A program made the translations under genes and the position numbers. A stretch of 64,000 nt of DNA from Lentisphaeria bacterium UBA4640 (GTDB lineage Bacteria; Verrucomicrobiota; Lentisphaeria; Victivallales; UBA1829): the NCBI GenBank assembly GCA_002405835.1, contig DHMO01000045.1, positions 34,062-98,061 on the forward strand. Reading direction: 5' to 3'. The notes below the pieces were generated by a model that worked only from the letters and a program-made list of their open reading frames with translations, searched no databases and was not told where the DNA came from. Shown in pieces: positions 1-64,000 of this stretch (position 1 is the first letter of the stretch; the number at the start of each line of letters is the position of its first letter).

Positions 1-784
1 CCGCGATGTCTACATCAAGGCGCGCGACTGCGATGCCCGCGCCGCGTTCGGAAGCGTAATCGCGTTCAACACGCAGGTTGACGCCGAGACCGCCGAAACC
101 ATCATGTCCACGTTTGCGGAATGCGTTGTCGCTCCCGATTTCACCAAAGAAGCTCTTGAAATTTTCTGCGATGCGGAACGCTTCAAACTCAACAAACAGA
201 TCCGCATTCTCCAGTGCGGCAAACTTTCCACGATTCCGCGTTACGTCGGCGATGATCCGGATGGCATCAACAACACCGTCAAGGTTCTCTGCGACGGCTC
301 CCTGGTGATCGCCGCTCCGCTTCTGACCAACGTCCGCAACTTCCGCGATCTTCCCCCGGCGGCAGGTGAAAGCAAGACCGCCGGAATCCAGGTTGCAACC
401 ACGGAGCCGACCGAACAGCAGAAGTGCGACCTTCTCGCCGCATGGTACATCAACATCTCCGTCCGTTCCAACGGCGTTGTGATCGTCAAGGACGGTCAGA
501 CCCTGGCAGTCGGAACCGGTGAACAGGACCGCGTCGGCGCGGTTGAGCAGGCAATTGAGAAGTTCAAACAGAAATACACCGGTTCCGCAACTCTCGAAGG
601 CGCGGTCATGTCCAGTGACGGATTCTTCCCGTTCGCGGACGGACTCGAAGTCGCCGCGGCCGCGGGCATCAAAGCGATGGTCGCTCCCTCCGGCTCCCTG
701 AAGGATGCGGATGTGATCAAGCGCGCCAATGAACTCGGCGTTGCTCTCCGTCATGCTCCGGAACGTATCTTCTCTCACCACTGA
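1..784 (+). CDS. purH: Bifunctional AICAR transformylase/IMP cyclohydrolase PurH, C-terminal part (5' end lies outside the window)
   Basis: The frame is open from position 2. The C-terminus SSDGFFPFADG...IKAMVAPSGSLKDADVIKRANELGVAL...ERIFSHH matches the conserved PurH C-terminus (FFPF.D, GGS.RD, F.H end). Confidence 0.85.
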   Translation, partial: RDVYIKARDCDARAAFGSVIAFNTQVDAETAETIMSTFAECVVAPDFTKEALEIFCDAERFKLNKQIRILQCGKLSTIPRYVGDDPDGINNTVKVLCDGSLVIAAPLLTNVRNFRDLPPAAGESKTAGIQVATTEPTEQQKCDLLAAWYINISVRSNGVVIVKDGQTLAVGTGEQDRVGAVEQAIEKFKQKYTGSATLEGAVMSSDGFFPFADGLEVAAAAGIKAMVAPSGSLKDADVIKRANELGVALRHAPERIFSHH

Positions 785-795
785 TCCGATGTGTC

Positions 796-3030
796 ATGGA
801 TGATCTGCTGTCTGCACAGGAAACACCGTTCGAACTGTCGCCGGAACCCGGCGGCGTGACTGAACAGACCCTGCGCGGCGAGGTTGAAAAGGTCCTCTAC
901 GAAAACGAGGAGACCTCCTATACCGTTGTGATCATCCGCGACGCTCTCGGCGAACTTCATAATGCGGTCGGCACGCTTCCCGGCGTCTCTGCTGGGCAGG
1001 GCATCGAGGCTGTCGGCCGCTGGGAAGTTCATAAGGAGTACGGACGCCAGTTCCGTGTACTTTCTTACAATTTCACTCTCCCCGTTACGGCAGAGGGAAT
1101 CATCAAATATCTCTCTTCCGGCGTGATCAAAGGACTCGGACGCAAGAATGCCGAGGCGATTGTCGCCGCATTCGGAGCCGCCACTCTGGATGTGATAGAA
1201 AATGCTCCGGCGCGCCTGCGCGAAGTTCCCGGAATCGGAAAAAAACGCATTGATGCAATCCGGCAGATCTGGAAGGAGAACGCTCAGCGGCGGACGCTCC
1301 AGATTCATCTTCAGAGCTACGGCGTCAGCCTTGCCTACTTCACAAAAATTTATCAGAAATACGGCGACGCCGCGGCGGAAAAAATCAAAGAGAATCCCTA
1401 TGCGCTTGCAACCGACATTCCCGGAATCGGGTTTGTCATGGCGGATCATATTGCGGAAAAAATGGGGATTCAGAAGAACGACCCGAAGCGTCTGACTTCC
1501 GGAATGACGTATGTCCTTTCCCAGATGCGCGGGCTCGGGCATATCTGTGTCCCGCGCGATCTCTTTCTTTCCAAAGCCTCCGAACTGCTCGGGATTGAGC
1601 CCGAAGATTCAGAGAAAGCGCTGACCCTTGCCGTCGGTCTGATGCTTGCGGCGATCCGCAAGGCTTCGGACGGAACCGAGATGGTTTACGAACCCGGACT
1701 GCTCCGATGCGAAGAGGAGTTCCCCGTCCGCATTGCGCGTCTCATGGCGGTTCCGCGCCACTATGGACAGAACATCATGCGTTTTCCTGTTCAGCCGAAC
1801 GCGATTTTCAGCGATGAACAGCTGAATGCGGTGAAAATGGTCGGCAACTCACCTGTCTCAATTATCACCGGCGGACCCGGCGTCGGCAAAACGACAGTTG
1901 TCGGGGAAATCGTCCGCCGTGCGAAACTTGCCAAGCTGACAATCGCACTCTGCGCTCCGACCGGACGCGCCGCGAAACGGATGTCCGAAACAACGCATGT
2001 CACGGCATTCACGATTCACCGTCTGCTGAAATGGGATCCGGCAAAACATCAGTTTGTGCATGGCCGTTCCTCGCCGCTGAAAGCGGAGCTGATCATCATT
2101 GATGAAACTTCGATGCTCGATATTCTGATTGCAACCGCTCTGTTCCGCGCGATCAACCCGGGAACAACAGTTGTGCTCGTCGGCGATGCGGATCAGCTGC
2201 CGTCAGTCGGTCCGGGAAATGTCCTGAACGACCTGATTTCATCCGGTTTTATTCCGGTTACACGTCTGACAAAGATTTTCCGCCAGGGCGCCGGAAGCGG
2301 CATCATCATGGCGGCGCACGATGTCAACAGCGGACGCATGCCGCCGATCTCCCGGACGCGCCGCAGTGCTCCTGTTACCGATTTCTACTGGATTGAAAAG
2401 GATGATCCGGACGAGGCCGCGGATGTGATCCGCCGTCTGGTTTGCGACCGCATCCCGAACCGCTTCGGACTGAATGCGATGAATGATATCCAGGTTCTTT
2501 CCCCGATGAACAAGGGCTCCTGCGGGACCATTGCGCTGAACACCGCACTTCAGGAACTGCTGAATCCTGAGGCAAAACTGCAGTTCCGCCACGGCGAACG
2601 GCTTTTCAAACTCGGTGACAAGGTCATGCAGATTTCCAACAACTACGACAAAGGTGTTTTCAACGGCGATATGGGGCGGATTTGCGCGATCAATTACAGC
2701 GATAAACAGTTCTCCGTCAAATTCGATTCGGAGAGCATCACCTATGAATTTCTCGAAGCCGATCAGCTTTCTCTTTCCTATGCCGTGACGATTCACAAGT
2801 CGCAGGGCAGCGAATTTCCCGCCGTGGTGATTCCGCTTCTGACTCAGCATTTTGTAATGCTTCAGCGCAATCTGCTTTACACCGGAATGACGCGCGCGAA
2901 ACGTCTGATGATTCTGGTCGGCTCGGAAAAAGCGGTCAGCATGGCTGTTCGCAACAGCGTTCGCGAGCCGCGCTATTCTCTTCTGAATGAACGGCTTGCG
3001 GACGCGTTCCGGACGGAGGGGTTCGGATGA
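796..3030 (+). CDS. recD2: RecD2-type SF1 ATP-dependent DNA helicase
   Basis: 744 aa. Walker A is GGPGVGKTT; other helicase motifs are CAPTGRAAKRM, IIDETSMLD, VLVGDADQLPSVGPGNVL, IHKSQGSEF and YTGMTRAKRLMILVG. An N-terminal HhH-like region is typical of RecD2. Confidence 0.9.
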   Translation: MDDLLSAQETPFELSPEPGGVTEQTLRGEVEKVLYENEETSYTVVIIRDALGELHNAVGTLPGVSAGQGIEAVGRWEVHKEYGRQFRVLSYNFTLPVTAEGIIKYLSSGVIKGLGRKNAEAIVAAFGAATLDVIENAPARLREVPGIGKKRIDAIRQIWKENAQRRTLQIHLQSYGVSLAYFTKIYQKYGDAAAEKIKENPYALATDIPGIGFVMADHIAEKMGIQKNDPKRLTSGMTYVLSQMRGLGHICVPRDLFLSKASELLGIEPEDSEKALTLAVGLMLAAIRKASDGTEMVYEPGLLRCEEEFPVRIARLMAVPRHYGQNIMRFPVQPNAIFSDEQLNAVKMVGNSPVSIITGGPGVGKTTVVGEIVRRAKLAKLTIALCAPTGRAAKRMSETTHVTAFTIHRLLKWDPAKHQFVHGRSSPLKAELIIIDETSMLDILIATALFRAINPGTTVVLVGDADQLPSVGPGNVLNDLISSGFIPVTRLTKIFRQGAGSGIIMAAHDVNSGRMPPISRTRRSAPVTDFYWIEKDDPDEAADVIRRLVCDRIPNRFGLNAMNDIQVLSPMNKGSCGTIALNTALQELLNPEAKLQFRHGERLFKLGDKVMQISNNYDKGVFNGDMGRICAINYSDKQFSVKFDSESITYEFLEADQLSLSYAVTIHKSQGSEFPAVVIPLLTQHFVMLQRNLLYTGMTRAKRLMILVGSEKAVSMAVRNSVREPRYSLLNERLADAFRTEGFG

Positions 3031-3887
3031 AAACCGTTCTGGAACCACCGCGCACCCGGGTTGAATTTGAGCTCCCCTTCCGTTTGAATCCGCATACGGC
3101 GGTTGTCTCCTCCGTCGGCTCCTGCTTTGCCGATGAGGTTGCCGGACAGCTTGCGGATGCCGGACTTGATGTCCTGCGCAATCCGAACGGCATTGTCTAC
3201 AACCCGGTTTCCCTTGCGGATTCGGTTCTCGGAAAAGACGCCGACTTGTTTGAATTCAACGGTTTGTGGCATTCGTGGAATCATCATGGCTCCTTCTCTT
3301 CCGTATCGCGCGGGGAGCTGGAACAGAAAATTGAAAGTGCGCGTTCCGCATTCCGGGAACATCTGCGGAAGAGCGATCTTCTGATTCTGACTCCGGCTTC
3401 GGCTGTCGTGTTTCAACTGATTGAAAATCAACAGATTGTGGCGAACTGTCACAAGGTTCCGGGAACCCGCTTCCAGCGCCGTCTGCTGACGTTTCAGGAA
3501 TGCTGCGCTGCGCTGAATTCCATTGCGGAATTCACTGCATCATTTGCTCCGGAATGCCGGATGGTGTTTACCCTTTCTCCCGTCCGCCACAATCCCGGTG
3601 ATCTGGTCCTGAATTCACGTTCCAAATCATTGGTGCTTAATGCGATACATGAGTGCTGCGGCCGTTTTGAAAACGCCTTTTACTTTCCCGCGTTCGAGAT
3701 AATGAATGATGAATTGCGGGATTACCGTTTTTACAAAGAAGACATGCTTCATCCGAATGCGCTTGCTGTGGATATCATCACCCGTTCGTTCGCCGCGGCC
3801 TGCTTCGGCGAAGAGGCTCAGAAGATGCTTGACACTGCCGCTCAGCGTATACGGCGGAGCCGTCATGTTCCGGGAGGACTGAACTGA
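3027..3887 (+). CDS. GSCFA-domain protein (function unknown, SGNH-like)
   Basis: 286 aa. The literal GSCFA motif (VGSCFADEV) lies near the N-terminus. The start overlaps the recD2 stop (ATGA). Confidence 0.75.
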   Translation: MKTVLEPPRTRVEFELPFRLNPHTAVVSSVGSCFADEVAGQLADAGLDVLRNPNGIVYNPVSLADSVLGKDADLFEFNGLWHSWNHHGSFSSVSRGELEQKIESARSAFREHLRKSDLLILTPASAVVFQLIENQQIVANCHKVPGTRFQRRLLTFQECCAALNSIAEFTASFAPECRMVFTLSPVRHNPGDLVLNSRSKSLVLNAIHECCGRFENAFYFPAFEIMNDELRDYRFYKEDMLHPNALAVDIITRSFAAACFGEEAQKMLDTAAQRIRRSRHVPGGLN

Positions 3888-5761
3888 TGTGCGGAATCGC
3901 AGGAATCTTTCGGAAAGATTATCAACCCGTTGATTTACAGACACTTGAAGCAATGGCGGATGCAATGCTTCTTCGCGGTCCGGACGGCACGGGGTTCCAT
4001 GTTGACGGTCCGTTCGGACTGGCGCACCGGCGGCTCTCCATTCTTGACCTTGCCGGAGGAGCTCAGCCGATTGCAAACGAAGACAACACGGTTTTCACCG
4101 TTGTAAACGGAGAGTTCTACAACTATCCGGAATTGCGCAAGTCATTGGAACGCAAAGGTCACCGGTTCAGAACCAACTCCGATTCGGAGTGTGCGGTTCA
4201 TCTTTACGAAGAGTACGGGACGGCGTTTCCGGAGCATTTGACCGGCATGTTCGCTCTTGCGGTTTACGATGCTCGGAAAAAATCTCTGTTTCTGGCGCGG
4301 GACCGTGCGGGGGAGAAGCCGCTTTTTCTGTTGAATACCAAAGAGTTGTTTGCTTTTGCAAGCGACCTGAATGCGTTGAAGCGCATTCCCGGCGTGGACT
4401 GGCAGCTGAATTACGATGCGCTTGCGGATTATCTGATGTTCATGTACACCCCGGGACGGGCGACCGTTTACCGGAATGTGACGCGGCTTGAACCGGGAAA
4501 ATCTCTGCTGATTTCTGCAAATGCAACGGCGTTCCAATCTTACTGGACGCTCAACCCGGAAACGCGCGCTGAAGTCGGTTTCGGAACTGCCGCTCAGCGG
4601 GTGCGGGAGATGGTGACGGAGTCTGTCCGTTCCTCGCTGCTTGCGGATGTTCCGCTCGGCGTGTTTCTGTCGGGCGGTCTGGATTCGACGATTATTGCGG
4701 CCGCCGCTTCGCAGGTGGAGTCGCCGGAACCGCTGCGCTGCTTTTCGATCGGTTTCAATGATCCTGCATATGATGAAAGCCGCCAGGCGGAACGGAATGC
4801 GGAGTATCTGCGGAAACGGGCAAAACGGAAGATAGAATTTTATCACAAAGTCGTTCATCCGGAAGATTTTGCGTCGTTGGAGTTTCTGCTTTCCCGGTGC
4901 GGGGAGCCTTATGGGGATTCGTCGATTCTGCCGACGTATCTGCTCTGCAAGTTTGCGCGGGAAAAAGTGACCGTTGCGCTGAGCGGAGATGGTGCGGATG
5001 AGCTGTTCGGCGGATACGAACGCTATCTGGTCATGAACAAACTGCGGATGCTGGATGTTCTGCCTGAGGTCTTGCGGCGGGATCTTTTTGCATTTGCGGC
5101 GCGTCTTTTTCCGGATCGGGGAGGGGACCGGACGCGTTCCGCGCGCATCCGGCGTCTTCTGATTGCCGCAGGACATTCTGCCGCAGGACGTTACGCTTCG
5201 CTGATTTCCGGATTTTCTCCCTCTGAATTGCGGAAATTCTGCCGTTTTGAGATTTCGCCGGAGCGTCCGGATGTTTTCGAACGGTGGTTTGACGCCTCGC
5301 TTCCGAATGCCGCTTCCGTGTTCGATTACCATGTCTATCTGCCGAATGATATTCTGCGGAAGACGGATACGGCGTCGATGTCGGTTTCACTTGAAGTCCG
5401 GGCACCTTTCCTAGAGTACCATCTGACGGAGTTTGCGGAGTCGCTTCCGGATGAATACAAGATGCAGGGAATGCGCCGCAAAGTCGTTCTGGCTGAAGCG
5501 TTTGGAGATCTGATTCCGCCTGAGCTCCGGACGAACCGGAAGCGCGGATTCGGCATTCCGCTTGCATCGTGGTTCCGCGGCGCATGGTACAAGCCTGCAC
5601 GGGAACGGCTGCTCGGCGGACGGCACTGTCCGGAACTTTTCGACCGGACAATGCTCGAACATCTTCTTGCGGAACACCTTGCGGGACGTGCGGATCACAG
5701 CAAACGGCTTTATGCATTGCTGGCGCTGGAACTCGGGCTTTCCTCTTTCCAGTGCTCCTGA
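3887..5761 (+). CDS. asnB: Asparagine synthase (glutamine-hydrolysing)
   Basis: 624 aa. The N-terminal MCGIAG is the Ntn glutaminase nucleophile and SGGLDS is the PP-loop. The start overlaps the GSCFA gene stop (TGATG). Confidence 0.9.
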   Translation: MCGIAGIFRKDYQPVDLQTLEAMADAMLLRGPDGTGFHVDGPFGLAHRRLSILDLAGGAQPIANEDNTVFTVVNGEFYNYPELRKSLERKGHRFRTNSDSECAVHLYEEYGTAFPEHLTGMFALAVYDARKKSLFLARDRAGEKPLFLLNTKELFAFASDLNALKRIPGVDWQLNYDALADYLMFMYTPGRATVYRNVTRLEPGKSLLISANATAFQSYWTLNPETRAEVGFGTAAQRVREMVTESVRSSLLADVPLGVFLSGGLDSTIIAAAASQVESPEPLRCFSIGFNDPAYDESRQAERNAEYLRKRAKRKIEFYHKVVHPEDFASLEFLLSRCGEPYGDSSILPTYLLCKFAREKVTVALSGDGADELFGGYERYLVMNKLRMLDVLPEVLRRDLFAFAARLFPDRGGDRTRSARIRRLLIAAGHSAAGRYASLISGFSPSELRKFCRFEISPERPDVFERWFDASLPNAASVFDYHVYLPNDILRKTDTASMSVSLEVRAPFLEYHLTEFAESLPDEYKMQGMRRKVVLAEAFGDLIPPELRTNRKRGFGIPLASWFRGAWYKPARERLLGGRHCPELFDRTMLEHLLAEHLAGRADHSKRLYALLALELGLSSFQCS

Positions 5762-6753
5762 AACGCTCCGGTTTCGGGGAGGAGAAAGAGGCATGCGGAT
5801 TCGACTTTCCATCCGGCGGATGCATGCTGGTTCGTGATGTTTTTGAACGATTCCGGTTTCTTGCACGTATAGAACTGATCGGTTCCGATGAGCGGGGATG
5901 TGTATGCGCCCTGAATTGGACCGGAATCGAAGAAAACATTCCACCGGTCCGCAAATTCTGCAACACCTAAACCGTTGAATTCAAAAGAGTTGCTTGTAAA
6001 ACCAATGAGGATTAGGCGGTACTTTGCATCAAACGGAGGAGTGTAGTTGATCTGAATCCGGATGCTCCAGGTGCGTGTGGCGCGCCAGTTCTTGCCATCG
6101 CTGTCGCATGTGAGGTCCTGCCAGTTGCCGAAACGGTCGTCATAATGATTGTGGAATTCACGGTAATCACCCGTTGGAGCTGTTCCGTTGTGATTGTCGT
6201 AGACCTTTCCGAACGTGTCGCAGTACGCCATAGCGGGCATGATGATTCCATTATATTTTTTGCAGACATCGCAGTATTCGTGAAGAATCATGCTCCATGA
6301 ATCGTTGTGTGCGATGAGATTGAAAAGCCGGTCGGTTGCCGAACATGCCCATGACCACGGCTGAATGTCGAGCGACGGGAGTTCCCCGCTTCCATGTACT
6401 CCGGGATACTGCTCCGTTTTGTTCTCCGCAGTGTAATCGGGCATGAACGGAGTTGTCCATACCTGATTGACCGGATAGTCTTTCGAACGGTTCCAAATGA
6501 CGAAATCCTTGCGGAGGGTCCGGTAGAAAACATGATTGCGGTCGGTGAGGAGCGACCCGTTTTCATATTTCAGCAAGTCTTTGAGTTTCTGATACTTATA
6601 ACTGGCTTTCTCCGCATCGGAAAGCGTATCTTCTCTCGGCATGAGGAATGTGTAGCGGTCTTCGCGCATCTTGTCGATAATATCGATCCAGTGAGCGAAC
6701 CGGTAGCGGAGCAGGGAACGGTTGATGGCGTTGAGATTTAAGTTGTTGGACAT
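5710..6753 (-). CDS. Hypothetical protein (gene C of the orphan trio), Trp-rich, AT-shifted
   Basis: 347-aa ORF with GAGGAAA about 10 nt upstream of the ATG. Its start overlaps the gene B stop (TGATG). It has 13 Trp, and I could not recognise a signal peptide or domain. G+C is visibly lower than in the neighbouring genes. Confidence 0.6.
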   Translation of the reverse strand: MSNNLNLNAINRSLLRYRFAHWIDIIDKMREDRYTFLMPREDTLSDAEKASYKYQKLKDLLKYENGSLLTDRNHVFYRTLRKDFVIWNRSKDYPVNQVWTTPFMPDYTAENKTEQYPGVHGSGELPSLDIQPWSWACSATDRLFNLIAHNDSWSMILHEYCDVCKKYNGIIMPAMAYCDTFGKVYDNHNGTAPTGDYREFHNHYDDRFGNWQDLTCDSDGKNWRATRTWSIRIQINYTPPFDAKYRLILIGFTSNSFEFNGLGVAEFADRWNVFFDSGPIQGAYTSPLIGTDQFYTCKKPESFKNITNQHASAGWKVESACLFLLPETGAFQEHWKEESPSSSASNA

Positions 6754-7319
6754 CAGGAATTTTCCTCGGTTTCGGTGTCATCGTAGTAACGGTCGGTAAT
6801 GACGACAGGTCCGTAATGCGCCTGGCGGGCAGCGCCGCCCTGAATGACGCCGATGAGTTCATAAAACGGAAAACCGTATGAGTCATCTGTTTTTGGCGGT
6901 TCATCCGAATTGCTTATTTCGTAACCGCTCCGGATTGTGGAGTCGGCGAGTTCCAGCTTCAGCCAGACGAAGACGGCGGAAAGAGAAAGTTCGGAGGAAC
7001 TGACCGTGCGGGAATATGCGGGGCATTTCGCAAGAAGTTTGCCGCCGAGAAGGACGCGTCCTGCATATGCGGCGTTGTCAAGCAGTCCGTTGGAGATGCG
7101 GAGAGTAAGATTTTTCAGTGTTCCGTCTTCTTCGCTTTCGCTTCCGGCGAGGGAGAGTCTGAATTCTCCGCTGTAGCCGTAAGAGCTTGAGCCGGAACGG
7201 GATGAGACGGACGAACTGCGGCTGTTTCTCCGGTTGTCTTTATCAGTAAGATCCTGGCGGAGTTCCCAGGCTTTGCGGATGGCCTCAATGGTGTTTCCGG
7301 TTGCTTCAAGTACTCTCAT
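6753..7319 (-). CDS. Hypothetical protein (gene B of the orphan trio) with a Ser-rich low-complexity tract
   Basis: 189 aa from the internal ATG at 7319, which lies 4 nt after the gene A stop. The longer 300-aa ORF would overlap gene A out of frame. It contains the tract NSRSSSVSSRSGSSSYGYSG and an acidic C-tail. Confidence 0.6.
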   Translation of the reverse strand: MRVLEATGNTIEAIRKAWELRQDLTDKDNRRNSRSSSVSSRSGSSSYGYSGEFRLSLAGSESEEDGTLKNLTLRISNGLLDNAAYAGRVLLGGKLLAKCPAYSRTVSSSELSLSAVFVWLKLELADSTIRSGYEISNSDEPPKTDDSYGFPFYELIGVIQGGAARQAHYGPVVITDRYYDDTETEENS

Positions 7320-7323
7320 GGCG

Positions 7324-8283
7324 TCACCATGCAGCCGTTGCGGGGAGGGAGAGCTGAGCCCAGGTATGGGGACGTTTCTCTTTGAAATGCAGGAAGTTTT
7401 CCGCACCCGGCGTGATGTCCTGCTGAGCGAGAATCTTTCCCGAAGCGGAGAGCCAGAGCGGTTCGTCGACAGGGACGGGGGCGCTGTCGGCTGCGGCGAT
7501 GCGCGCAATCGCCTTGTCGCTTCCGAAAACGGGATTGCCGAGAGAATCGACTGCGGTATAGATGCGGACCGGATTGCTGTTTGCTCCGCGATAGCAGACG
7601 CTCCGGTTCGGGAAGGTGCGGATGAAGCCGTCGGGGGCGATTTCGAGTGCGACATCGACCCGGAAGACGGAGTTCAGCGAATTGCCGTCCTCCTGCACGA
7701 TCTCCGCCGCGACCGTTTTGATGAGTCCGCATTCGGCGGGAATGTCGAGTCCGCAGACCTTTACCGGATTTTTGTTGACGGTATCGGCGACTTCAAGGAT
7801 CCAGCGCGGATTGAAAGTGCGGAGATTGTAGGAGAAGCGCAGCAGAAGCGAGGTTTGAATCGTATTTGCGGAGATTGCGGTTCCCGCCGCGGTGACGACC
7901 GGGCGCAGGGGACGGTTTGCATCGTCCATGATATCATAGGAGAATTCGAAGGGGACAACTTTTTCGATGGTGGTGAGCGTGAGGTCGAACGGCTGATTGT
8001 AAACGGTTCCGGAAGAGCTGTTTGCAGAAGCGGCGGAGTAGGTCACTTCAACTTCATATTTGTTTTTCTTTCCGTCGCAGGCCGGTGTGATGCGGATGGA
8101 AGAGGCGCGGAGGGCGGACAGTTCCGGGTGTGCACTGCCGAGAGCGGGGAACGATTTGTGTTTGCGCAGCTCGGCGAGACCTTCTCCGTTTTCGCAGAAG
8201 AAAACGAGAATACGTTTGAGGCTCTGACCGGATTTGTCGATTGTCAACCCGAGGCTGATGTCGCCTTTGTATGAAACAGACAT
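7324..8283 (-). CDS. Hypothetical protein (gene A of the orphan trio), beta-strand-patterned
   Basis: 319-aa ORF with a strong SD (AAAGGAG) 7 nt upstream of the ATG. I recognised no signal peptide, TM segment or nucleotide-binding motif. Confidence 0.65.
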   Translation of the reverse strand: MSVSYKGDISLGLTIDKSGQSLKRILVFFCENGEGLAELRKHKSFPALGSAHPELSALRASSIRITPACDGKKNKYEVEVTYSAASANSSSGTVYNQPFDLTLTTIEKVVPFEFSYDIMDDANRPLRPVVTAAGTAISANTIQTSLLLRFSYNLRTFNPRWILEVADTVNKNPVKVCGLDIPAECGLIKTVAAEIVQEDGNSLNSVFRVDVALEIAPDGFIRTFPNRSVCYRGANSNPVRIYTAVDSLGNPVFGSDKAIARIAAADSAPVPVDEPLWLSASGKILAQQDITPGAENFLHFKEKRPHTWAQLSLPATAAW

Positions 8284-8398
8284 GGGGATACTCCTTTCGG
8301 TTGTTCAGAACGGATTTTCTGTGTCAACCGAAAAATTTTCCGTTTTTTTTGCTTTCCGCCTTGCATTTGTTTCAGTTGATGATATAGTTGTTTCAGAA

Positions 8399-9163
8399 AT
8401 GAAAAAGGATTTTTCAAATATGAAAAACGAGAATACGGTTCCAGCTGTTGACAAGGCTCTTGCGATTATTGAATTTCTGTGTGCGCAGGGGCGTCCGGTG
8501 ACGCAGATAGAGATCAACCGGAGCGCGGGAGTGACCCCGACGACGGGGTACCGGATTGTGCAGAGTCTGATGAAGCACAACTGGATCCGCCGGAATCCGA
8601 ACAACACGTATTCTCTCTCCATCGGCATGGTCGGGGTTTTGATGCACTCGCAGCGGAACGGTTTTCTGTTCAGTGCTGCGCAGTCCGTGCTGGACCGCCT
8701 TTCCATGGAAACGAAACTGACCTGCAAACTTTCGATCCGTCAGTGGAATGAACAGGTGGCTGTGCTGCGCGCGGAATCTCCGGAGCCGTTCGCGGTCGGC
8801 GGAAAAAACGGCGTCCGTTTTCCGGTGATAGAAGGATCGGTGGGAGCCGCGCTTCTAGCGGGAGAATCCGATGATGAAATCCGGGCGCTGGCTGAACGGA
8901 CGGCGGATGATATTGCGGAGAAACGGGATGTCAATCTCCTTCTGCGGCGAGTTTCGGAAGTCCGGGCGAAAGGCTGGATTTTCAACCGCGGGAACAGCCG
9001 CTGGCGTGTGGATGCGCTCTCCATGCCGGTGCATGATTCCGGCGGAATGGTTGCGGCCGCGCTGACACTGCTGGGGATTCAGGATGATTTTACGGATTCC
9101 AACCTTCCGAAACGGGTCGCTGCGCTGGAACGCGCGGTTGCGGAAATAGAAAAAGAACTCTAA
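8399..9163 (+). CDS. IclR-family transcriptional regulator
   Basis: The N-terminal winged HTH (VDKALAIIEFLCAQGRPVTQIEINRSAGVTPTTGYRIVQSL) and a length of about 250 aa are typical of IclR. The start was chosen at ATG 8399; ATG 8420 is an alternative. Confidence 0.85.
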   Translation: MKKDFSNMKNENTVPAVDKALAIIEFLCAQGRPVTQIEINRSAGVTPTTGYRIVQSLMKHNWIRRNPNNTYSLSIGMVGVLMHSQRNGFLFSAAQSVLDRLSMETKLTCKLSIRQWNEQVAVLRAESPEPFAVGGKNGVRFPVIEGSVGAALLAGESDDEIRALAERTADDIAEKRDVNLLLRRVSEVRAKGWIFNRGNSRWRVDALSMPVHDSGGMVAAALTLLGIQDDFTDSNLPKRVAALERAVAEIEKEL

Positions 9164-9187
9164 GATTCAACATAAGGAACGAAAAAG

Positions 9188-10504
9188 ATGAAAATCGATC
9201 CCTCGACGCTGAAAATCACCGATGTCCGTTTTGCGGATATCGACGGTGCGCCGAAACGCTGCACTCTGATCAAAGTTTACACGAACCAGGGACTTGTCGG
9301 TTACGGCGAAGTCCGCGACGCCTCCAGTCGCACGTATGCGGCTATGCTCAAAAGCCGTATTCTCGGAGAAAATCCGTGCAATCCGGAGAAGATTTTCCGC
9401 CGCATCAAACAGTTCGGCGGCGATTCCCGTCAGGCGGGCGGAGTCTGCGGACTCGAGCTGGCAATGTGGGACCTCGCGGGCAAGGCATGGGGCGTTCCGG
9501 TCTGGCAGCTTCTCGGCGGAAAATACCGCGATAAAATCCGCTGCTACTGCGACACCGATTCCGAAGGCGGCGGACGCGACATGGGCAAGGCTCTCAAGGA
9601 GCGCATGGCAAAGGGGTTCACCTTCCTCAAGATGGACCTCGGCATTGAGCTGCTGATGGACGTTCCCGGCGCGCTTTCCGCTCCGCTCGGCTTCCTGGAG
9701 AAGATGCGCGAATACAAACACACGGTCTTCAGCACACCGCACGGCTCAATCGACCCGCGAGCGATGCGCGGAGAGGCATATGACCTCTTCAACACGGCGC
9801 ACCCGTTCACCGGAATTCATATTACGGAAGTCGGACTCGACTATCTGGAGAAGTACATGGCGGACGTGCGCGAGGAGATCGGCTATGAAGTTCCGATTGC
9901 GATCGACCACCTCGGACACATTCCGCTGGAAGACTGCATCAAGCTCGGCAAGCGTCTTGAGAAATACAATCTCGCCTGGATGGAAGATCCGGTGCCCTGG
10001 CAGTATACCCAGCAGTATGTCCGTCTTGCCAACTCCACGACCACACCGCTCGGAACCGGCGAAGACATGTACCTGAAAGAGTCGTTCAAGCCGCTTCTGG
10101 AAGCCGGAGCGCTTGCGGTCATTCACCCCGATCTGCTCACGGCGGGCGGAATTCTTGAAACGAAGAAGATCGGCGACATGGCGGAAGAGTACGGCGTTCA
10201 GATGAACATCCACATGGCGGAAAGCCCGATCGCCTGCATGGCTGCGGTGCATGTTGCCGCGGCAACCCGCAACTTCATGGCGCTTGAACTTCACTCGGTC
10301 GATGTCCCGTGGTGGGGCGACCTGGTCAATCCCGCGCTCCGTTACGACGGCGGCTACATCACCGTTCCGAATACCCCGGGACTCGGCATTGAATCGCTGA
10401 ATGAAGAGCTCATCAAGGAAAAACTCCACGCCGATTTCCCGGAAGCCTGGGCTCCCACGACCGAATGGGACAAGGAATGGGCGAACGACCGCCAGTGGTC
10501 CTGA
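9188..10504 (+). CDS. Enolase-superfamily (mandelate racemase/muconate lactonizing enzyme family) sugar-acid dehydratase-like protein
   Basis: 438 aa. The N-terminal capping domain (ITDVR...VYTNQGLVGYGE) is followed by barrel motifs KMDLG, AIDHLGH, WMEDP and GTGED. Confidence 0.85.
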   Translation: MKIDPSTLKITDVRFADIDGAPKRCTLIKVYTNQGLVGYGEVRDASSRTYAAMLKSRILGENPCNPEKIFRRIKQFGGDSRQAGGVCGLELAMWDLAGKAWGVPVWQLLGGKYRDKIRCYCDTDSEGGGRDMGKALKERMAKGFTFLKMDLGIELLMDVPGALSAPLGFLEKMREYKHTVFSTPHGSIDPRAMRGEAYDLFNTAHPFTGIHITEVGLDYLEKYMADVREEIGYEVPIAIDHLGHIPLEDCIKLGKRLEKYNLAWMEDPVPWQYTQQYVRLANSTTTPLGTGEDMYLKESFKPLLEAGALAVIHPDLLTAGGILETKKIGDMAEEYGVQMNIHMAESPIACMAAVHVAAATRNFMALELHSVDVPWWGDLVNPALRYDGGYITVPNTPGLGIESLNEELIKEKLHADFPEAWAPTTEWDKEWANDRQWS

Positions 10505-10544
10505 TTTCAACTTACAGACAACATCTATATAAGGAGAACAAACT

Positions 10545-11300
10545 ATGCCCTCTCTGAAAGACATGCGCGAAAAAGCACAGGAAGCCGGTCTGATGAAACT
10601 CGACCGTCTGATCAAAAACCGTCAGCACATTCCGGACAATGAATTTCCGATTCCGCTCAAGGAACTCTGCGAGCGCTATGAAAAACTTTATACCGGCTGT
10701 ATCAACGACGTGATGCGCGAGCTCTGCCTTCTCAACCAGAATCTTCCCTCCGACATCATGCCGCTGCGGGATGAGATGGTCGTCTGCGGCGAAGCGTTCA
10801 CCGTCAAGAGTGCTCCGAACTGCATGATCGAAGGCGAAATGACCTTCCGCGCACAGATGCTCGACGACATGAAACCGGAAGGCCTTGTTGTCTGGGATAC
10901 CTCGAACGACACGGAAGCCTCTCTCTGGGGCGGCGTCATGACAGCAACCGCGATCACGAAGAAGATCCGCGGCGCCGTCATCGCGGGCGGAATCCGCGAT
11001 ACCAAGCAGATCCTGGAACAGAACTTCCCGGTCTTCTACAAGTACCGCACCAGCAACGGCTCCCTCGGCCGCTGCATGATTACGCACTACCAGGTTCCCG
11101 TCAAGATCGGCAAAGTAACGGTCCGTCCCGGCGACATCATTTTCGGCGACATCGACGGCGTGCTCTGCATTCCGCGCGAAATTGCCTATGATGTGCTCCT
11201 CCGTGCGGAAGCCATCCAGCGCAACGAAGTCGATATCTTCGACTGGGTCCACAGCGGCGACACGATTCAGGAAATTATCGCCAAAGGCGGTTACTTCTAA
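10545..11300 (+). CDS. RraA-family protein (class II pyruvate aldolase / oxaloacetate decarboxylase-like)
   Basis: 251 aa. It carries WGGVMT...GAVIAGGIRD and GDIIFGDIDGVLCIP, which are characteristic of the RraA/HMG-CHA aldolase family. A good SD (AAGGAGA) precedes the start. Confidence 0.8.
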   Translation: MPSLKDMREKAQEAGLMKLDRLIKNRQHIPDNEFPIPLKELCERYEKLYTGCINDVMRELCLLNQNLPSDIMPLRDEMVVCGEAFTVKSAPNCMIEGEMTFRAQMLDDMKPEGLVVWDTSNDTEASLWGGVMTATAITKKIRGAVIAGGIRDTKQILEQNFPVFYKYRTSNGSLGRCMITHYQVPVKIGKVTVRPGDIIFGDIDGVLCIPREIAYDVLLRAEAIQRNEVDIFDWVHSGDTIQEIIAKGGYF

Positions 11301-11316
11301 TTCAGGAGAACTTGAG

Positions 11317-12786
11317 ATGTTCGATATGAGCAAATTCAACGGGGCTATGTCACAAGGCTACTGGAACCGCTGGAATGAAGATGTTCAGAACAGAATCGAC
11401 CGCGATATTGAAGCCAACCGGAAAGCGGACGGCTCCTTCCGCATCGACGGCATCCCCGCCGGTGCGGATGTTAAAGTTGAACAGCTGAAGAGCGAGTTTA
11501 TTTTCGGCGCCCATATTTTCAACTTCGACCAGCTCGGAACTGATGAGTGCAATGCAAAGTACAAGGCGCTCTACGGAACGCTCTTCAACTCTGCGACGAT
11601 TGCGTTTTACTGGAAGACGCTCGAACTGGAAGAGGGCAAGCCGCGTTTCCGCGCCGAGTATCGCGACACTGCGGATTTCTGGAACAGATGTCCGGATCCG
11701 ATGCACCAGCCGCACTGGCGCAGACCCGCAGTGGATCCCGTCGTTGATTTCTGTTTGAGCAAGGGAATCCGTCTGCATGGACATACTCTTGTGTGGAGCA
11801 ACAACCGCTGGCAGGTTCCCGACTGGCTTTTTGCCAAGATTCCGATTGATGCGCTCGCAAAGGCGAACTTCAAACGCAATCCGGTGAACGGAACGCTTGA
11901 AAACGACGCCACGCATGCGGTGTTCGGTGATATGAGCGCGGAGGAATTCGCGGACAAGTATCCTGAATATGCTGCTGAACTGAACGCCGTCGTCGCACGC
12001 CGCATCATGGAAATCGCGTGCCGCTATGGCGACAAAATTGACAGCTGGGACGTGGTAAACGAGAGCGCGACGGATTACGGCAGCGGTCTCATGGTTCCCG
12101 GTTCGCGCATCTGCAAAGCCTGGTGCGGTCCGATGCCGGGCGACTATACCTACCGGGGATTCAAGATTGCCGAAAGCATTCTGCCCGCACGCGCCAAACT
12201 CAATATCAATGATTACAACATGGGCGAGGAGTATTTGAATCAGACCCGCGATCTGCTGAAACGCGGCTGCAAAATCGACATCATGGGAGCTCAGATGCAT
12301 CTGTTCGATCCGCAGCAGTGTCTGGATATTGCGGACGGCGTTTCCGACAACCAGTCGCCAGCTTCGGTGACGGAGACATTTGAGCGTCTGGGCAAAGCCG
12401 GTCTTCCGATTCATCTGAGCGAAATCACGATCACGGCTCCGCACAACGATGAACGCGGACAGGCGATTCAGGCGGTCATGATGCACAACCTGTACCGTCT
12501 GTGGTTCAGCTTGAAGCCGATGATGGGCATCACCTGGTGGAATGTGGTCGATGACTGCGGCGCTCCGGGCGAACCCTCGGTCTCCGGACTTTTCAGCCGG
12601 AATATGGATCCCAAACCGGCGTATTTCGCCATGAACGATCTTGTCAACAACACATGGAAGACACGAACCTGCGTGAAGGCCGGAAAGAACGGCGAAGTTG
12701 AATTCCGCGGTTTCCGCGGAACCTACAAGCTGACATGGCTTGACATTTCCGGGAAAGAGTGCTCCCAAGAGGTCGTCCTTCATTAA
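11317..12786 (+). CDS. Glycoside hydrolase family 10 (xylanase-like), no signal peptide
   Basis: The start is at ATG 11317 behind AGGAGA. GH10-like motifs are HGHTLVW, WDVVNE (acid/base), NDYN, GAQMH and HLSEITI (nucleophile region). Confidence 0.8.
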   Translation: MFDMSKFNGAMSQGYWNRWNEDVQNRIDRDIEANRKADGSFRIDGIPAGADVKVEQLKSEFIFGAHIFNFDQLGTDECNAKYKALYGTLFNSATIAFYWKTLELEEGKPRFRAEYRDTADFWNRCPDPMHQPHWRRPAVDPVVDFCLSKGIRLHGHTLVWSNNRWQVPDWLFAKIPIDALAKANFKRNPVNGTLENDATHAVFGDMSAEEFADKYPEYAAELNAVVARRIMEIACRYGDKIDSWDVVNESATDYGSGLMVPGSRICKAWCGPMPGDYTYRGFKIAESILPARAKLNINDYNMGEEYLNQTRDLLKRGCKIDIMGAQMHLFDPQQCLDIADGVSDNQSPASVTETFERLGKAGLPIHLSEITITAPHNDERGQAIQAVMMHNLYRLWFSLKPMMGITWWNVVDDCGAPGEPSVSGLFSRNMDPKPAYFAMNDLVNNTWKTRTCVKAGKNGEVEFRGFRGTYKLTWLDISGKECSQEVVLH

Positions 12787-12798
12787 GGAGAAAGAAAA

Positions 12799-13554
12799 AT
12801 GAATGCAAATCCGTTTGATCTGACTGGAAAAACGGCGCTTGTCACGGGCTCGAGCCGGGGAATCGGAAAGGCGATCGCCTTTCTGCTCGGCCGTTCCGGA
12901 GCGCATGTGATTTTCCACGGCGTCAAGATGGGCGATGCGCTTCAGTCAGCGCTTTCCGAGGCGAAAGCGGAGGGAATCGACTGTTCCGCTCTGACCGCCG
13001 ATCTCGGCTGCGAAGAATCCGCCGCGAAACTCGCCGCAGACTGTGCGGGAAAGGTGGATATTCTTGTTCTGAACGCATCGGTCCAGCAGTATATGTACCT
13101 GCGCGATTTTGAAACCCGGGAATTCGAGCGTGAGATCAACGCGAATCTCCGCAGCGCATATCTGATGCTGAAAGCGTTCCTCCCGCCGATGCAGGCGCGG
13201 AAATGGGGACGCGTCATCAGTGTGGGCAGCGTGAACCAGATGCGTCCGGCGGCGCGCCTGAGCGTCTATTCCGTGACGAAAGCCGCGCTGCAGAATCTGA
13301 TGGACAACAGTGCGAAGGAATATGCGTGTGACGGCATTACGTTCAACACGATTGTTCCGGGCATTATCTGCACTGACCGCAACCGCAAGATTCTGTCCGA
13401 TCCGGAGTGGATTCCGAAGTTTCAGGCGATGGTTCCCGCCGGACGGTTCGGCACACCGGAAGACTGTGCCGGAGCGGTACTGCTTCTTGCTTCGGATGCA
13501 GGCAGTTACATCACCGGTGCTCAGATTCCGATCGCCGGCGGAATGCAGCTCTGA
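12799..13554 (+). CDS. SDR-family oxidoreductase
   Basis: 251 aa with TGSSRGIGKAIA (TGxxxGxG), NAS, and the YSVTKAAL (YxxxK) catalytic motif. Confidence 0.9.
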   Translation: MNANPFDLTGKTALVTGSSRGIGKAIAFLLGRSGAHVIFHGVKMGDALQSALSEAKAEGIDCSALTADLGCEESAAKLAADCAGKVDILVLNASVQQYMYLRDFETREFEREINANLRSAYLMLKAFLPPMQARKWGRVISVGSVNQMRPAARLSVYSVTKAALQNLMDNSAKEYACDGITFNTIVPGIICTDRNRKILSDPEWIPKFQAMVPAGRFGTPEDCAGAVLLLASDAGSYITGAQIPIAGGMQL

Positions 13555-13562
13555 TTTTATCC

Positions 13563-13606
13563 CGTGTGTGGAATGTTCATGATTTTGCACACGGGATTTT
13601 TTTGTT
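13563..13606 (+). terminator. Rho-independent terminator after the SDR gene
   Basis: An 8-bp perfect stem, CCCGTGTG (13563-13570) / CACACGGG (13590-13597), is followed by ATTTTTTTGTTTT. Confidence 0.7.
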
Positions 13607-13719
13607 TTAATCCAATTTTACAGAATCGGACAAAACGGCGCAAATAATATAAGAATAGAGACAAAATGTCTCGTTTGTAAAAATCTTTGAAGCTCCGGAT
13701 GATTTGGCAAGAATTATGC

Positions 13720-13763
13720 TTGAACTCCTTTCGAAAATAAAATAACAAAGTAAAGGAGATCAA
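13720..13763 (+). promoter_or_regulatory. Candidate SD-sequestering leader hairpin upstream of clpB
   Basis: TTGA-A-CTCCTTT (13720-13731) pairs with AAAGGAG-A-TCAA (13752-13763). That is 11 bp with one A.A mismatch and a 20-nt A-rich loop. The right arm is the clpB Shine-Dalgarno sequence. Confidence 0.4.
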
Positions 13764-13768
13764 AACTT

Positions 13769-16360
13769 ATGGACATGGAAAAACTTACCACGAAATCCAG
13801 AGAAGCGATGATCGCATCCCAGAACATTGCGACTGAATACGGTCATCAGGAGATCCGCCCCATTCACCTGCTCAAGGCGCTCGCGGATCAGGAAGGCGGA
13901 CTGATTCCATCGCTGCTTAAAAAGATGAACATCGATTTCGGCAGATTCAGTCTAGCCGTTGAAAAAGAGCTCCGCTCCATCCCGTCCGTTTCCGGACCCG
14001 GTGCGCAGGAGAGCTATACCTCCCGCGATTTCAGCCAGGTGCTCATCAAGGCAAAAGAGATCGCCGAATATATGAAGGATGATTACATCAGTGTCGAACA
14101 TCTGTTCCTCGCTCTGCTTCAGACGGATGCCAAGTGCGGCGCTCTGCTCAAGAGCCTCGGAGTTGATGAAAACACGGTGCTGAATGCTCTGAAAGCGGTG
14201 CGCGGAAACCAGCGCGTCACCAATGATTCGCCGGAATCCACATTCGAGGCGCTTGAGAAATACGGACGCGACCTTACCGCCGCGGCCGCACAGAACAAGC
14301 TCGATCCGGTGATCGGACGTGATGATGAAATCCGCCGCACGATTCAGATTCTTTCGCGCAGAACGAAAAACAACCCCGTTCTGATCGGTGAGCCGGGCGT
14401 CGGCAAAACCGCAATCGTGGAAGGTCTCGCAAACCGTATTATGAGCGGTGACGTGCCCGAAGGTCTGAAAGACAAAAAGCTCGTTGCGCTTGATATGGGC
14501 GCGCTGATCGCCGGTGCAAAGTACCGCGGTGAATTCGAAGAGCGTCTCAAAGCCGTTCTGAAAGAGGTCACCTCCTCGGAAGGACGCATCATCCTTTTCA
14601 TTGATGAACTTCATACCGTCGTCGGCGCTGGTGCCGGAGGCGAGGGCGCCATGGATGCGGGCAATCTGCTTAAACCTCTGCTCGCCCGCGGCGAACTCCA
14701 CTGTATCGGCGCGACCACGCTTGACGAGTACCGCAAGTATATCGAAAAGGATCCCGCGCTGGAGCGTCGTTTCCAGGCGGTTCTGGTTCCCCAGCCGAGC
14801 GTCGAGGACACCATCGCGATTCTGCGCGGACTCAAGGAGCGTTACGAAGTGCATCACGGCGTGAAGATCAAAGACTCCGCCATCATCGCAGCGGCGACGC
14901 TTTCCGACAAGTACATTGCAGACCGTTTCCTCCCCGACAAGGCGATTGACCTGATCGATGAGGCCGCGGCAAAACTCCGCACGGAGATTGACTCCTGCCC
15001 GGTCGAGATCGATGAGATCGAGCGTAAGAGAATGCGGACGGAAATTGAGCTTGCCGCGTTGAAGAAAGAGACGGATGATGCATCCAAGGCGCGTCGCGAG
15101 GACCTCGAAAAGGAACTTGCCGAGCTGAAGGAAAAGGCTGCTGTTCTCAAAACTGAATGGGAAGCCGAGAAAAAGTCGATTTCGGATGTCGGAACCCTGC
15201 GTGAAAGTCTTGAACTTGCGAAACGCAATCTTGCGAAAGCGGAGCGCGAGTACGATCTGAACAAGGCGGCGGAACTGCGTCACGGCATTATCCCCGGTCT
15301 CGAAAAGCAGATCAAGGCGATTGAGGAGAAGGTTAAAAACGACTCCGGCAAACGCCTGCTCAAAGAACAGGTGGATGAAGAGGACATTGCGGAAATCGTC
15401 GCCCGCTGGACGCACATTCCGGTCAGCAAGCTGGTGCAGGGAGAGCGTGAAAAACTTCTTGCTCTTCCGCAGAAACTGCATGAGCGTGTTGTGGGACAGG
15501 ATGACGCAGTTACCGCAGTCGCTGATTCGGTGCTCCGCGCCCGTGCCGGACTGAAGGATCCGAAACGTCCGATAGCATCGTTCATCTTCCTCGGACCTAC
15601 CGGCGTAGGTAAAACCGAGCTGGCGAAGGCTCTTGCGGAAGATCTGTTCGACGACGAGCGCGCAATGATCCGTATTGATATGTCGGAATACATGGAAAAA
15701 CACAGCGTGTCGCGTCTGGTCGGCGCTCCTCCGGGATACGTCGGTTATGACGAGGGCGGACAGCTTACTGAAGCGGTTCGCCGCAGACCGTACTCCGTGA
15801 TTCTGTTTGATGAGATTGAGAAGGCTCACCACGATGTCTTCAATATCTTCCTGCAGATTCTGGATGACGGCGCGCTGACCGATTCGCGCGGTCGTCACGT
15901 GGACTTCAAGAATACGATCATCATCATGACCTCAAACCTCGGCAGCGACATTCTGCTCGACGCAGCGGCGAAGGGCAAACTTGAGGATGCTCAGGTGCGC
16001 GAGGATGTGATGAATCTCATGAAGCAGAACTTCCGTCCGGAGTTCCTGAACCGTGTGGATGAAATTCTGATGTTCCATGCGCTGAAACTTGAGGACATTG
16101 AACGGATTCTGAAGATTCAGATGGGACGTTTCTCGGAGCGTCTTGCCGGACTCGGCGTGAAAGTCGAGATGACCGATGCCGCTTCGAAGTACCTCGCGAA
16201 AGAGGGGTACGATCCGCTTTACGGAGCACGTCCGCTGAAACGCGTGATCGTGAAGGAGATCGAAACGCCGGTGTCGAAACTGATTGTCGGCGGCAAACTG
16301 ATCGAAGGTTCCACGCTGAAAATCGACGCGGAAAACGAAAGTTTGAAGTTCTCTTATTGA
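13769..16360 (+). CDS. clpB: ATP-dependent chaperone/disaggregase ClpB
   Basis: 863 aa with two AAA+ modules ([15 protein letters not shown] and [15 protein letters not shown]), a long coiled-coil middle domain and a Clp N-domain. Confidence 0.95.
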
Positions 16361-16370
16361 AAAACGCGCA

Positions 16371-16406
16371 AAGAGGCATATATTACCGATATATATGTCT
16401 CTTTTT
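16371..16406 (+). terminator. Rho-independent terminator after clpB
   Basis: A 13-bp stem, AAGAGGCATATAT / ATATATGTCTCTT (one G.U pair), has a 7-nt loop and is followed by TTT. Confidence 0.65.
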
Positions 16407-16432
16407 AACGCGCAACGGAAGGAATGAGAAAT

Positions 16433-17038
16433 ATGTCAGAAGAAGAAAAGAAGCATCACCACCACGCTCCGGAAGGGCAGGGTGAATCCGATAAGCATGA
16501 ACAGCCGCAGGCGGAGAAGACGGCGGAGTCCAACTTCCCTGAAGCGGAGGAGAAACAGCTTCAGGAAGAGCATGACAAGAAGGTGAAAGAACTGGAAGCC
16601 AAGCTCGCCGAGGCCGAGGACAAGCGCCTGAGATGTTATGCGGAGATGGACAACCTCCGCAAACGCACCGCGAAGGAGATGGAAAATCTGCGTCTGAATG
16701 TTCAGCAGGATACGATTTCCCCGTTCCTTCAGGTGTTCGATCACTTCGCGATGGCGGTTGCGGCGTCGGAGAAATCCGATAATCTGAAATCTCTGCTTCA
16801 GGGAATGAAGATGATCGGGAATGAATTCGACAAGGCGTTTTCCGAACTCGGAGTGACGAAGATTGACGCGGTCGGACAGGATTTCGACCCGAATCTTCAT
16901 GAAGCGGTCTCCCAGGAGGCGTCGGATACTGTGCCGCAGGGCAAAGTGATCCGTCAGTGGAGCTGCGGCTACAAGACACCGCTCCGGCTGCTGAAGCCGG
17001 CTATGGTTGTGGTCAGCTCCGGACCGGAACAGAAATAA
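16433..17038 (+). CDS. grpE: Nucleotide exchange factor GrpE
   Basis: It has a GrpE-type coiled coil (RLRCYAEMDNLRKRTAKE) and a C-terminal beta domain. ATG 16433 lies 9 nt after GGAAGGA; the alternative ATG 16424 abuts the SD. Confidence 0.9.
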   Translation: MSEEEKKHHHHAPEGQGESDKHEQPQAEKTAESNFPEAEEKQLQEEHDKKVKELEAKLAEAEDKRLRCYAEMDNLRKRTAKEMENLRLNVQQDTISPFLQVFDHFAMAVAASEKSDNLKSLLQGMKMIGNEFDKAFSELGVTKIDAVGQDFDPNLHEAVSQEASDTVPQGKVIRQWSCGYKTPLRLLKPAMVVVSSGPEQK

Positions 17039-17073
17039 CATGCGCAACAGCGCATATTTGAGGTAAACACACA

Positions 17074-18237
17074 ATGGCAGCAAACGAAGATTATTACAAA
17101 GTGCTCGGTTTGACGAAATCTGCGTCGGCCGATGAAATCAAGCGCGCATACCGTAAGCTTGCCGTGAAATATCATCCGGATAAAAACCCCGGAAACAAGG
17201 CGGCGGAGGAGAAGTTCAAACAGGTCTCCGAAGCCTATGAAGTGCTCAGCGACCCGAAGAAACGTGCCGATTACGATCGGTTCGGTTCCGATATGTTCAA
17301 CCGCGGAGCCGGCGGGGCGGGCGGTGCCGGAGGCGGATATTCCTACTCCGGAAACTTCCGCAACCCGAACGATCTTTTCCGCGACATTTTCGGACAGTCC
17401 GGAACCGGCGGAATCAATCTCGAAGATCTTTTCGGCGGTGCGACGGGGAGACGCTCCTCGCGCCGTTCGCGCGGTCAGCGCGGAAACGATCTCCAGTACG
17501 AGATTGAAATTTCGCTTGATGAAGCGTTCAACGGCATCAAAGAAAAAGAGATCCGTTTCAGCAAGCTGGTTCCCTGCTCGGTTTGCGGCGGAACAGGCTC
17601 CGACCCGAACGCGGGCAGATCGACCTGCCCCGATTGCGGCGGTCGGGGACAGGTGCCGGGCATTTTCGGCGCTCAGGCATGCCCTCGCTGCGGCGGAAGC
17701 GGACAGATTGCAAGTCCGTGCCGTGCATGCGGCGGTCAGGGACGTGTTCAGGCAACCCGCGACCTTAAGGTGCATATCCCCGCGGGAGTCGACAACGGCT
17801 CCAAGCTGAGAGTGTCCGGGGAGGGGGAAGCCGGCGTGCAGGGCGGTGCGTCGGGCGATCTTTATGTGATTGTCAAACTGCGTCCGCACAATATTTTCAA
17901 GCGCGATGGGCTGAATGTCATCTGCGAGGTTCCCGTTCCGTTCGCAACGGCGGTCGGAGGCGGCGTCATAGATGTTCCCACCATGACCGGCAAAGTCCGC
18001 ATGAAAGTTCCCGAGGGAACCCAGAGCGGCGCAATGCTCCGCATCAAGGGACGCGGTTTCCCCGCGCTCAAGGGCGGCGGAAAGGGCGATCAGCTGGTTC
18101 GGATACAGGTTGAAACACCGTTCTCGCTGACAAAGCAGCAGAAGGATCTGCTGAAATATTTCACCGATTCGCTGACTCCTGCGAACCATCCGCTGCAGCA
18201 GAGGTTTGAAGAAGCCGCGAAGCAATATATGAGCTGA
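17074..18237 (+). CDS. dnaJ: Molecular chaperone DnaJ
   Basis: It has a J-domain with HPD (KYHPDKNPG), a G/F-rich linker and four CxxCxGxG zinc motifs ([32 protein letters not shown]). Confidence 0.95.
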
Positions 18238-18239
18238 GT

Positions 18240-18719
18240 ATGGCGAAGAACCAGAAAAACGAAAGCCGCAACGAGCTGGTTGCCCAGAACCGCAAGGCGC
18301 GTCACGACTATGAAATTATCGACTCCATTGAAGCCGGAGTCGAACTCGTGGGCACGGAAGTGAAAAGCTGCCGAGCCCATGCGGCGTCTCTGGGCGAGGC
18401 GTTCGCAAAGATCGAAAACGGACAGGTTTTCGTGTACAGCATGCATATCGCGCCGTATACGGAAGGCAACCGTTTCAATCATCAGCCGCTGCGCAAGCGG
18501 CGTCTGCTCCTTCACAAAAAGGAAATCCTGAAGATCGCGCAGAAGGTCAAGGAACGCGGCATCGCGCTCGTTCCCCTGAAGCTCTATCTGAAGGACGGCA
18601 AACGCGTCAAAATGGAACTCGGGCTCGCAAAGGGCAAAACGTTCGGCGACAAGCGCGAAACACTGCGCAAGCGTCAGGACGATCTTGACACCCGCCGTGC
18701 CGCCGGGCGCTATTCCTGA
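18240..18719 (+). CDS. smpB: SsrA-binding protein SmpB
   Basis: 159 aa. NRKARHDYEIIDSIEAGVELVGTEVKS and LLLHKKEI are SmpB hallmarks. Confidence 0.95.
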   Translation: MAKNQKNESRNELVAQNRKARHDYEIIDSIEAGVELVGTEVKSCRAHAASLGEAFAKIENGQVFVYSMHIAPYTEGNRFNHQPLRKRRLLLHKKEILKIAQKVKERGIALVPLKLYLKDGKRVKMELGLAKGKTFGDKRETLRKRQDDLDTRRAAGRYS

Positions 18720-18758
18720 TTTCCGCATCCGCGGGTTTTCTATAAAAGGATATTGTTC

Positions 18759-20174
18759 ATGAATATTCCAGGCATATCATTCGATCCGCGGAAAACCTGC
18801 GGAATGCCTCATGTACTCAAAGTTGCGTTCCCGCTGATTATGGCCGCGGCGGGACACGCGCTGAATCTTTTCTGCGACCGCATGATGCTCGGGCGTTACT
18901 CGGCGGAAGCGGTTGCGGCCTCCATGCCTTCCGGTCTTACCAACTTCACAATCTCCTGCTTCTTCGTCGGAACGGTCGGATATGTGAATTCCTTCGTCGC
19001 CCAGTACACCGGAGCTGGGCAGCGCGAGCGCGTGGGACTCTCCATCTGGCAGGCGATTCTGATTGCCGTCATCGGCGGTCTCTTCATGGCGACCGGCTGG
19101 TTCTGGGGACCGTGGCTGATGGAACAGTTCGGGCACGCCGATGCGGTCCTTGAGCAGGAAATCATCTACTTCAAACTCCTTTCGATTTTCGCATGGATTC
19201 CGCTGATCATCGGTGCGGTCAGCGCATTCTGGAGCGGACGCGGGCTGACGCTTACGATCATGATTGTGAATTTCATCATGGTCGGCAGCAACATTCCGCT
19301 GAATTATGCATTCATCTACGGAAACTGGGGCGCACCCGAGCTCGGCATCCGGGGGGCCGCATACGGAACGATTATTTCCGGTTTTCTGGGACTCGTTCTT
19401 CTTTGTGCGCTGCTGTTCCGGAAGGCAAACCGGGAGACTTACGGGACATGGCCGCCGAGGCTTGATTTGCCGCTTTTCAAGCGGATTCTGCGTTACGGCG
19501 CGCCAAACGGAGTTCAGCTGCTGCTGGAACTTTCCGCATTCAACATTTTCATCATCCTGCTCGGCAACGTCGGCGTTTCGCCGAATGAAAAGACGCGGAT
19601 TCAGGAGGCGACGACAATTGCGTTTTCGCTGAATTCCATAGCGTATATTCCGATGCTCGGGCTGGGGCAGACCATTTCGATTCTGGTCGGTCAGGCGGTC
19701 GGCGCGGGAACTCCGGCGGCGGCGAAACGGGCCGTTGCAAACGGAAACTTCCTGGTGATGATCTACATGTCGATCATGACGCTGGTATTCGTTTTCATGC
19801 CGGGACCGATGCTTTCGCTTTTCGAACGGGCAGGGGATGTCACACAGCTTCCGACGATGGAAATGGCGCGGACGTTTGTCTATTTCATTGCCGCGTTCAC
19901 TTTCTGCGACGGTGTGCAGATGCTTTATGTTTCCGCGATCAAAGGGGCGGGCGATACTGCATTTGCCATGTGGGGCAGCGCGATTCTTGCGTGGGTTCTC
20001 TGGATTATTCCGAGTCTGGTTGCTCGGTATTTCAATGCACCGGTCAACTTCTACTGGAGCGTTCTGGTGTTCTACACCTTCTTCATCGCGGCGGTGTTCT
20101 ACCTGCGGTTCCGTCAGGGAAAGTGGCGCAAAATGTGTGTCATCGAACGCAATTTTGTTCCGGTTCAGGAGTAA
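18759..20174 (+). CDS. MATE-family efflux transporter
   Basis: About 470 aa with a 12-TM pattern and an N-terminal motif typical of MATE/NorM proteins. ATG 18759 lies 8 nt after AAAGGA. Confidence 0.85.
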   Translation: MNIPGISFDPRKTCGMPHVLKVAFPLIMAAAGHALNLFCDRMMLGRYSAEAVAASMPSGLTNFTISCFFVGTVGYVNSFVAQYTGAGQRERVGLSIWQAILIAVIGGLFMATGWFWGPWLMEQFGHADAVLEQEIIYFKLLSIFAWIPLIIGAVSAFWSGRGLTLTIMIVNFIMVGSNIPLNYAFIYGNWGAPELGIRGAAYGTIISGFLGLVLLCALLFRKANRETYGTWPPRLDLPLFKRILRYGAPNGVQLLLELSAFNIFIILLGNVGVSPNEKTRIQEATTIAFSLNSIAYIPMLGLGQTISILVGQAVGAGTPAAAKRAVANGNFLVMIYMSIMTLVFVFMPGPMLSLFERAGDVTQLPTMEMARTFVYFIAAFTFCDGVQMLYVSAIKGAGDTAFAMWGSAILAWVLWIIPSLVARYFNAPVNFYWSVLVFYTFFIAAVFYLRFRQGKWRKMCVIERNFVPVQE

Positions 20175-20188
20175 AAAAAACGAAGATT

Positions 20189-20213
20189 CCCGCTTTACAT
20201 TTCTGAAAGCGGG
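20189..20213 (+). terminator. Possible terminator after the MATE gene
   Basis: The stem is CCCGCTTT / AAAGCGGG (8 bp) with a 9-nt loop. The downstream tract is only weakly T-rich. Confidence 0.4.
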
Positions 20214-20259
20214 GATATATTATTCCCGTAAACTTCTGTATAACATAAGGAACAGAAAG

Positions 20260-21333
20260 ATGAATCCAATCAAAGTCGGATTGTGGGGAATCGGAAGAGC
20301 CGGACACAACATGCACTGTTCGGAGATGGACCAGTATCCGGATCGTTTTCAGGTTGTCGCCGCATGCGACATTGACGAATCCAGAGTTCAGAATCTTGTG
20401 GAACGTTATCATTGCGCCGGGTATACCGACGGTGCGGCGTTTCTGAAAGATCCGAATATTGAGATGGTTTCGATTGCCGTCCGTTCGACTGAACATGTCG
20501 ATTATGCACTTCGCGCACTGAAAGCCGGGAAAATCGTTTTTCTGGAAAAGCCTTTTGCGCTTTCTCTCGACGGACTGAAGCTGCTGGAGCAGGCGGTGAA
20601 GGATTATCCGGGCAAACTCTATTTCCGTCACAACCGCCGTTTTGAAGCGGCGTTCAATCATATCCGCGAAATCATCGCGACCGGAATTCTGGGCGATGTT
20701 TTTGAAATAAAACTGCGCCGTCACAACTATCAAAGCCGCGAAGACTGGCAGACTCTGCTCAAATGCGGCGGCGGTCAGATCAACAACTGGGGACCGCACC
20801 TGATCGACCATTCTCTGCTTCTGCTGGAATCTCCGGTTGAGTCTATCTGGAGCGACTTCAAACATGTTTCCTCCAAAGGGGATGCGGAGGATCATATCAA
20901 GGTTGTTTTCCGCGGTCAGAACGGACGCATTGTCGATCTTGAAATCTCCAACTGTGTGCTGATTCCGGGCGACGTCTACTCCATTTTCGGAACGCGTGGA
21001 ACACTGGTCAGCCATGATGAATCCGAACTTCACATGAAGTATCTGGATCCGGAGAAGGAACTTCCGAAGACCCATTCCAGCGCCGGAACGCCTCCCTGGG
21101 ATGGCGGTTACGGCGATGCCGGATCCTGGCCGTGGATTGAGAAGACCATCAAGGTTGCACCTGCAAACGGATACAAGATGACGGAGATTTACCGTTATCT
21201 TTACGATGCAATCCGCAACGGAGTTCCGTTCCCGGTCAAGCCGGAAGAGGCGTTTGCCGTGGTCCGTGCAACGGCGGAAATCAAGCGTCAGAATCCGCAG
21301 TTCCCGATTGAACCGGACCGTTTTGAAAAATAA
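20260..21333 (+). CDS. Gfo/Idh/MocA-family oxidoreductase
   Basis: The start is MNPIKVGLWGIGRAGHN (Rossmann GxGxxG). The upstream extension of the ORF overlaps the MATE gene and is rejected. Confidence 0.85.
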   Translation: MNPIKVGLWGIGRAGHNMHCSEMDQYPDRFQVVAACDIDESRVQNLVERYHCAGYTDGAAFLKDPNIEMVSIAVRSTEHVDYALRALKAGKIVFLEKPFALSLDGLKLLEQAVKDYPGKLYFRHNRRFEAAFNHIREIIATGILGDVFEIKLRRHNYQSREDWQTLLKCGGGQINNWGPHLIDHSLLLLESPVESIWSDFKHVSSKGDAEDHIKVVFRGQNGRIVDLEISNCVLIPGDVYSIFGTRGTLVSHDESELHMKYLDPEKELPKTHSSAGTPPWDGGYGDAGSWPWIEKTIKVAPANGYKMTEIYRYLYDAIRNGVPFPVKPEEAFAVVRATAEIKRQNPQFPIEPDRFEK

Positions 21334-21356
21334 AAGAACGTTTTTCATTGAAAACA

Positions 21357-21395
21357 GAACCCCCGCAGTTTTTTCTTGCGGGGGTTCTGCTTTTT
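21357..21395. terminator. Bidirectional rho-independent terminator between convergent genes
   Basis: An 11-bp perfect stem, GAACCCCCGCA / TGCGGGGGTTC, is flanked by T-runs on both strands. Confidence 0.75.
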
Positions 21396-21413
21396 AAACT
21401 TCTGCCAGATGGA

Positions 21414-22154
21414 TTACAGCGGGCGGAGAGTTCTCAGATACTGGATGGATTTTTCAATCGCCGGAACCGGGGCTTTGTCCATTTCGTATTCGACGACGAA
21501 CCACTCGGTGCGTCCCTCGTTTTCGCCCCAGGAGAGGACTTTTTCCCACGGAATGTCATCTTCTCCGATGGCTGGCTCGTAGCCGGCTGCTTTGGAATAG
21601 GGTTTGAGGTGGAGGCTCTGATTGCGTCCTGCGTACTTTGTGAGAACCGCATAAGGATCGGCGCCGCCGCACATGCAGTTTCCGGTATCCAGCTGAAGAA
21701 TGACGCGCGGATCGGTGTTTTCCGCAACGATTTCCCACGGGATCTGTCCCTCGACCGGCTGGTGGTCATGGGCGTGGCTGTGGTAACCTGTGCGGACACC
21801 GTAGCGGATGAGCTTTTCGGCAACGGCATTCAGACGGTCGGCGAAGCGTTTCCAGTCATCGACTTTGTCGGACTTGTACCAGGGAACGCAGATGTATTTG
21901 TTGCCGACCGCGAGATTGCGGCGGAGGGTTGCATCGAAATCGTTTTCAAGCGCCTCGATTCCGGTGTGCCATCCGGCGCAGACGAGTCCGGTCTGGCGGA
22001 GGAGTGCGACATAAAGTTCCGTTTGGTAATGTGTTCCATAGAATTCGACGCCGTCGTATCCCGCATTTTTGATGATATTCATCGCCTGGAGCGGATTGTC
22101 CTCAAATATTTTGCGGAGAGAATACGCCTGAAGCGCTATCGGAAGCTGAATCAT
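21414..22154 (-). CDS. Sugar phosphate isomerase/epimerase (xylose isomerase-like TIM barrel)
   Basis: 246 aa. The N-terminus, LQAYSLRKIFEDNPLQAMNIIKNAGYDGVEFYG, is typical of the AP endonuclease 2 / xylose isomerase-like TIM-barrel family. Confidence 0.8.
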   Translation of the reverse strand: MIQLPIALQAYSLRKIFEDNPLQAMNIIKNAGYDGVEFYGTHYQTELYVALLRQTGLVCAGWHTGIEALENDFDATLRRNLAVGNKYICVPWYKSDKVDDWKRFADRLNAVAEKLIRYGVRTGYHSHAHDHQPVEGQIPWEIVAENTDPRVILQLDTGNCMCGGADPYAVLTKYAGRNQSLHLKPYSKAAGYEPAIGEDDIPWEKVLSWGENEGRTEWFVVEYEMDKAPVPAIEKSIQYLRTLRPL

Positions 22155-22232
22155 GAGAAAAACTCCTTTGTTTTAGGTTAAACGCTACTATACAGCCGGA
22201 AAGCAGGATTTCCAGTTGTTTTCAGAATTTTT

Positions 22233-23348
22233 TCAGCGGATTTGAAATCCGAGTTTCCGCAGAGTTTCGAACTGGTCTTCACGCAGAGGACTTGTCCGGT
22301 CTATGGTGAAGGCCGGGAATTCACGGCGGAGCGGATAGCTGCCGCGCTGTTTCTCGAATGTCTCCGGAGACTGTCTGAGACGCGCATCATCCTTCCGGAT
22401 GTCATAGGCGGAGGCGGCCGCTTCCGCAAGGGAATGAACCCGAAGAAGTGGCGCCGCCGGAACCGGAACTTCCGGATACCAGCCGAGAGCGTCCTCCAAT
22501 CCGAAAAATTCCGCAACCGTGCGGACGCTTGCCGCCGTTCCGTTGGCTTTGCCGTCAGCGGAATAACCTGCAATGTGGGGGGTGGCAAATTCAAGAAGAT
22601 TCATCAGTTCCAAATCAATTCCGGGCTCATGCTCCCAGACATCGAGTGCGGCGCCGCGGATGCCGCCGGAGCGGAGAGCTGATTTCAGGGCGTTGTTGTC
22701 CGTTACTTCCCCGCGTGAACTGTTGATGAGGAACGGCGTGCGTTTCAAACCTGCGAAGAACGGAGCATCGGCAAGATGAAATGTCCGGTCCGGACCGTCG
22801 CGCAGAAGCGGGACGTGAAAGGTGATGAAGTCGGCTTCCTCCTGGATCTGGCCGAGTGAAACGAATGCGGAGGAACCCTCTTTGTGTTCGCGCGGGGGGT
22901 CGTTGAGCAGAACGCGCATGCCGAGCGCTTCTGCGACTTTTGCGACGCGGGAGCCGACGTTCCCGACGCCGACAATTCCGATGGTTTTTCCGGCAAGCGG
23001 ATCATGTTTTGTCTCTTCATGGATCAGCAGGAGCGAGGCGATGTATTGAGCAACGGAGTCCGCGTTACAGCCCGGGGCGTTGCGCCAGAGAATGTTATGT
23101 GCGGCACAGTACGCGGCGTCAATATGATCGTACCCGATGGTCGCGGTCGCGATGAGCCGGACCGCGGTACCATCGAGCAGGTCGGCATTGCATTTTGTGC
23201 GGGTGCGGGTGATAAGGGCGTCCGCATTGCGCAGGTCGTCGCGCGTGATCGCTCCGCCGGGGAGACGGATGAGTTCGGTGAGCCGGGCAAGCGGGGATTC
23301 GGCAAGAAACGGAATCTTGTCGTCCGCAACAATTCGTATTTTTTTCAT
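22233..23348 (-). CDS. pdxB: 4-phosphoerythronate dehydrogenase PdxB
   Basis: A D-2-hydroxyacid dehydrogenase core (GIVGVGNVGSRV) is followed by the PdxB-specific C-terminal domain (YDIRKDDARLRQ...FEKQRGSYPLRREF, compare E. coli YDVRRDDAPLRK...FDKLRKNYLERREW). The start is at MKKIRIV; ATG 23363 is an alternative. Confidence 0.88.
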   Translation of the reverse strand: MKKIRIVADDKIPFLAESPLARLTELIRLPGGAITRDDLRNADALITRTRTKCNADLLDGTAVRLIATATIGYDHIDAAYCAAHNILWRNAPGCNADSVAQYIASLLLIHEETKHDPLAGKTIGIVGVGNVGSRVAKVAEALGMRVLLNDPPREHKEGSSAFVSLGQIQEEADFITFHVPLLRDGPDRTFHLADAPFFAGLKRTPFLINSSRGEVTDNNALKSALRSGGIRGAALDVWEHEPGIDLELMNLLEFATPHIAGYSADGKANGTAASVRTVAEFFGLEDALGWYPEVPVPAAPLLRVHSLAEAAASAYDIRKDDARLRQSPETFEKQRGSYPLRREFPAFTIDRTSPLREDQFETLRKLGFQIR

Positions 23349-23402
23349 GATAATCTGATCCATCCGGTTTGATTTTCTTTTTCTCATCGTGTATTGTACA
23401 GC

Positions 23403-23831
23403 ATGAAAACGAAAATTACCACTCTGTTCCTGCTTTTTTTTGCGATTTTGTCCTCGCATGGCGAAGATAAAACCGTTGTGCACCGCTATGCCCGTGAGGC
23501 GGACGGCATTTACAGCCGCACGATGGCGCGTATTGCCGAGGGCTGGATCGGGGCGCGCGAAAATTTTGATTTTGCCATGCAGACCGTGAAAGACAAAGCG
23601 GTCAATGCGGAGCGCGAGGCGCGCGGCCGCGCACGGCTGACCTATGAGAACGTCCGCGATGAAACTGTGCGCAAGACCCGCGAGCTTTCCGACGACATTC
23701 AGAAGGAGACGGTCCGCCGGACCCGGGAGATCTCTGAGAGTGCTCGCGAAAGCATCTCGAACGCCGGACGCCAGGTTTCCCGTCAATACCATGAAACCAG
23801 CGGGAAAATCCGCGAAAAGGTTCGGGAATGA
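23403..23831 (+). CDS. Small secreted coiled-coil protein with an internal repeat
   Basis: It has a signal peptide (MKTKITTLFLLFFAILSSHG) followed by charged helical sequence with repeated ETVR(K/R)TRE(L/I)S units. Its stop overlaps the next start (ATGA). Confidence 0.55.
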   Translation: MKTKITTLFLLFFAILSSHGEDKTVVHRYAREADGIYSRTMARIAEGWIGARENFDFAMQTVKDKAVNAEREARGRARLTYENVRDETVRKTRELSDDIQKETVRRTREISESARESISNAGRQVSRQYHETSGKIREKVRE

Positions 23832-25408
23832 CGAAAACTCTTATTTCCGGAGCGCGAATCATCGACGGTTCCGGTTCCCCCGCGTTTCCCGGCTCTGTCC
23901 TGATTGTGAACGACCGTATTCAGGCGGTTTCCCGGACGCCGCTTGCGGCTGACGATGCACGGGAAGTTGACGCCGCCGGTCTGGTGCTTGCTCCGGGATT
24001 CATTGATGTTCACGCTCATTCCGACCTCTCGATTCTTGCGGAACCCGAGGTCGTCGGAAAGATTTCGCAGGGAATTACGAGTGAACTTTCCGGCAATTGC
24101 GGGCTTTCCGCGTTTCCGATCCGCACGGCGGAGGTTCGTGAACATCTGGAAAAACTCTACCGCACTTACGGCGTTGCGCTGACATGGAGCGATTTCTCGT
24201 CTTATGCGGATGCCGTGACTGCCGCCCGTCCGGCAATCAATGTCGGCTTTCTCTGCGGACACAACACGCTTCGCGCGAATGTTTTCGGCTATGAAAACAC
24301 GCCCGGAACTTCCACCGGATGGGAGCGCGAGCGTGATCTTCTGACGGAGATGCTGGAGCAGGGGGCGCTGGGGTTTTCGACGGGACTGCTCTACACTCCC
24401 GGCAAGTTCGCTCCGCCGGAGGAGCTCCGGATTGTCGCTTCGGCTTTGCGTGGATTCGATGCTCCGTATGCAACGCATCTGCGGAGCGAAGGCGATGCGC
24501 TGATTGAATCGCTGGAGGAGGCTCTGGCAATCGCCCGCGCAGGTTCCGGACGTCTCCAGGTCAGTCATCTCAAAACGGCAAAGCCGCGGAACTGGCACAA
24601 GCTGGATGCGGCATTGTCTCTGATTGAATCGGCGCGGCGCGAAGGGCTCCGGGTTACAGCCGACCGCTATCCCTACACATTCGCGCAGACGAGTCTGAGC
24701 GTTGTTCTTCCGCCTCCTTATGACGGTATGACGGATGCGAAGATTCAGGAAACGCTTTCCGGTTCGCCGGAGGAAACGGAGCGTCTGACGGAGGAACTTG
24801 TCCGGATGAATCTCCGCTGGGAGACGGTGCTTCTCTGTTCAACGCGGGTTTCCGGAATGATGCAGCATGCCGGCTGTTCGTTTGCGGAGCTTTCGGAAAA
24901 CCTGCGCATGCCTCCGGAACGGATCTGCATGGATCTGCTCCGGAAGGATTCCGTCGGAACGATGGCGGCGTTCGGCGGACTCTCCCCGGAAAATCTCAGA
25001 CGGATTCTTTCGCAGGAATGGGTCTGCTGCGGAACGGATGAGACGGCGCGTCCGGTATCCGGCCGGATCGGACGGTGTCACCCGCGCGGATTCGGTTCGT
25101 TTCCGCGCTTCCTGAATCTCTGCCGCGCCGCGGGAATCCCTCTGGAAACGGCGGTTGCGCGCATGACGTCACTTCCCGCTTCGATATTTCATTTGAGCGG
25201 ACGCGGCCGAATCGCCCCGGGCTGTTTTGCCGATCTGATTCTTTTCTCTGAAACGGAATTCCGTGACTGCGCGGATTTCACTTCGCCGCATGCGCTTTCC
25301 GCCGGACTCAATGCCGTTTATGTGAACGGCAAACTTGCGTTTTCCGGCGGAAACGTCCTGAATCGCGCCGGACGGGTGCTTAAAGGGACGCCGCAATCAA
25401 GCCGATGA
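23828..25408 (+). CDS. N-acyl-D-amino-acid deacylase (D-aminoacylase) family amidohydrolase
   Basis: 526 aa. ARIIDGSG...PGFIDVHAHSD is the metal-binding motif typical of D-aminoacylases. Confidence 0.85.
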   Translation: MTKTLISGARIIDGSGSPAFPGSVLIVNDRIQAVSRTPLAADDAREVDAAGLVLAPGFIDVHAHSDLSILAEPEVVGKISQGITSELSGNCGLSAFPIRTAEVREHLEKLYRTYGVALTWSDFSSYADAVTAARPAINVGFLCGHNTLRANVFGYENTPGTSTGWERERDLLTEMLEQGALGFSTGLLYTPGKFAPPEELRIVASALRGFDAPYATHLRSEGDALIESLEEALAIARAGSGRLQVSHLKTAKPRNWHKLDAALSLIESARREGLRVTADRYPYTFAQTSLSVVLPPPYDGMTDAKIQETLSGSPEETERLTEELVRMNLRWETVLLCSTRVSGMMQHAGCSFAELSENLRMPPERICMDLLRKDSVGTMAAFGGLSPENLRRILSQEWVCCGTDETARPVSGRIGRCHPRGFGSFPRFLNLCRAAGIPLETAVARMTSLPASIFHLSGRGRIAPGCFADLILFSETEFRDCADFTSPHALSAGLNAVYVNGKLAFSGGNVLNRAGRVLKGTPQSSR

Positions 25409-26282
25409 CAATCAGAATGATTCCAAGCAGTTTGACTTTTCCGCACGGTTCTTTCAGAATGAACACACCCGCGAGTACGCCGAGCGGCAGACTCATCTGA
25501 CGGAATGCCTGAATATAACTGACGTTTGTCACGAGCGGCATGGCGAGCAGGATCAGCGCGTATGCGGAGGAGCTGAACACTCCGGTGATGTGCGGCCACG
25601 GCGTTTTGAGAAACAGCCGTTTGAACTCCGCGCGTTCCTGCTTCTGTGTCAGCACAAAGAGACCGAGCACGACCGCCAGTCCGCTTTCCACAAGAAACAG
25701 ATAGAACAGCGAGGAGACGAGCCGGGAGTCATGATTGTCCGGCAGTTCCTTCAGAATTTTTGCCGCTTCACTGTCAAAAATCGTGTAAACAGTGACGCCG
25801 GCTGCAATCAGGAGAACGAAGAAGAGGAGCGGCGTGCAGTAAGTTTTCCAGTGAAACTCACGGAAACTTTTGAGCGGCAGGAACAGACAGCCGATGGAGA
25901 TCAGCACCATTCCGCCCAGCGCGAGGGCATCCGGCATTTTGCCGAGTCCGAGTGAGATCGTCGCGACAGCCGTCAGCAGAACAGGGAGAGAGCGTCCGAG
26001 CGGATAAACGAGTGAGATATCCCCTCTCCGGTATCCGTAAGCGAGCCCGATGCAGTAGAGCATTTCCCCGAACCAGCTGAAAGCGAGAATCCACCAGAAT
26101 CTTCCCGGCAGGGCGGAACATGAGATCCCGGAATGCAGGAAGAATCCGAACCAGATCAGCGCCGCCGTGGCGCTCGACAGCATATAGAACGCCGCCGACG
26201 GCGTGTTCTTTTTGCTGATGAAGTTCCAGCCCGCATGGAGAAAGACGGAGACGAAGATCAGCAAAAATGCGGTCAGAGTCAT
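25380..26282 (-). CDS. EamA/DMT-family transporter
   Basis: 300 aa with a 10-TM pattern formed by two EamA-like halves. Confidence 0.8.
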   Translation of the reverse strand: MTLTAFLLIFVSVFLHAGWNFISKKNTPSAAFYMLSSATAALIWFGFFLHSGISCSALPGRFWWILAFSWFGEMLYCIGLAYGYRRGDISLVYPLGRSLPVLLTAVATISLGLGKMPDALALGGMVLISIGCLFLPLKSFREFHWKTYCTPLLFFVLLIAAGVTVYTIFDSEAAKILKELPDNHDSRLVSSLFYLFLVESGLAVVLGLFVLTQKQERAEFKRLFLKTPWPHITGVFSSSAYALILLAMPLVTNVSYIQAFRQMSLPLGVLAGVFILKEPCGKVKLLGIILIVIGLIAASL

Positions 26283-27631
26283 TTTTCAGTATCTCCGAAA
26301 GATTTGCGGCGGAATTCCTCCACGCGGTTGCCGAGCGCGTCAAGCGCGGTTTTCGCTTCGGGATTTCCCGCAAGAATCTCCTGCATGAGCGCGCCTTCCA
26401 CTGAGCAGAGACGGGTCTGCGCTGGAAAATAGTTTTCGACGAGGAACGCAATGTAGCGCACCAGACGGTAATCGGCGACGACGTTCGGGACTTTGTTGTA
26501 CATTACTTCAACGGCCGCGCACTTTCCGTTCCGCATGGCGTTGATCAGGTCGGGAAGTTCGCTTGACTTCGCGAGCACGACGGTGTAGTAGCGGAACGCC
26601 AACTGGTCGCAGTCGGTTCCGTGGGAGTCGCTGACTCCGGCGACGGGGAAGCTGTTGCCCTGTGCAGCCTCCTGATAGTAGCGCGCAATCTGACAGTTGT
26701 TGGAACGCCACTGGTCGTCGTAGAATCCGCCGATGACTTCAAAGATATCAAATTTTCTGCGTTTGAATATCGCATCGGATAGGAATGTGCTGATTTCATA
26801 TTTATGAGTCTGCCAGTACGGATGGCAGAACATGGCGAGTCCGCCGCCTTCGCGGATACGGTCGAACACCCATTCGCTGGAGGCGACAGGGAAACCGTTT
26901 TCGTTTTCCGGAATGAATCCGGCGGGGAAGGAGCGGAGGATTTTCTCAACCTCGTTCCGGTAGCGTTCCGGATCGCTCTTTGCAAGGTCGTTGACGCTGA
27001 ACGAACCGCCGAAGTTGATGATATGGACTTTGTTGTCCGGCGCGTGCACCTCTTCGCCGGGGAAGAGACGGAATCCGTTTTTCAGATCTTTCCAGTATTC
27101 GATGGCGCGAAGGGAAGGGGCGTAGCGGTGGTGGTCGGTCACTGCGATGAAATCAAATCCCTCTTCGCGGTAGCGCGCGGCAACGTATTCGGGAGCCTCG
27201 CGTCCGTCGGAGCAGACCGAGTGCAGATGAATGTCTCCGCGGTAGGGGCGCAGAGCCATGAGATCCGGCTTGAGGGAATAGACATTGAGATGAACATTGA
27301 CTTCATCGCGGGGGAGCCATTCGGAAGACTTTTCCCGTGCGGGGAGTTTGCGGATATGCAGAGTGATGTTGTGTTCCTGTTCACCTGCGCAGAAAATGCG
27401 GAGGAAAAGAGCCCCGTTGCGGACTTCGGCTGAGCGGACCGCGTTTTTTTCGCCTTCCGGCGAGTGGTTTCCGGCTTCGTTGAGCCCGTCGACCGGATGA
27501 TAGATGATTTCAATGTTTTCCACGGGCGGCAGCTGGGCGTGAGCTGCGCGCGGTGTGATGCGGATTTCCGAAACCTGACCGGCGGGGACAATGCGCGGGA
27601 AAACGTCGAAATAATCCGAAAAAGATTTCAT
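26279..27631 (-). CDS. PHP-domain (CehA/McbA-like) metallohydrolase with an N-terminal beta-rich domain
   Basis: 450 aa. GDIHLHSVCSDGREAP...FDFIAVTDHH is the PHP HxH...DH motif. Its stop overlaps the EamA gene start (ATGA). Confidence 0.7.
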   Translation of the reverse strand: MKSFSDYFDVFPRIVPAGQVSEIRITPRAAHAQLPPVENIEIIYHPVDGLNEAGNHSPEGEKNAVRSAEVRNGALFLRIFCAGEQEHNITLHIRKLPAREKSSEWLPRDEVNVHLNVYSLKPDLMALRPYRGDIHLHSVCSDGREAPEYVAARYREEGFDFIAVTDHHRYAPSLRAIEYWKDLKNGFRLFPGEEVHAPDNKVHIINFGGSFSVNDLAKSDPERYRNEVEKILRSFPAGFIPENENGFPVASSEWVFDRIREGGGLAMFCHPYWQTHKYEISTFLSDAIFKRRKFDIFEVIGGFYDDQWRSNNCQIARYYQEAAQGNSFPVAGVSDSHGTDCDQLAFRYYTVVLAKSSELPDLINAMRNGKCAAVEVMYNKVPNVVADYRLVRYIAFLVENYFPAQTRLCSVEGALMQEILAGNPEAKTALDALGNRVEEFRRKSFGDTEK

Positions 27632-27759
27632 TTCATTCTCCTTTTTTTGAAATGTCGCTTTTCTTTTACATGATGTGTGCTAATGTATCAGAGATTTTGC
27701 GTATTGCAACGGGAAAAACGAAAATAAATGATGTCGCTTTTTTACGACATGGAGGAAGC

Positions 27760-28503
27760 ATGAGCATTGTCGACCAGCTGACGCGGCTGGGGCTGAACGG
27801 GCGGCAGGCGCGGGTCTATCTCGCGATGCTCCAGCTCGGTCCCGCCTCGGCGATTGAAATCGCAAAGTATACGAAATTCAAACATCCGACCGTTTACGAC
27901 GTTCTGGATGTTCTGGAGGAGCGTGGACTGATAACGGAGTCGCTGGTGAACGGACGGAAGGTGTTTGCGCCGGAGGACCCGTCGGCGTTTCTGCGGATTG
28001 AGGAGGAGCGGAAGAGCGCGCTGGAATCGGTTCTTCCGGATTTGCGGGATCTTTATCTCGGCGGGACGCACCGGACGCGGATTCATTTTTACGAAGGCCG
28101 CGCAGGCGTGCTGGCGGTCCGTTCCGAACTGCTGAATGTGAAATCGAAGGAATATTTTTATTTCGGTGCTGTTCAGGAGATGATGCGGCTGTCGTCACCG
28201 GAAGAGGAGCTTGCGTATACCCGGGAGCGCGTCCGGCGCGGAATCCGTTCGTGGTCGATCCGCAACCGTGAGCGCGAAGTCGCGCTGGATTACATGCAGC
28301 CGGGCGAGGCGAATCTGCGCAATGTCCGCTATTTCCCGCGTCCGATGAGCGATTCCATTTCGGGACTTTATATTTATGACGACAAGATCATGGTGAGTTC
28401 CGCGCTGAAGGAAAATTACACAGTAATCATAGAGAGCCGGGAGCTTTTTACGCTGATGAAAGCGCTTTGGCAGTGCATCTGGGAGATCTCGGAGGAGCCT
28501 TAA
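27760..28503 (+). CDS. TrmB-family transcriptional regulator
   Basis: The N-terminus, LTRLGLNGRQARVYLAMLQLGPASAIEIAKYTKFKHPTVYDVLDVLEERGLI, is the TrmB wHTH. ATG 27760 follows GGAGGA. Confidence 0.8.
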   Translation: MSIVDQLTRLGLNGRQARVYLAMLQLGPASAIEIAKYTKFKHPTVYDVLDVLEERGLITESLVNGRKVFAPEDPSAFLRIEEERKSALESVLPDLRDLYLGGTHRTRIHFYEGRAGVLAVRSELLNVKSKEYFYFGAVQEMMRLSSPEEELAYTRERVRRGIRSWSIRNREREVALDYMQPGEANLRNVRYFPRPMSDSISGLYIYDDKIMVSSALKENYTVIIESRELFTLMKALWQCIWEISEEP

Positions 28504-28604
28504 GACGGAAATTTTTCATTTTTTTTTGTTTCAGAGAGTTTTTTTTTGAAATGTGTGCTATATTATGCCTGAATATGTAGATTTGCATCTAACATGGAGT
28601 AAAA

Positions 28605-30473
28605 ATGGAAACATTCAGAACGCAGACATGCGGCGGACTCAGAAAGTCCGATGTCGGACAGAAAGCGAAACTTGCAGGCTGGATTCACAGCGTGCGCGAC
28701 CACGGCGGCGTGATCTTCATTGATTTGCGCGACCACTACGGAAAGACCCAGATCGTGGTCAATCCGAAAATGGATTTCTATCAGGAACTGGAAAAATGGC
28801 GCGTGGAAACGGTCGTCTCCTTCACGGGAACGGTTGTTGCCAGAACGCCGGAAACGGTCAATCCGAAGCTCGCAACCGGCGAGATTGAACTTGTTGCGGA
28901 AGAAATGGAAGTTCTCGGCGAAACCGATCAGATTCCGTTCCAGGTTGCGAAGGATGAGCAGGCGCCCGAAGCGCTCCGTCTCGAATACCGCTTCCTTGAT
29001 CTGCGCCGCGATGAGCTGCACAACAACATTGTGCTCCGCTCCAAAGTCATTCAGACCATCCGCGAAAAAATGTGGGAAATGGGATTCAACGAGTATCAGA
29101 CTCCGATTCTTACGAGCAGCTCCCCCGAAGGCGCGCGCGATTACCTCGTTCCGAGCCGCGTTCACCCCGGAGAGTTCTATGCTCTTCCGCAGAGCCCCCA
29201 GCAGTTCAAGCAGCTGCTCATGGTCGCCGGATTCGACAAGTATTTCCAGGTTGCGCCCTGTTTCCGTGATGAGGACGCCCGCGCCGACCGCTCCCCCGGT
29301 GAGTTCTATCAGCTCGATATCGAGATGAGCTTTGCAACTCAGGAAGATGTCTTCAAGGTCTGTGAAGATCTGCTGATGGCCGTCTTCAACAAATATTCGA
29401 CGAAGAAAGTTACGCAGGCTCCGTTCCCGCGCATTCCGTTCCGCGAGGCGATGGAGAAATACGGTTCCGACAAGCCGGACCTCCGCAACCCGCTGTTCAT
29501 GATCGACCTTTCCGAATTCTTCCGCAACGCCGGATTCAAGGCGTTCGCTTCGACCGTCGCCAACGGCGGCGTGGTCAAAGGCATGCGCGTCCCGGGCGTA
29601 GTCGGCGTTCAGCCCCGTACCTTCTACGACAAGATGGAGGCTTTCGCGAAAGAGAACGGCGCAAAGGGTCTCGGTTACATCATGTGGACCAAAGAAGGCG
29701 AGATCAAAGGACCTATCGCGAAGTTCCTCAAGCCCGAAGAGCTGGTTGAGCTTGCGAAGATCGCGGAAATCGAAAACGGCGACGCTCTGTTCTTCATGTG
29801 CGACACCCGCGCGAAAGCCAACGAACTCGGCGGCAAGGTCCGCGCGAAGTTCGCGGAACGCCTGAACCTCATCGATCCGAACGTCTTCAACTTCTGCTGG
29901 ATCGTCGACTTCCCGTTCTTCGAGAAGGACGAAGAGACCGGCGCGATCATCTTCTCGCACAACCCCTTCTCCATGCCGCAGGGCGGAATGGATGCGCTGC
30001 TCAACAAACAGCCGCTCGACATTCTCGCGTATCAGTACGACATTGTCTGCAACGGCATCGAGCTCTCCTCCGGAGCGGTTCGAAACCACATGCCGGAACT
30101 GATGTACAAGGCGTTCGAAATGACCGGCTACAGCCGCGAAGTCGTGGACAGCAAGTTCGGCGGAATGATCAAGGCGTTCAAGCTCGGCGCGCCCCCGCAC
30201 GCGGGCGTGGCTCCCGGAATCGACCGCATGGTCATGCTGCTGACCGACTCCCCGAACATCCGCGAAGTCATTGCGTTCCCGTTCAACCAGCAGGCTCAGG
30301 ATCTGATGATGAACGCTCCTTCCGAAGTCGATATGAAACAGCTTCGCGAACTGCGCATTGTTCCTCTGCCGCATGAACTCAAGTACGAAGAAACGTACAA
30401 GAAGCTCATGGCTGACGCCGCCCGCATCCGCGCCGCGGAAGAGGCTGCGCAGCTTGCGGCGAAACCGGAATAA
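28605..30473 (+). CDS. aspS: Aspartate--tRNA ligase
   Basis: 622 aa with an OB-fold N-terminus ([19 protein letters not shown]), class II motif 2 ([19 protein letters not shown]) and motif 3 ([13 protein letters not shown]). Confidence 0.95.
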
Positions 30474-30487
30474 ACGAAAGGTTTCCA

Positions 30488-31114
30488 ATGCCCCGGAGAC
30501 ACAGCAGAAGGCATTCTCAGAAATCGCATACGCTGATCCTGATTCTGGTATCGGCGGCGGCGCTTTTCGCTGCCTTCGGGGCTTGGAAAATCACTTCGCT
30601 TATCCGGGAATACCAGGCTTCGAGGGATGCCTACGATGACATCATCCTCGAAACCTCGGAACGCTATGCCGTTGATCCGGCACTGGTCAAGGCCGTGATC
30701 TGGCGTGAAAGCCGCTTCCGTCCCTACGCCCGCGGAAAAGCGGGCGAGGTCGGTCTGATGCAGATCATGCCCGATCAGGCCGCCGTCGACTGGGCAAAGC
30801 GCTTCCGGGTTCCAGTCCCGAGCCGGGGCGCGCTCTTTGCTCCGCGTCTCAACATCGAAATCGGCACCTGGTATCTCGGCAACGCCATCCGCCGCTGGGC
30901 GGATTACAAGGACGGACTGGCGCTCGCCCTCTGTGAGTATAATGCGGGAATCAAGCGCGCGAACGCATGGAAACCGGTCGACAAAAACGGCGACGTCCGT
31001 GAGCGCATCACAATCTCATCCACTCTATCTTATGTCAATACGATATTAAGTCAATACGAAGACTATAAACTCGCCTGGCAGAAAAAACATTCACCGAAAA
31101 AGGATGCAAAATGA
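30488..31114 (+). CDS. Lytic transglycosylase (SLT domain), membrane-anchored
   Basis: It has an N-terminal TM segment and the SLT catalytic motif WRESRFRPYARGKAGEVGLMQIMP. Confidence 0.85.
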   Translation: MPRRHSRRHSQKSHTLILILVSAAALFAAFGAWKITSLIREYQASRDAYDDIILETSERYAVDPALVKAVIWRESRFRPYARGKAGEVGLMQIMPDQAAVDWAKRFRVPVPSRGALFAPRLNIEIGTWYLGNAIRRWADYKDGLALALCEYNAGIKRANAWKPVDKNGDVRERITISSTLSYVNTILSQYEDYKLAWQKKHSPKKDAK

Positions 31115-31806
31115 AACTTTTTTCTCTTCTGGCCTTCTCCGTTTTTTCCGCGCTTCCGCTTTTTGCGGCAGACGGACTCCGGATCACGTTCTCTCCGGAA
31201 ACATATTCCAAAAAGGCGAAGCTGCCGGAGAAATGGCATCTTCAGGGAAAGCTCTTCACTTCCAAACCGGACTATGAAATCGTTTTCGACAAAGAGCTGA
31301 ACACGAATGTCCTGCGTGTCACCACCGACAAGGCTTCCGGTGCAATTCTTTATGACATTACCGGCGTTCTGCAGAAGTATCCGGTCATGCGCTGGAAATG
31401 GCGCGTCGATGCGCTCCCGAAGGGGGCGGACGGGCGCAACCCGGATGTGGATGATCAGGCAATCTCCCTCTACGTCGGCGTGGGACGCATCTCCACCAAC
31501 AGCGTCTCCTACCGCTGGGACACCGAGACGCCGAAGCAGTCGCGCGGCAATGCCGCATACGGCGCAGGCATGGTGAAAGTCGACTGGCTGACTCTCCGCA
31601 ACAAGGAGGATCAGGTTGGCGTCTGGCATACCGATCAGGTGAATGCGGCGGAGGATCTGAAGCGCATCTGCGGCGGCACCCTGCCGGATCATGATGTGGC
31701 GCTGAGCATCTGCACGAACAGCCAGTACACCAAATCGCGCGTTCAGGCGGATGTCGCATGGATCGAATTCCTTCCGCTGGAGGCTCTGAAGGAGAAACCG
31801 GAATAA
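31111..31806 (+). CDS. Secreted DUF3047-like protein
   Basis: It has a signal peptide, and MRWKWRVDALPKGADGRNPDVDDQAISLYVG resembles the DUF3047 signature as I recall it. The start overlaps the previous stop (ATGA). Confidence 0.5.
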   Translation: MKLFSLLAFSVFSALPLFAADGLRITFSPETYSKKAKLPEKWHLQGKLFTSKPDYEIVFDKELNTNVLRVTTDKASGAILYDITGVLQKYPVMRWKWRVDALPKGADGRNPDVDDQAISLYVGVGRISTNSVSYRWDTETPKQSRGNAAYGAGMVKVDWLTLRNKEDQVGVWHTDQVNAAEDLKRICGGTLPDHDVALSICTNSQYTKSRVQADVAWIEFLPLEALKEKPE

Positions 31807-31813
31807 TTTTCCG

Positions 31814-32893
31814 ATGAATCTTTACATTCATGTGCCGTTCTGTCACGGCAAGTGCGCCTACTGCGCATTTTATTCGGAACCTTCATTTTCGCTTTCGCTC
31901 TGGACCGCGTGGCTGAACCGGATGGAACGGGAGCTCGCGAAGGTTTCCGAACCGATCACAACGCTTTATCTCGGCGGAGGAACACCGACTCTTGCACCGG
32001 TGGAGGAGCTGGAAAAACTGGGGAATCTCCTGCGTAAAAATCTGACTTTCGCTCCCGGCTGTGAGCGTTCGATTGAGTGCAACCCCGAGACGGTCACGCC
32101 GGAAAAGGCTTCGTTCCTTGCGGAATATTTCAACCGCATCAGCATGGGGGCGCAGAGCTTTTCCGCCGCTTCGCTCCGGGCGATCGGGCGGACGGCGCGC
32201 GATCCGGATGTGATCCGTTCCGCTTATTCCATGCTCCGCTGTGCGGGCAACCGCAACATCGGACTCGATATCATGTATGCGCTCCCCGGACAGAGCATCG
32301 ACGATTTCGCGTGTGATCTGCAGGCGGTTTCCGAACTTGCGCCGGATCATCTTTCCGCCTATTCGCTGACACTGGAGGAGGGAACAGCGCTGGCTTCCGA
32401 AAACGGCTTGCGTGTGCCGTCCGATGAGGAATCCGCGGAGGAATGGGAACTGCTCGGTTCATTCGATCCCGTCCGCTATCCGCGCTATGAGATTTCCAAC
32501 TATGCCGCCGCTTCCCATGAATGCCGCCACAACCAGTCGGTCTGGCATGGTGAACCGTATCTGGGACTGGGTCCCGCCGCGAGTTCGTTTGACGGCACGC
32601 GCCGCTGGACGGAGGTTCCGGATCTCCGCCGCTGGCTTGCGGGGGAACCGCCGGAGTTTGACGACATCCCGCACGAAAGCCGTCTGCGCGAAATTTTTGT
32701 AATGGGGCTTCGCACCGTGCGCGGCTGGCGAAAATCCGAGTTTGCGAAGGTCGCGGGCAGCTCCATTGAATTCATGCGTCCGCAGTTTTTCCCGCTCTTC
32801 GACGCGGGGCTTCTCGAAGAGACTCCGGAGGTTATCCGCGCCACAACCCGCGGATTGCTTTTCTGGGATGATATCGGGACGGAGCTGCTCTGA
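31814..32893 (+). CDS. hemW: Radical SAM heme chaperone HemW (coproporphyrinogen III oxidase-like)
   Basis: It has YIHVPFCHGKCAYCAF (CX3CX2C) and a HemN-like C-terminal domain. The length is 359 aa. Confidence 0.9.
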   Translation: MNLYIHVPFCHGKCAYCAFYSEPSFSLSLWTAWLNRMERELAKVSEPITTLYLGGGTPTLAPVEELEKLGNLLRKNLTFAPGCERSIECNPETVTPEKASFLAEYFNRISMGAQSFSAASLRAIGRTARDPDVIRSAYSMLRCAGNRNIGLDIMYALPGQSIDDFACDLQAVSELAPDHLSAYSLTLEEGTALASENGLRVPSDEESAEEWELLGSFDPVRYPRYEISNYAAASHECRHNQSVWHGEPYLGLGPAASSFDGTRRWTEVPDLRRWLAGEPPEFDDIPHESRLREIFVMGLRTVRGWRKSEFAKVAGSSIEFMRPQFFPLFDAGLLEETPEVIRATTRGLLFWDDIGTELL

Positions 32894-32894
32894 A

Positions 32895-33827
32895 TCAGCG
32901 CTGTTTCCGCGGCTTGCGGACACTGTGTCCATCGACCCACAGATAGGGAACAAGAATCTGCTGCGGGACCTCTTTTTTCTGTGCAATGCGTTCCAGAAGC
33001 TCAATGGCATTTCGGGCAAGTCCCATGCTGTCCTGAATGGTATAGACATAAGCGGGACGGTAGTTCGGCGGCATTCCGAGCGCTTCCCACACGATGAGGG
33101 AGAGATCCTGCGGGATGCGGATTTTGAGCTTGGAAAACAGTTCCTGGGTGTTGATCCGGATCGGAACCAGGTAGATCAGCGCGGTGATTCCCTTTTTCAT
33201 AAGCCGCACCAGTGCGTTTTCCACAGCCGTATTGGTGACCTTGACGACTTCGCAGCATGGATTCAGAAAGTTTGCGCGGCAGGCGTCCCGGTAGGCTTGT
33301 GTTCGCTGGCGGTTGTTGTAATGGTCGAGTTCCTGGGCGAGAAGATACCCGATTTTGCTGTGCCCGGCTTCACGGAACCTGCGGACCGCTTCCGTGATCG
33401 CGCCGACATCGTCGGAGGCAACGGAATAGACTCCGTTCAGCGGGTCGGGTGCGTGGTTGATGGCGACAATGGGGAAACTGGAGGGCGGATTGGTCATCGG
33501 AACGAATGAAATTCCGCCCATGTAAAGGCGTTCGCTCCAGGTGTCCGGCGCATCCGGCAGAATCAGCTCCAGACGGAATTTGCGTTCCGCCGCAACCGCT
33601 TGAATCGCGCAAAGAATGGATGATTCGTATGAATGAAAACCTGTGATGAGCAGCGCAATGACTTTGGTCAGCGGAGTGTGCGGGAGGTATTCCAGACGCC
33701 GGGCAATGGCAAGCACGCGCTGTGTCACATCCCGCGAGATGCGCGGACTGTTGTTCAGCACACGGGAGACGGTGGCAGGGGAAACGCCCGCTTCCGCCGC
33801 GATTTCTTTGATTCCGGTTTTCTTCAT
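32895..33827 (-). CDS. LacI-family transcriptional regulator
   Basis: The N-terminal HTH is IKEIAAEAGVSPATVSRVLNN, followed by a periplasmic-binding-protein-like core. Confidence 0.9.
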   Translation of the reverse strand: MKKTGIKEIAAEAGVSPATVSRVLNNSPRISRDVTQRVLAIARRLEYLPHTPLTKVIALLITGFHSYESSILCAIQAVAAERKFRLELILPDAPDTWSERLYMGGISFVPMTNPPSSFPIVAINHAPDPLNGVYSVASDDVGAITEAVRRFREAGHSKIGYLLAQELDHYNNRQRTQAYRDACRANFLNPCCEVVKVTNTAVENALVRLMKKGITALIYLVPIRINTQELFSKLKIRIPQDLSLIVWEALGMPPNYRPAYVYTIQDSMGLARNAIELLERIAQKKEVPQQILVPYLWVDGHSVRKPRKQR

Positions 33828-33904
33828 GATAAAGATAATTTAGCACAGGAAACTGTTTTGTCAATTTTTTGCATAAGGTTTGCACAACTTTCTTTCAAAA
33901 AAAG

Positions 33905-33933
33905 TTGCATTTCGTTTTTCCGTCTTCTATATT
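33905..33933 (+). promoter_or_regulatory. Candidate sigma70-type promoter of the GH3 gene
   Basis: The promoter reads TTGCAT - 17 nt - TATATT and lies about 25 nt upstream of the GH3 ATG. The inverted repeat CAACTTT-N9-AAAGTTG (33885-33907) overlaps the -35 element. Confidence 0.45.
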
Positions 33934-33957
33934 ATTCCAGAAAACGGAGGTTTTGCA

Positions 33958-36201
33958 ATGTTGCCTTATCAGAATAAAGAATTGAGTCCGGAAGAACGCA
34001 CACGCGATCTTCTTTCGCGTATGACCGTCGAAGAGAAAATCGGACAGCTTGTCAAACTTGACGGCTTCCGCTCCTATGAGCGTTCCGGTTCGGGATATCG
34101 CCTGAAGCCGGAATTTACCGACACGGTGGAAAAATGGCTGATCGGTTCCATGTACGGTCTTGTCCGCGCCGACTGGTGGACGGAGCGCGACTGGAACAGC
34201 GGCGTTCCGCCGGAGAAGATGAACGAGGTTGTCAACCTTTTTCAGAAATACATTCTTGACCATTCGCGTCTCGGCATTCCTCTTTACATCGCAGAGGAGG
34301 CTCCGCACGGGCTGATGGCGCTCGGCACGAGTGTTTTCCCGACCGGGCTCGGACTTGGCGCATCGTTCGACCGTGCCATGATGAACCGCGTCGGACACGT
34401 CATCGGTTCCGAAGCGCACGCCGCCGGCGTTCACTCGGTCTATGCTCCGATTCTGGATATCGTGCGTGAACCGCGCTGGTCCCGCGCGGAGGAGAATTAT
34501 TCTGAAGATCCCTATCTGACGTCGGTTTTCGGCGAGGAGATGGTGAAGGGAATCTCCGCGGAGGGAACCGTTGCGACGCTGAAGCATTTCGTTGCGCACG
34601 GAAGTCCGGAGGGCGGGCACAACCAGGCTCCGGCGCACGTGGGGCCGATAGAATTCCGCAACTGCCAGCTGCGCCCGTTCCGCAATGCGATCCGCGCAGG
34701 CGCGCTTTCGATCATGAGCGCCTACAGCGACGTGGACGGCGAGCCCAGCAGCGGCAGCCGTCACCTGCTGACTGATGTTCTGCGCGGCGAGCTCGGTTTC
34801 AAGGGCTTTGTCGTTGCCGACCGCGGAGCAATCGTACTTCTCAAAAGACACCGTCTTGCCGATGATGACGCCGAGGCTTCCGCCCGCGCACTGAAAGCCG
34901 GATGCGATGTGGATGAAGGTTTTCTGGAATTTCATACCGCCGGGCTGACCGAAGCGCTCCGCCGCGGTCTGATTGACGAAGGCGACCTGGATGTCTGTGC
35001 GGGACGCATTCTCTATACGAAGTTCGTCACAGGTCTCTTCGAGCATCCGTTTGCGCAGAGCCGTCCGGTTGAAATTCTCCGTTCGGCTGAGCATGAAGCA
35101 GTTGCACTGGAAGCCTCGCGCAAAGCGATGACTCTGCTGAAGAACAACGGAATCCTGCCGCTGAAAAACATCCGTTCTCTCGCGGTGATCGGACCGAATG
35201 CGGATAATATGATGAATCAGCTCGGTGATTATTCCGCTCCGCAGAAACGCGAATCGGTTGTTACGGTTCTGGACGGCATCCGCGCGGAAGCGGAAAAAGC
35301 CGGGATTTCTGTTTCGTATGCACGCGGCTGCGGCATCCGCAGTATGGATAAGAGCGGATTCGATGAAGCCGTTTCGCTCGCCGCGAATGCGGATGCGGCA
35401 GTTCTGGTTCTCGGCGGCTGCAGCACGAAGTACGGAACGGAAATGATCCGCACGGAAACCGGAGCAGCCGTTCCGGAAATTCTTTCTCCGGAAAAGAGCG
35501 AAAAAGAGAGCGGCGAGGGAACCGACCGCGCTACACTCACGCTCTCCGGAGTTCAGCTGGATCTGTTCCGTGCGGTGAAAGCCGCGGGCAAGCCGGTGAT
35601 TGTTGTTCTTGTGCAGGGACGTCCGCTTGAAGTCGGCGAGCTCCGTGCGGGGGCGGATGGTGTTCTGCTTGCGTGGTATCCCGGCATGTTCGGCGGCCGC
35701 GCGGTCGCCGAGGTGCTGTTCGGCAAGTACAACCCCGCCGGACGTCTCTCCGTTTCGATTCCGCGCTGTTCCGGACAGCTTCCTGTTTATTACAACTCCC
35801 TTTCGTGGCGTCCGGATTATGTGGATTGCCCCGCTTCGCCGGAGCTCCCGTTCGGTTTCGGGTTGAGCTATACAACCTTCACTTATTCCGATTTGAAAGT
35901 CGAGGGACGCACGGCGTCTGTGACGGTTGCGAACACCGGAAGCATGGACGGGGAAGAAGTCGTGCAGTTCTATCTGACCGACCTTGCAAGCCAGGTGCGC
36001 CGTCCGCTTCTGGAACTTTGCGGGTTCGAGCGTGTGTTCATTCCGGCCGGGGAAAAACGCACAGTCTCGGTTGAACTGACCGATGAGGTCCTCGGATACT
36101 ACAACGGAAAACTTGAGTTCGTCGTTGAGCCCGGACGTTTTGAGCTGCGGGCCGGCGGAAACTCCGTGGATCTGATTCAGACGGAATTCCGGCTTTCATG
36201 A
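33958..36201 (+). CDS. Glycoside hydrolase family 3 (beta-glucosidase/beta-xylosidase-like), no signal peptide
   Basis: The N-terminus is LSPEERTRDLLSRMTVEEKIGQL. The GH3 core follows (KHFVAHG, GFKGFVVADRG nucleophile region), with a C-terminal FnIII-like domain. ATG 33958 follows ACGGAGG. Confidence 0.9.
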   Translation: MLPYQNKELSPEERTRDLLSRMTVEEKIGQLVKLDGFRSYERSGSGYRLKPEFTDTVEKWLIGSMYGLVRADWWTERDWNSGVPPEKMNEVVNLFQKYILDHSRLGIPLYIAEEAPHGLMALGTSVFPTGLGLGASFDRAMMNRVGHVIGSEAHAAGVHSVYAPILDIVREPRWSRAEENYSEDPYLTSVFGEEMVKGISAEGTVATLKHFVAHGSPEGGHNQAPAHVGPIEFRNCQLRPFRNAIRAGALSIMSAYSDVDGEPSSGSRHLLTDVLRGELGFKGFVVADRGAIVLLKRHRLADDDAEASARALKAGCDVDEGFLEFHTAGLTEALRRGLIDEGDLDVCAGRILYTKFVTGLFEHPFAQSRPVEILRSAEHEAVALEASRKAMTLLKNNGILPLKNIRSLAVIGPNADNMMNQLGDYSAPQKRESVVTVLDGIRAEAEKAGISVSYARGCGIRSMDKSGFDEAVSLAANADAAVLVLGGCSTKYGTEMIRTETGAAVPEILSPEKSEKESGEGTDRATLTLSGVQLDLFRAVKAAGKPVIVVLVQGRPLEVGELRAGADGVLLAWYPGMFGGRAVAEVLFGKYNPAGRLSVSIPRCSGQLPVYYNSLSWRPDYVDCPASPELPFGFGLSYTTFTYSDLKVEGRTASVTVANTGSMDGEEVVQFYLTDLASQVRRPLLELCGFERVFIPAGEKRTVSVELTDEVLGYYNGKLEFVVEPGRFELRAGGNSVDLIQTEFRLS

Positions 36202-36226
36202 GATTGTGAGAGCAGCGGATTCAGCA

Positions 36227-36252
36227 GGGCGGAAGAGATTCCGCCCTTTTTT
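36227..36252 (+). terminator. Rho-independent terminator after the GH3 gene
   Basis: The stem is GGGCGGAA / TTCCGCCC with a 4-nt loop, followed by TTTTTT. Confidence 0.8.
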
Positions 36253-37006
36253 ATGCCATGATCATGCCGGCGAGCAGAAGCAGCGTTTCGGCGGAATAGC
36301 CGTAGAGGTCGAACATCCGTATTGTCGGCCGTCCGGTGCTGTGCAGGATGCTGTTCTTTTGAAGATGCGCGATTCCCTTTGCCAGCAGAAGCAGTACAAC
36401 CGCCGCCGCAAAACATTTGAGGTGAAATGAAAGCAGTCCGATGAGCAGGAGCGTCGCCGCAGTCAGGATAAACGGCTGGTTCGGATTCTCTTCAGGGGCG
36501 GGGAGCAGAGGATCAAAGTCGTCCGCCGCACAGGTGACAAGTTCCATTCGCACGAGGTATGCGCAGGTGAAAATGAAGAGCAGGGTCAGCGGAGAGTGTG
36601 CCGTGATGAATCCGATTGCAGTCGCCCGGATCAGGTACAGACTGGCGAGAATGAAAAACGGGGTCATTTCCTTTTTCCATTCCAGTTTCTGCGTGAATGC
36701 CTCAGCCATGCCGGTATTCTGTACACGGAGTGTCAGATAGGCGGAAAGCGTTTTGAGTCCGCGCCAGTTTGTCGCGAGCTCCAGCGCGAGTGTCAGCGCC
36801 AGGGCCATGAGAAGCGCGGCGGCCAGTTCACCGAAGAAAAGGCGCGCGAATCCTGCGGCCAGAGCGGAGATTAATCCGACAGCTGCGCCGGCGAGCGGGA
36901 AAAGTTCCGCCCGAGGTTCCGCATCTTCCGATTGAAGTTTCAGCGAGAAAAAAACGTTCCAGGTCGCGGCGAACTGATCGCGGAGTTCCCTGTTCAGATT
37001 CATCAT
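36251..37006 (-). CDS. Polytopic membrane protein, weakly CobS-like, third gene of the aminolipid operon
   Basis: 251 aa with multiple hydrophobic helices. FPLAGAAVGLISAL and the C-terminus YGYSAETLLLLAG loosely recall CobS. The start overlaps the upstream stop (ATGA). Confidence 0.6.
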   Translation of the reverse strand: MMNLNRELRDQFAATWNVFFSLKLQSEDAEPRAELFPLAGAAVGLISALAAGFARLFFGELAAALLMALALTLALELATNWRGLKTLSAYLTLRVQNTGMAEAFTQKLEWKKEMTPFFILASLYLIRATAIGFITAHSPLTLLFIFTCAYLVRMELVTCAADDFDPLLPAPEENPNQPFILTAATLLLIGLLSFHLKCFAAAVVLLLLAKGIAHLQKNSILHSTGRPTIRMFDLYGYSAETLLLLAGMIMA

Positions 37007-37776
37007 GATGCAGCCTCGATTCCTGTATGTTTGCGGTATGCGTCGAGCATGAGTGCGCGCACCTGTTCCGCCAGCTGTTTGCGGTCGCCGCCGGTTTCCG
37101 GATGAACGAGCGGTTCCGGATAGACGTCCACATCAATTTCCCGCAGACCGAGCAGCTGCCAGACGTGCGGGAGCAGAGTCTGGTCGCCGAACCATGCGGG
37201 ATTCATTCCGCCGCAGGGAACATGGTAGACGGTGATGATCGGAAGCAGCGGTTTCCGGTCGGCGATGACCGCTTCGAACGGCGTCGATTTGAATGGAAGG
37301 AGCCCGTGAAGCCCATCGGTCGTGGTTCCTTCCGGATAGACGATCAGGGGGACTCCGAGTTCGAGTGTATGTTCAAATTCCTTGAGTGTTGCGAGGGATT
37401 TTGCGGGAGATTTTCGGTCGATCCAGACCGGCTGGGAGAGCCCGATGTAAGAGCCGAAAAAGAACCAGTCGCGGATTTCTTTCTTCGGCGCGAAGCGGAC
37501 GCCGGTCAGTGAGGCGTGCACGAGAATATCCACATAACTCTGATGATTGGAGACGAGCAGAATTCCTTTTTCCTCCGGCATGGTTCCGTGAATGCTGACG
37601 CGGATATTGAGGATGCGGAGAATTCCGCGCGCCCATTCTCCGGCGAGCTGTGCGCCTAGAGCGATTTTTTCCTCGCGCGTTTTCCCGATGAAGCGGAGTA
37701 CGGTTTTGAGCTGCATCCACGGGAACCAGATCAGCAGACGGAGAATGCGGGAGATTTTGCGGAAGAAGCTCAGCAT
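37003..37776 (-). CDS. Lysophospholipid/lyso-aminolipid acyltransferase (PlsC/OlsA-like)
   Basis: It has the NHQSYVD (HX4D) and YPEGTTT acyltransferase motifs. The start was chosen at MLSFFRK (ATG 37776); the long Arg-rich N-terminal extension overlaps the upstream gene. Confidence 0.8.
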   Translation of the reverse strand: MLSFFRKISRILRLLIWFPWMQLKTVLRFIGKTREEKIALGAQLAGEWARGILRILNIRVSIHGTMPEEKGILLVSNHQSYVDILVHASLTGVRFAPKKEIRDWFFFGSYIGLSQPVWIDRKSPAKSLATLKEFEHTLELGVPLIVYPEGTTTDGLHGLLPFKSTPFEAVIADRKPLLPIITVYHVPCGGMNPAWFGDQTLLPHVWQLLGLREIDVDVYPEPLVHPETGGDRKQLAEQVRALMLDAYRKHTGIEAAS

Positions 37777-38612
37777 GTCGCGCACGTCTTTTCCGCAGGA
37801 ACCGAGAGTTCCACATTGAAATGTCTGGTGTAGCGTTCCGGCAGCTTTGCCACGTCGAGAACGATGAAGAAGTCGATGGTTCCGAACAGCGGATCGAAGA
37901 GCGGTTCTCCGCAGATTTTCGCTCCTAGCCGGAGGTATCCTTTGAAGAGCGGGGGGATGAGCGAACGGACGGAGACCACGTTTTTCGCCGCTTCCTCCAT
38001 TTCCTCTGCGGAGGGACGCCGCATGGCATATCCCGGCTGCGGAGTTGCGTGAATGGAATCGGAGAGATTGCCGAGTTTGACGAGATGATCGTAAATCATC
38101 CAGCCGTGCGCGGGATTGGTTGTTTCGAGGCTGACGCATCCGAGAAGATAGCGTTGTCTGCTCCGGTGAATGAGTTCCGAAATTCCGCTCCAGAGGAGCG
38201 CCACGACGGTTCCGTTTCTGGATTCGGGAGCCACACAGGTGCGTCCGACTTCGATTGCGAGCGGAGTGATCGGTTCGAGTCCTTCGATATGGAATTCCTG
38301 TTCGGAATAGAATCCGAGTCTGGAGTGTGCCGCGATTGCGCCGAAATGAATGCGGTAGGTTCCGACGATTTCCCCGTTGTCCTTCCGGACAACGATGAGA
38401 TGGAGACAACTGTCGTCGAATTCATCTTTGTCAATCCCGTCGCGCAGATCTTTGAGTCCTTTTCCCTGTTCGAGGTTGAAGACGCGGTAACGCAGGCGGA
38501 AGACGGCTTCCAGTTCTTCACCGGAGAGAGCGAATTTTATGAGATACTGATCTTTTTCCGCGATAACGGGCGGATCTGCGACGAGTTTTCTGAATTCTTC
38601 CAGACTGTTCAT
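37770..38612 (-). CDS. GNAT-type N-acyl amino acid synthase (OlsB/GlsB-like)
   Basis: 280 aa. FRLRYRVFNLEQGKG...HLIVV...GEIVGTYR...EVGRTCV has the pattern of the OlsB/hemolysin-like Acetyltransf_5 family. It lies directly upstream of the PlsC-like gene. Confidence 0.75.
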   Translation of the reverse strand: MNSLEEFRKLVADPPVIAEKDQYLIKFALSGEELEAVFRLRYRVFNLEQGKGLKDLRDGIDKDEFDDSCLHLIVVRKDNGEIVGTYRIHFGAIAAHSRLGFYSEQEFHIEGLEPITPLAIEVGRTCVAPESRNGTVVALLWSGISELIHRSRQRYLLGCVSLETTNPAHGWMIYDHLVKLGNLSDSIHATPQPGYAMRRPSAEEMEEAAKNVVSVRSLIPPLFKGYLRLGAKICGEPLFDPLFGTIDFFIVLDVAKLPERYTRHFNVELSVPAEKTCATC

Positions 38613-38818
38613 TTTTGACTCTCCCCATGCCTTGTTCCTGGATTTTCAATATTTTCGTTACTATAAACGTTTTTCGGAAAAACTCAAATTGATTTTGTTC
38701 GTTTTCCGTTAAAGTTTTTTATGTTTTCCTCAATTCTTTCATTTTTTCCTGATTCGCGGTTGATTTTTCCTTTTGAACGGCTATCTTGCCTTATCAGCAA
38801 ATGAAAGGAACTGACGCC

Positions 38819-39520
38819 ATGAACGAATGGATTACGGACTTGCTCGCGCTTCAGGATCTCGATATGAAGATCCGCAATCTCAAACTCAGAATCGATACAA
38901 TTCCGGCAGAAAAGAAACGTCTGAATTCACTCGTCAAAGATGCCATGGACGACGTTGAGGTCGCCAAGGACGGCTTGCGCAGAATCGAGCGCAGCATCAG
39001 GGATCAGGAAGGCGAAGCGGAAAAACTCAACGAGGCTTCCCGGAAACTTCTCACGCAGTCGGCGATGGTCAAGAAAAACAACGAATATCAGGCGATGATG
39101 GCGGATATCGAGGCGAAGAAGAAGGCGATTTCCGATATTGAAACAAAAATTCTCGAACTGCTGGATCAGGCCGAAGAACAGCAGAAAAACGTTGCGGCGG
39201 CGGAGAAAGAGCTTGCTGTGACTCAGAAAACCGTCAAAGCGGAAATGACGGATCTCGTCGAGCTCAAACAGGAGCTTGAAGAGGATATTTCGGAAAAACT
39301 CAAACTCCGCAAAGCGTATGAATCCAAAGTTGATACGCAGACCCTCAACGTCTATCATCGCCTGCTTGAGGGCGGAAAAGGCGAGCCGGTCGCGATGATC
39401 AACCAGGGCGTTTGCGGCTACTGCCGTCTCCGCGTCCCGCCGCAGACGGTCAACAATGCCAAGAAGGGAATTCTGACACTCTGCGACAACTGTTCGCATA
39501 TTCTTTATCTGCACAGCTGA
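38819..39520 (+). CDS. Coiled-coil protein with a C-terminal C4 zinc ribbon (COG1579-like)
   Basis: A long coiled coil is followed by CGYC...CDNC. ATG 38819 lies 8 nt after AAAGGAA; ATG 38801 is an alternative. Confidence 0.75.
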   Translation: MNEWITDLLALQDLDMKIRNLKLRIDTIPAEKKRLNSLVKDAMDDVEVAKDGLRRIERSIRDQEGEAEKLNEASRKLLTQSAMVKKNNEYQAMMADIEAKKKAISDIETKILELLDQAEEQQKNVAAAEKELAVTQKTVKAEMTDLVELKQELEEDISEKLKLRKAYESKVDTQTLNVYHRLLEGGKGEPVAMINQGVCGYCRLRVPPQTVNNAKKGILTLCDNCSHILYLHS

Positions 39521-39665
39521 CGATTTGCGGAAAAGTCATGCGCTAAATTGACTGTTTTATGAAGAATCTCAACTGTTCGACTTGCAACTTGTAAACCAGT
39601 CGGTATTGTATCTGATGAATAAAAACGTTCTCAGATGCAAACCGAATTAAAAAAGGAGTACGGTT

Positions 39666-41489
39666 ATGGCAGTGAAAACTCAGAAGAAAACAGTCAAGGC
39701 TGCGCAGACGGCCGGACCGGTGATCAAGGTTGCCGAGCACCCGAAAGTCGGGATTCGTCCCACGATTGACGGCAGAAGAAAAGGGATTCGCGAGTCGCTC
39801 GAAGAACAGACCATGCAGATGGCGCGTTCGGCGGCTGAACTCATCAGCTCCACACTTCGTCATCCGGACGGCGCTCCGGTCGAATGTGTCATTGCGGACA
39901 CCACGATCGGCGGTGTTGCGGAAGCGGCCGCATGTGCGGACAAATTCCGCCGCGAAAACGTCGGAGTTTCCCTGACCGTGACGCCCTGCTGGTGCTACGG
40001 CTCCGAAACCATGGATATGGATCCGCAGACCCCGAAAGCGATCTGGGGCTTCAACGGAACGGAGCGTCCCGGTGCGGTTTATCTCGCCGCAGTTCTCGCC
40101 GCTCATTCTCAGAAAGGCATTCCCGCATTCGGCATCTATGGACGCGATGTGCAGGAGAAGGACGTCAAGGAGATTCCGGAAGACGTCAAGGAAAAAATCC
40201 TCCGCTTTGTGCGCGCCGGACTCGCGGTTGCCAATATGCGCGGCAAGAGCTACCTCTCCATGGGCAGTGTCGCCATGGGTATCGCGGGTTCCATTGTGAA
40301 CCCCGATTTCTTTGAAAAATATCTCGGAATGCGCTGCGAATCGGTTGATCAGTGCGAAATCATCCGCCGCGTTCAGGAGAATATCTATGATCCGGAAGAG
40401 TACAAGCGCGCGATTGACTGGATCAAGAAAAACTGCAAGGAAAACAAGGACATCTACAACGGCAAAGCCGGAAAATCCCGCAAAGAACAGAACGAAATCT
40501 GGGAATTCCTCGCCAAGATGACCATTATCGGCCGTGACCTCATGGTCGGCAACGAAAAGCTCGCGGAAATGGGCTTTGTGGAAGAATCCTGCGGACACAA
40601 CGCCATCGCCGGCGGCTTCCAGGGACAGCGCCAGTGGACGGATTTCATGCCCAACGGCGACTTCATGGAAACGATCCTCAACTCCTCCTTCGACTGGAAC
40701 GGCATCCGCAAGCCGTTCGTTCTCGCAACGGAAAACGACGCCTGCAACGGCGTTGCGATGCTGTTCGCCCACCTGCTGACCTGCACAGCCTCCGGATTCT
40801 CCGACGTCCGCACCTACTGGAGCCCGGAAGCGATCAAAAAGGCAACCGGCAAGAAGGTCAATGTCCCCGGTCTGATTCACCTCATCAATTCCGGCGCGAC
40901 CACGATGGACGCCACCGGCAAGCAGCGCAAAGACGGCAAGCCCGCGATGAAGCCCTTCTGGGAAATCACCGAGAAGGAGGCGAAAGCCTGTGTGGATTCT
41001 GTTGAGTGGACGCCCGCAAACCTCGGTTACTTCCGCGGCGGCGGATTCTCCAGCCGTTTCCTCACGGAAGGCGGAATGCCGCTTACGATGATCCGTCTGA
41101 ACATAGTCGCGGGACTCGGTCCGGTTCTTCAGATTGCGGAAGGCGAGACCGCTGTTCTTCCGAAAGATGTTCATGACAAACTTGACCAGCGTACCGATCC
41201 GGGCTGGCCGACCACCTGGTTCATCCCGAGACTCGATGAAACGAATCCGGCGTTCAAGGATGTCTACAGCGTCATGGCGCACTGGGGAGCAAACCACGGC
41301 GCGTTCTGCTACGGTCACATCGGCGCGGATCTGATCACGCTTGCTTCGATGCTTCGCATTCCGGTCTGCATGCACAACGTTCCCGAGGACAAGATTTTCC
41401 GTCCGTCCGCATGGAACTCTTTCGGCACGAAGGATCTTGAGGGAGCGGATTTCCGCGCCTGCAAGAACTTCGGTCCGGTTTACAAGTGA
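39666..41489 (+). CDS. fucI: L-fucose isomerase
   Basis: 607 aa. [27 protein letters not shown]...[16 protein letters not shown] is colinear with E. coli FucI ([26 protein letters not shown]...[16 protein letters not shown]). Confidence 0.95.
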
Positions 41490-41504
41490 TCATACCGTGA
41501 ATTT

Positions 41505-41549
41505 TACTCCAGTTCCGTGCTTAATGCCGGGACTGGAGTAAATAGTTTT
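41505..41549 (+). terminator. Rho-independent terminator after fucI
   Basis: A 12-bp stem, TACTCCAGTTCC / GGGACTGGAGTA (one G.U pair), is followed by AAATAGTTTT. Confidence 0.65.
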
Positions 41550-41615
41550 GTACAGATAAAATATCGATTTTTTGTTCTGCTTACGGTTTTCCCCGAATTA
41601 TGCTGAAAGACGGTT

Positions 41616-42671
41616 CTAGTTTTTAATGGCGTCGTTTTTTTCGAGGAGAAAGAGCTGCCAGAAGAATTGGCGGACCGGGTGCGATGGAGTGTCGATCGTG
41701 ACAAAGGCGCTTCCGCCGGGAGTAAGTGTTCGTGTCGGCGGATTCAAAATCCGGATCTGAACGGGGAAACGCTGCGGAAGAAGAAACCATTCGTTTTCCT
41801 TTTCCACCTGCGGAAGTCCCGTGGAGGCGGATACGCGGCGTTCTGCACTCCAGCCGGTCTCCTCGACAACGCCCTCCAGTTCCAGTCCCGGGTACTGCCA
41901 GAGCCAGATTCTGGCATGCTGACCGCGGCGGATGCCGGAGAGTTCGTTCTCCTTGAAGTTCGCCTGAACCCACCATACGGAAGAATCAACAAAACCGAAC
42001 AGGACTTCGCCGGGTTCGTAATATCCGCCCGGAGAGAGCGTCATGTTGGTTACAAAACCGTCGCTGAGCGCCCGGACTACCGTCAGCCCCTGGTTGATTT
42101 TGGCCGTTTCCAACTGAGTTTCCAGATTCCGGATGAGCGCCCGCGCCGACTCCGCGTCGTGAGTCAGGGCTCGAAGTGTGCTCCGGGCGGAGTCCAGCTG
42201 TGCTTCGGCGGCTTCACGGGTATAGCGCTGACCGACGGCATATTCCTGTGAGACTGCAGCTCCGCTGTACATCTGATCTGCGGCATTGGAGAGGTAAACA
42301 GCATTTTTTTTCAGCGCTTCGAGCCGCCGGACATCGGCGCGCCCCGCGTCAATCCGGGCTTCCGTTGCAAGGAGAGCCGCCTTCTGCGATTCAAGTTGAT
42401 ATTCCAGTTCCTTCACTTTCAGCTGATAGGGTGCCTGAAAGATTGTAAAGAGCGGATCGCCCTTCTTTACAAACTGATTGTTGCGGACATGGATTTCCGT
42501 AATGTATCCGGCGACCAGTGCGGAAACGGGACGGGTGTTTGCAATTACAAATGCATTCTGAGTGAACGGCTGAAGATGCCAGTAGAAGTAGTAGGCCGTT
42601 GCGGCGGCGAGAATGGAACACGTCGCGATCATCAGCAGGTAGTGGCGGATCCAGTTGAAGAATTTTTTCAT
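41616..42671 (-). CDS. HlyD-family membrane fusion protein (AaeA-like)
   Basis: It has an N-terminal TM segment, a lipoyl-like hairpin (GYITEIHVRNNQFVKKGDPLFTI), a coiled coil and a beta-barrel domain. Confidence 0.85.
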   Translation of the reverse strand: MKKFFNWIRHYLLMIATCSILAAATAYYFYWHLQPFTQNAFVIANTRPVSALVAGYITEIHVRNNQFVKKGDPLFTIFQAPYQLKVKELEYQLESQKAALLATEARIDAGRADVRRLEALKKNAVYLSNAADQMYSGAAVSQEYAVGQRYTREAAEAQLDSARSTLRALTHDAESARALIRNLETQLETAKINQGLTVVRALSDGFVTNMTLSPGGYYEPGEVLFGFVDSSVWWVQANFKENELSGIRRGQHARIWLWQYPGLELEGVVEETGWSAERRVSASTGLPQVEKENEWFLLPQRFPVQIRILNPPTRTLTPGGSAFVTIDTPSHPVRQFFWQLFLLEKNDAIKN

Positions 42672-43663
42672 GCGGCCTCCTTGTTCTCCGTGCGGCTGTC
42701 CGGAAGAAAGAAATGTTCATAAAGCATCATGATCAAAATCCCGATGACGCTGGCGAGACTGCGCGAACAGAGCATCTGCATGAAGTTCATCGTGCCGCCA
42801 TCGCCTGTTGCAATATCCGCGTAAATCGCAAAAGTCATCAGAAAAATGACCGTGAAGGCAAAGTAGCTTCCCGTATAGTAGAGCAGGAAAAATCCGAAAC
42901 CGCAGATCAGGGGGATAAGATATGTCATGCGGCAGTCGAAATAGGCGAAACAGGCAAGATAGAGTCCGCAGAAGAGCAGTCCCAGCGGTGTGGAGAAAAT
43001 ACGGGTGCGGGCAATTTCGATGGCGTCGCGTCCGGAGTTGACTCCGTTGTAAATCATCGCCATGCTGAACACAATCCAGAGTCCCTGCGGAAAATGAAGA
43101 GCGCGCATCAGGTAGATGCCGAGTCCGTACATGACGGCAATGCGGAGCGCCTGAGTTTTCGTATATGCTCCGGGAAGTTCAAATTCCCATTTGTTCTGAT
43201 AGTGAATAAGCCCGATTGCCGAGGTTGCGAGCATGACCGCCGCTCCGGTGAACATCAGATCGAAAATCCTGCTTGCGGAGGCGTGAAAATTCGGCGGGGC
43301 GGCAAGTCCGATAGTTCCGATCAGAAGAGCCGTCGAAGCGGTGACCTTGCTTCGTATCATGCTGAGCATGAAAAAGATATAGAGTCCAGGAATCAGAACC
43401 TGCAAAAACTTTTCCGGTTCACAGATCCCCAGCAGAAACTGAAGCATTCCGGCATTGAAAAGAGTCTTCAGAGTTACCCGCAGACGGCTTTCGCAGGAGC
43501 GGATGTCGTAGAGCTGTCCGGTGAGGAGAAATGCTCCGCTTACAAGCATGAGGTTGCTGTGCGGCAGATGGAAGAAAATCCAGAAAAAGGCCGCACAGCC
43601 GCCCGCTGTTGTCAGCACAAGTGCGTGATTTACGGAACGGATAAGTTCTCTGTGTTCTGCCAT
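42668..43663 (-). CDS. FUSC/aromatic acid exporter-like membrane protein (AaeB-like, short form)
   Basis: 331 aa and polytopic. It is translationally coupled (ATGA) to the HlyD gene, as in aaeAB-type pairs. Confidence 0.55.
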   Translation of the reverse strand: MAEHRELIRSVNHALVLTTAGGCAAFFWIFFHLPHSNLMLVSGAFLLTGQLYDIRSCESRLRVTLKTLFNAGMLQFLLGICEPEKFLQVLIPGLYIFFMLSMIRSKVTASTALLIGTIGLAAPPNFHASASRIFDLMFTGAAVMLATSAIGLIHYQNKWEFELPGAYTKTQALRIAVMYGLGIYLMRALHFPQGLWIVFSMAMIYNGVNSGRDAIEIARTRIFSTPLGLLFCGLYLACFAYFDCRMTYLIPLICGFGFFLLYYTGSYFAFTVIFLMTFAIYADIATGDGGTMNFMQMLCSRSLASVIGILIMMLYEHFFLPDSRTENKEAA

Positions 43664-43683
43664 TTCCCGCCTCCATTCAAAAA

Positions 43684-44967
43684 TCAGGACCGCATGATGC
43701 GCAGTTCCGGTGTGGCGCCGCTGTCGGTGCGCAGATAAAGAGTCTGGGTCTTGTAGGCAAAATTCAGCTTTTCTTCAGCGAAACGTTTGAGAATTGCCAT
43801 GAAAAGTTCGGTCCGCCAAGTCTCTTCCTGTGCAAAAGATTCCGTTTTGAGCCAGAGGATGACCGTGATGTTCAAAGCGGAATCGGCGAGCTTTGAAAAA
43901 AAGATCCGCGGGGAATATCCGGGACGGTCGGTGCCGTGAAAGTTGTCGGTGATTTCATGGAGAATCTGGATCGCGCGCGTCATCTGTTCCGGCGTGGTGT
44001 CGCAGGTCATGCCGAGATCAAACATCAGTTTGAGATGATTCTTCAGATTGATGTTGCGGACCGGACTGGTGGTGAGCAGACTGTTCGGAAGTGTGTAGAC
44101 GGATTCATCATCGGCGATGATTTTTGTGCTGCGCATTCCGACTTCACAGACAACTCCCTCGATGCCGCCGGTCTGAATGCGGTCGCCGAGTTTGAACGGG
44201 CGGTCGAACAGAATGACGATCGTTCCGAAAAAGTTGGAGAGCGTATCTTTTGCGGCGAGCGCGGCGCCGAGCCCGAGCACACCCGCGCCGGCAAGCAGAG
44301 CGGTGATGTTGATCTTGAAAATGCTCTGTCCGATAAACAGAATCGTCGTGGCAAAAACGAGAATCCGCATGATGTCGCGAAGCACTTTGACCATGAGATC
44401 GTCAAGGTTGTTGTCTTCTCTCTGCGCAAAGTTCCGCAGATGACGGTCGATTACTCCGACGAGGTTCAGTGCCGCCCATGCCGTGATCATGGTGAGTACG
44501 GTGAAGAAAAAGCGGATGTCATACAAAAAAACGGTTCGTTCGAAGCTCGCGAGGATCGGGCAGAAGGAGACGAAGAGGGCGGTTACACCGAGTCCGAGGA
44601 AGAACGGCGCATTGAGTGCGGCGAGCACTTCACGGAGCAGCGGATGACGCGGAGTTTCTTTCTGTTTTCGCAGAAGGCGTCCGCTCACATATCCTCCAAG
44701 CGCAATGACGGCGACGGCAGCAAATGCGGTCAGCAGAGATTTGAGCAGAGTATCACCTTGTGCGGAGAACCAGCGGTTGACGGTTTTTTCCTTCTGAAAG
44801 AAAAAATGTTCCAGCTGATCGGGTGAAAGATCCGCCGGATTGATTCCTTCCGGAACTTTTGCATTCAGCCATTCCGTGCGCTGTCGTTCCAGATTTTTTT
44901 GTTCATTTTCCGCGAATCCGCCCGGCGCGGCAAGCGCCAGCAGGAGTATGAAGATGATAATACGCAT
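43684..44967 (-). CDS. MscS-family mechanosensitive channel
   Basis: It has a signal/TM N-terminus and an MscS beta-domain motif (FKLGDRIQTGGIEGVVCEVGMRSTKI...D...YTLPNS). Confidence 0.85.
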   Translation of the reverse strand: MRIIIFILLLALAAPGGFAENEQKNLERQRTEWLNAKVPEGINPADLSPDQLEHFFFQKEKTVNRWFSAQGDTLLKSLLTAFAAVAVIALGGYVSGRLLRKQKETPRHPLLREVLAALNAPFFLGLGVTALFVSFCPILASFERTVFLYDIRFFFTVLTMITAWAALNLVGVIDRHLRNFAQREDNNLDDLMVKVLRDIMRILVFATTILFIGQSIFKINITALLAGAGVLGLGAALAAKDTLSNFFGTIVILFDRPFKLGDRIQTGGIEGVVCEVGMRSTKIIADDESVYTLPNSLLTTSPVRNINLKNHLKLMFDLGMTCDTTPEQMTRAIQILHEITDNFHGTDRPGYSPRIFFSKLADSALNITVILWLKTESFAQEETWRTELFMAILKRFAEEKLNFAYKTQTLYLRTDSGATPELRIMRS

Positions 44968-45078
44968 GAGAATTCCCCCCGGATTTCATGTTATCGGAAC
45001 CAATATAACATCTGCAGGAGAAATTGCAAATCCTTTTCCCTTGCATTTTCTGTTTTTAATTTTTTTATTTTATTCTTC

Positions 45079-45107
45079 TTGACTTTTTCCTTTTGCTGAT
45101 GTATCTT
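45079..45107 (+). promoter_or_regulatory. Candidate sigma70-type promoter of the 45218-49974 operon
   Basis: The promoter reads TTGACT - 17 nt - TATCTT and lies about 110 nt upstream of the first ATG. Confidence 0.4.
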
Positions 45108-45117
45108 AATATACAAT

Positions 45118-45141
45118 CCGGTTAAACCGGGTTAATTAACC
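45118..45141. promoter_or_regulatory. Candidate operator: two abutting perfect palindromes
   Basis: CCGGTT-A-AACCGG (45118-45130) and GGTTAATTAACC (45130-45141) share the half-site GGTTAA/TTAACC. They lie just downstream of the candidate -10 element. Confidence 0.4.
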
Positions 45142-45217
45142 TTTGAAGAGAGAGTTCTCTGAAAAGTCCCACTGTATTAGAAGCCAAAGTTTGTAACAGG
45201 AAAACAGGAGGTTGGAG

Positions 45218-46492
45218 ATGAGTTTTCACGGATGGAGAAAATCAATGCAACTGTTGCTGCTTGCCGCATTTCCGTTGACAGGAGCGGATTTCAACCCGGT
45301 CGCGGAACGCATTCAAGAGCAGATCATGAACCGTTTTGCCGATTCGCATGGGATTATCACGGATTATCGCGGACTCAATGGAGAAATCGTCCTGCCGACT
45401 CCGGAAGAGTGCGGACGGAACATTCCGAACGCCAAAGGTTACTGGACGCCGATTGAGAACGGCGGGTTCTTTACCGGACTTTATCTGCTTGGACAGTGCT
45501 GGCGGTATCGGCAGGAAAAGTCGGAGAATACACGAATTGTAATCCGGCGGCTGGTTGACGGACTCTGCAAGCTGCAGGATGTGGCAACAGTTCCCGGCTT
45601 CATTGCACGCGGTGTCGGAAGCGATGGCAAGTGCCATCATCCAAGCAGCTCTTCCGATCAGTTTTTCCCGTGGGTGATTGGGCTGGATGCCTATCTTGAT
45701 ACCGATATTCCTTCCGATGCCGAACGCAAAGCTCTGGTGAAACGCCTTGCCGCCTGCGGAGATGCTCTCGAAAAAAACAATTGGCGTCTGCCCGAAGAAA
45801 CAAAGCTGTTCGGTTCTTCCGGAAATCTTGCGGCGGCGAGTTATCATGCCGCTCCGCGGCTGCTTTACTTTCTTCATGTACTTGAGAAACACACGGGAAA
45901 TCCGCATTGGGGAGAGTTGAAAAAACGGCTTTCCGAGGAAAAGTTTTCCGATGGTTCCACGCGCCTTGATGCGATTGCGAAAGGTCCGGGAACGATGATG
46001 TCGGAGTGGCATTGCTGGTGGTTGGTCAACGACCAGTACGCTGTGCGCCGTCTCTTTGAGATTGAGCGAGATCCCGCCGTCCGCAAGCGTTTGGAAACGG
46101 CTCTGAAGGATGCCGCAAAGGCGGCGCGTCCGCTGGTGGCGTTCTACAAAAAATTCAATCCGGAAAAATCTCTGACTTTCTCGGCGGACTGGCATAGGAT
46201 GATGGCTTCCGGACCGCAGCTTCAGCGGAACTGGAAGGAGTTTGAGAAGCTCTATCTTGCTCAGCTTTCGCAGTGGCGCAAGGTCTCTCCGGCAGTTGAT
46301 GCGGAGAAGCGGAGTCTGCTTCCGGCATACAGTGCGGCATGGATCATCGTTTTGAGCGGTGATGAAGAGCAGATTGAGGCGATTCACCCGGATTTGTGCA
46401 GAATGCTTGAGCTCCCGGATTACGCAAAACTTTATTACGCAACATTTTTTTACGCGGAAAACCTGATTTATTTCCTCAATGGAAAGATTTGA
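45218..46492 (+). CDS. Exported hypothetical protein, possibly an alpha/alpha-toroid glycan-active enzyme
   Basis: AGGAGG lies 6 nt before ATG 45218, and the N-terminus is signal-like (MQLLLLAAFPLTGA). The sequence is helix-rich with motifs such as GYWTPIENGGFFTGLYLLG and SDQFFPWVIGLD. I recognised no firm family. Confidence 0.55.
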   Translation: MSFHGWRKSMQLLLLAAFPLTGADFNPVAERIQEQIMNRFADSHGIITDYRGLNGEIVLPTPEECGRNIPNAKGYWTPIENGGFFTGLYLLGQCWRYRQEKSENTRIVIRRLVDGLCKLQDVATVPGFIARGVGSDGKCHHPSSSSDQFFPWVIGLDAYLDTDIPSDAERKALVKRLAACGDALEKNNWRLPEETKLFGSSGNLAAASYHAAPRLLYFLHVLEKHTGNPHWGELKKRLSEEKFSDGSTRLDAIAKGPGTMMSEWHCWWLVNDQYAVRRLFEIERDPAVRKRLETALKDAAKAARPLVAFYKKFNPEKSLTFSADWHRMMASGPQLQRNWKEFEKLYLAQLSQWRKVSPAVDAEKRSLLPAYSAAWIIVLSGDEEQIEAIHPDLCRMLELPDYAKLYYATFFYAENLIYFLNGKI

Positions 46493-46513
46493 ACATAAAA
46501 AGGAGACCACACC

Positions 46514-47257
46514 ATGTTTTACAGAAAGAAACTGAATTTCACCCTTATAGAACTGCTCGTTACGATTGCCGTAATTGCAATCCTTGCCGGCATGCTTCTT
46601 CCGGCGTTGAACAAGGCGCGGGATACCGCATACGGCGCATCGTGTCTCTCGAACCTGAAACAGCTGGGAACGGGGATGGATATGTATATCGGGGACAGCG
46701 ACGATTTTTATCCCATGCTGAGATATGCAAATCCGGCTTCAACGGCGGATTATGATACGACTATTTTCTGGGGGTGGACGCTCGCAACGGGGAAATACAT
46801 CACGGCTTCTGTGGCGCTTTGTCCCGCCCGCAAAAATGCCGCGGAGAATTACTATTCAACAGGTTTGCGTTCGAAGAATCCGGTTTCAAGACCGAATTAC
46901 TGGTATGCAACGGAGTATGGGGCTAGTGCAAGACTCCTTCCGGATAACAATTTTAATTACAAAGTCAGGAAAAACAGTCTGAAACGCCCGTCGACAACCA
47001 TTTTGATGGCGGATTCCGTCAGAAAAGCGACGACTGGTGAGCTGTTCGGCTTTTTCGGCATTTATGCACCATCCAACTTCAGCAGTCTGACGAATGGTGC
47101 TTTCTGGCTCGCTCACCGGAACAATACGCAGGTGAATATTGTTTATGCGGACGGGCATACCGGAAATGTCGTTTCCAGAGTGCCCGGTGAAGAAGGCGTG
47201 ACGGAGCTCTATCAGACCACCTTGAAAGATGAACACATGTACTGGAATTTGAAATGA
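46514..47257 (+). CDS. Type IV pilin-like (prepilin N-terminal cleavage/methylation domain) protein of the DUF1559/H-X9-DG style
   Basis: The N-terminus is [27 protein letters not shown]. The C-terminus, [20 protein letters not shown], resembles the H-X9-DG signature, although the spacing here is longer (H-x11-DG). Confidence 0.85.
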
Positions 47258-49974
47258 AACTTCTGAAAACTTTTTTATTCATCGGATCAGCCGTTTTCCT
47301 CTCCGCTTCGGAGAAGGATTTTCTGGAAAATCCTCCGTATGCGTACAACGGAATCTCCATCGGGCGAACCGCTGAAACGGAACGGACACCGGACGGGGAG
47401 GGCTCATTTGAAGTCCGTGTGCGCTACGGTTCCGCCGACCTCGCATGGCCCTCGCAGCTCCGCAATAACATTCCGGCGGAAAAAATCCGCGGAGCGGAGT
47501 GCGGAGAACTCGAATTCTGGGCGAAAGGACCTGCCGGACGCTCCATGCGGCTGGGGCTGAACTCAGAAGATTTTTCCGGCGATGAGACGATCCGCTATAC
47601 GGATACCGCAACCTTTCCGATGACCGGAAAATGGCAGAAAATCGTGTGGCGCTTCCGGATCTCGAAACCGGTGGTCGGACACTATGCGGATGTTCCCCGT
47701 TACGCCCTGCTGAATACGCAGGCCGGAGACAAATTCCTGCTCGGTCCGGTTTCCCTGAAAGTGCTTTCTCGGAAAGATTTTCCCGTTCCGCAGCCGGAAG
47801 TTCCGGCTGGGTGGCGCGCGCTTCCGGAGTCCGAACTCTATATAACGCCCGGTTCCGCGCTGGACTTCCGCCGGATCATCGACCGCCGTCCCGCCGGTTC
47901 GCTCGGCAGAGTGATTGTCAACCGCGCGGGAAAGCTGGCGTTTGAGAAAGAACCGGAAAAAGAGGTCCGCTTTTTCTCCGTGCAGGGCTTTCCCGATATG
48001 ATGACCAAGTCGCAACTGAAGGAGTATGCTGCCGCAGTTGCCCGCCAGGGATTCAATATGATCCGTCTGCATTTTCTCGACACTTATCTTAATTTCCAGA
48101 AAAAAGAGACTCCGTGGCTGAAAAAAGGCGTGAACAAGCCTGTGGACTTGCCGCAGGACGCTTCGGAAATCCATTTTTCCCCGATTGCTCTTGACCGTAT
48201 TTTCTATCTGATTGCATGTCTTAAAGCCGAGGGAGTTTATGTGAATCTTGATTTGCAGTGTTCTTTTTACGGATATCGCAACGGAACAGCTCCCTCCGGT
48301 TATCCGAAAGATGCGGAAAATGCCAAAATACAGATGTTCATCAGCGAAAAGTTCCGGAAAAATTATACGGCCGGAACGAAAAAACTGCTGAATACCGTCA
48401 ACCCTTACACAGGACTTGCTCTCAAGGATGATCCGGCCGTTGCGATGCTCTGCTTCTACAACGAACAGGATATTCTGCTTGACCACCGCAACTACGGGAA
48501 GGAGTTCCATCCCGCATATGTCAGATTCCTGAAAGACAAGTACGGCACGCCTGAAGCAATGAACAAGGCGTGGAAGACGAATTTCCCGTCATTCGAGTCG
48601 GTCCCGAAATTCGGCTCTCTGCCGCGCGGCGACCGTTCGGAGCAGACTGCCGCCATGACCGAATTCGCCGCGAAGATGCAGGCTGACATGGATGATTTCT
48701 ATCGTCGGGTCGTCGCGGAATGCGGCTGGCGCGGACTTTCTTCCAATTGGAACATGCGCCCGTATCTGTGTAGCGTTCCGGCACGTTCCAAGCTCGATCT
48801 TGTCATGCTGAACAGCTATCATGCGCATCCGGAATTCCGTGGAGGAGAAACGGTCGTTTCGCAGAGAAGCTCGCTCGTAAGCGGGGGAAATTCCTTCTCG
48901 CATTCGACGACGGTGCGTTTCCTCGACCGTCCGTTTGTCATCAGCGAATACGGGCACGTTTACTGGAATCGCTACCGTCATGAGGAGGGGCTTCTCTGGG
49001 GAGCGGGCGCGGCGTTTCAGGGATGGAGCGGATTGACGCCCCACGCGAACAACGTCGTGAAATACATGAAGAAACTCGAACCGTTCGCAGTCGGCGTCGA
49101 TCCGATCACCCGCGCGACGGAACAGATTGCGATGCTTGCGTTTCTGCGCGGCGACGTCAGGGAGGCTTCCACTGCGATTGAATACGAGATGAAACCGGAA
49201 TTTCTCTTTTCGTATCATCTCAACACCGGACTGAGCAGTGAGTATTATCAGCTCTGGCCGCTGGTGAAACTCGGCGTTTCGTTCGGAGGAAAACACAGAT
49301 CCATTGATCCAGTTCTGCGTCTCGCGCCATCCAGGACGGGGGCTGTCGGCGGCGGTTTGCTCTATACGGAAAATGAAACTTCCTCCAAACGCGATATTTC
49401 CGAAGCGATCGTTGCCGATTTGCGTCGCAAGGGTGTTTTGAATGCATTGAACCGTACCGATGTTTCGCGTGGACGCTTTGAGAGCTGCACGGGAGAAATT
49501 TTCCTGACGAAGGAGCATGGGGGTGAGATGACGGTCTCAACGCCGCGGCTGTGCGGAATCGTGAAGAAGACCGACTGCGTCGGGAAAGCCGGCGCGCTGA
49601 CTGTTCTGAAAAATTCGGTCCCCGTTGCGGTTGCGGCGGCATCGCTGGATGAGCGTGCGCTTCCGGAAAGCCGGAGGATTCTGCTTTTTGCGCTCACCGA
49701 TGCACGCAGCAGCAACATGAAATTCCTTGACAGGGAGGAGACGCGGATCAAGTATGCCGCAAAAGGTTCGCTTCCGGTTCTGATTAAAACGGGCGTCTTC
49801 AAAATCGCGCTTGACCGCTCCGGAGGAAAAATGAAGTGCTATGCGCTGGATCTCTCCGGAAAACGTGTCGGAGAAATCCCGGTGAAACAGGAGCCTGAAC
49901 GGCTGGTTTTGGAGTTTGATACCGCAAAGACGCCGATTCCCGCGACCTCGTATGAACTTGTTGCCGCAGATTAA
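47254..49974 (+). CDS. Large exported clan GH-A-like glycoside hydrolase candidate with an N-terminal beta-sandwich (CBM-like) domain
   Basis: 906 aa with a signal peptide ([19 protein letters not shown]). TIM-barrel-like motifs are [19 protein letters not shown] (candidate acid/base NE) and FVISEYGH (candidate nucleophile). The start overlaps the pseudopilin stop (ATGA). Confidence 0.55.
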
Positions 49975-50840
49975 CCCCGCCTTTTGAGTGCGCTTGGCGG
50001 ATATCCGTAGAATTTGCGGAATTCTGTGGAAAAATTGAGCGCATTCTCATAGCCGGCTGCCGCCGCGGTCTCCTTGACGGAGAGCGCATTCAGACGCAGC
50101 ATCTCTTCCGCCGCCCGCATCCGCTGTTCGCGGATGTAGCGATGCGGCGGCATTTTCAGGTATTCGCGGAACAGACGGTTCATGGCGCTCAGACTCATTC
50201 CGGCTTCTTTGGCGAGCGCGTTGAGGGGGAGCGGTTTGTCAAGATTGCCGCGGATTTTCCGCTGAATTTCCGCAAGATCCGGCGGAATTCCGGTTTCCGG
50301 TGCGGGCTGAAGCAGTTCATCAAGCAGACTGTAGCACTCCACCGCGATTTCGCGTGCACTCCGTTTTGCTCTGCCGCAGAGGGAGAGAATCCGCTTTTCC
50401 CAAATTCTCCGTGGATCGGATCTGAGGTAGATTCCGCCGCACTGTGCCGCGATGCCTTCCAGCATTCCTCCGCAGAGAATGATTCCGGAGCGTTCGCCTG
50501 CGGTTTCTGTTCCGAATTCGCTGTCCGAATGCGGGGGAATGAGGACAAGATCGCCGGGCTCCGTCCGCCACGATTCATCATTGATGCGCAGCAGAGTTGT
50601 TCCGGAGTGGATGTACATGATGGTCAGGAATGCCGGATTGATCCGTCTGTGCCAGTCGCCGGGAAGGGAGCGGGTCCGGCAGGCAAGAGAGCAGGAGAGG
50701 AAAAAGCCGTGTTCCGCAGGGAAGGCGGCAAGGCTCAGGAATTCCCGGCGGATCACAGTGCTGAACCGTTCGTTTTCCGTTTCCCTGTATGTTTTCGCCT
50801 CGCGCGGCGCCTGCCGGTAAGGTTGAAGCAGTTTCTGCAT
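49971..50840 (-). CDS. AraC-family transcriptional regulator
   Basis: It has a cupin-like N-terminus and a C-terminal double HTH (LNALAKEAGMSLSAMNRLFREY...AGYENALNFSTEFRKFYGYPPS). Confidence 0.85.
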   Translation of the reverse strand: MQKLLQPYRQAPREAKTYRETENERFSTVIRREFLSLAAFPAEHGFFLSCSLACRTRSLPGDWHRRINPAFLTIMYIHSGTTLLRINDESWRTEPGDLVLIPPHSDSEFGTETAGERSGIILCGGMLEGIAAQCGGIYLRSDPRRIWEKRILSLCGRAKRSAREIAVECYSLLDELLQPAPETGIPPDLAEIQRKIRGNLDKPLPLNALAKEAGMSLSAMNRLFREYLKMPPHRYIREQRMRAAEEMLRLNALSVKETAAAAGYENALNFSTEFRKFYGYPPSALKRRG

Positions 50841-50896
50841 GACAGATTTCCAAATATTTTTTCTTGCTGAGCAAATATAATATAGAACAGGAAAGG

Positions 50897-50925
50897 TTGA
50901 AATTCAAATGTTTTTTGTCTATATT
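50897..50925 (+). promoter_or_regulatory. Candidate sigma70-type promoter of the 50948 gene
   Basis: The promoter reads TTGAAA - 17 nt - TATATT and lies 22 nt upstream of the ATG 50948. Confidence 0.5.
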
Positions 50926-50947
50926 TTCAGAAAACAGGAGATTCCGC

Positions 50948-52894
50948 ATGAACAAACCGAATCCGAAACGTCCTCTCATGATCATCCGTTTCCGCATCGG
51001 GCAGGAGCAGCCTGCCGTCTGGGAACGCACCCTCCGAATTCTCAAAGAGAACCGCGCGGCCTGTGATGAAGTCTGGTTTTCGACCGGGCTAGGCACGCCG
51101 CCGTTCGAACATCACCGCGAACTTTCGCGTCTGATGGCGGAACACGCCGCCGAACTTCGTGAACTCGGCATCATTCCCAGCCTTCAGATTCAATCCACGA
51201 TCGGGCACGGCGACGGCATTACGGGGGCGGTCGACAACTCCGCACGCACATGGGGCGGCTTCACCGGGCCGGACGGAACTGAATGTCGCTATTGCAGCTG
51301 TCCGCGTCAGCCGGAGTTTCTGCGCTATTATGGGGAAGTCGCGCGCATCTATGCCGCATGGCATCCCGGTTCGGTCTGGATCGACGATGATTTGCGCCTA
51401 AACAATCACTCTCCGGTCGGTGTTTCCAACGGCTGTTACTGTCCGGTTTGTCTTGCCGCATTTTCCCGGGAAGAGGGTTGCTGTTGGACACGAGAAGCGC
51501 TGGTGGAAGCGATGAGACACGACGATGCTCTTCGTCTCCGCTGGCTTGCATTCGGCGGACGCTCTCTCGGAGAAGCTGCTGCGGTGATTGTCCGCGGGTT
51601 TCAAACGGTTTCGCCGGAAACGCGGTTCGGTCTTCAGCATTGCGGAGATCCGGAACGCAACGCCGTGTTTGATGCTCTTATAGAAGAGAGCGGAATGCGG
51701 ACTGCATCGCGTCCGGGAGGCGGAGCTTACAGCGACCACGATCCGTATGTCTTTCTGACGAAAGGTTTTGCCATGTCTCACCAGATGTCGCGGCAGCCCG
51801 GCTATGAGACGCTGGATCAGATTTGCCCTGAAATCGAATCATGTCCGCGGGTCTTCTGCTGCAAGACTCCGCAGGGACACCGCATTGAATCAATGCTTTA
51901 CCTGGCGCTCGGAATGGACAGTCTCTCATATTTCATCATGGATCCGCTTTACGAGACGCCGGAGTGGTACGGGCATGAGCTTCTGGCTCCGCTCGCGGCG
52001 GAGGCGCCGTGTTACCGGGACTTTATCGCGCATAATGCCGGAACAATGCCGGGCGGACTCGGTCTTGCCGGCTCGTGGTGGCATGTCGACAAAAACGGGC
52101 TTCCGGTGGTCGGCATTTCCTGTGCTGCGCATTCGCCGTTTGCAAAAGGACGCATGATTGCGAAACCGGATGTGGATTCGCTTGATGATCAAGCTCTTGC
52201 ATCGGTTCTTTCGGGAGACATTATCCTGGACGGCGGAGCTGTGGAGGCGATCGGAAAGCGCGGAATGAGCGACCGGATCGCGGGGCTTCGTGCATTCCCC
52301 GTTCCGGAACATGTCTTTGAATTCTATACGGACGATCCGCTGAACGAGGGCTTCGTTGGAAACGGACACTATCCGCTGACGGCGGACCGGATGAAATTTG
52401 AGCTGCCCGAAGAAACCTCCGTCCGGGTTGTCGGCGAATACCGCGACTACGGCGGAAAGAGATTCGGAGCTGCATCGCTCCTGCTGGAGCGTCCGGACGG
52501 TTCACGGATTGCTGCGCTCGGCTATTCCGGTTTCTACACACGCTATATTTCTTCCGCGCGCGTCCGTTTCCTGATGCGCATTGCCGACTGGGTGACGCAC
52601 GGCACGCTTCCCGCTGTGCCGGAAGAACCGGCGCAACTCCTTCTTGTTCCGAGAGTTACGGCGGAGGGAGAACTGCGGAGTGTGACCGTTCTGAACACTG
52701 TGATCGGATCTCAGAAGCCTTTCGTTCTGCGTCTGCGCGGAGTGGCGGACGGCGTGACGGGAGCGGAATGGTGTGTGCCGTCTCATGCGCGTCTCATGGT
52801 TGAATTGCGGCGCACGGGGAACGAAGTTCTGGTTTCGCTTCCGGAGATCGCCGCGTGGGATACCGGATGGATTAAACTGCTTACAGATAAATGA
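50948..52894 (+). CDS. GH42-like protein (divergent), cytoplasmic
   Basis: 648 aa from ATG 50948 (after ACAGGAG). YCSCP...WIDDD...CYCPVCLAAF is colinear with the GH42 segment YCFSSP...QTDNEYG...CYCPRCQEAF, which contains the Cys4 Zn site. FIMDP aligns with the nucleophile motif WVMEQ. Confidence 0.45.
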   Translation: MNKPNPKRPLMIIRFRIGQEQPAVWERTLRILKENRAACDEVWFSTGLGTPPFEHHRELSRLMAEHAAELRELGIIPSLQIQSTIGHGDGITGAVDNSARTWGGFTGPDGTECRYCSCPRQPEFLRYYGEVARIYAAWHPGSVWIDDDLRLNNHSPVGVSNGCYCPVCLAAFSREEGCCWTREALVEAMRHDDALRLRWLAFGGRSLGEAAAVIVRGFQTVSPETRFGLQHCGDPERNAVFDALIEESGMRTASRPGGGAYSDHDPYVFLTKGFAMSHQMSRQPGYETLDQICPEIESCPRVFCCKTPQGHRIESMLYLALGMDSLSYFIMDPLYETPEWYGHELLAPLAAEAPCYRDFIAHNAGTMPGGLGLAGSWWHVDKNGLPVVGISCAAHSPFAKGRMIAKPDVDSLDDQALASVLSGDIILDGGAVEAIGKRGMSDRIAGLRAFPVPEHVFEFYTDDPLNEGFVGNGHYPLTADRMKFELPEETSVRVVGEYRDYGGKRFGAASLLLERPDGSRIAALGYSGFYTRYISSARVRFLMRIADWVTHGTLPAVPEEPAQLLLVPRVTAEGELRSVTVLNTVIGSQKPFVLRLRGVADGVTGAEWCVPSHARLMVELRRTGNEVLVSLPEIAAWDTGWIKLLTDK

Positions 52895-53162
52895 CGGTTA
52901 CTCCGTCGAATCCGGGTGCGCCGATGTCCTCGCCGAAAAAATAGTCGCGGCAGGCGAGTGTGCCGCGTGAAAGTGCGCCGCGGACGCGGGCGCGCAGGAC
53001 TCCGGAGCCGTTGCCGTGAATCACGAGCAGGCTCTTTCCGGTTCCCGCGTGTCCGTTGATGAAACTGCGGACGAGACTCATCGCCTCGTCCGCGAACATT
53101 CCATGCAGGTCAAGCGTGAAATCATAGAGGTCGGATTGCCTCGGACGCTGACGTTTTGCCAT
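52881..53162 (-). CDS. Stand-alone Smr-domain protein
   Basis: 93 aa. LDLHGM...A...LLVIHGNGSGVLR is the Smr signature. Confidence 0.75.
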   Translation of the reverse strand: MAKRQRPRQSDLYDFTLDLHGMFADEAMSLVRSFINGHAGTGKSLLVIHGNGSGVLRARVRGALSRGTLACRDYFFGEDIGAPGFDGVTVIYL

Positions 53163-54196
53163 TATTCTTTCCAGTAGATCGCAAGCGGACGCTTGAATGT
53201 GAGAACGTGTCCATCGGGCGTGAGCTTTCCTGTTTCGGCGTTGTAGTCGAAAAAGAAAACGGTATCGGAGAATTCGTTTGCCGCGGCGAACTTCTTCATT
53301 CCGGGCAGGAAATTGATGTCGCGCGGAGAGCTTCCGCCGGTGAGGACAAGATCATGCGGTTTGATTCCACCTTTGCCGTCGAGTTCGAAAACAGCAATGG
53401 AGTCGTACCCGCGGTTGGAGGCGAAGAGAAAGCGTTCATCTTCGGAGAGACGGATTGCGGCGGCTTTCGTGGTTCCCTCGAAGTCGGCGGGGAGGGTGGA
53501 GACCGTGTTCAGCGCCTCGAACTTGCCGTCAGCGTAGGCGAGGGAGGTGACGAGGTTGCCGAGCTCGTGGACGAGGTACGCGATTTTTCCGGAGCGGTCG
53601 AAAACCAGATGGCGGGGACCGGTTCCTGCGGCGATATGGGTGGTGATTGCCTTGTCCTCGTCAATGCCCTTGACCGGATCGAAGGGGTAGAGACGGATTG
53701 CATCGATGCCGAGGTCGATGACGATCAGGTACTTGCCGTCGGGCGTGATGTTTGTGAAGTGTGTGTGCGGACCGTCCTGACGCGGTTTGTTCGGACCGTC
53801 GCCGGTGTGCTGGATGTTGCGCAGACGTTCACGGATAGAGCCGTCCTCATTCAGGGTGAAGACTGCAACGGAGCCGGAAAGATAGTTCGCGCAGAAAAGA
53901 AATTTTCCGGAGGGATCGGCAATGACGTAACAGCCGGCCTTGCCTTCGGCGGACATGCGGTTGAGTTCGGAGAGGGAACCGTCGGCATTGACTTTGAACG
54001 CCGCAACGCCGGAGGAGTCTCCGACCGTGCAGGTGGAATAGAGAAACTTGCGGTCTGCGGAGTATTCGATCCAGTTCGCGTTTTCAATCCGGTTGAATCC
54101 GAGCTGCTCGAATTTCCCGTTATCCTTGCGTTCATAGCGGTAGATTCCGCCATCTTCCGAAGGTGCGCAGGCGACAATGTAGAACATGTTATTCAT
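53162..54196 (-). CDS. Lactonase, 7-bladed beta-propeller (6-phosphogluconolactonase/YbhE family)
   Basis: The start is at MNNMFYIV (AAGGA lies 7 nt upstream). It has repeated propeller blades and motifs such as GTGPRHLVF and NRGYDSIAVF. Confidence 0.8.
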   Translation of the reverse strand: MNNMFYIVACAPSEDGGIYRYERKDNGKFEQLGFNRIENANWIEYSADRKFLYSTCTVGDSSGVAAFKVNADGSLSELNRMSAEGKAGCYVIADPSGKFLFCANYLSGSVAVFTLNEDGSIRERLRNIQHTGDGPNKPRQDGPHTHFTNITPDGKYLIVIDLGIDAIRLYPFDPVKGIDEDKAITTHIAAGTGPRHLVFDRSGKIAYLVHELGNLVTSLAYADGKFEALNTVSTLPADFEGTTKAAAIRLSEDERFLFASNRGYDSIAVFELDGKGGIKPHDLVLTGGSSPRDINFLPGMKKFAAANEFSDTVFFFDYNAETGKLTPDGHVLTFKRPLAIYWKE

Positions 54197-54268
54197 TTGC
54201 AAATCCTTTTGTTGATAGGTAACTATACCACAAAATGCGGAATTTGCGAAACGGGAAAGCAAGTTTTT

Positions 54269-54895
54269 TCAAATTTTGTTTGAATTCGTCATCAGCCCGC
54301 CGTCCTTGATGCGCCAGAGGTAGAGCGAGGCGAGCGTTCCATATGGAGAGCAGCGTTTGCGGAACGCTTCAAAACGGCGTTCGGAAAGAGTCTTCCAGCC
54401 GTTCATCTGAAGAATGCCGTTGCGGATTCCCAGGTCTTTGAAACTGAGAACGTCACGTCTTCCGAGCGAGAAAATCAGCAGCATTTCCGCAGTCCAGGTT
54501 CCGACTCCGCGCAGGGAGGAAAGTTCGGCGATGACCTCTGCATTGGATTTTTCAGAAAGCCGATTGAAATCGACTGTTCCGGAAAGCGCGGCGTCCGTGA
54601 TTCCGCGCAGATATTCGATTTTGCGTCCGGAGAGCCCGCAGGCGCGGAGCGCGGCGTCATCAACCCGGCTCAGATTTTCCGGTGTGACGGTTCCGAGCAG
54701 AGCTTCGAAACGCCCGAAGACCGCGGCGGCCGCGCGGACAGCTAGCTGCTGGTGTACAATGCTTTGCGCCAGAGCGTGAAAAGGGTTGTCAATGCAGTCC
54801 GTTTCCGGGAGTCCGGTTTTTTCCGCGATTTCCGTAAAGGCCGGAACCTGGCGGCAGAGCGCGAGTTTGTCGGATTCCTGAAAGCGGAGTTTCAT
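54269..54895 (-). CDS. DNA-3-methyladenine glycosylase II family (HhH-GPD)
   Basis: 208 aa. It has an HhH motif (LSSLRGVGTWTAEMLLIF) followed by RRDVLSFKDLGIRNG. Confidence 0.8.
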   Translation of the reverse strand: MKLRFQESDKLALCRQVPAFTEIAEKTGLPETDCIDNPFHALAQSIVHQQLAVRAAAAVFGRFEALLGTVTPENLSRVDDAALRACGLSGRKIEYLRGITDAALSGTVDFNRLSEKSNAEVIAELSSLRGVGTWTAEMLLIFSLGRRDVLSFKDLGIRNGILQMNGWKTLSERRFEAFRKRCSPYGTLASLYLWRIKDGGLMTNSNKI

Positions 54896-54898
54896 GGT

Positions 54899-55627
54899 TT
54901 ACTGCACCTTGAATTCGAGAGTGACAACCGCCTTGACTTCCTTCATGACGGTGGTTTTGTCATAGGTTCCGTAGTCGGAAATGTCGCTTCCGCCCGGGGC
55001 GAGGACCTGGAAAATTCCCTGCGATGCGGAGAGAAGCGAACCGACTTTTCCGCCGGTGTTGCCGGCGAGAATTTTTGCGCGTTCATAGCCGTTCTTCGTC
55101 GCTTCCTGAAGCAGTTCCATCTTGTAGGAATCAAGGTTTGTGACGATGAAGTTCGGCGTGCTGGAGCGGAGGTAGATTCCCTGCCGCAGGAGACTGGTTG
55201 CGTTGCGGGAGAGCGCGTCGAGCAGATCGACTTTCGAGGAGGAAATCTGGAACGACTGAGTGAGTGTGTAGCTGAGAACCGCGTCGGTTGCAACGCCCTT
55301 GTCGTTGCGGCGGAAGTTGATTTCCCGGTCAATGCTGTCCCAGCGGACATCCGATTCCTGGAATCCGGCGTTTTTGAAGTACTGCATGACGATCTGCCTG
55401 TGCTGATTGAGGCGTGTGTAAGCCTGCGGCGTGGAAATGTCGGTGACGGTGATTGAGCCGTACCATGTTCCGAAATCGGAGCGGACATTTTTGACTGCGG
55501 ATCCCTTGACGCGGATCATGTCTTTCTTTGTGACTTTGACTGCCGCGTTTGCGATGATGGATGCTGACAGTGCGAGTCCGAACGCCAGTGTGGCGCCCAG
55601 CAGAAACATTGCGATGCTTTTTTTCAT
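54899..55627 (-). CDS. SIMPL/DUF541-like periplasmic protein
   Basis: It has a signal peptide. The size (242 aa) and the alternating alpha/beta pattern resemble the SIMPL family. This is called by eye only. Confidence 0.5.
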   Translation of the reverse strand: MKKSIAMFLLGATLAFGLALSASIIANAAVKVTKKDMIRVKGSAVKNVRSDFGTWYGSITVTDISTPQAYTRLNQHRQIVMQYFKNAGFQESDVRWDSIDREINFRRNDKGVATDAVLSYTLTQSFQISSSKVDLLDALSRNATSLLRQGIYLRSSTPNFIVTNLDSYKMELLQEATKNGYERAKILAGNTGGKVGSLLSASQGIFQVLAPGGSDISDYGTYDKTTVMKEVKAVVTLEFKVQ

Positions 55628-55714
55628 GTTTTATCTCCCCTTGTTGAAATGATAAGGTATCCTAATGTCTGTTTCAGAAAAATCAAGGGGGGAAAATAAA
55701 TTTTTCGATAAAAA

Positions 55715-55753
55715 TTTTCCGTGCCGGAAAAGGGGAGTTTCCGGCACGGAAAA
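55715..55753 (-). terminator. Rho-independent terminator after the arabinose-isomerase-like gene
   Basis: A 16-bp perfect stem, TTTTCCGTGCCGGAAA / TTTCCGGCACGGAAAA, is followed by a T-run on the minus strand. Confidence 0.8.
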
Positions 55754-55759
55754 CAGCGG

Positions 55760-57220
55760 TTATTTCGCCGGAATGACAACGCATTCCACGCCAAAGGTTT
55801 TCGCGACTTTGGCGATGGTTTCCGCATGGTGTCCGATACCGAGAGCGAAGTGGTGAGTCGGTCCTTCCATGCACCAGCGGGAGAGGAAGGTGCGGACGTC
55901 CGGCAGGAACTTGCCGTGGGTGTTTGTATTTCCGGTCGGCGGGATCGGAGCCGAGACGGATTCGCCTTCCGCAACCACGAATTTGAACTTGCCGTCCGCT
56001 TTCACGCCGATGCTGAGCATGGTGATGGGACCGGTCTTGATGTTGAATTCCACGCCCGCGCCGCTGCCCGGCTTGCCGTGGTATTTCTTGAGACTGCGCA
56101 GAACCGGCTTGCGGTCGGCGATGTTCAGATGGTGCGGACCGTCGTGCCCGACCAGAACGGTGTCGCGGTTGAAGTCGATCGGGTGAAACTCCGCAAAACT
56201 TCCGCCGATTTCCAGACGGTCCATGATGAGCATGGCGATGCAGGTTTTGATGTCGAATTCTCCGCACATCGGGAACCCGGCTCCGGTGAGCAGCGAGTTG
56301 CCGACGATGAAGTTGGTGACGAGCTTGCGCATTTCGGTTCCAGCCGCCGCTTCGTAGTAGTAGGCGAAGCCGTCAAGTTTCTTTTTCGCAATGAAGCGTT
56401 CGAGCGCGACGGCGGCGCGGGAAGCTGTCAGCAGGTCGGCGTCGGTGAGTTTGGTCGTGACGGGGTCGGAGACCGGATCGGGCGTATCGAAGAATTCGAG
56501 AATGCGCGCGGACATCTCCTTGACGGCGGGATCATCGGCTGTGAGCGGCGCAAATTCCGCCATGATCTCATCCGGCTCGCACTGGACGACATGGCAGCCG
56601 AAGGAGGAGGTGACCGCCGTCGGGTCGGTCTGCATATCAAGCATGGCTTCGAGGACGTGTCCCATGTGACCGAGACGCGCCTTGCGGAGGTCGTGGCGGA
56701 CGTGGGCGATGCGGCACCATTCTGCGAGCGAGGCGTCGGCTTTTTCATCCCCTTCAAGCATTCCGAGGATCACTTCCGCGACGGGCTTGCCCATGCGGAC
56801 CGCAACGCCGGTGAATTCCGGAACGGAACAGAGGTCGTCGTTGCAGAGCTGCATGAATGTTGTGGCGTGTTCGTAGTCCATTGCGCTGCGCGGCTGGAGA
56901 GCGACGAGGACGACGGGGCACTGCATTTCGCGGACGATTGCGCCGAAAGTCGCGCTGGTTCCGTAGGTGACCATGTCGACGAAGAGCACATCGAGGTCGG
57001 CGGCTTTGAGTTTCGGAAGCGCTTCATAGGCCCGCTGTGCGTTGTCCGCCATTCCGAAGTCGGTGACATTGACCGAGTTGGCTTTCAGCTTTTCGACGAG
57101 CACAGCCGTTTTTCTGTTCATTTCCTCGAGCAGTCCGGGGAACTGTCCCCAGTAGGTGTCGAGCCCGACGGAGAGCACTCCGACGTTTGCGTTCAGAGGT
57201 TTTCTGCGTTCAATTTTCAT
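55760..57220 (-). CDS. L-arabinose/L-fucose isomerase-family sugar isomerase
   Basis: 486 aa. Its N-terminal alpha/beta domain layout (VGVLSVGLDTYWGQFPGL...VLFVDMVTYG) resembles AraA-family isomerases. Confidence 0.75.
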   Translation of the reverse strand: MKIERRKPLNANVGVLSVGLDTYWGQFPGLLEEMNRKTAVLVEKLKANSVNVTDFGMADNAQRAYEALPKLKAADLDVLFVDMVTYGTSATFGAIVREMQCPVVLVALQPRSAMDYEHATTFMQLCNDDLCSVPEFTGVAVRMGKPVAEVILGMLEGDEKADASLAEWCRIAHVRHDLRKARLGHMGHVLEAMLDMQTDPTAVTSSFGCHVVQCEPDEIMAEFAPLTADDPAVKEMSARILEFFDTPDPVSDPVTTKLTDADLLTASRAAVALERFIAKKKLDGFAYYYEAAAGTEMRKLVTNFIVGNSLLTGAGFPMCGEFDIKTCIAMLIMDRLEIGGSFAEFHPIDFNRDTVLVGHDGPHHLNIADRKPVLRSLKKYHGKPGSGAGVEFNIKTGPITMLSIGVKADGKFKFVVAEGESVSAPIPPTGNTNTHGKFLPDVRTFLSRWCMEGPTHHFALGIGHHAETIAKVAKTFGVECVVIPAK

Positions 57221-57288
57221 GATAAATGCTCCTTGTTAGGTTGTTGTCCTTTTCCGGAGCATAATATACATGCGCTTTTCCGGGAGCG

Positions 57289-57345
57289 TTTGGACAATCG
57301 TCGGCTTTGGCGAAAAAGAGCCGGAAAATCTTCATATTGTCCAAA
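57289..57345. promoter_or_regulatory. Nested inverted repeat in the intercistronic gap
   Basis: The outer arms, TTTGGACAAT (57289-57298) / ATTGTCCAAA (57336-57345), are perfect 10-bp repeats. They enclose an inner 7-bp stem, CGGCTTT / AAGAGCCG. Confidence 0.35.
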
Positions 57346-57356
57346 TAAAACGCGTT

Positions 57357-58943
57357 TCAGTGCGCTTTTTTCATCCTTGCCAGCTCCGCCGCACGGCGGA
57401 AATCGGCGCGCATGGAATCACGCCACTGACGCTTGGTCCGGGCGATGTCGACGGCGGAACGCGTTTCGGAGCGCCGCAGACTCTGCGCGGCGGACGCGGC
57501 GTCCTCATATTCAAACGGAAGACGGTTGAAATATTCCATCGCTTCGGGAACGGCGGCGGGACCTCCTGCGTCGATGATCGCTTTCCAGGCGTCGCGGAGT
57601 TCATCCAGGCAGTCCAGCATGATGGTCCGCAGAACCACGCGGAGGAGCGTGTAGTAGCGGCCGGTCCATTCGGGATGATAGGTGAAAGAGGAGCCGGACG
57701 TGTACGGGTTGTAATCCGGATCGGAGCGGTATGCTTCGAACTTTTTGTCGTAGAGATCTCTGCGGATCGGCGGACGGCGCAGCGCGCTGCGGAGCGGTCC
57801 GCCGGGAGTTCCGGGATTGAAGCACATGAGTTTCTGACCTTCGGGCGAGAGCAGGAAGACGATGAGTTCAACGGCAGCTTTGCGGTTCGGAGCTCCGCGC
57901 AGAAGCTGAATCGGGTCGGGAGAGACGGCGGTTCCGCCTTCGGGGGCGACGTAGTTGAAATGCGGTTTCCCGCGGAATTGAACGGAGCTCCACTCCCGTT
58001 CGGTCAGACCGTAGGTGTCGATCGCCATTCCGGCGGCTGCGGCTCCGGCGGCGACGTCGCGCGTGACTTTGCCCGCACTGTCCGTGATCGTGAATGCGTT
58101 TGCGATGATCCGCTTGATGAGGTTGAGTCCTTCATGCCAGCCGCGTGTGGGTGAACCGAGTTCCGCCATTTTCTGCTGAATCATGATTTCAAAACATTTG
58201 TTGATGGAGCCCGATTTGCTGGGGTCGCCGATGACGATTTTGTTGAAAAAGCGCGGTTCACCGAGATCGGCCCAGCGGCGCGGCGGGGTTTTGTCCTCCA
58301 GTTCCCGGATGCGGTCGAGATTATAGCAGAGCCCGAAAGTGGAGAGGCAGAGCCCGTAGTAACGCCCTTCAGGATCGTAGAGCAGTTCGCCGCCGAACGA
58401 CTGCGGAATGATTTCCGGCGCGAGGAGCTCCGGATGGAGTTCTTTGATTTTTGCGTCGACGGCGAATCCGGCATTGGCGTTCCGGGCTAGCTCAAATGTT
58501 CCGCCGCCCGCCATGAGGTCGATGCCGATGGAGACGTCCGATTCCAGGAATGCTTTGCGTGCGGCGAGTGCATCCGCGGGTGCGCCGGGCTTCTGGTCGC
58601 GGCTGAACGCGGCTGCGGTGCGTTCGTTCCAGGGAAGACCGCGCTCGGTGCAGTAGCGCCGGAACTCCGTCTGATAGCGGTCGGCGATGTAGCGCATGAT
58701 GTCGGAGGTCCCGCCGGGGGAACGGTAGTCGAGAACGATATCGCGTCCGAATTTCCTGCGGTAGTGTTTCCGGAACGCCTGTTCCCATTCGTATTTAATG
58801 CTTTCGCTGTGCGGAGTGATGATGACCAGGCGTTCGGTTTCGTCCTGCGGGATTTCCGTTTTCGGCGCGGTCGGACGCAGGAGAAACGGAATGGCGAGGA
58901 TGCCTGCGAGAACCAGCAGGACGGGGAGTGTTTTCAGATTCAT
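57357..58943 (-). CDS. Extracellular solute-binding protein (Fe3+/polyamine-type PBP fold) with a C-terminal extension; orphan
   Basis: The start is at MNLKTLPVLLVLAGILAIP (signal/anchor). RLVIITPHSESIKYEWEQAF...DYRSPGGTSD is typical of family-1 SBPs. The start overlaps the AraC stop (ATGA). Confidence 0.7.
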   Translation of the reverse strand: MNLKTLPVLLVLAGILAIPFLLRPTAPKTEIPQDETERLVIITPHSESIKYEWEQAFRKHYRRKFGRDIVLDYRSPGGTSDIMRYIADRYQTEFRRYCTERGLPWNERTAAAFSRDQKPGAPADALAARKAFLESDVSIGIDLMAGGGTFELARNANAGFAVDAKIKELHPELLAPEIIPQSFGGELLYDPEGRYYGLCLSTFGLCYNLDRIRELEDKTPPRRWADLGEPRFFNKIVIGDPSKSGSINKCFEIMIQQKMAELGSPTRGWHEGLNLIKRIIANAFTITDSAGKVTRDVAAGAAAAGMAIDTYGLTEREWSSVQFRGKPHFNYVAPEGGTAVSPDPIQLLRGAPNRKAAVELIVFLLSPEGQKLMCFNPGTPGGPLRSALRRPPIRRDLYDKKFEAYRSDPDYNPYTSGSSFTYHPEWTGRYYTLLRVVLRTIMLDCLDELRDAWKAIIDAGGPAAVPEAMEYFNRLPFEYEDAASAAQSLRRSETRSAVDIARTKRQWRDSMRADFRRAAELARMKKAH

Positions 58944-59797
58944 TGCGCGGGAGTTCCTTTCTGATTCTTGTAACTGTCCGGGCTGCATTTATGATAGTTT
59001 TTGAAGGCGCGGGCGAAACTGGTCGCGGAGACGTAGCCGAGGCGTTCGCCGATCTCCTTGCAGGTGAGAGCGTTGTCGCGGAGCATCCGCCGGGCGACGC
59101 GCATCCGTTCTTCCGTGGCGTAGACTCCCGGGGTGATTCCGGTCTGGGCGCGGAAGACGCGGGTCAGGTGTTCACGAGAGACCTGGAGTTTTTCCGCAAT
59201 GGCGGCTATGTCCAGTTCCCGTTCCAGATTTGTGGAGATCAGCTCCTGCGCGGAACGGACGAGTTCGGCTTTCGGGGAGAAGGTCTCCTTGTATTCGAGG
59301 TTTTCGCCGAACAATGCGAGCGCGTCGGTGACGATTTTCGCGCCGGCGGTCGGCGTGAGGTACTGGAACGTATTGTTCTGGCTTTTATAAGATTCGAGAT
59401 GGCGGACGAATCCCTTGTCGGTCGGGATTTTGAATGTGTAGCCGTAACGGTGGTTGATGTCGTCGATCATTTCCGAAACATATTTCCCGTAGAATGAGAT
59501 CCAGATGAAAATCCACGGTTCGGAAGCATGCCCCGGATAGTAGTACGCGGTGTCTTCATCGTGCAGTTTCGCGATGAATGTTTCGCCGGGGAGCAGCCGG
59601 GTGATTCTGTCCTTGTACCGGAATGCGCCTTCGCCGGAGAGCGTTGTGACGATCTGAGCCTCGCCCTCTTCGGAACTGCGTCCGGCGCCTTCCAGGTGAT
59701 AGACCGGAGATTTCTGCACTTCCAGCACGATTTCATCGGGAATTGGCAGGGATTCGATGGGTTTCAATATCTGAAAACGTACTTGCCACAGTCTCAT
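58940..59797 (-). CDS. AraC-family transcriptional regulator
   Basis: It has a cupin-like N-terminus and a C-terminal HTH pair (IAAIAEKLQVSREHLTRVFR...IGERLGYVSATSFARAFKNYHKCSP). Confidence 0.85.
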   Translation of the reverse strand: MRLWQVRFQILKPIESLPIPDEIVLEVQKSPVYHLEGAGRSSEEGEAQIVTTLSGEGAFRYKDRITRLLPGETFIAKLHDEDTAYYYPGHASEPWIFIWISFYGKYVSEMIDDINHRYGYTFKIPTDKGFVRHLESYKSQNNTFQYLTPTAGAKIVTDALALFGENLEYKETFSPKAELVRSAQELISTNLERELDIAAIAEKLQVSREHLTRVFRAQTGITPGVYATEERMRVARRMLRDNALTCKEIGERLGYVSATSFARAFKNYHKCSPDSYKNQKGTPAQ

Positions 59798-59928
59798 ATT
59801 CTCTTCTCGCTCACAAAGTGTAATGCCATTATCACATATTGTATACTAATACATCCTTGAAGAGAAAAATCAAGCGTTTATATTAACTCTTATCCGAAAA
59901 ATATTACTCACAAACGGAGGATTTTATT

Positions 59929-60666
59929 ATGAGTCAGAAAATCAGAGTCACGGTCTGGAACGAGTTCCGCCATGAACAGAAGGACGCGAAGGTCCAGGAA
60001 GTCTACCCGAAAGGCATTCATCAGGCGATTGCCGACTTCCTCGGCAAGGAGGCTGATATCGAAGTACGCACCGCCACGCTCGATGAACCTGAAAACGGTC
60101 TCCCGCAGGAAGTGCTTGACAACACCGACGTGCTGTTCTGGTGGGGACACATGGCGCACGGCGAAGTCGCTGAGGAAACCGTCGACCGCGTGCAGAAGCG
60201 CATCCTTTCCGGAATGGGACTGATTGTTCTTCACTCCGGACACAAATCCAAAATCTTCATGCGCATGCTCGGCACGACAGCGGACCTCAGATGGCGCGAA
60301 GTCGGTGAACGGGAACGCGTCTGGGTTGTTGAACCCTCTCACCCGATTGCCGCCGGTCTTCCCGAACATTTCGAGATTCCGCACACCGAAATGTACGGCG
60401 AACGTTTCGATATTCCCCGTCCGGACGATACCGTTTTCATTACGTGGTACGAAGGCGGCGACGTCTTCCGCAGCGGTGTGACCTTCACCCGCGGCAGCGG
60501 ACGCATCTTCTATTTTGCTCCCGGACACGAGACGTTCCCGATCTACTACGATCCGACTGTCCAGAAAGTTCTTCTCAACGCCGCCCGCTGGTGCGCCGCC
60601 CGCGTCACCACTCCGCTGGGATGCCGCCATGTCGAGGAACTTGAAGAAATCAAAAACAAAATCTGA
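59929..60666 (+). CDS. ThuA-domain protein (trehalose-utilisation-like)
   Basis: 245 aa. [10 protein letters not shown]...[13 protein letters not shown]...LHSGH...[11 protein letters not shown] is the ThuA signature. Confidence 0.85.
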
Positions 60667-60677
60667 GGAAAGCAATC

Positions 60678-61760
60678 ATGTCTGCAAAACTGAAAGCCGG
60701 TGTTATCGGACTCGGAATGGGCGGAGGACATCTCTCCGGTTATCTCTCGCATCCGGATGTTGAAGTCGTTGCCATTGCGGACCGCCGTGAAGACCGCCGC
60801 GCGCTCCTTCCCGAGCGCTGGCCGGAATTCAAAGGCAAAGTCTACACCGAAGGTATCGAGATGATCAAAAATGAAAAGCTCGACATTCTTTCGGTTGCCG
60901 TTCCGAACGATCAGCACAACCCGCTGACGATTGCCGGGCTTGAAGCCGGAGCGAACGTGCTCTGCGAAAAGCCGATGGCGATGAATGCGCAGGAAGCCCA
61001 GCAGATGCTCGACACCGCGAAGCGCTGCGGCAAAAAGCTCGGAATCGACTTCTCCTACCGCTTCAACCCGCAGTCCCGCGCGATGAAGGCGATAATTGAA
61101 GAGGGCGCGCTCGGCAACATCTACTATGCGCGCAGCGTCTGGTTCCGCCGCGCCGGAATCCCCGGTCTCGCGTCCGCGAACTTCAACACCGGGGCAGGTT
61201 CGCCGATGGGGTCCTGGTTCTTCGACAAGAAACAGTCCGGCGGCGGCCCGCTGATCGACCTCGGAGTGCACCGCCTCGACCTCGCTCTCTGGCTGATGGG
61301 CTATCCGACCCCCGTCTGGGTCATGGCCAGCACCTACAGCAAATTCGGTCCGAAGTGGGCAAAGGCACAGGGACTCGACTACTCCGTTGAAGACCTCGCC
61401 TGCGCGATGATCAAATTCGACAACGGAACCACGCTTGAGCTTGACGCTTCCTGGGCATGCAACATCAAGGAGAAAGAGCTCCAGACCATCCGTCTTCTCG
61501 GCGACAAGGGCGGCATGTACCAGTTCAACCTGGAAGAGGGCTACACCTACGACGTCGAGTATTACTCGCAGATTGCCGGACGCGATTTCGACAGCCGGAT
61601 GCACACCGCTCAGCCCATGCCGAGCGCGTTCCATCTTTTCGTCGATGCGGTCCGCGACGACAAGCCGTTCCTCGTCCAGCCGGAAGAGGGCGTCACGGTC
61701 ATGAAGATTCTGGATGCGATCTACAAGTCCGCCGCCAGCGGCGAACCGGTTCGCGTCTGA
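60678..61760 (+). CDS. Gfo/Idh/MocA-family oxidoreductase
   Basis: It has LKAGVIGLGMGGGH (Rossmann), an EKP motif (VLCEKPMAM) and a C-terminal alpha/beta domain. Confidence 0.9.
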   Translation: MSAKLKAGVIGLGMGGGHLSGYLSHPDVEVVAIADRREDRRALLPERWPEFKGKVYTEGIEMIKNEKLDILSVAVPNDQHNPLTIAGLEAGANVLCEKPMAMNAQEAQQMLDTAKRCGKKLGIDFSYRFNPQSRAMKAIIEEGALGNIYYARSVWFRRAGIPGLASANFNTGAGSPMGSWFFDKKQSGGGPLIDLGVHRLDLALWLMGYPTPVWVMASTYSKFGPKWAKAQGLDYSVEDLACAMIKFDNGTTLELDASWACNIKEKELQTIRLLGDKGGMYQFNLEEGYTYDVEYYSQIAGRDFDSRMHTAQPMPSAFHLFVDAVRDDKPFLVQPEEGVTVMKILDAIYKSAASGEPVRV

Positions 61761-61784
61761 TTTTTCAGTCAGCCGGATAAACGA

Positions 61785-61811
61785 ATCCCCGCCTTGCGCG
61801 GGGATTTTTTT
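61785..61811. terminator. Rho-independent terminator shared by convergent genes
   Basis: The stem is ATCCCCGC / GCGGGGAT with a 5-nt loop, followed by TTTTTTT. Confidence 0.8.
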
Positions 61812-61819
61812 GAAAAAAT

Positions 61820-62818
61820 TCACTTTTGTGAAGAGATCCGATATTCTCTTCCGGCGAATATCTGATGATCTTTCCGTTTCATCAGTTTCCGTCTGATTTT
61901 CATTTCAATGTATTCATAAAGTTCCCCGTAATACGGATTGTATTTTTTTATCTGTTCCGGTGAGACTGCTGCGCCGGGTTCTTTCGGGAAAAGACCGGAG
62001 GGAGTGATGAAAAAGGCTTCCGCAGTTTCTGCGGAAAGTCCCTGCATGGCGTAAAGTTTGCGGCGGAAAAAATGGAGATACAGGAAGTTGTCGTACAGCA
62101 CCTCTCCATCTTTCAAATACGCTCTGCGGAGTTCTCCTCTGTCCCAGAAAAACAGCTGATGAGGGTAGCTCTGCGCTGGTCTTGGATATTCCACCGAGGA
62201 ACGTGCGCGGAGAGAAAAGCGGCGGCTGAGCCAGCTGATATCCGCAAAATCAATTTTGTTGAAGAGCGGGAATTTATGGTGCGCGTAGATGGCGTAGATC
62301 CCGGGCCACTCGTCGAAACAGAAATTCTTGTCGATTGACAGAACGTCGTGCCAGTCGTATTTTGCTCCGTCGAGGAAGAAACGGCGGGAACATTCCTCCG
62401 TATTCCGGTAGAGGGAAAGGTGTCCGAGCGGATAGAGTTTGTCGTATTTTTCGAGCATTTCATCCGTGACGAACCGGGAAAAATTGCCGAGAAAGAGATC
62501 AATGTCGAGATGTCCCCAGAAATCGTAAGCGGTCAGGTCATCCTGAAAAATCAGACCGTACAGCGGCTTGTAGTCGCAGAGTTTGTAGGGGTGTTCGAGT
62601 GTGAGTGCGGGAAAATCCAGTTTTTCCGCTGCAAGCTGCCGGACCGCCGCGAGAGTCGTTCTGCGGAATTTCATGTTTTGCGGAACGTTTTTCGGTTCCG
62701 GCTGATCGGTATAAACAAGGAAGTCGACCGACGGATTGGTTGCGCAGGTTTTCATCCAGAAGGGGAGCCAGAGCGGAAAGGGACCGAAGTAACAGACGAT
62801 CAGAACATTTTTTTTCAT
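61820..62818 (-). CDS. Hypothetical glycosyltransferase-like protein (resembles DUF6625-type capsule-locus proteins), low G+C
   Basis: The start is at MKKNVLIVCYFGPFPLWLPFWMKTC. YKLCDYKPLYG...YDFWGHLDIDLFLGN recalls a family seen in polysaccharide loci. The family name is from memory and unverified. Confidence 0.5.
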   Translation of the reverse strand: MKKNVLIVCYFGPFPLWLPFWMKTCATNPSVDFLVYTDQPEPKNVPQNMKFRRTTLAAVRQLAAEKLDFPALTLEHPYKLCDYKPLYGLIFQDDLTAYDFWGHLDIDLFLGNFSRFVTDEMLEKYDKLYPLGHLSLYRNTEECSRRFFLDGAKYDWHDVLSIDKNFCFDEWPGIYAIYAHHKFPLFNKIDFADISWLSRRFSLRARSSVEYPRPAQSYPHQLFFWDRGELRRAYLKDGEVLYDNFLYLHFFRRKLYAMQGLSAETAEAFFITPSGLFPKEPGAAVSPEQIKKYNPYYGELYEYIEMKIRRKLMKRKDHQIFAGREYRISSQK

Positions 62819-63032
62819 GAGAGACTTTCTTTGGTTTGGTTTTGTTTCAGAATATACCTTGTCAACCACTCTTTTTCAAGCGGAAGAGTTAAAAACTTCC
62901 GCTTGAGTTTATAAGTGTAGATATTTTAATAGATGATATAATTAAAATATTAAAATAGTTTTTCCGGTCTCTTGATTTTTTGCGTTTCGCCTGTATAGTA
63001 CGATATTTTATCAAAAAATGGAGATTGAACGG

Positions 63033-64000
63033 ATGAAAAAACGTCTGCCAATGATTATTCTGGCCGTCGTCGTAATCGGCGCGGGATACTATTTCTATAA
63101 ACAAAGCCAGCAGTCGGAGCTGAGCAACGATCCGCGCTTCGCGTCCGGAAACGGGCGGCTTGAAGCGACTGAGGTCAGTATTGCCTCCAAACTCGCCGGA
63201 CGCATTGAGAAAATCATGGTGGATGAGGGCGATTTCATCACCGCCGGTCAGCAGCTCGCGCTTATGCAGACCAATGTGCTGCGGGCGCAGCTTGCACAGG
63301 CGGAGGCGCAGCGCAACCAGGCGGAGAAAAACGAACTCAGCTCCCGCGCTCAGATTCAGGTGCGTTACAGTGAACTCGAAGCCGCCAAAGCCACGGTCCT
63401 CCAGAAGGAGAGCAAACTCGACGGAGCTTCCAAGAGCTATGAGCGTTTCAAGAAACTGTTCAAAGCGGATGCCACGACTCAGCAGAAACTTGAAGACGCG
63501 GAGACCGCTTATCTCGCCGCCAAAGCCGATCTTCTTCAGGCTCAGGCAAGTGTGAAAGAGGCGGAAGCCGCAATCGAAGTCGCCAAAGCCGGAGCGGAAG
63601 CTGCGAAAGCGACTATTCAGGCGGCCGCGGCGGATATCGCACGCATTCAGGCGGATATTGACGACAGTCTGCTGGTTGCGCCGCGTGAAGGACGCATCCA
63701 GTACCGTATTGCACAGCCGGGGGAAGTGCTCTCCGCCGGCGGCCGCGTTCTCAACCTTGTGGATTTGACCGATGTTTACATGACGTTCTTCCTTCCGGAG
63801 GAGGCCGCAGGAAAAGTGCGGATCGGCTCGGAAGTCCGTCTGCTTCTTGATGCGATTCCCGGCTATCCAGTTCCCGCGAAAGTCTCGTATGTTGCGAGTG
63901 TGGCGCAGTTTACGCCGAAGACGGTGGAGACCCGCAGCGAGCGCGAAAAACTGATGTTCCGCGTGAAGGCGCGGATTGCTCCGGAGCTGCTGAAAAAATA
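63033..64000 (+). CDS. HlyD-family secretion/efflux adaptor (YbhG-like), 3' end outside the window
   Basis: The frame is open from ATG 63033 to the window end. It has an N-terminal TM segment (MKKRLPMIILAVVVIGAGYYF), a lipoyl-like motif (KLAGRIEKIMVDEGDFITAGQQLALM), a long coiled coil and PREGRI...GEVL. Confidence 0.85.
   Translation, partial: MKKRLPMIILAVVVIGAGYYFYKQSQQSELSNDPRFASGNGRLEATEVSIASKLAGRIEKIMVDEGDFITAGQQLALMQTNVLRAQLAQAEAQRNQAEKNELSSRAQIQVRYSELEAAKATVLQKESKLDGASKSYERFKKLFKADATTQQKLEDAETAYLAAKADLLQAQASVKEAEAAIEVAKAGAEAAKATIQAAAADIARIQADIDDSLLVAPREGRIQYRIAQPGEVLSAGGRVLNLVDLTDVYMTFFLPEEAAGKVRIGSEVRLLLDAIPGYPVPAKVSYVASVAQFTPKTVETRSEREKLMFRVKARIAPELLKK

Follow-up and report, generated by a model that had tools for sequence, protein, structure and literature searches.

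Aminolipids, for example the ornithine lipids, have immunological activity and protect against stress. A 2026 review covers the synthases OlsBA, OlsF, and OlsHI together with modifying enzymes, and it lists neither an accessory component in the membrane nor a transporter or flippase (PMC12971839). The same review reports OlsF and, at its thresholds, not OlsB in Lentisphaerota (PMC12971839), the phylum in which OlsB/OlsA-type genes are documented here. With the Sinorhizobium meliloti-type OlsB/OlsA pathway (PMC12971839), the locus described below shares a PF13444 gene followed by a PF01553 gene, with the HX4D and EGT motifs intact.

The second family of relevance is CobS (PF02654, EC 2.7.8.26, adenosylcobinamide-GDP ribazoletransferase), a polytopic helical membrane protein of ~250 aa, and the product of a third gene at this locus shares both its size and its membrane character. 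No component like this gene has been described in the known aminolipid pathways in the literature, and literature searches on CobS with aminolipid and on Victivallis with ornithine lipid returned nothing relevant and nothing on the third protein. Judged from its sequence and its neighbors, the third gene probably serves aminolipid production in an accessory role that has not been described before.

Organization of the three-gene locus

The window, the whole 64,000-nt stretch of DNA that was analyzed, comes from a gut Lentisphaeria bacterium and contains three ORFs in series on the minus strand, whose coordinates were re-read from the sequence. The first (38612-37770) encodes an olsB-like GNAT N-acyltransferase of 280 aa, a predicted lyso-aminolipid synthase assigned by PF13444 and the NCBIfam OlsB models. 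The second (37776-37003, with its ATG at 37776) encodes an olsA-like PlsC-type O-acyltransferase of 257 aa assigned by PF01553, and the third (37006-36251) a 251-aa membrane protein placed by family-profile homology in the CobS superfamily, which lacks the CobS Asp box and is proposed here as an accessory subunit. The olsB/olsA overlap is 7 nt (ATGCTGA) and the olsA/gene 3 overlap is 4 nt (ATGA, at 37006-37003), both as read in the sequence; all three ORFs and the two overlaps thus stand as claimed in the original prediction. The gene 3 ATG is preceded, at a distance of 7 nt, by a Shine-Dalgarno-like GAGG.

A 173-nt AT-rich intergenic region, common to the operon and a divergent gene (38786-39520), holds a sigma-70-like promoter match identified by consensus scan only (TTGAGT-16-TATAGT, 38660-38687, minus strand), 48 nt 5' of the olsB-like ATG at 38612. 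A G+C-rich hairpin at 36226-36247, with a 9-pair stem that includes 6 G-C pairs, separates the end of the operon from the convergent GH3 gene (33880-36201). Because a T-run follows the stem on the plus strand only, the minus strand being without a U-tract, the hairpin resembles a terminator for GH3; transcription of the operon on the minus strand may end there too. Neither Rfam nor tRNA scans revealed RNA elements in the window.

OlsB-type and OlsA-type acyltransferases

The reading of the GNAT and PlsC genes as an OlsB/OlsA-like pair was borne out by PF13444 and PF01553 and by OlsB and OlsA being the best NCBIfam models. The OlsB-like protein matched PF13444 (Acetyltransf_5) at 6e-28 and FeeM at 1.5e-5, and its top NCBIfam match was NF052555 OlsB (2.7e-38). 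It scored below the NCBIfam equivalog level (132 bits with a cut-off of 320, and 111 bits with a cut-off of 350), reached 65 bits against the NCBIfam OlsF model, and fell short of the GlsB equivalog model (25.9 bits, cut-off 300). The OlsA-like protein matched PF01553 at 3.3e-18 and, as its best NCBIfam model, OlsA at 2.6e-32 (112 bits, equivalog cut-off 300), and its NHQSYVD (HX4D) and YPEGTT (EGT) motifs are intact and invariant in the OlsA alignment A5. In related loci, OlsB-like homologues lie directly 5' of olsA. The dN/dS ratios were 0.10 to 0.18 for the olsB-like gene and 0.06 to 0.13 for the olsA-like gene.

By family match, genes 1 and 2 are OlsB-type and OlsA-type acyltransferases, at scores far below the equivalog cut-offs, and because of this distance the lipid head group is not fixed by the sequence; ornithine or lysine appears most probable. 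Whole-cell hydrolysates from two Lentisphaerae contain ornithine (PMC5148204), an indirect hint at an ornithine acceptor. In the predicted pathway, which follows the established two-step route, the OlsB-like step would join a 3-hydroxy fatty acid to the amino acid by N-acylation, and the OlsA-like step would O-acylate the 3-hydroxyl to yield an acyloxyacyl amino lipid.

Remote homology of the third protein to CobS

The third protein had no match to a Pfam family at E ≤ 1, to NCBIfam, or to PHROGs. Its family counts about 70 clusters or members, of which 53 make up alignment A2, and residue conservation was counted on 71 sequences. A likeness to CobS had been noted by eye and proved real but remote: 26 of the 53 aligned members matched PF02654 weakly (best 6.4e-12), the A2 profile matched the genuine CobS P0084 at 7.6e-12, and hhalign of A2 against three genuine CobS proteins gave a probability of 98% and an E of 2e-13 over 239 columns, which is full length. 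The HMM comparison proposed with the original prediction therefore gave no direct match for the window protein, the homology being visible at the family-profile level, and by these profiles the third protein is a remote full-length CobS homologue at the superfamily level. Assignment to the CDP-alcohol phosphatidyltransferases (PF01066) was rejected, with no Pfam match at E ≤ 1 and the motif D-G-x2-A-R...D-x3-D absent from the sequence.

An AF2 model built with the 53-sequence alignment reached a pLDDT of 96.6 with 10 helices; a shallow 7-sequence alignment gave a pLDDT of 41, and the model was confident only with the 53 sequences. No similar solved structure was found for the model, and the fold therefore offers no functional lead. 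Word-indexed homologue searches reached only 10 and 18 proteins, and the related-locus search with the narrow family alignment reached only two gut MAGs. The few named relatives are all Lentisphaerota, a restriction of the family that rests on these few named records. Gene 3 is under purifying selection (dN/dS = 0.15 to 0.23) and its product evolves faster than the two acyltransferases, with a mean identity of 28% versus 47% and 52%.

Residues lost, kept, and gained

In Salmonella CobS, the D82A substitution yields an enzymatically inactive protein (PMC8749415). The Asp-rich segment said to be missing from the third protein is missing throughout the family: the CobS Asp box H-x-D-G-x-A-D-x-x-D is absent from 53/53 members, the D82 position included, and its positions in the window protein are G83, K85, A89, and T92. 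The C-terminal CobS motif G-G-x-T-G-D...E..E has also decayed, with D226 replaced by R230 and E233 by Y237, while E236 is kept as E240, so that CobS residues H80, D82, D86, D89, D226, and E233 are all replaced. The CobS features that are kept include the N-terminal W..LP, the FP..G...G motif, the mid-membrane Arg/Lys of helix 3, and the Glu of the last helix followed by LLL.G. The motifs quoted in the original prediction, FPLAGAAVGL, NWRGLKTLSAY, and YGYSAETLLLLAG, were all found in the third protein.

Few polar residues are conserved in the third-protein family, and only three positions are charged: E/D76, R/K127, and E/D240, each conserved in at least 99% of the 71 sequences. R/K127 and E240 correspond to CobS K124 and E236, and the acidic position 76 (E76 in the window protein) is new relative to CobS. 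Since the Asp box and the G-D...E motif are lost, the third protein is, on its residues, incapable of CobS-type phosphodiester chemistry.

An active CobS-fold transferase, with a site rebuilt round E76, R/K127, and E240, that alters the aminolipid in its head group or acyl portion to give an undescribed lipid, appears unlikely. Such an enzyme would account for the near-invariance of these acidic and basic positions and for the tight operon coupling to a biosynthetic enzyme, and there are aminolipid modifications without a known gene that it might carry out, namely, taurine transfer, flavolipin serine addition, and the FL-phosphatidic acid conjugate (PMC12971839). However, R/K127 and E240 are a CobS inheritance and hence form no new site, nothing is left of the metal/diphosphate-type Asp box, and the protein lacks His-box, SAM, and ATP motifs as well as any Pfam match. 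A set of only three conserved charged positions, together with evolution faster than that of the acyltransferases, is atypical for an enzyme as well. Of the roles floated in the original prediction, which included a repurposed transferase and a flippase and a possibly new lipid product, the transferase is the less favored: almost all conserved polar residues of CobS are gone, which fits a noncatalytic partner better.

Linkage of the third gene to olsA

The proposed survey of co-occurrence found gene 3 conserved beside olsB/olsA pairs, directly downstream of close-clade olsA in 18 of 21 assessable metagenome loci, and absent from all of more than 50 distant olsA loci (0 of >50). The start and stop of olsA and gene 3 overlap in 17 of 26 distinct loci, with a gap of ≤30 nt in 6 more, and olsA was immediately upstream in 8 of the 10 loci looked up from the third protein. 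More than 25 distinct loci of other organisms show the identical gene order, with differing flanking genes, and the three-gene arrangement is no chance occurrence. The pairwise identities of the third protein and OlsA correlate at r = 0.96, a mirror-tree correlation that may be the product of shared descent alone.

Gene 3 is missing beside some close olsBA pairs (L021, L034, L038, L097, and L098); of the candidates for divergent third genes in L021 and L034, one proved to be a shadow ORF and the other a soluble protein without relation to the family. Two family members lie away from any olsBA pair (L008 and L009/L010), the one in L008 adjoining a PqiC-like lipoprotein gene. A conserved fourth gene was rejected as well, the downstream genes varying by locus (DUF815 ATPase, PMT_2, UvrB, T2SSE, and a GntR-type regulator). 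In related locus L011, ArgD-like and OTCase genes were observed downstream, a further indirect hint at ornithine as the acceptor.

The gene neighborhoods also bear on the reading of the third protein as a divergent genuine cobalamin (cobamide) synthase, or as an unrelated membrane protein located downstream by accident. One family member is labeled "cobalamin synthase" by JGI/IMG, and half of the family matches PF02654 weakly, but the window protein has no PF02654 match even at E ≤ 1, D82 and the other Asp residues are absent from every aligned member, and the coupling to olsA is kept across varied flanking genes, which would not be expected by chance. No cobalamin genes, cobT, cobU, cobC, and cbiB included, are listed among the annotated window neighbors (about 30.5 to 45 kb) or in 12 related neighborhoods, and the window holds no genuine CobS ORF; the cobalamin setting that was named at the outset as speaking against an aminolipid operon was thus found in none of the neighborhoods examined. 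Both versions of this reading are very improbable, and on the combined sequence evidence the third protein is not a cobalamin synthase. The label on at least one family member is an annotation hazard, through which gut Lentisphaerota could be taken in error for B12 producers.

Proposed role of the third protein

Most likely, the third protein works beside OlsA in the membrane, not as a phosphotransferase but in handling or translocating the lipid. The observations behind this proposal are the homology to CobS, the lost motifs, the conservation and linkage of the gene, its coupling to olsA, and the purifying selection on it; complex formation with OlsA, topology, and lipid handling or translocation by the third protein are predicted. 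In full, the reading is that the three genes form a real aminolipid operon and that the third protein, itself noncatalytic, pairs stoichiometrically with OlsA in the membrane and serves in lipid handling or translocation; in our estimate it has an even chance of being correct.

In the proposed mechanism, the third protein descends from the cobalamin 5'-phosphate synthase CobS, having kept the helical scaffold and gained the invariant E76. What remains of the substrate cavity of CobS, on the cytoplasmic side, would bind the lyso-lipid or the product by its polar head group, and the protein, as a partner of OlsA in a stoichiometric membrane complex, would most likely help the lipid across or out of the inner membrane. 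When CobS is overproduced, the proton motive force is dissipated in a way that does not depend on catalysis (PMC8749415), which suggests a membrane-spanning polar path in the fold. Further hints of an accessory or lipid-traffic role come from the scarcity of conserved polar residues, the absence of gene 3 beside some olsBA pairs, and the PqiC-like neighbor in L008.

The translational coupling, the co-inheritance with olsA, and the lost catalytic residues would also suit a mere membrane anchor, assembly factor, or stabilizer of OlsA (and OlsB) that moves no lipid, and OlsF, which physically joins both acyltransferase activities (PMC12971839), indicates that uniting the two steps is advantageous. 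However, OlsA has its own hydrophobic N-terminal helix, which is unchanged in relatives without the third-gene partner. No feature separated OlsA proteins with and without the partner when both groups were compared, a result that also counts against the partnership proposed above. The family members in L008 and L009/L010, being away from olsBA pairs, are not explained by anchoring of OlsA either, and we consider this role doubtful.

In gut, rumen, and digester Lentisphaerota, the third gene coupled to olsA is a concrete candidate for an accessory component that handles or translocates the lipid. Whether the CobS fold was recruited as the first dedicated component for handling or translocating a phosphorus-free aminolipid, as a flippase or exporter subunit with OlsA, or was rebuilt into an enzyme giving Lentisphaerota an undescribed lipid, this broader proposal is tentative and somewhat short of an even chance. 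If true, aminolipid biogenesis would gain a third component that was not known before, and a B12-pathway enzyme would have been turned into a lipid-pathway pseudoenzyme.

Comparison with known systems

MprF is an aminoacyl-phosphatidylglycerol synthase fused to a flippase domain, a single protein that acts on phospholipids. The likeness to the locus described here is one of functional analogy only, an amino-acid-lipid synthase being coupled genetically to a polytopic product-handling module, for which flipping is predicted here; no sequence or fold relationship of the third protein to MprF is expected. In comparison to CobS, the neighbors of the third gene are aminolipid acyltransferases and not cobalamin genes. 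OlsF and GlsB/GlsA share the two-step acyloxyacyl aminolipid chemistry and are both without a CobS-like partner, and OlsF is one fused protein, whereas two genes are present here. In comparison to the OlsB/OlsA pathway, the operon described here scores far lower (132 versus 320 bits and 112 versus 300 bits) and adds a conserved, translationally coupled third gene.

Organization of the operon

In the window (G+C content about 55%), three consecutive minus-strand ORFs lie exactly where the original prediction placed them, namely, the olsB-like gene 1 (37770-38612, 280 aa), the olsA-like gene 2 (37003-37776, 257 aa), and the CobS-like membrane gene 3 (36251-37006, 251 aa). The proposed overlaps were read directly in the DNA: the gene 1 stop and gene 2 start share ATGCTGA (7 nt), and the gene 2 stop and gene 3 start share ATGA (37006-37003), with a GAGG element 7 nt 5' of the gene 3 start. 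The three-gene operon is real. Upstream of gene 1, a sigma-70-like element (38687-38660, minus strand) was found by sequence match only. A G+C-rich hairpin with a 9-bp stem (36226-36247) lies between the operon and the convergent GH3 gene, with a T-run on the plus strand only.

Very long ORFs antisense or out of frame to real genes were rejected as shadow ORFs of a G+C-rich genome. On the minus strand these were ORFs of 641 aa opposite AspRS (28563-30488), 610 aa opposite fucose isomerase (39543-41375), and 468 aa, a TTG extension of olsA through olsB (37003-38409).

Acyltransferase genes and head group

In Pfam, gene 1 matched Acetyltransf_5 (PF13444, 6e-28) and, weakly, FeeM, and gene 2 matched PF01553 (3.3e-18). 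For gene 1 the top NCBIfam models were two OlsB equivalogs (132 and 111 bits), ahead of OlsF (65) and GlsB (26); for gene 2 they were two OlsA equivalogs (112 and 91 bits). All of these scores fall far short of the cut-offs curated for the equivalogs (300-350 bits). The acyltransferase motifs HX4D (NHQSYVD) and EGT (YPEGTT) were invariant in the aligned gene 2 relatives. The matches and motifs uphold the predicted identity of both products as OlsB/OlsA-type acyltransferases with intact motifs, to which the two-step OlsB/OlsA logic of acyloxyacyl aminolipid synthesis applies (PMC12971839).

Whole-cell hydrolysates of two cultured Lentisphaerae contained ornithine, possibly from aminolipids (PMC5148204), and in the related locus L011 Aminotran_3 (ArgD-like) and ornithine carbamoyltransferase genes (1545-3677, plus strand) directly follow the CobS-like gene. 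Both hint weakly and indirectly at ornithine as the head group.

A CobS-derived family lacking the Asp box

The gene 3 protein had no match in Pfam or NCBIfam at E ≤ 1 or in PHROGs at E ≤ 10. A word-indexed search gave 10 near relatives, the sole named one from a Lentisphaeria MAG, and when 1.84 billion cluster representatives were searched with a profile, 70 relatives of 240-283 aa were found, 30 of them at E ≤ 1e-10. With about 70 clusters, the family is small, and its taxonomic range is narrow. Its 53 aligned members included 26 with weak matches to Pfam CobS (best 6.4e-12). The family profile pulled out genuine CobS proteins with GLHLDGLADxxDG and GGxTGDxxGAxxExxE motifs, and profile-profile comparison with three genuine CobS proteins gave a probability of 98% (E 2e-13, 239 columns), so the resemblance first noticed by eye is true homology.

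The absence of the Asp-rich segment, predicted for the window protein, proved general, as the Asp box occurred in 0 of 53 aligned members, with the consensus LE..T..RGL....SF...R..G in its place. In the window protein, the counterparts of CobS residues H80, D82, D86, D89, D226, and E233 are G83, K85, A89, T92, R230, and Y237; the Salmonella CobS D82A variant is enzymatically inactive (PMC8749415). The family keeps the N-terminal W..LP motif, P37, G40, G44, and G236, as well as basic residue 127 (CobS K124) and acidic residue 240 (CobS E236), and gained acidic residue 76 (E or D in 71/71 sequences). AlphaFold2 with the 53-sequence alignment confidently predicted an all-helical protein of 10 helices (pLDDT 96.6, pTM 0.92), and a Foldseek search of the PDB with this model found no similar structure. 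The gene 3 product is a CobS-derived membrane protein stripped of the CobS catalytic residues.

A genuine CobS in a cobalamin context, the case set against the original prediction, was not encountered: the window holds no genuine CobS ORF, and no cobalamin genes were listed among its neighbors or in the related neighborhoods examined. That gene 3 encodes a genuine CobS or an unrelated protein is highly improbable.

Family members were annotated at source as "hypothetical protein" and in one case, the JGI/IMG record P0041, which lacks the Asp box, as "cobalamin synthase". This label is probably erroneous and could make the predicted capacity for B12 synthesis too high.

Linkage to olsA

An OlsA homolog was encoded immediately 5' of gene 3 in 8 of 10 family members examined (22-58% identity), the exceptions being L008 and L009/L010. 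A GNAT gene preceded it wherever the contig reached, except in L012, with a PlsC-type gene only. Flanking genes varied from locus to locus. In the reverse search, a metagenome scan with the OlsA alignment yielded 80 loci, which were scored with custom HMMs as a close clade (≥230 bits) or distant homologs (115-166 bits). Gene 3 was directly downstream in 18 of the 21 close-clade loci with sequence long enough to judge and in none of the more than 50 distant loci, many with olsB upstream. It was missing in L021, L034, and L038, and also in two more close relatives, of which L097 is a complete genome of 3.88 Mb and L098 an Omnitrophica-labeled MAG. Its start overlapped the olsA stop in 17 of 26 distinct loci, with a gap of ≤30 nt in 6 more. 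The predicted conservation beside olsBA pairs was thereby borne out; a conserved fourth gene downstream was not found among the related loci.

Across 16 loci, pairwise identities correlated at r = 0.96 for the gene 3 protein and OlsA and 0.85 for olsA and olsB, and mean identity was 28% for the gene 3 protein, the fastest diverging, 47% for OlsA, and 52% for OlsB. Against orthologs at 91%, 88%, and 58% protein identity, gene 3 dN/dS was 0.15, 0.17, and 0.23, compared with 0.06-0.13 for olsA and 0.10-0.18 for olsB. Gene 3 is co-inherited with olsA, translationally coupled, and under purifying selection. Named records of the gene 3 protein and its OlsA partners were Lentisphaerae/Lentisphaeria MAGs, apart from the Omnitrophica-labeled one without gene 3; the two closest genomes were the human-gut MAGs UMGS1182 and UMGS1153.

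Neighboring genes

In other organisms, the position directly upstream of this clade's olsB/olsA pair is repeatedly taken by a DUF3047 (PF11249) gene (L098:4517-5167, L034:2365-3180, L004:2894-3664, and L030:245-970), also where the CobS-like gene is lacking; DUF3047 may be another pathway partner. The order in Lentisphaerae GWF2_52_8 is AspRS-SLT-DUF3047-(219 aa)-olsB-olsA-cobS-like. The window has AspRS (28605-30473), SLT (30488-31114), and DUF3047 (31111-31806, plus strand) about 5 kb from the operon in opposite orientation, which looks like rearranged ancestral synteny. In two distant relatives, the operon is preceded by a divergently oriented Na/Pi-cotransporter-PhoU fusion gene (L007:242-2695 and L012:2632-5091, both minus), a hint that the aminolipid genes are tied to the supply of phosphate, as they are elsewhere among bacteria. 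Envelope-sugar genes directly downstream in some relatives were PMT_2 (ArnT-like GT-C) glycosyltransferase genes after the CobS-like gene in three loci (L016:4617-6323, L018:5576-7312, and L019:1747-3483) and FdtA and DegT sugar-aminotransferase genes after olsBA in L097 (6788-8392), which lacks gene 3. Detached gene 3 relatives follow a PqiC-like ABC_trans_aux lipoprotein gene (25.5 bits, cut-off 26) in L008 (34-615, plus) and precede a T2SSE-type ATPase gene in L009/L010 (6808-7851 and 1051-2130, both plus). Elsewhere in the window, a gene for a 331-aa polytopic membrane protein without a Pfam match (42668-43663, minus), located 3' of a gene for an MscS-type channel (43684-44967), overlaps the start of an HlyD-type membrane-fusion gene (41616-42671, minus) by 4 nt, possibly forming an uncharacterized efflux pair.

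Proposed role of gene 3

The gene 3-olsA linkage is solid and easily testable; the function is inferred. The whole Asp box is absent, the conserved charged positions number only three, of which two descend from CobS, and the protein evolves faster than the enzymes. On these grounds a phosphotransferase or other multi-substrate enzyme seems unlikely, and we give little weight to a rebuilt enzyme yielding a modified lipid. A non-catalytic lipid-handling or translocating partner is the most likely role and has an even chance of being correct. The gene 3 product would be a stoichiometric membrane partner of OlsA; in its remnant CobS cavity it would bind the lyso-lipid or product by the polar head group, and it would most likely assist translocation of that lipid, although translocation itself is put forward only tentatively. 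The replacement segment (residues 79-114, six Lys/Arg) would be cytoplasmic by the positive-inside rule, the face where the acyl-ACP-dependent OlsB and OlsA work. The dispensability of gene 3 in some close relatives, the detached copy beside the PqiC-like lipoprotein gene, and the dissipation of proton motive force by overproduced CobS, whether or not catalytically active (PMC8749415), each weakly favor the partner or translocation role. A pure anchor or assembly factor is rather improbable.

A review from 2026 on ornithine lipids and their relatives describes three synthesis routes (OlsBA, OlsF, and OlsHI) and the modifying enzymes OlsC, OlsD, OlsE, and OlsG with an unidentified taurine transferase, names no accessory membrane protein, CobS-like or otherwise, and at its thresholds reports OlsF and not OlsB in Lentisphaerales (PMC12971839). 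Full-text searches that paired CobS with aminolipid, and Victivallis with ornithine lipid, returned nothing relevant. Given also the "hypothetical protein" annotation, the locus is a known two-enzyme aminolipid operon with an uncharacterized, lineage-restricted CobS-derived component. MprF pairs a synthase with a flippase, and by analogy OlsA and the gene 3 product may follow a similar logic.
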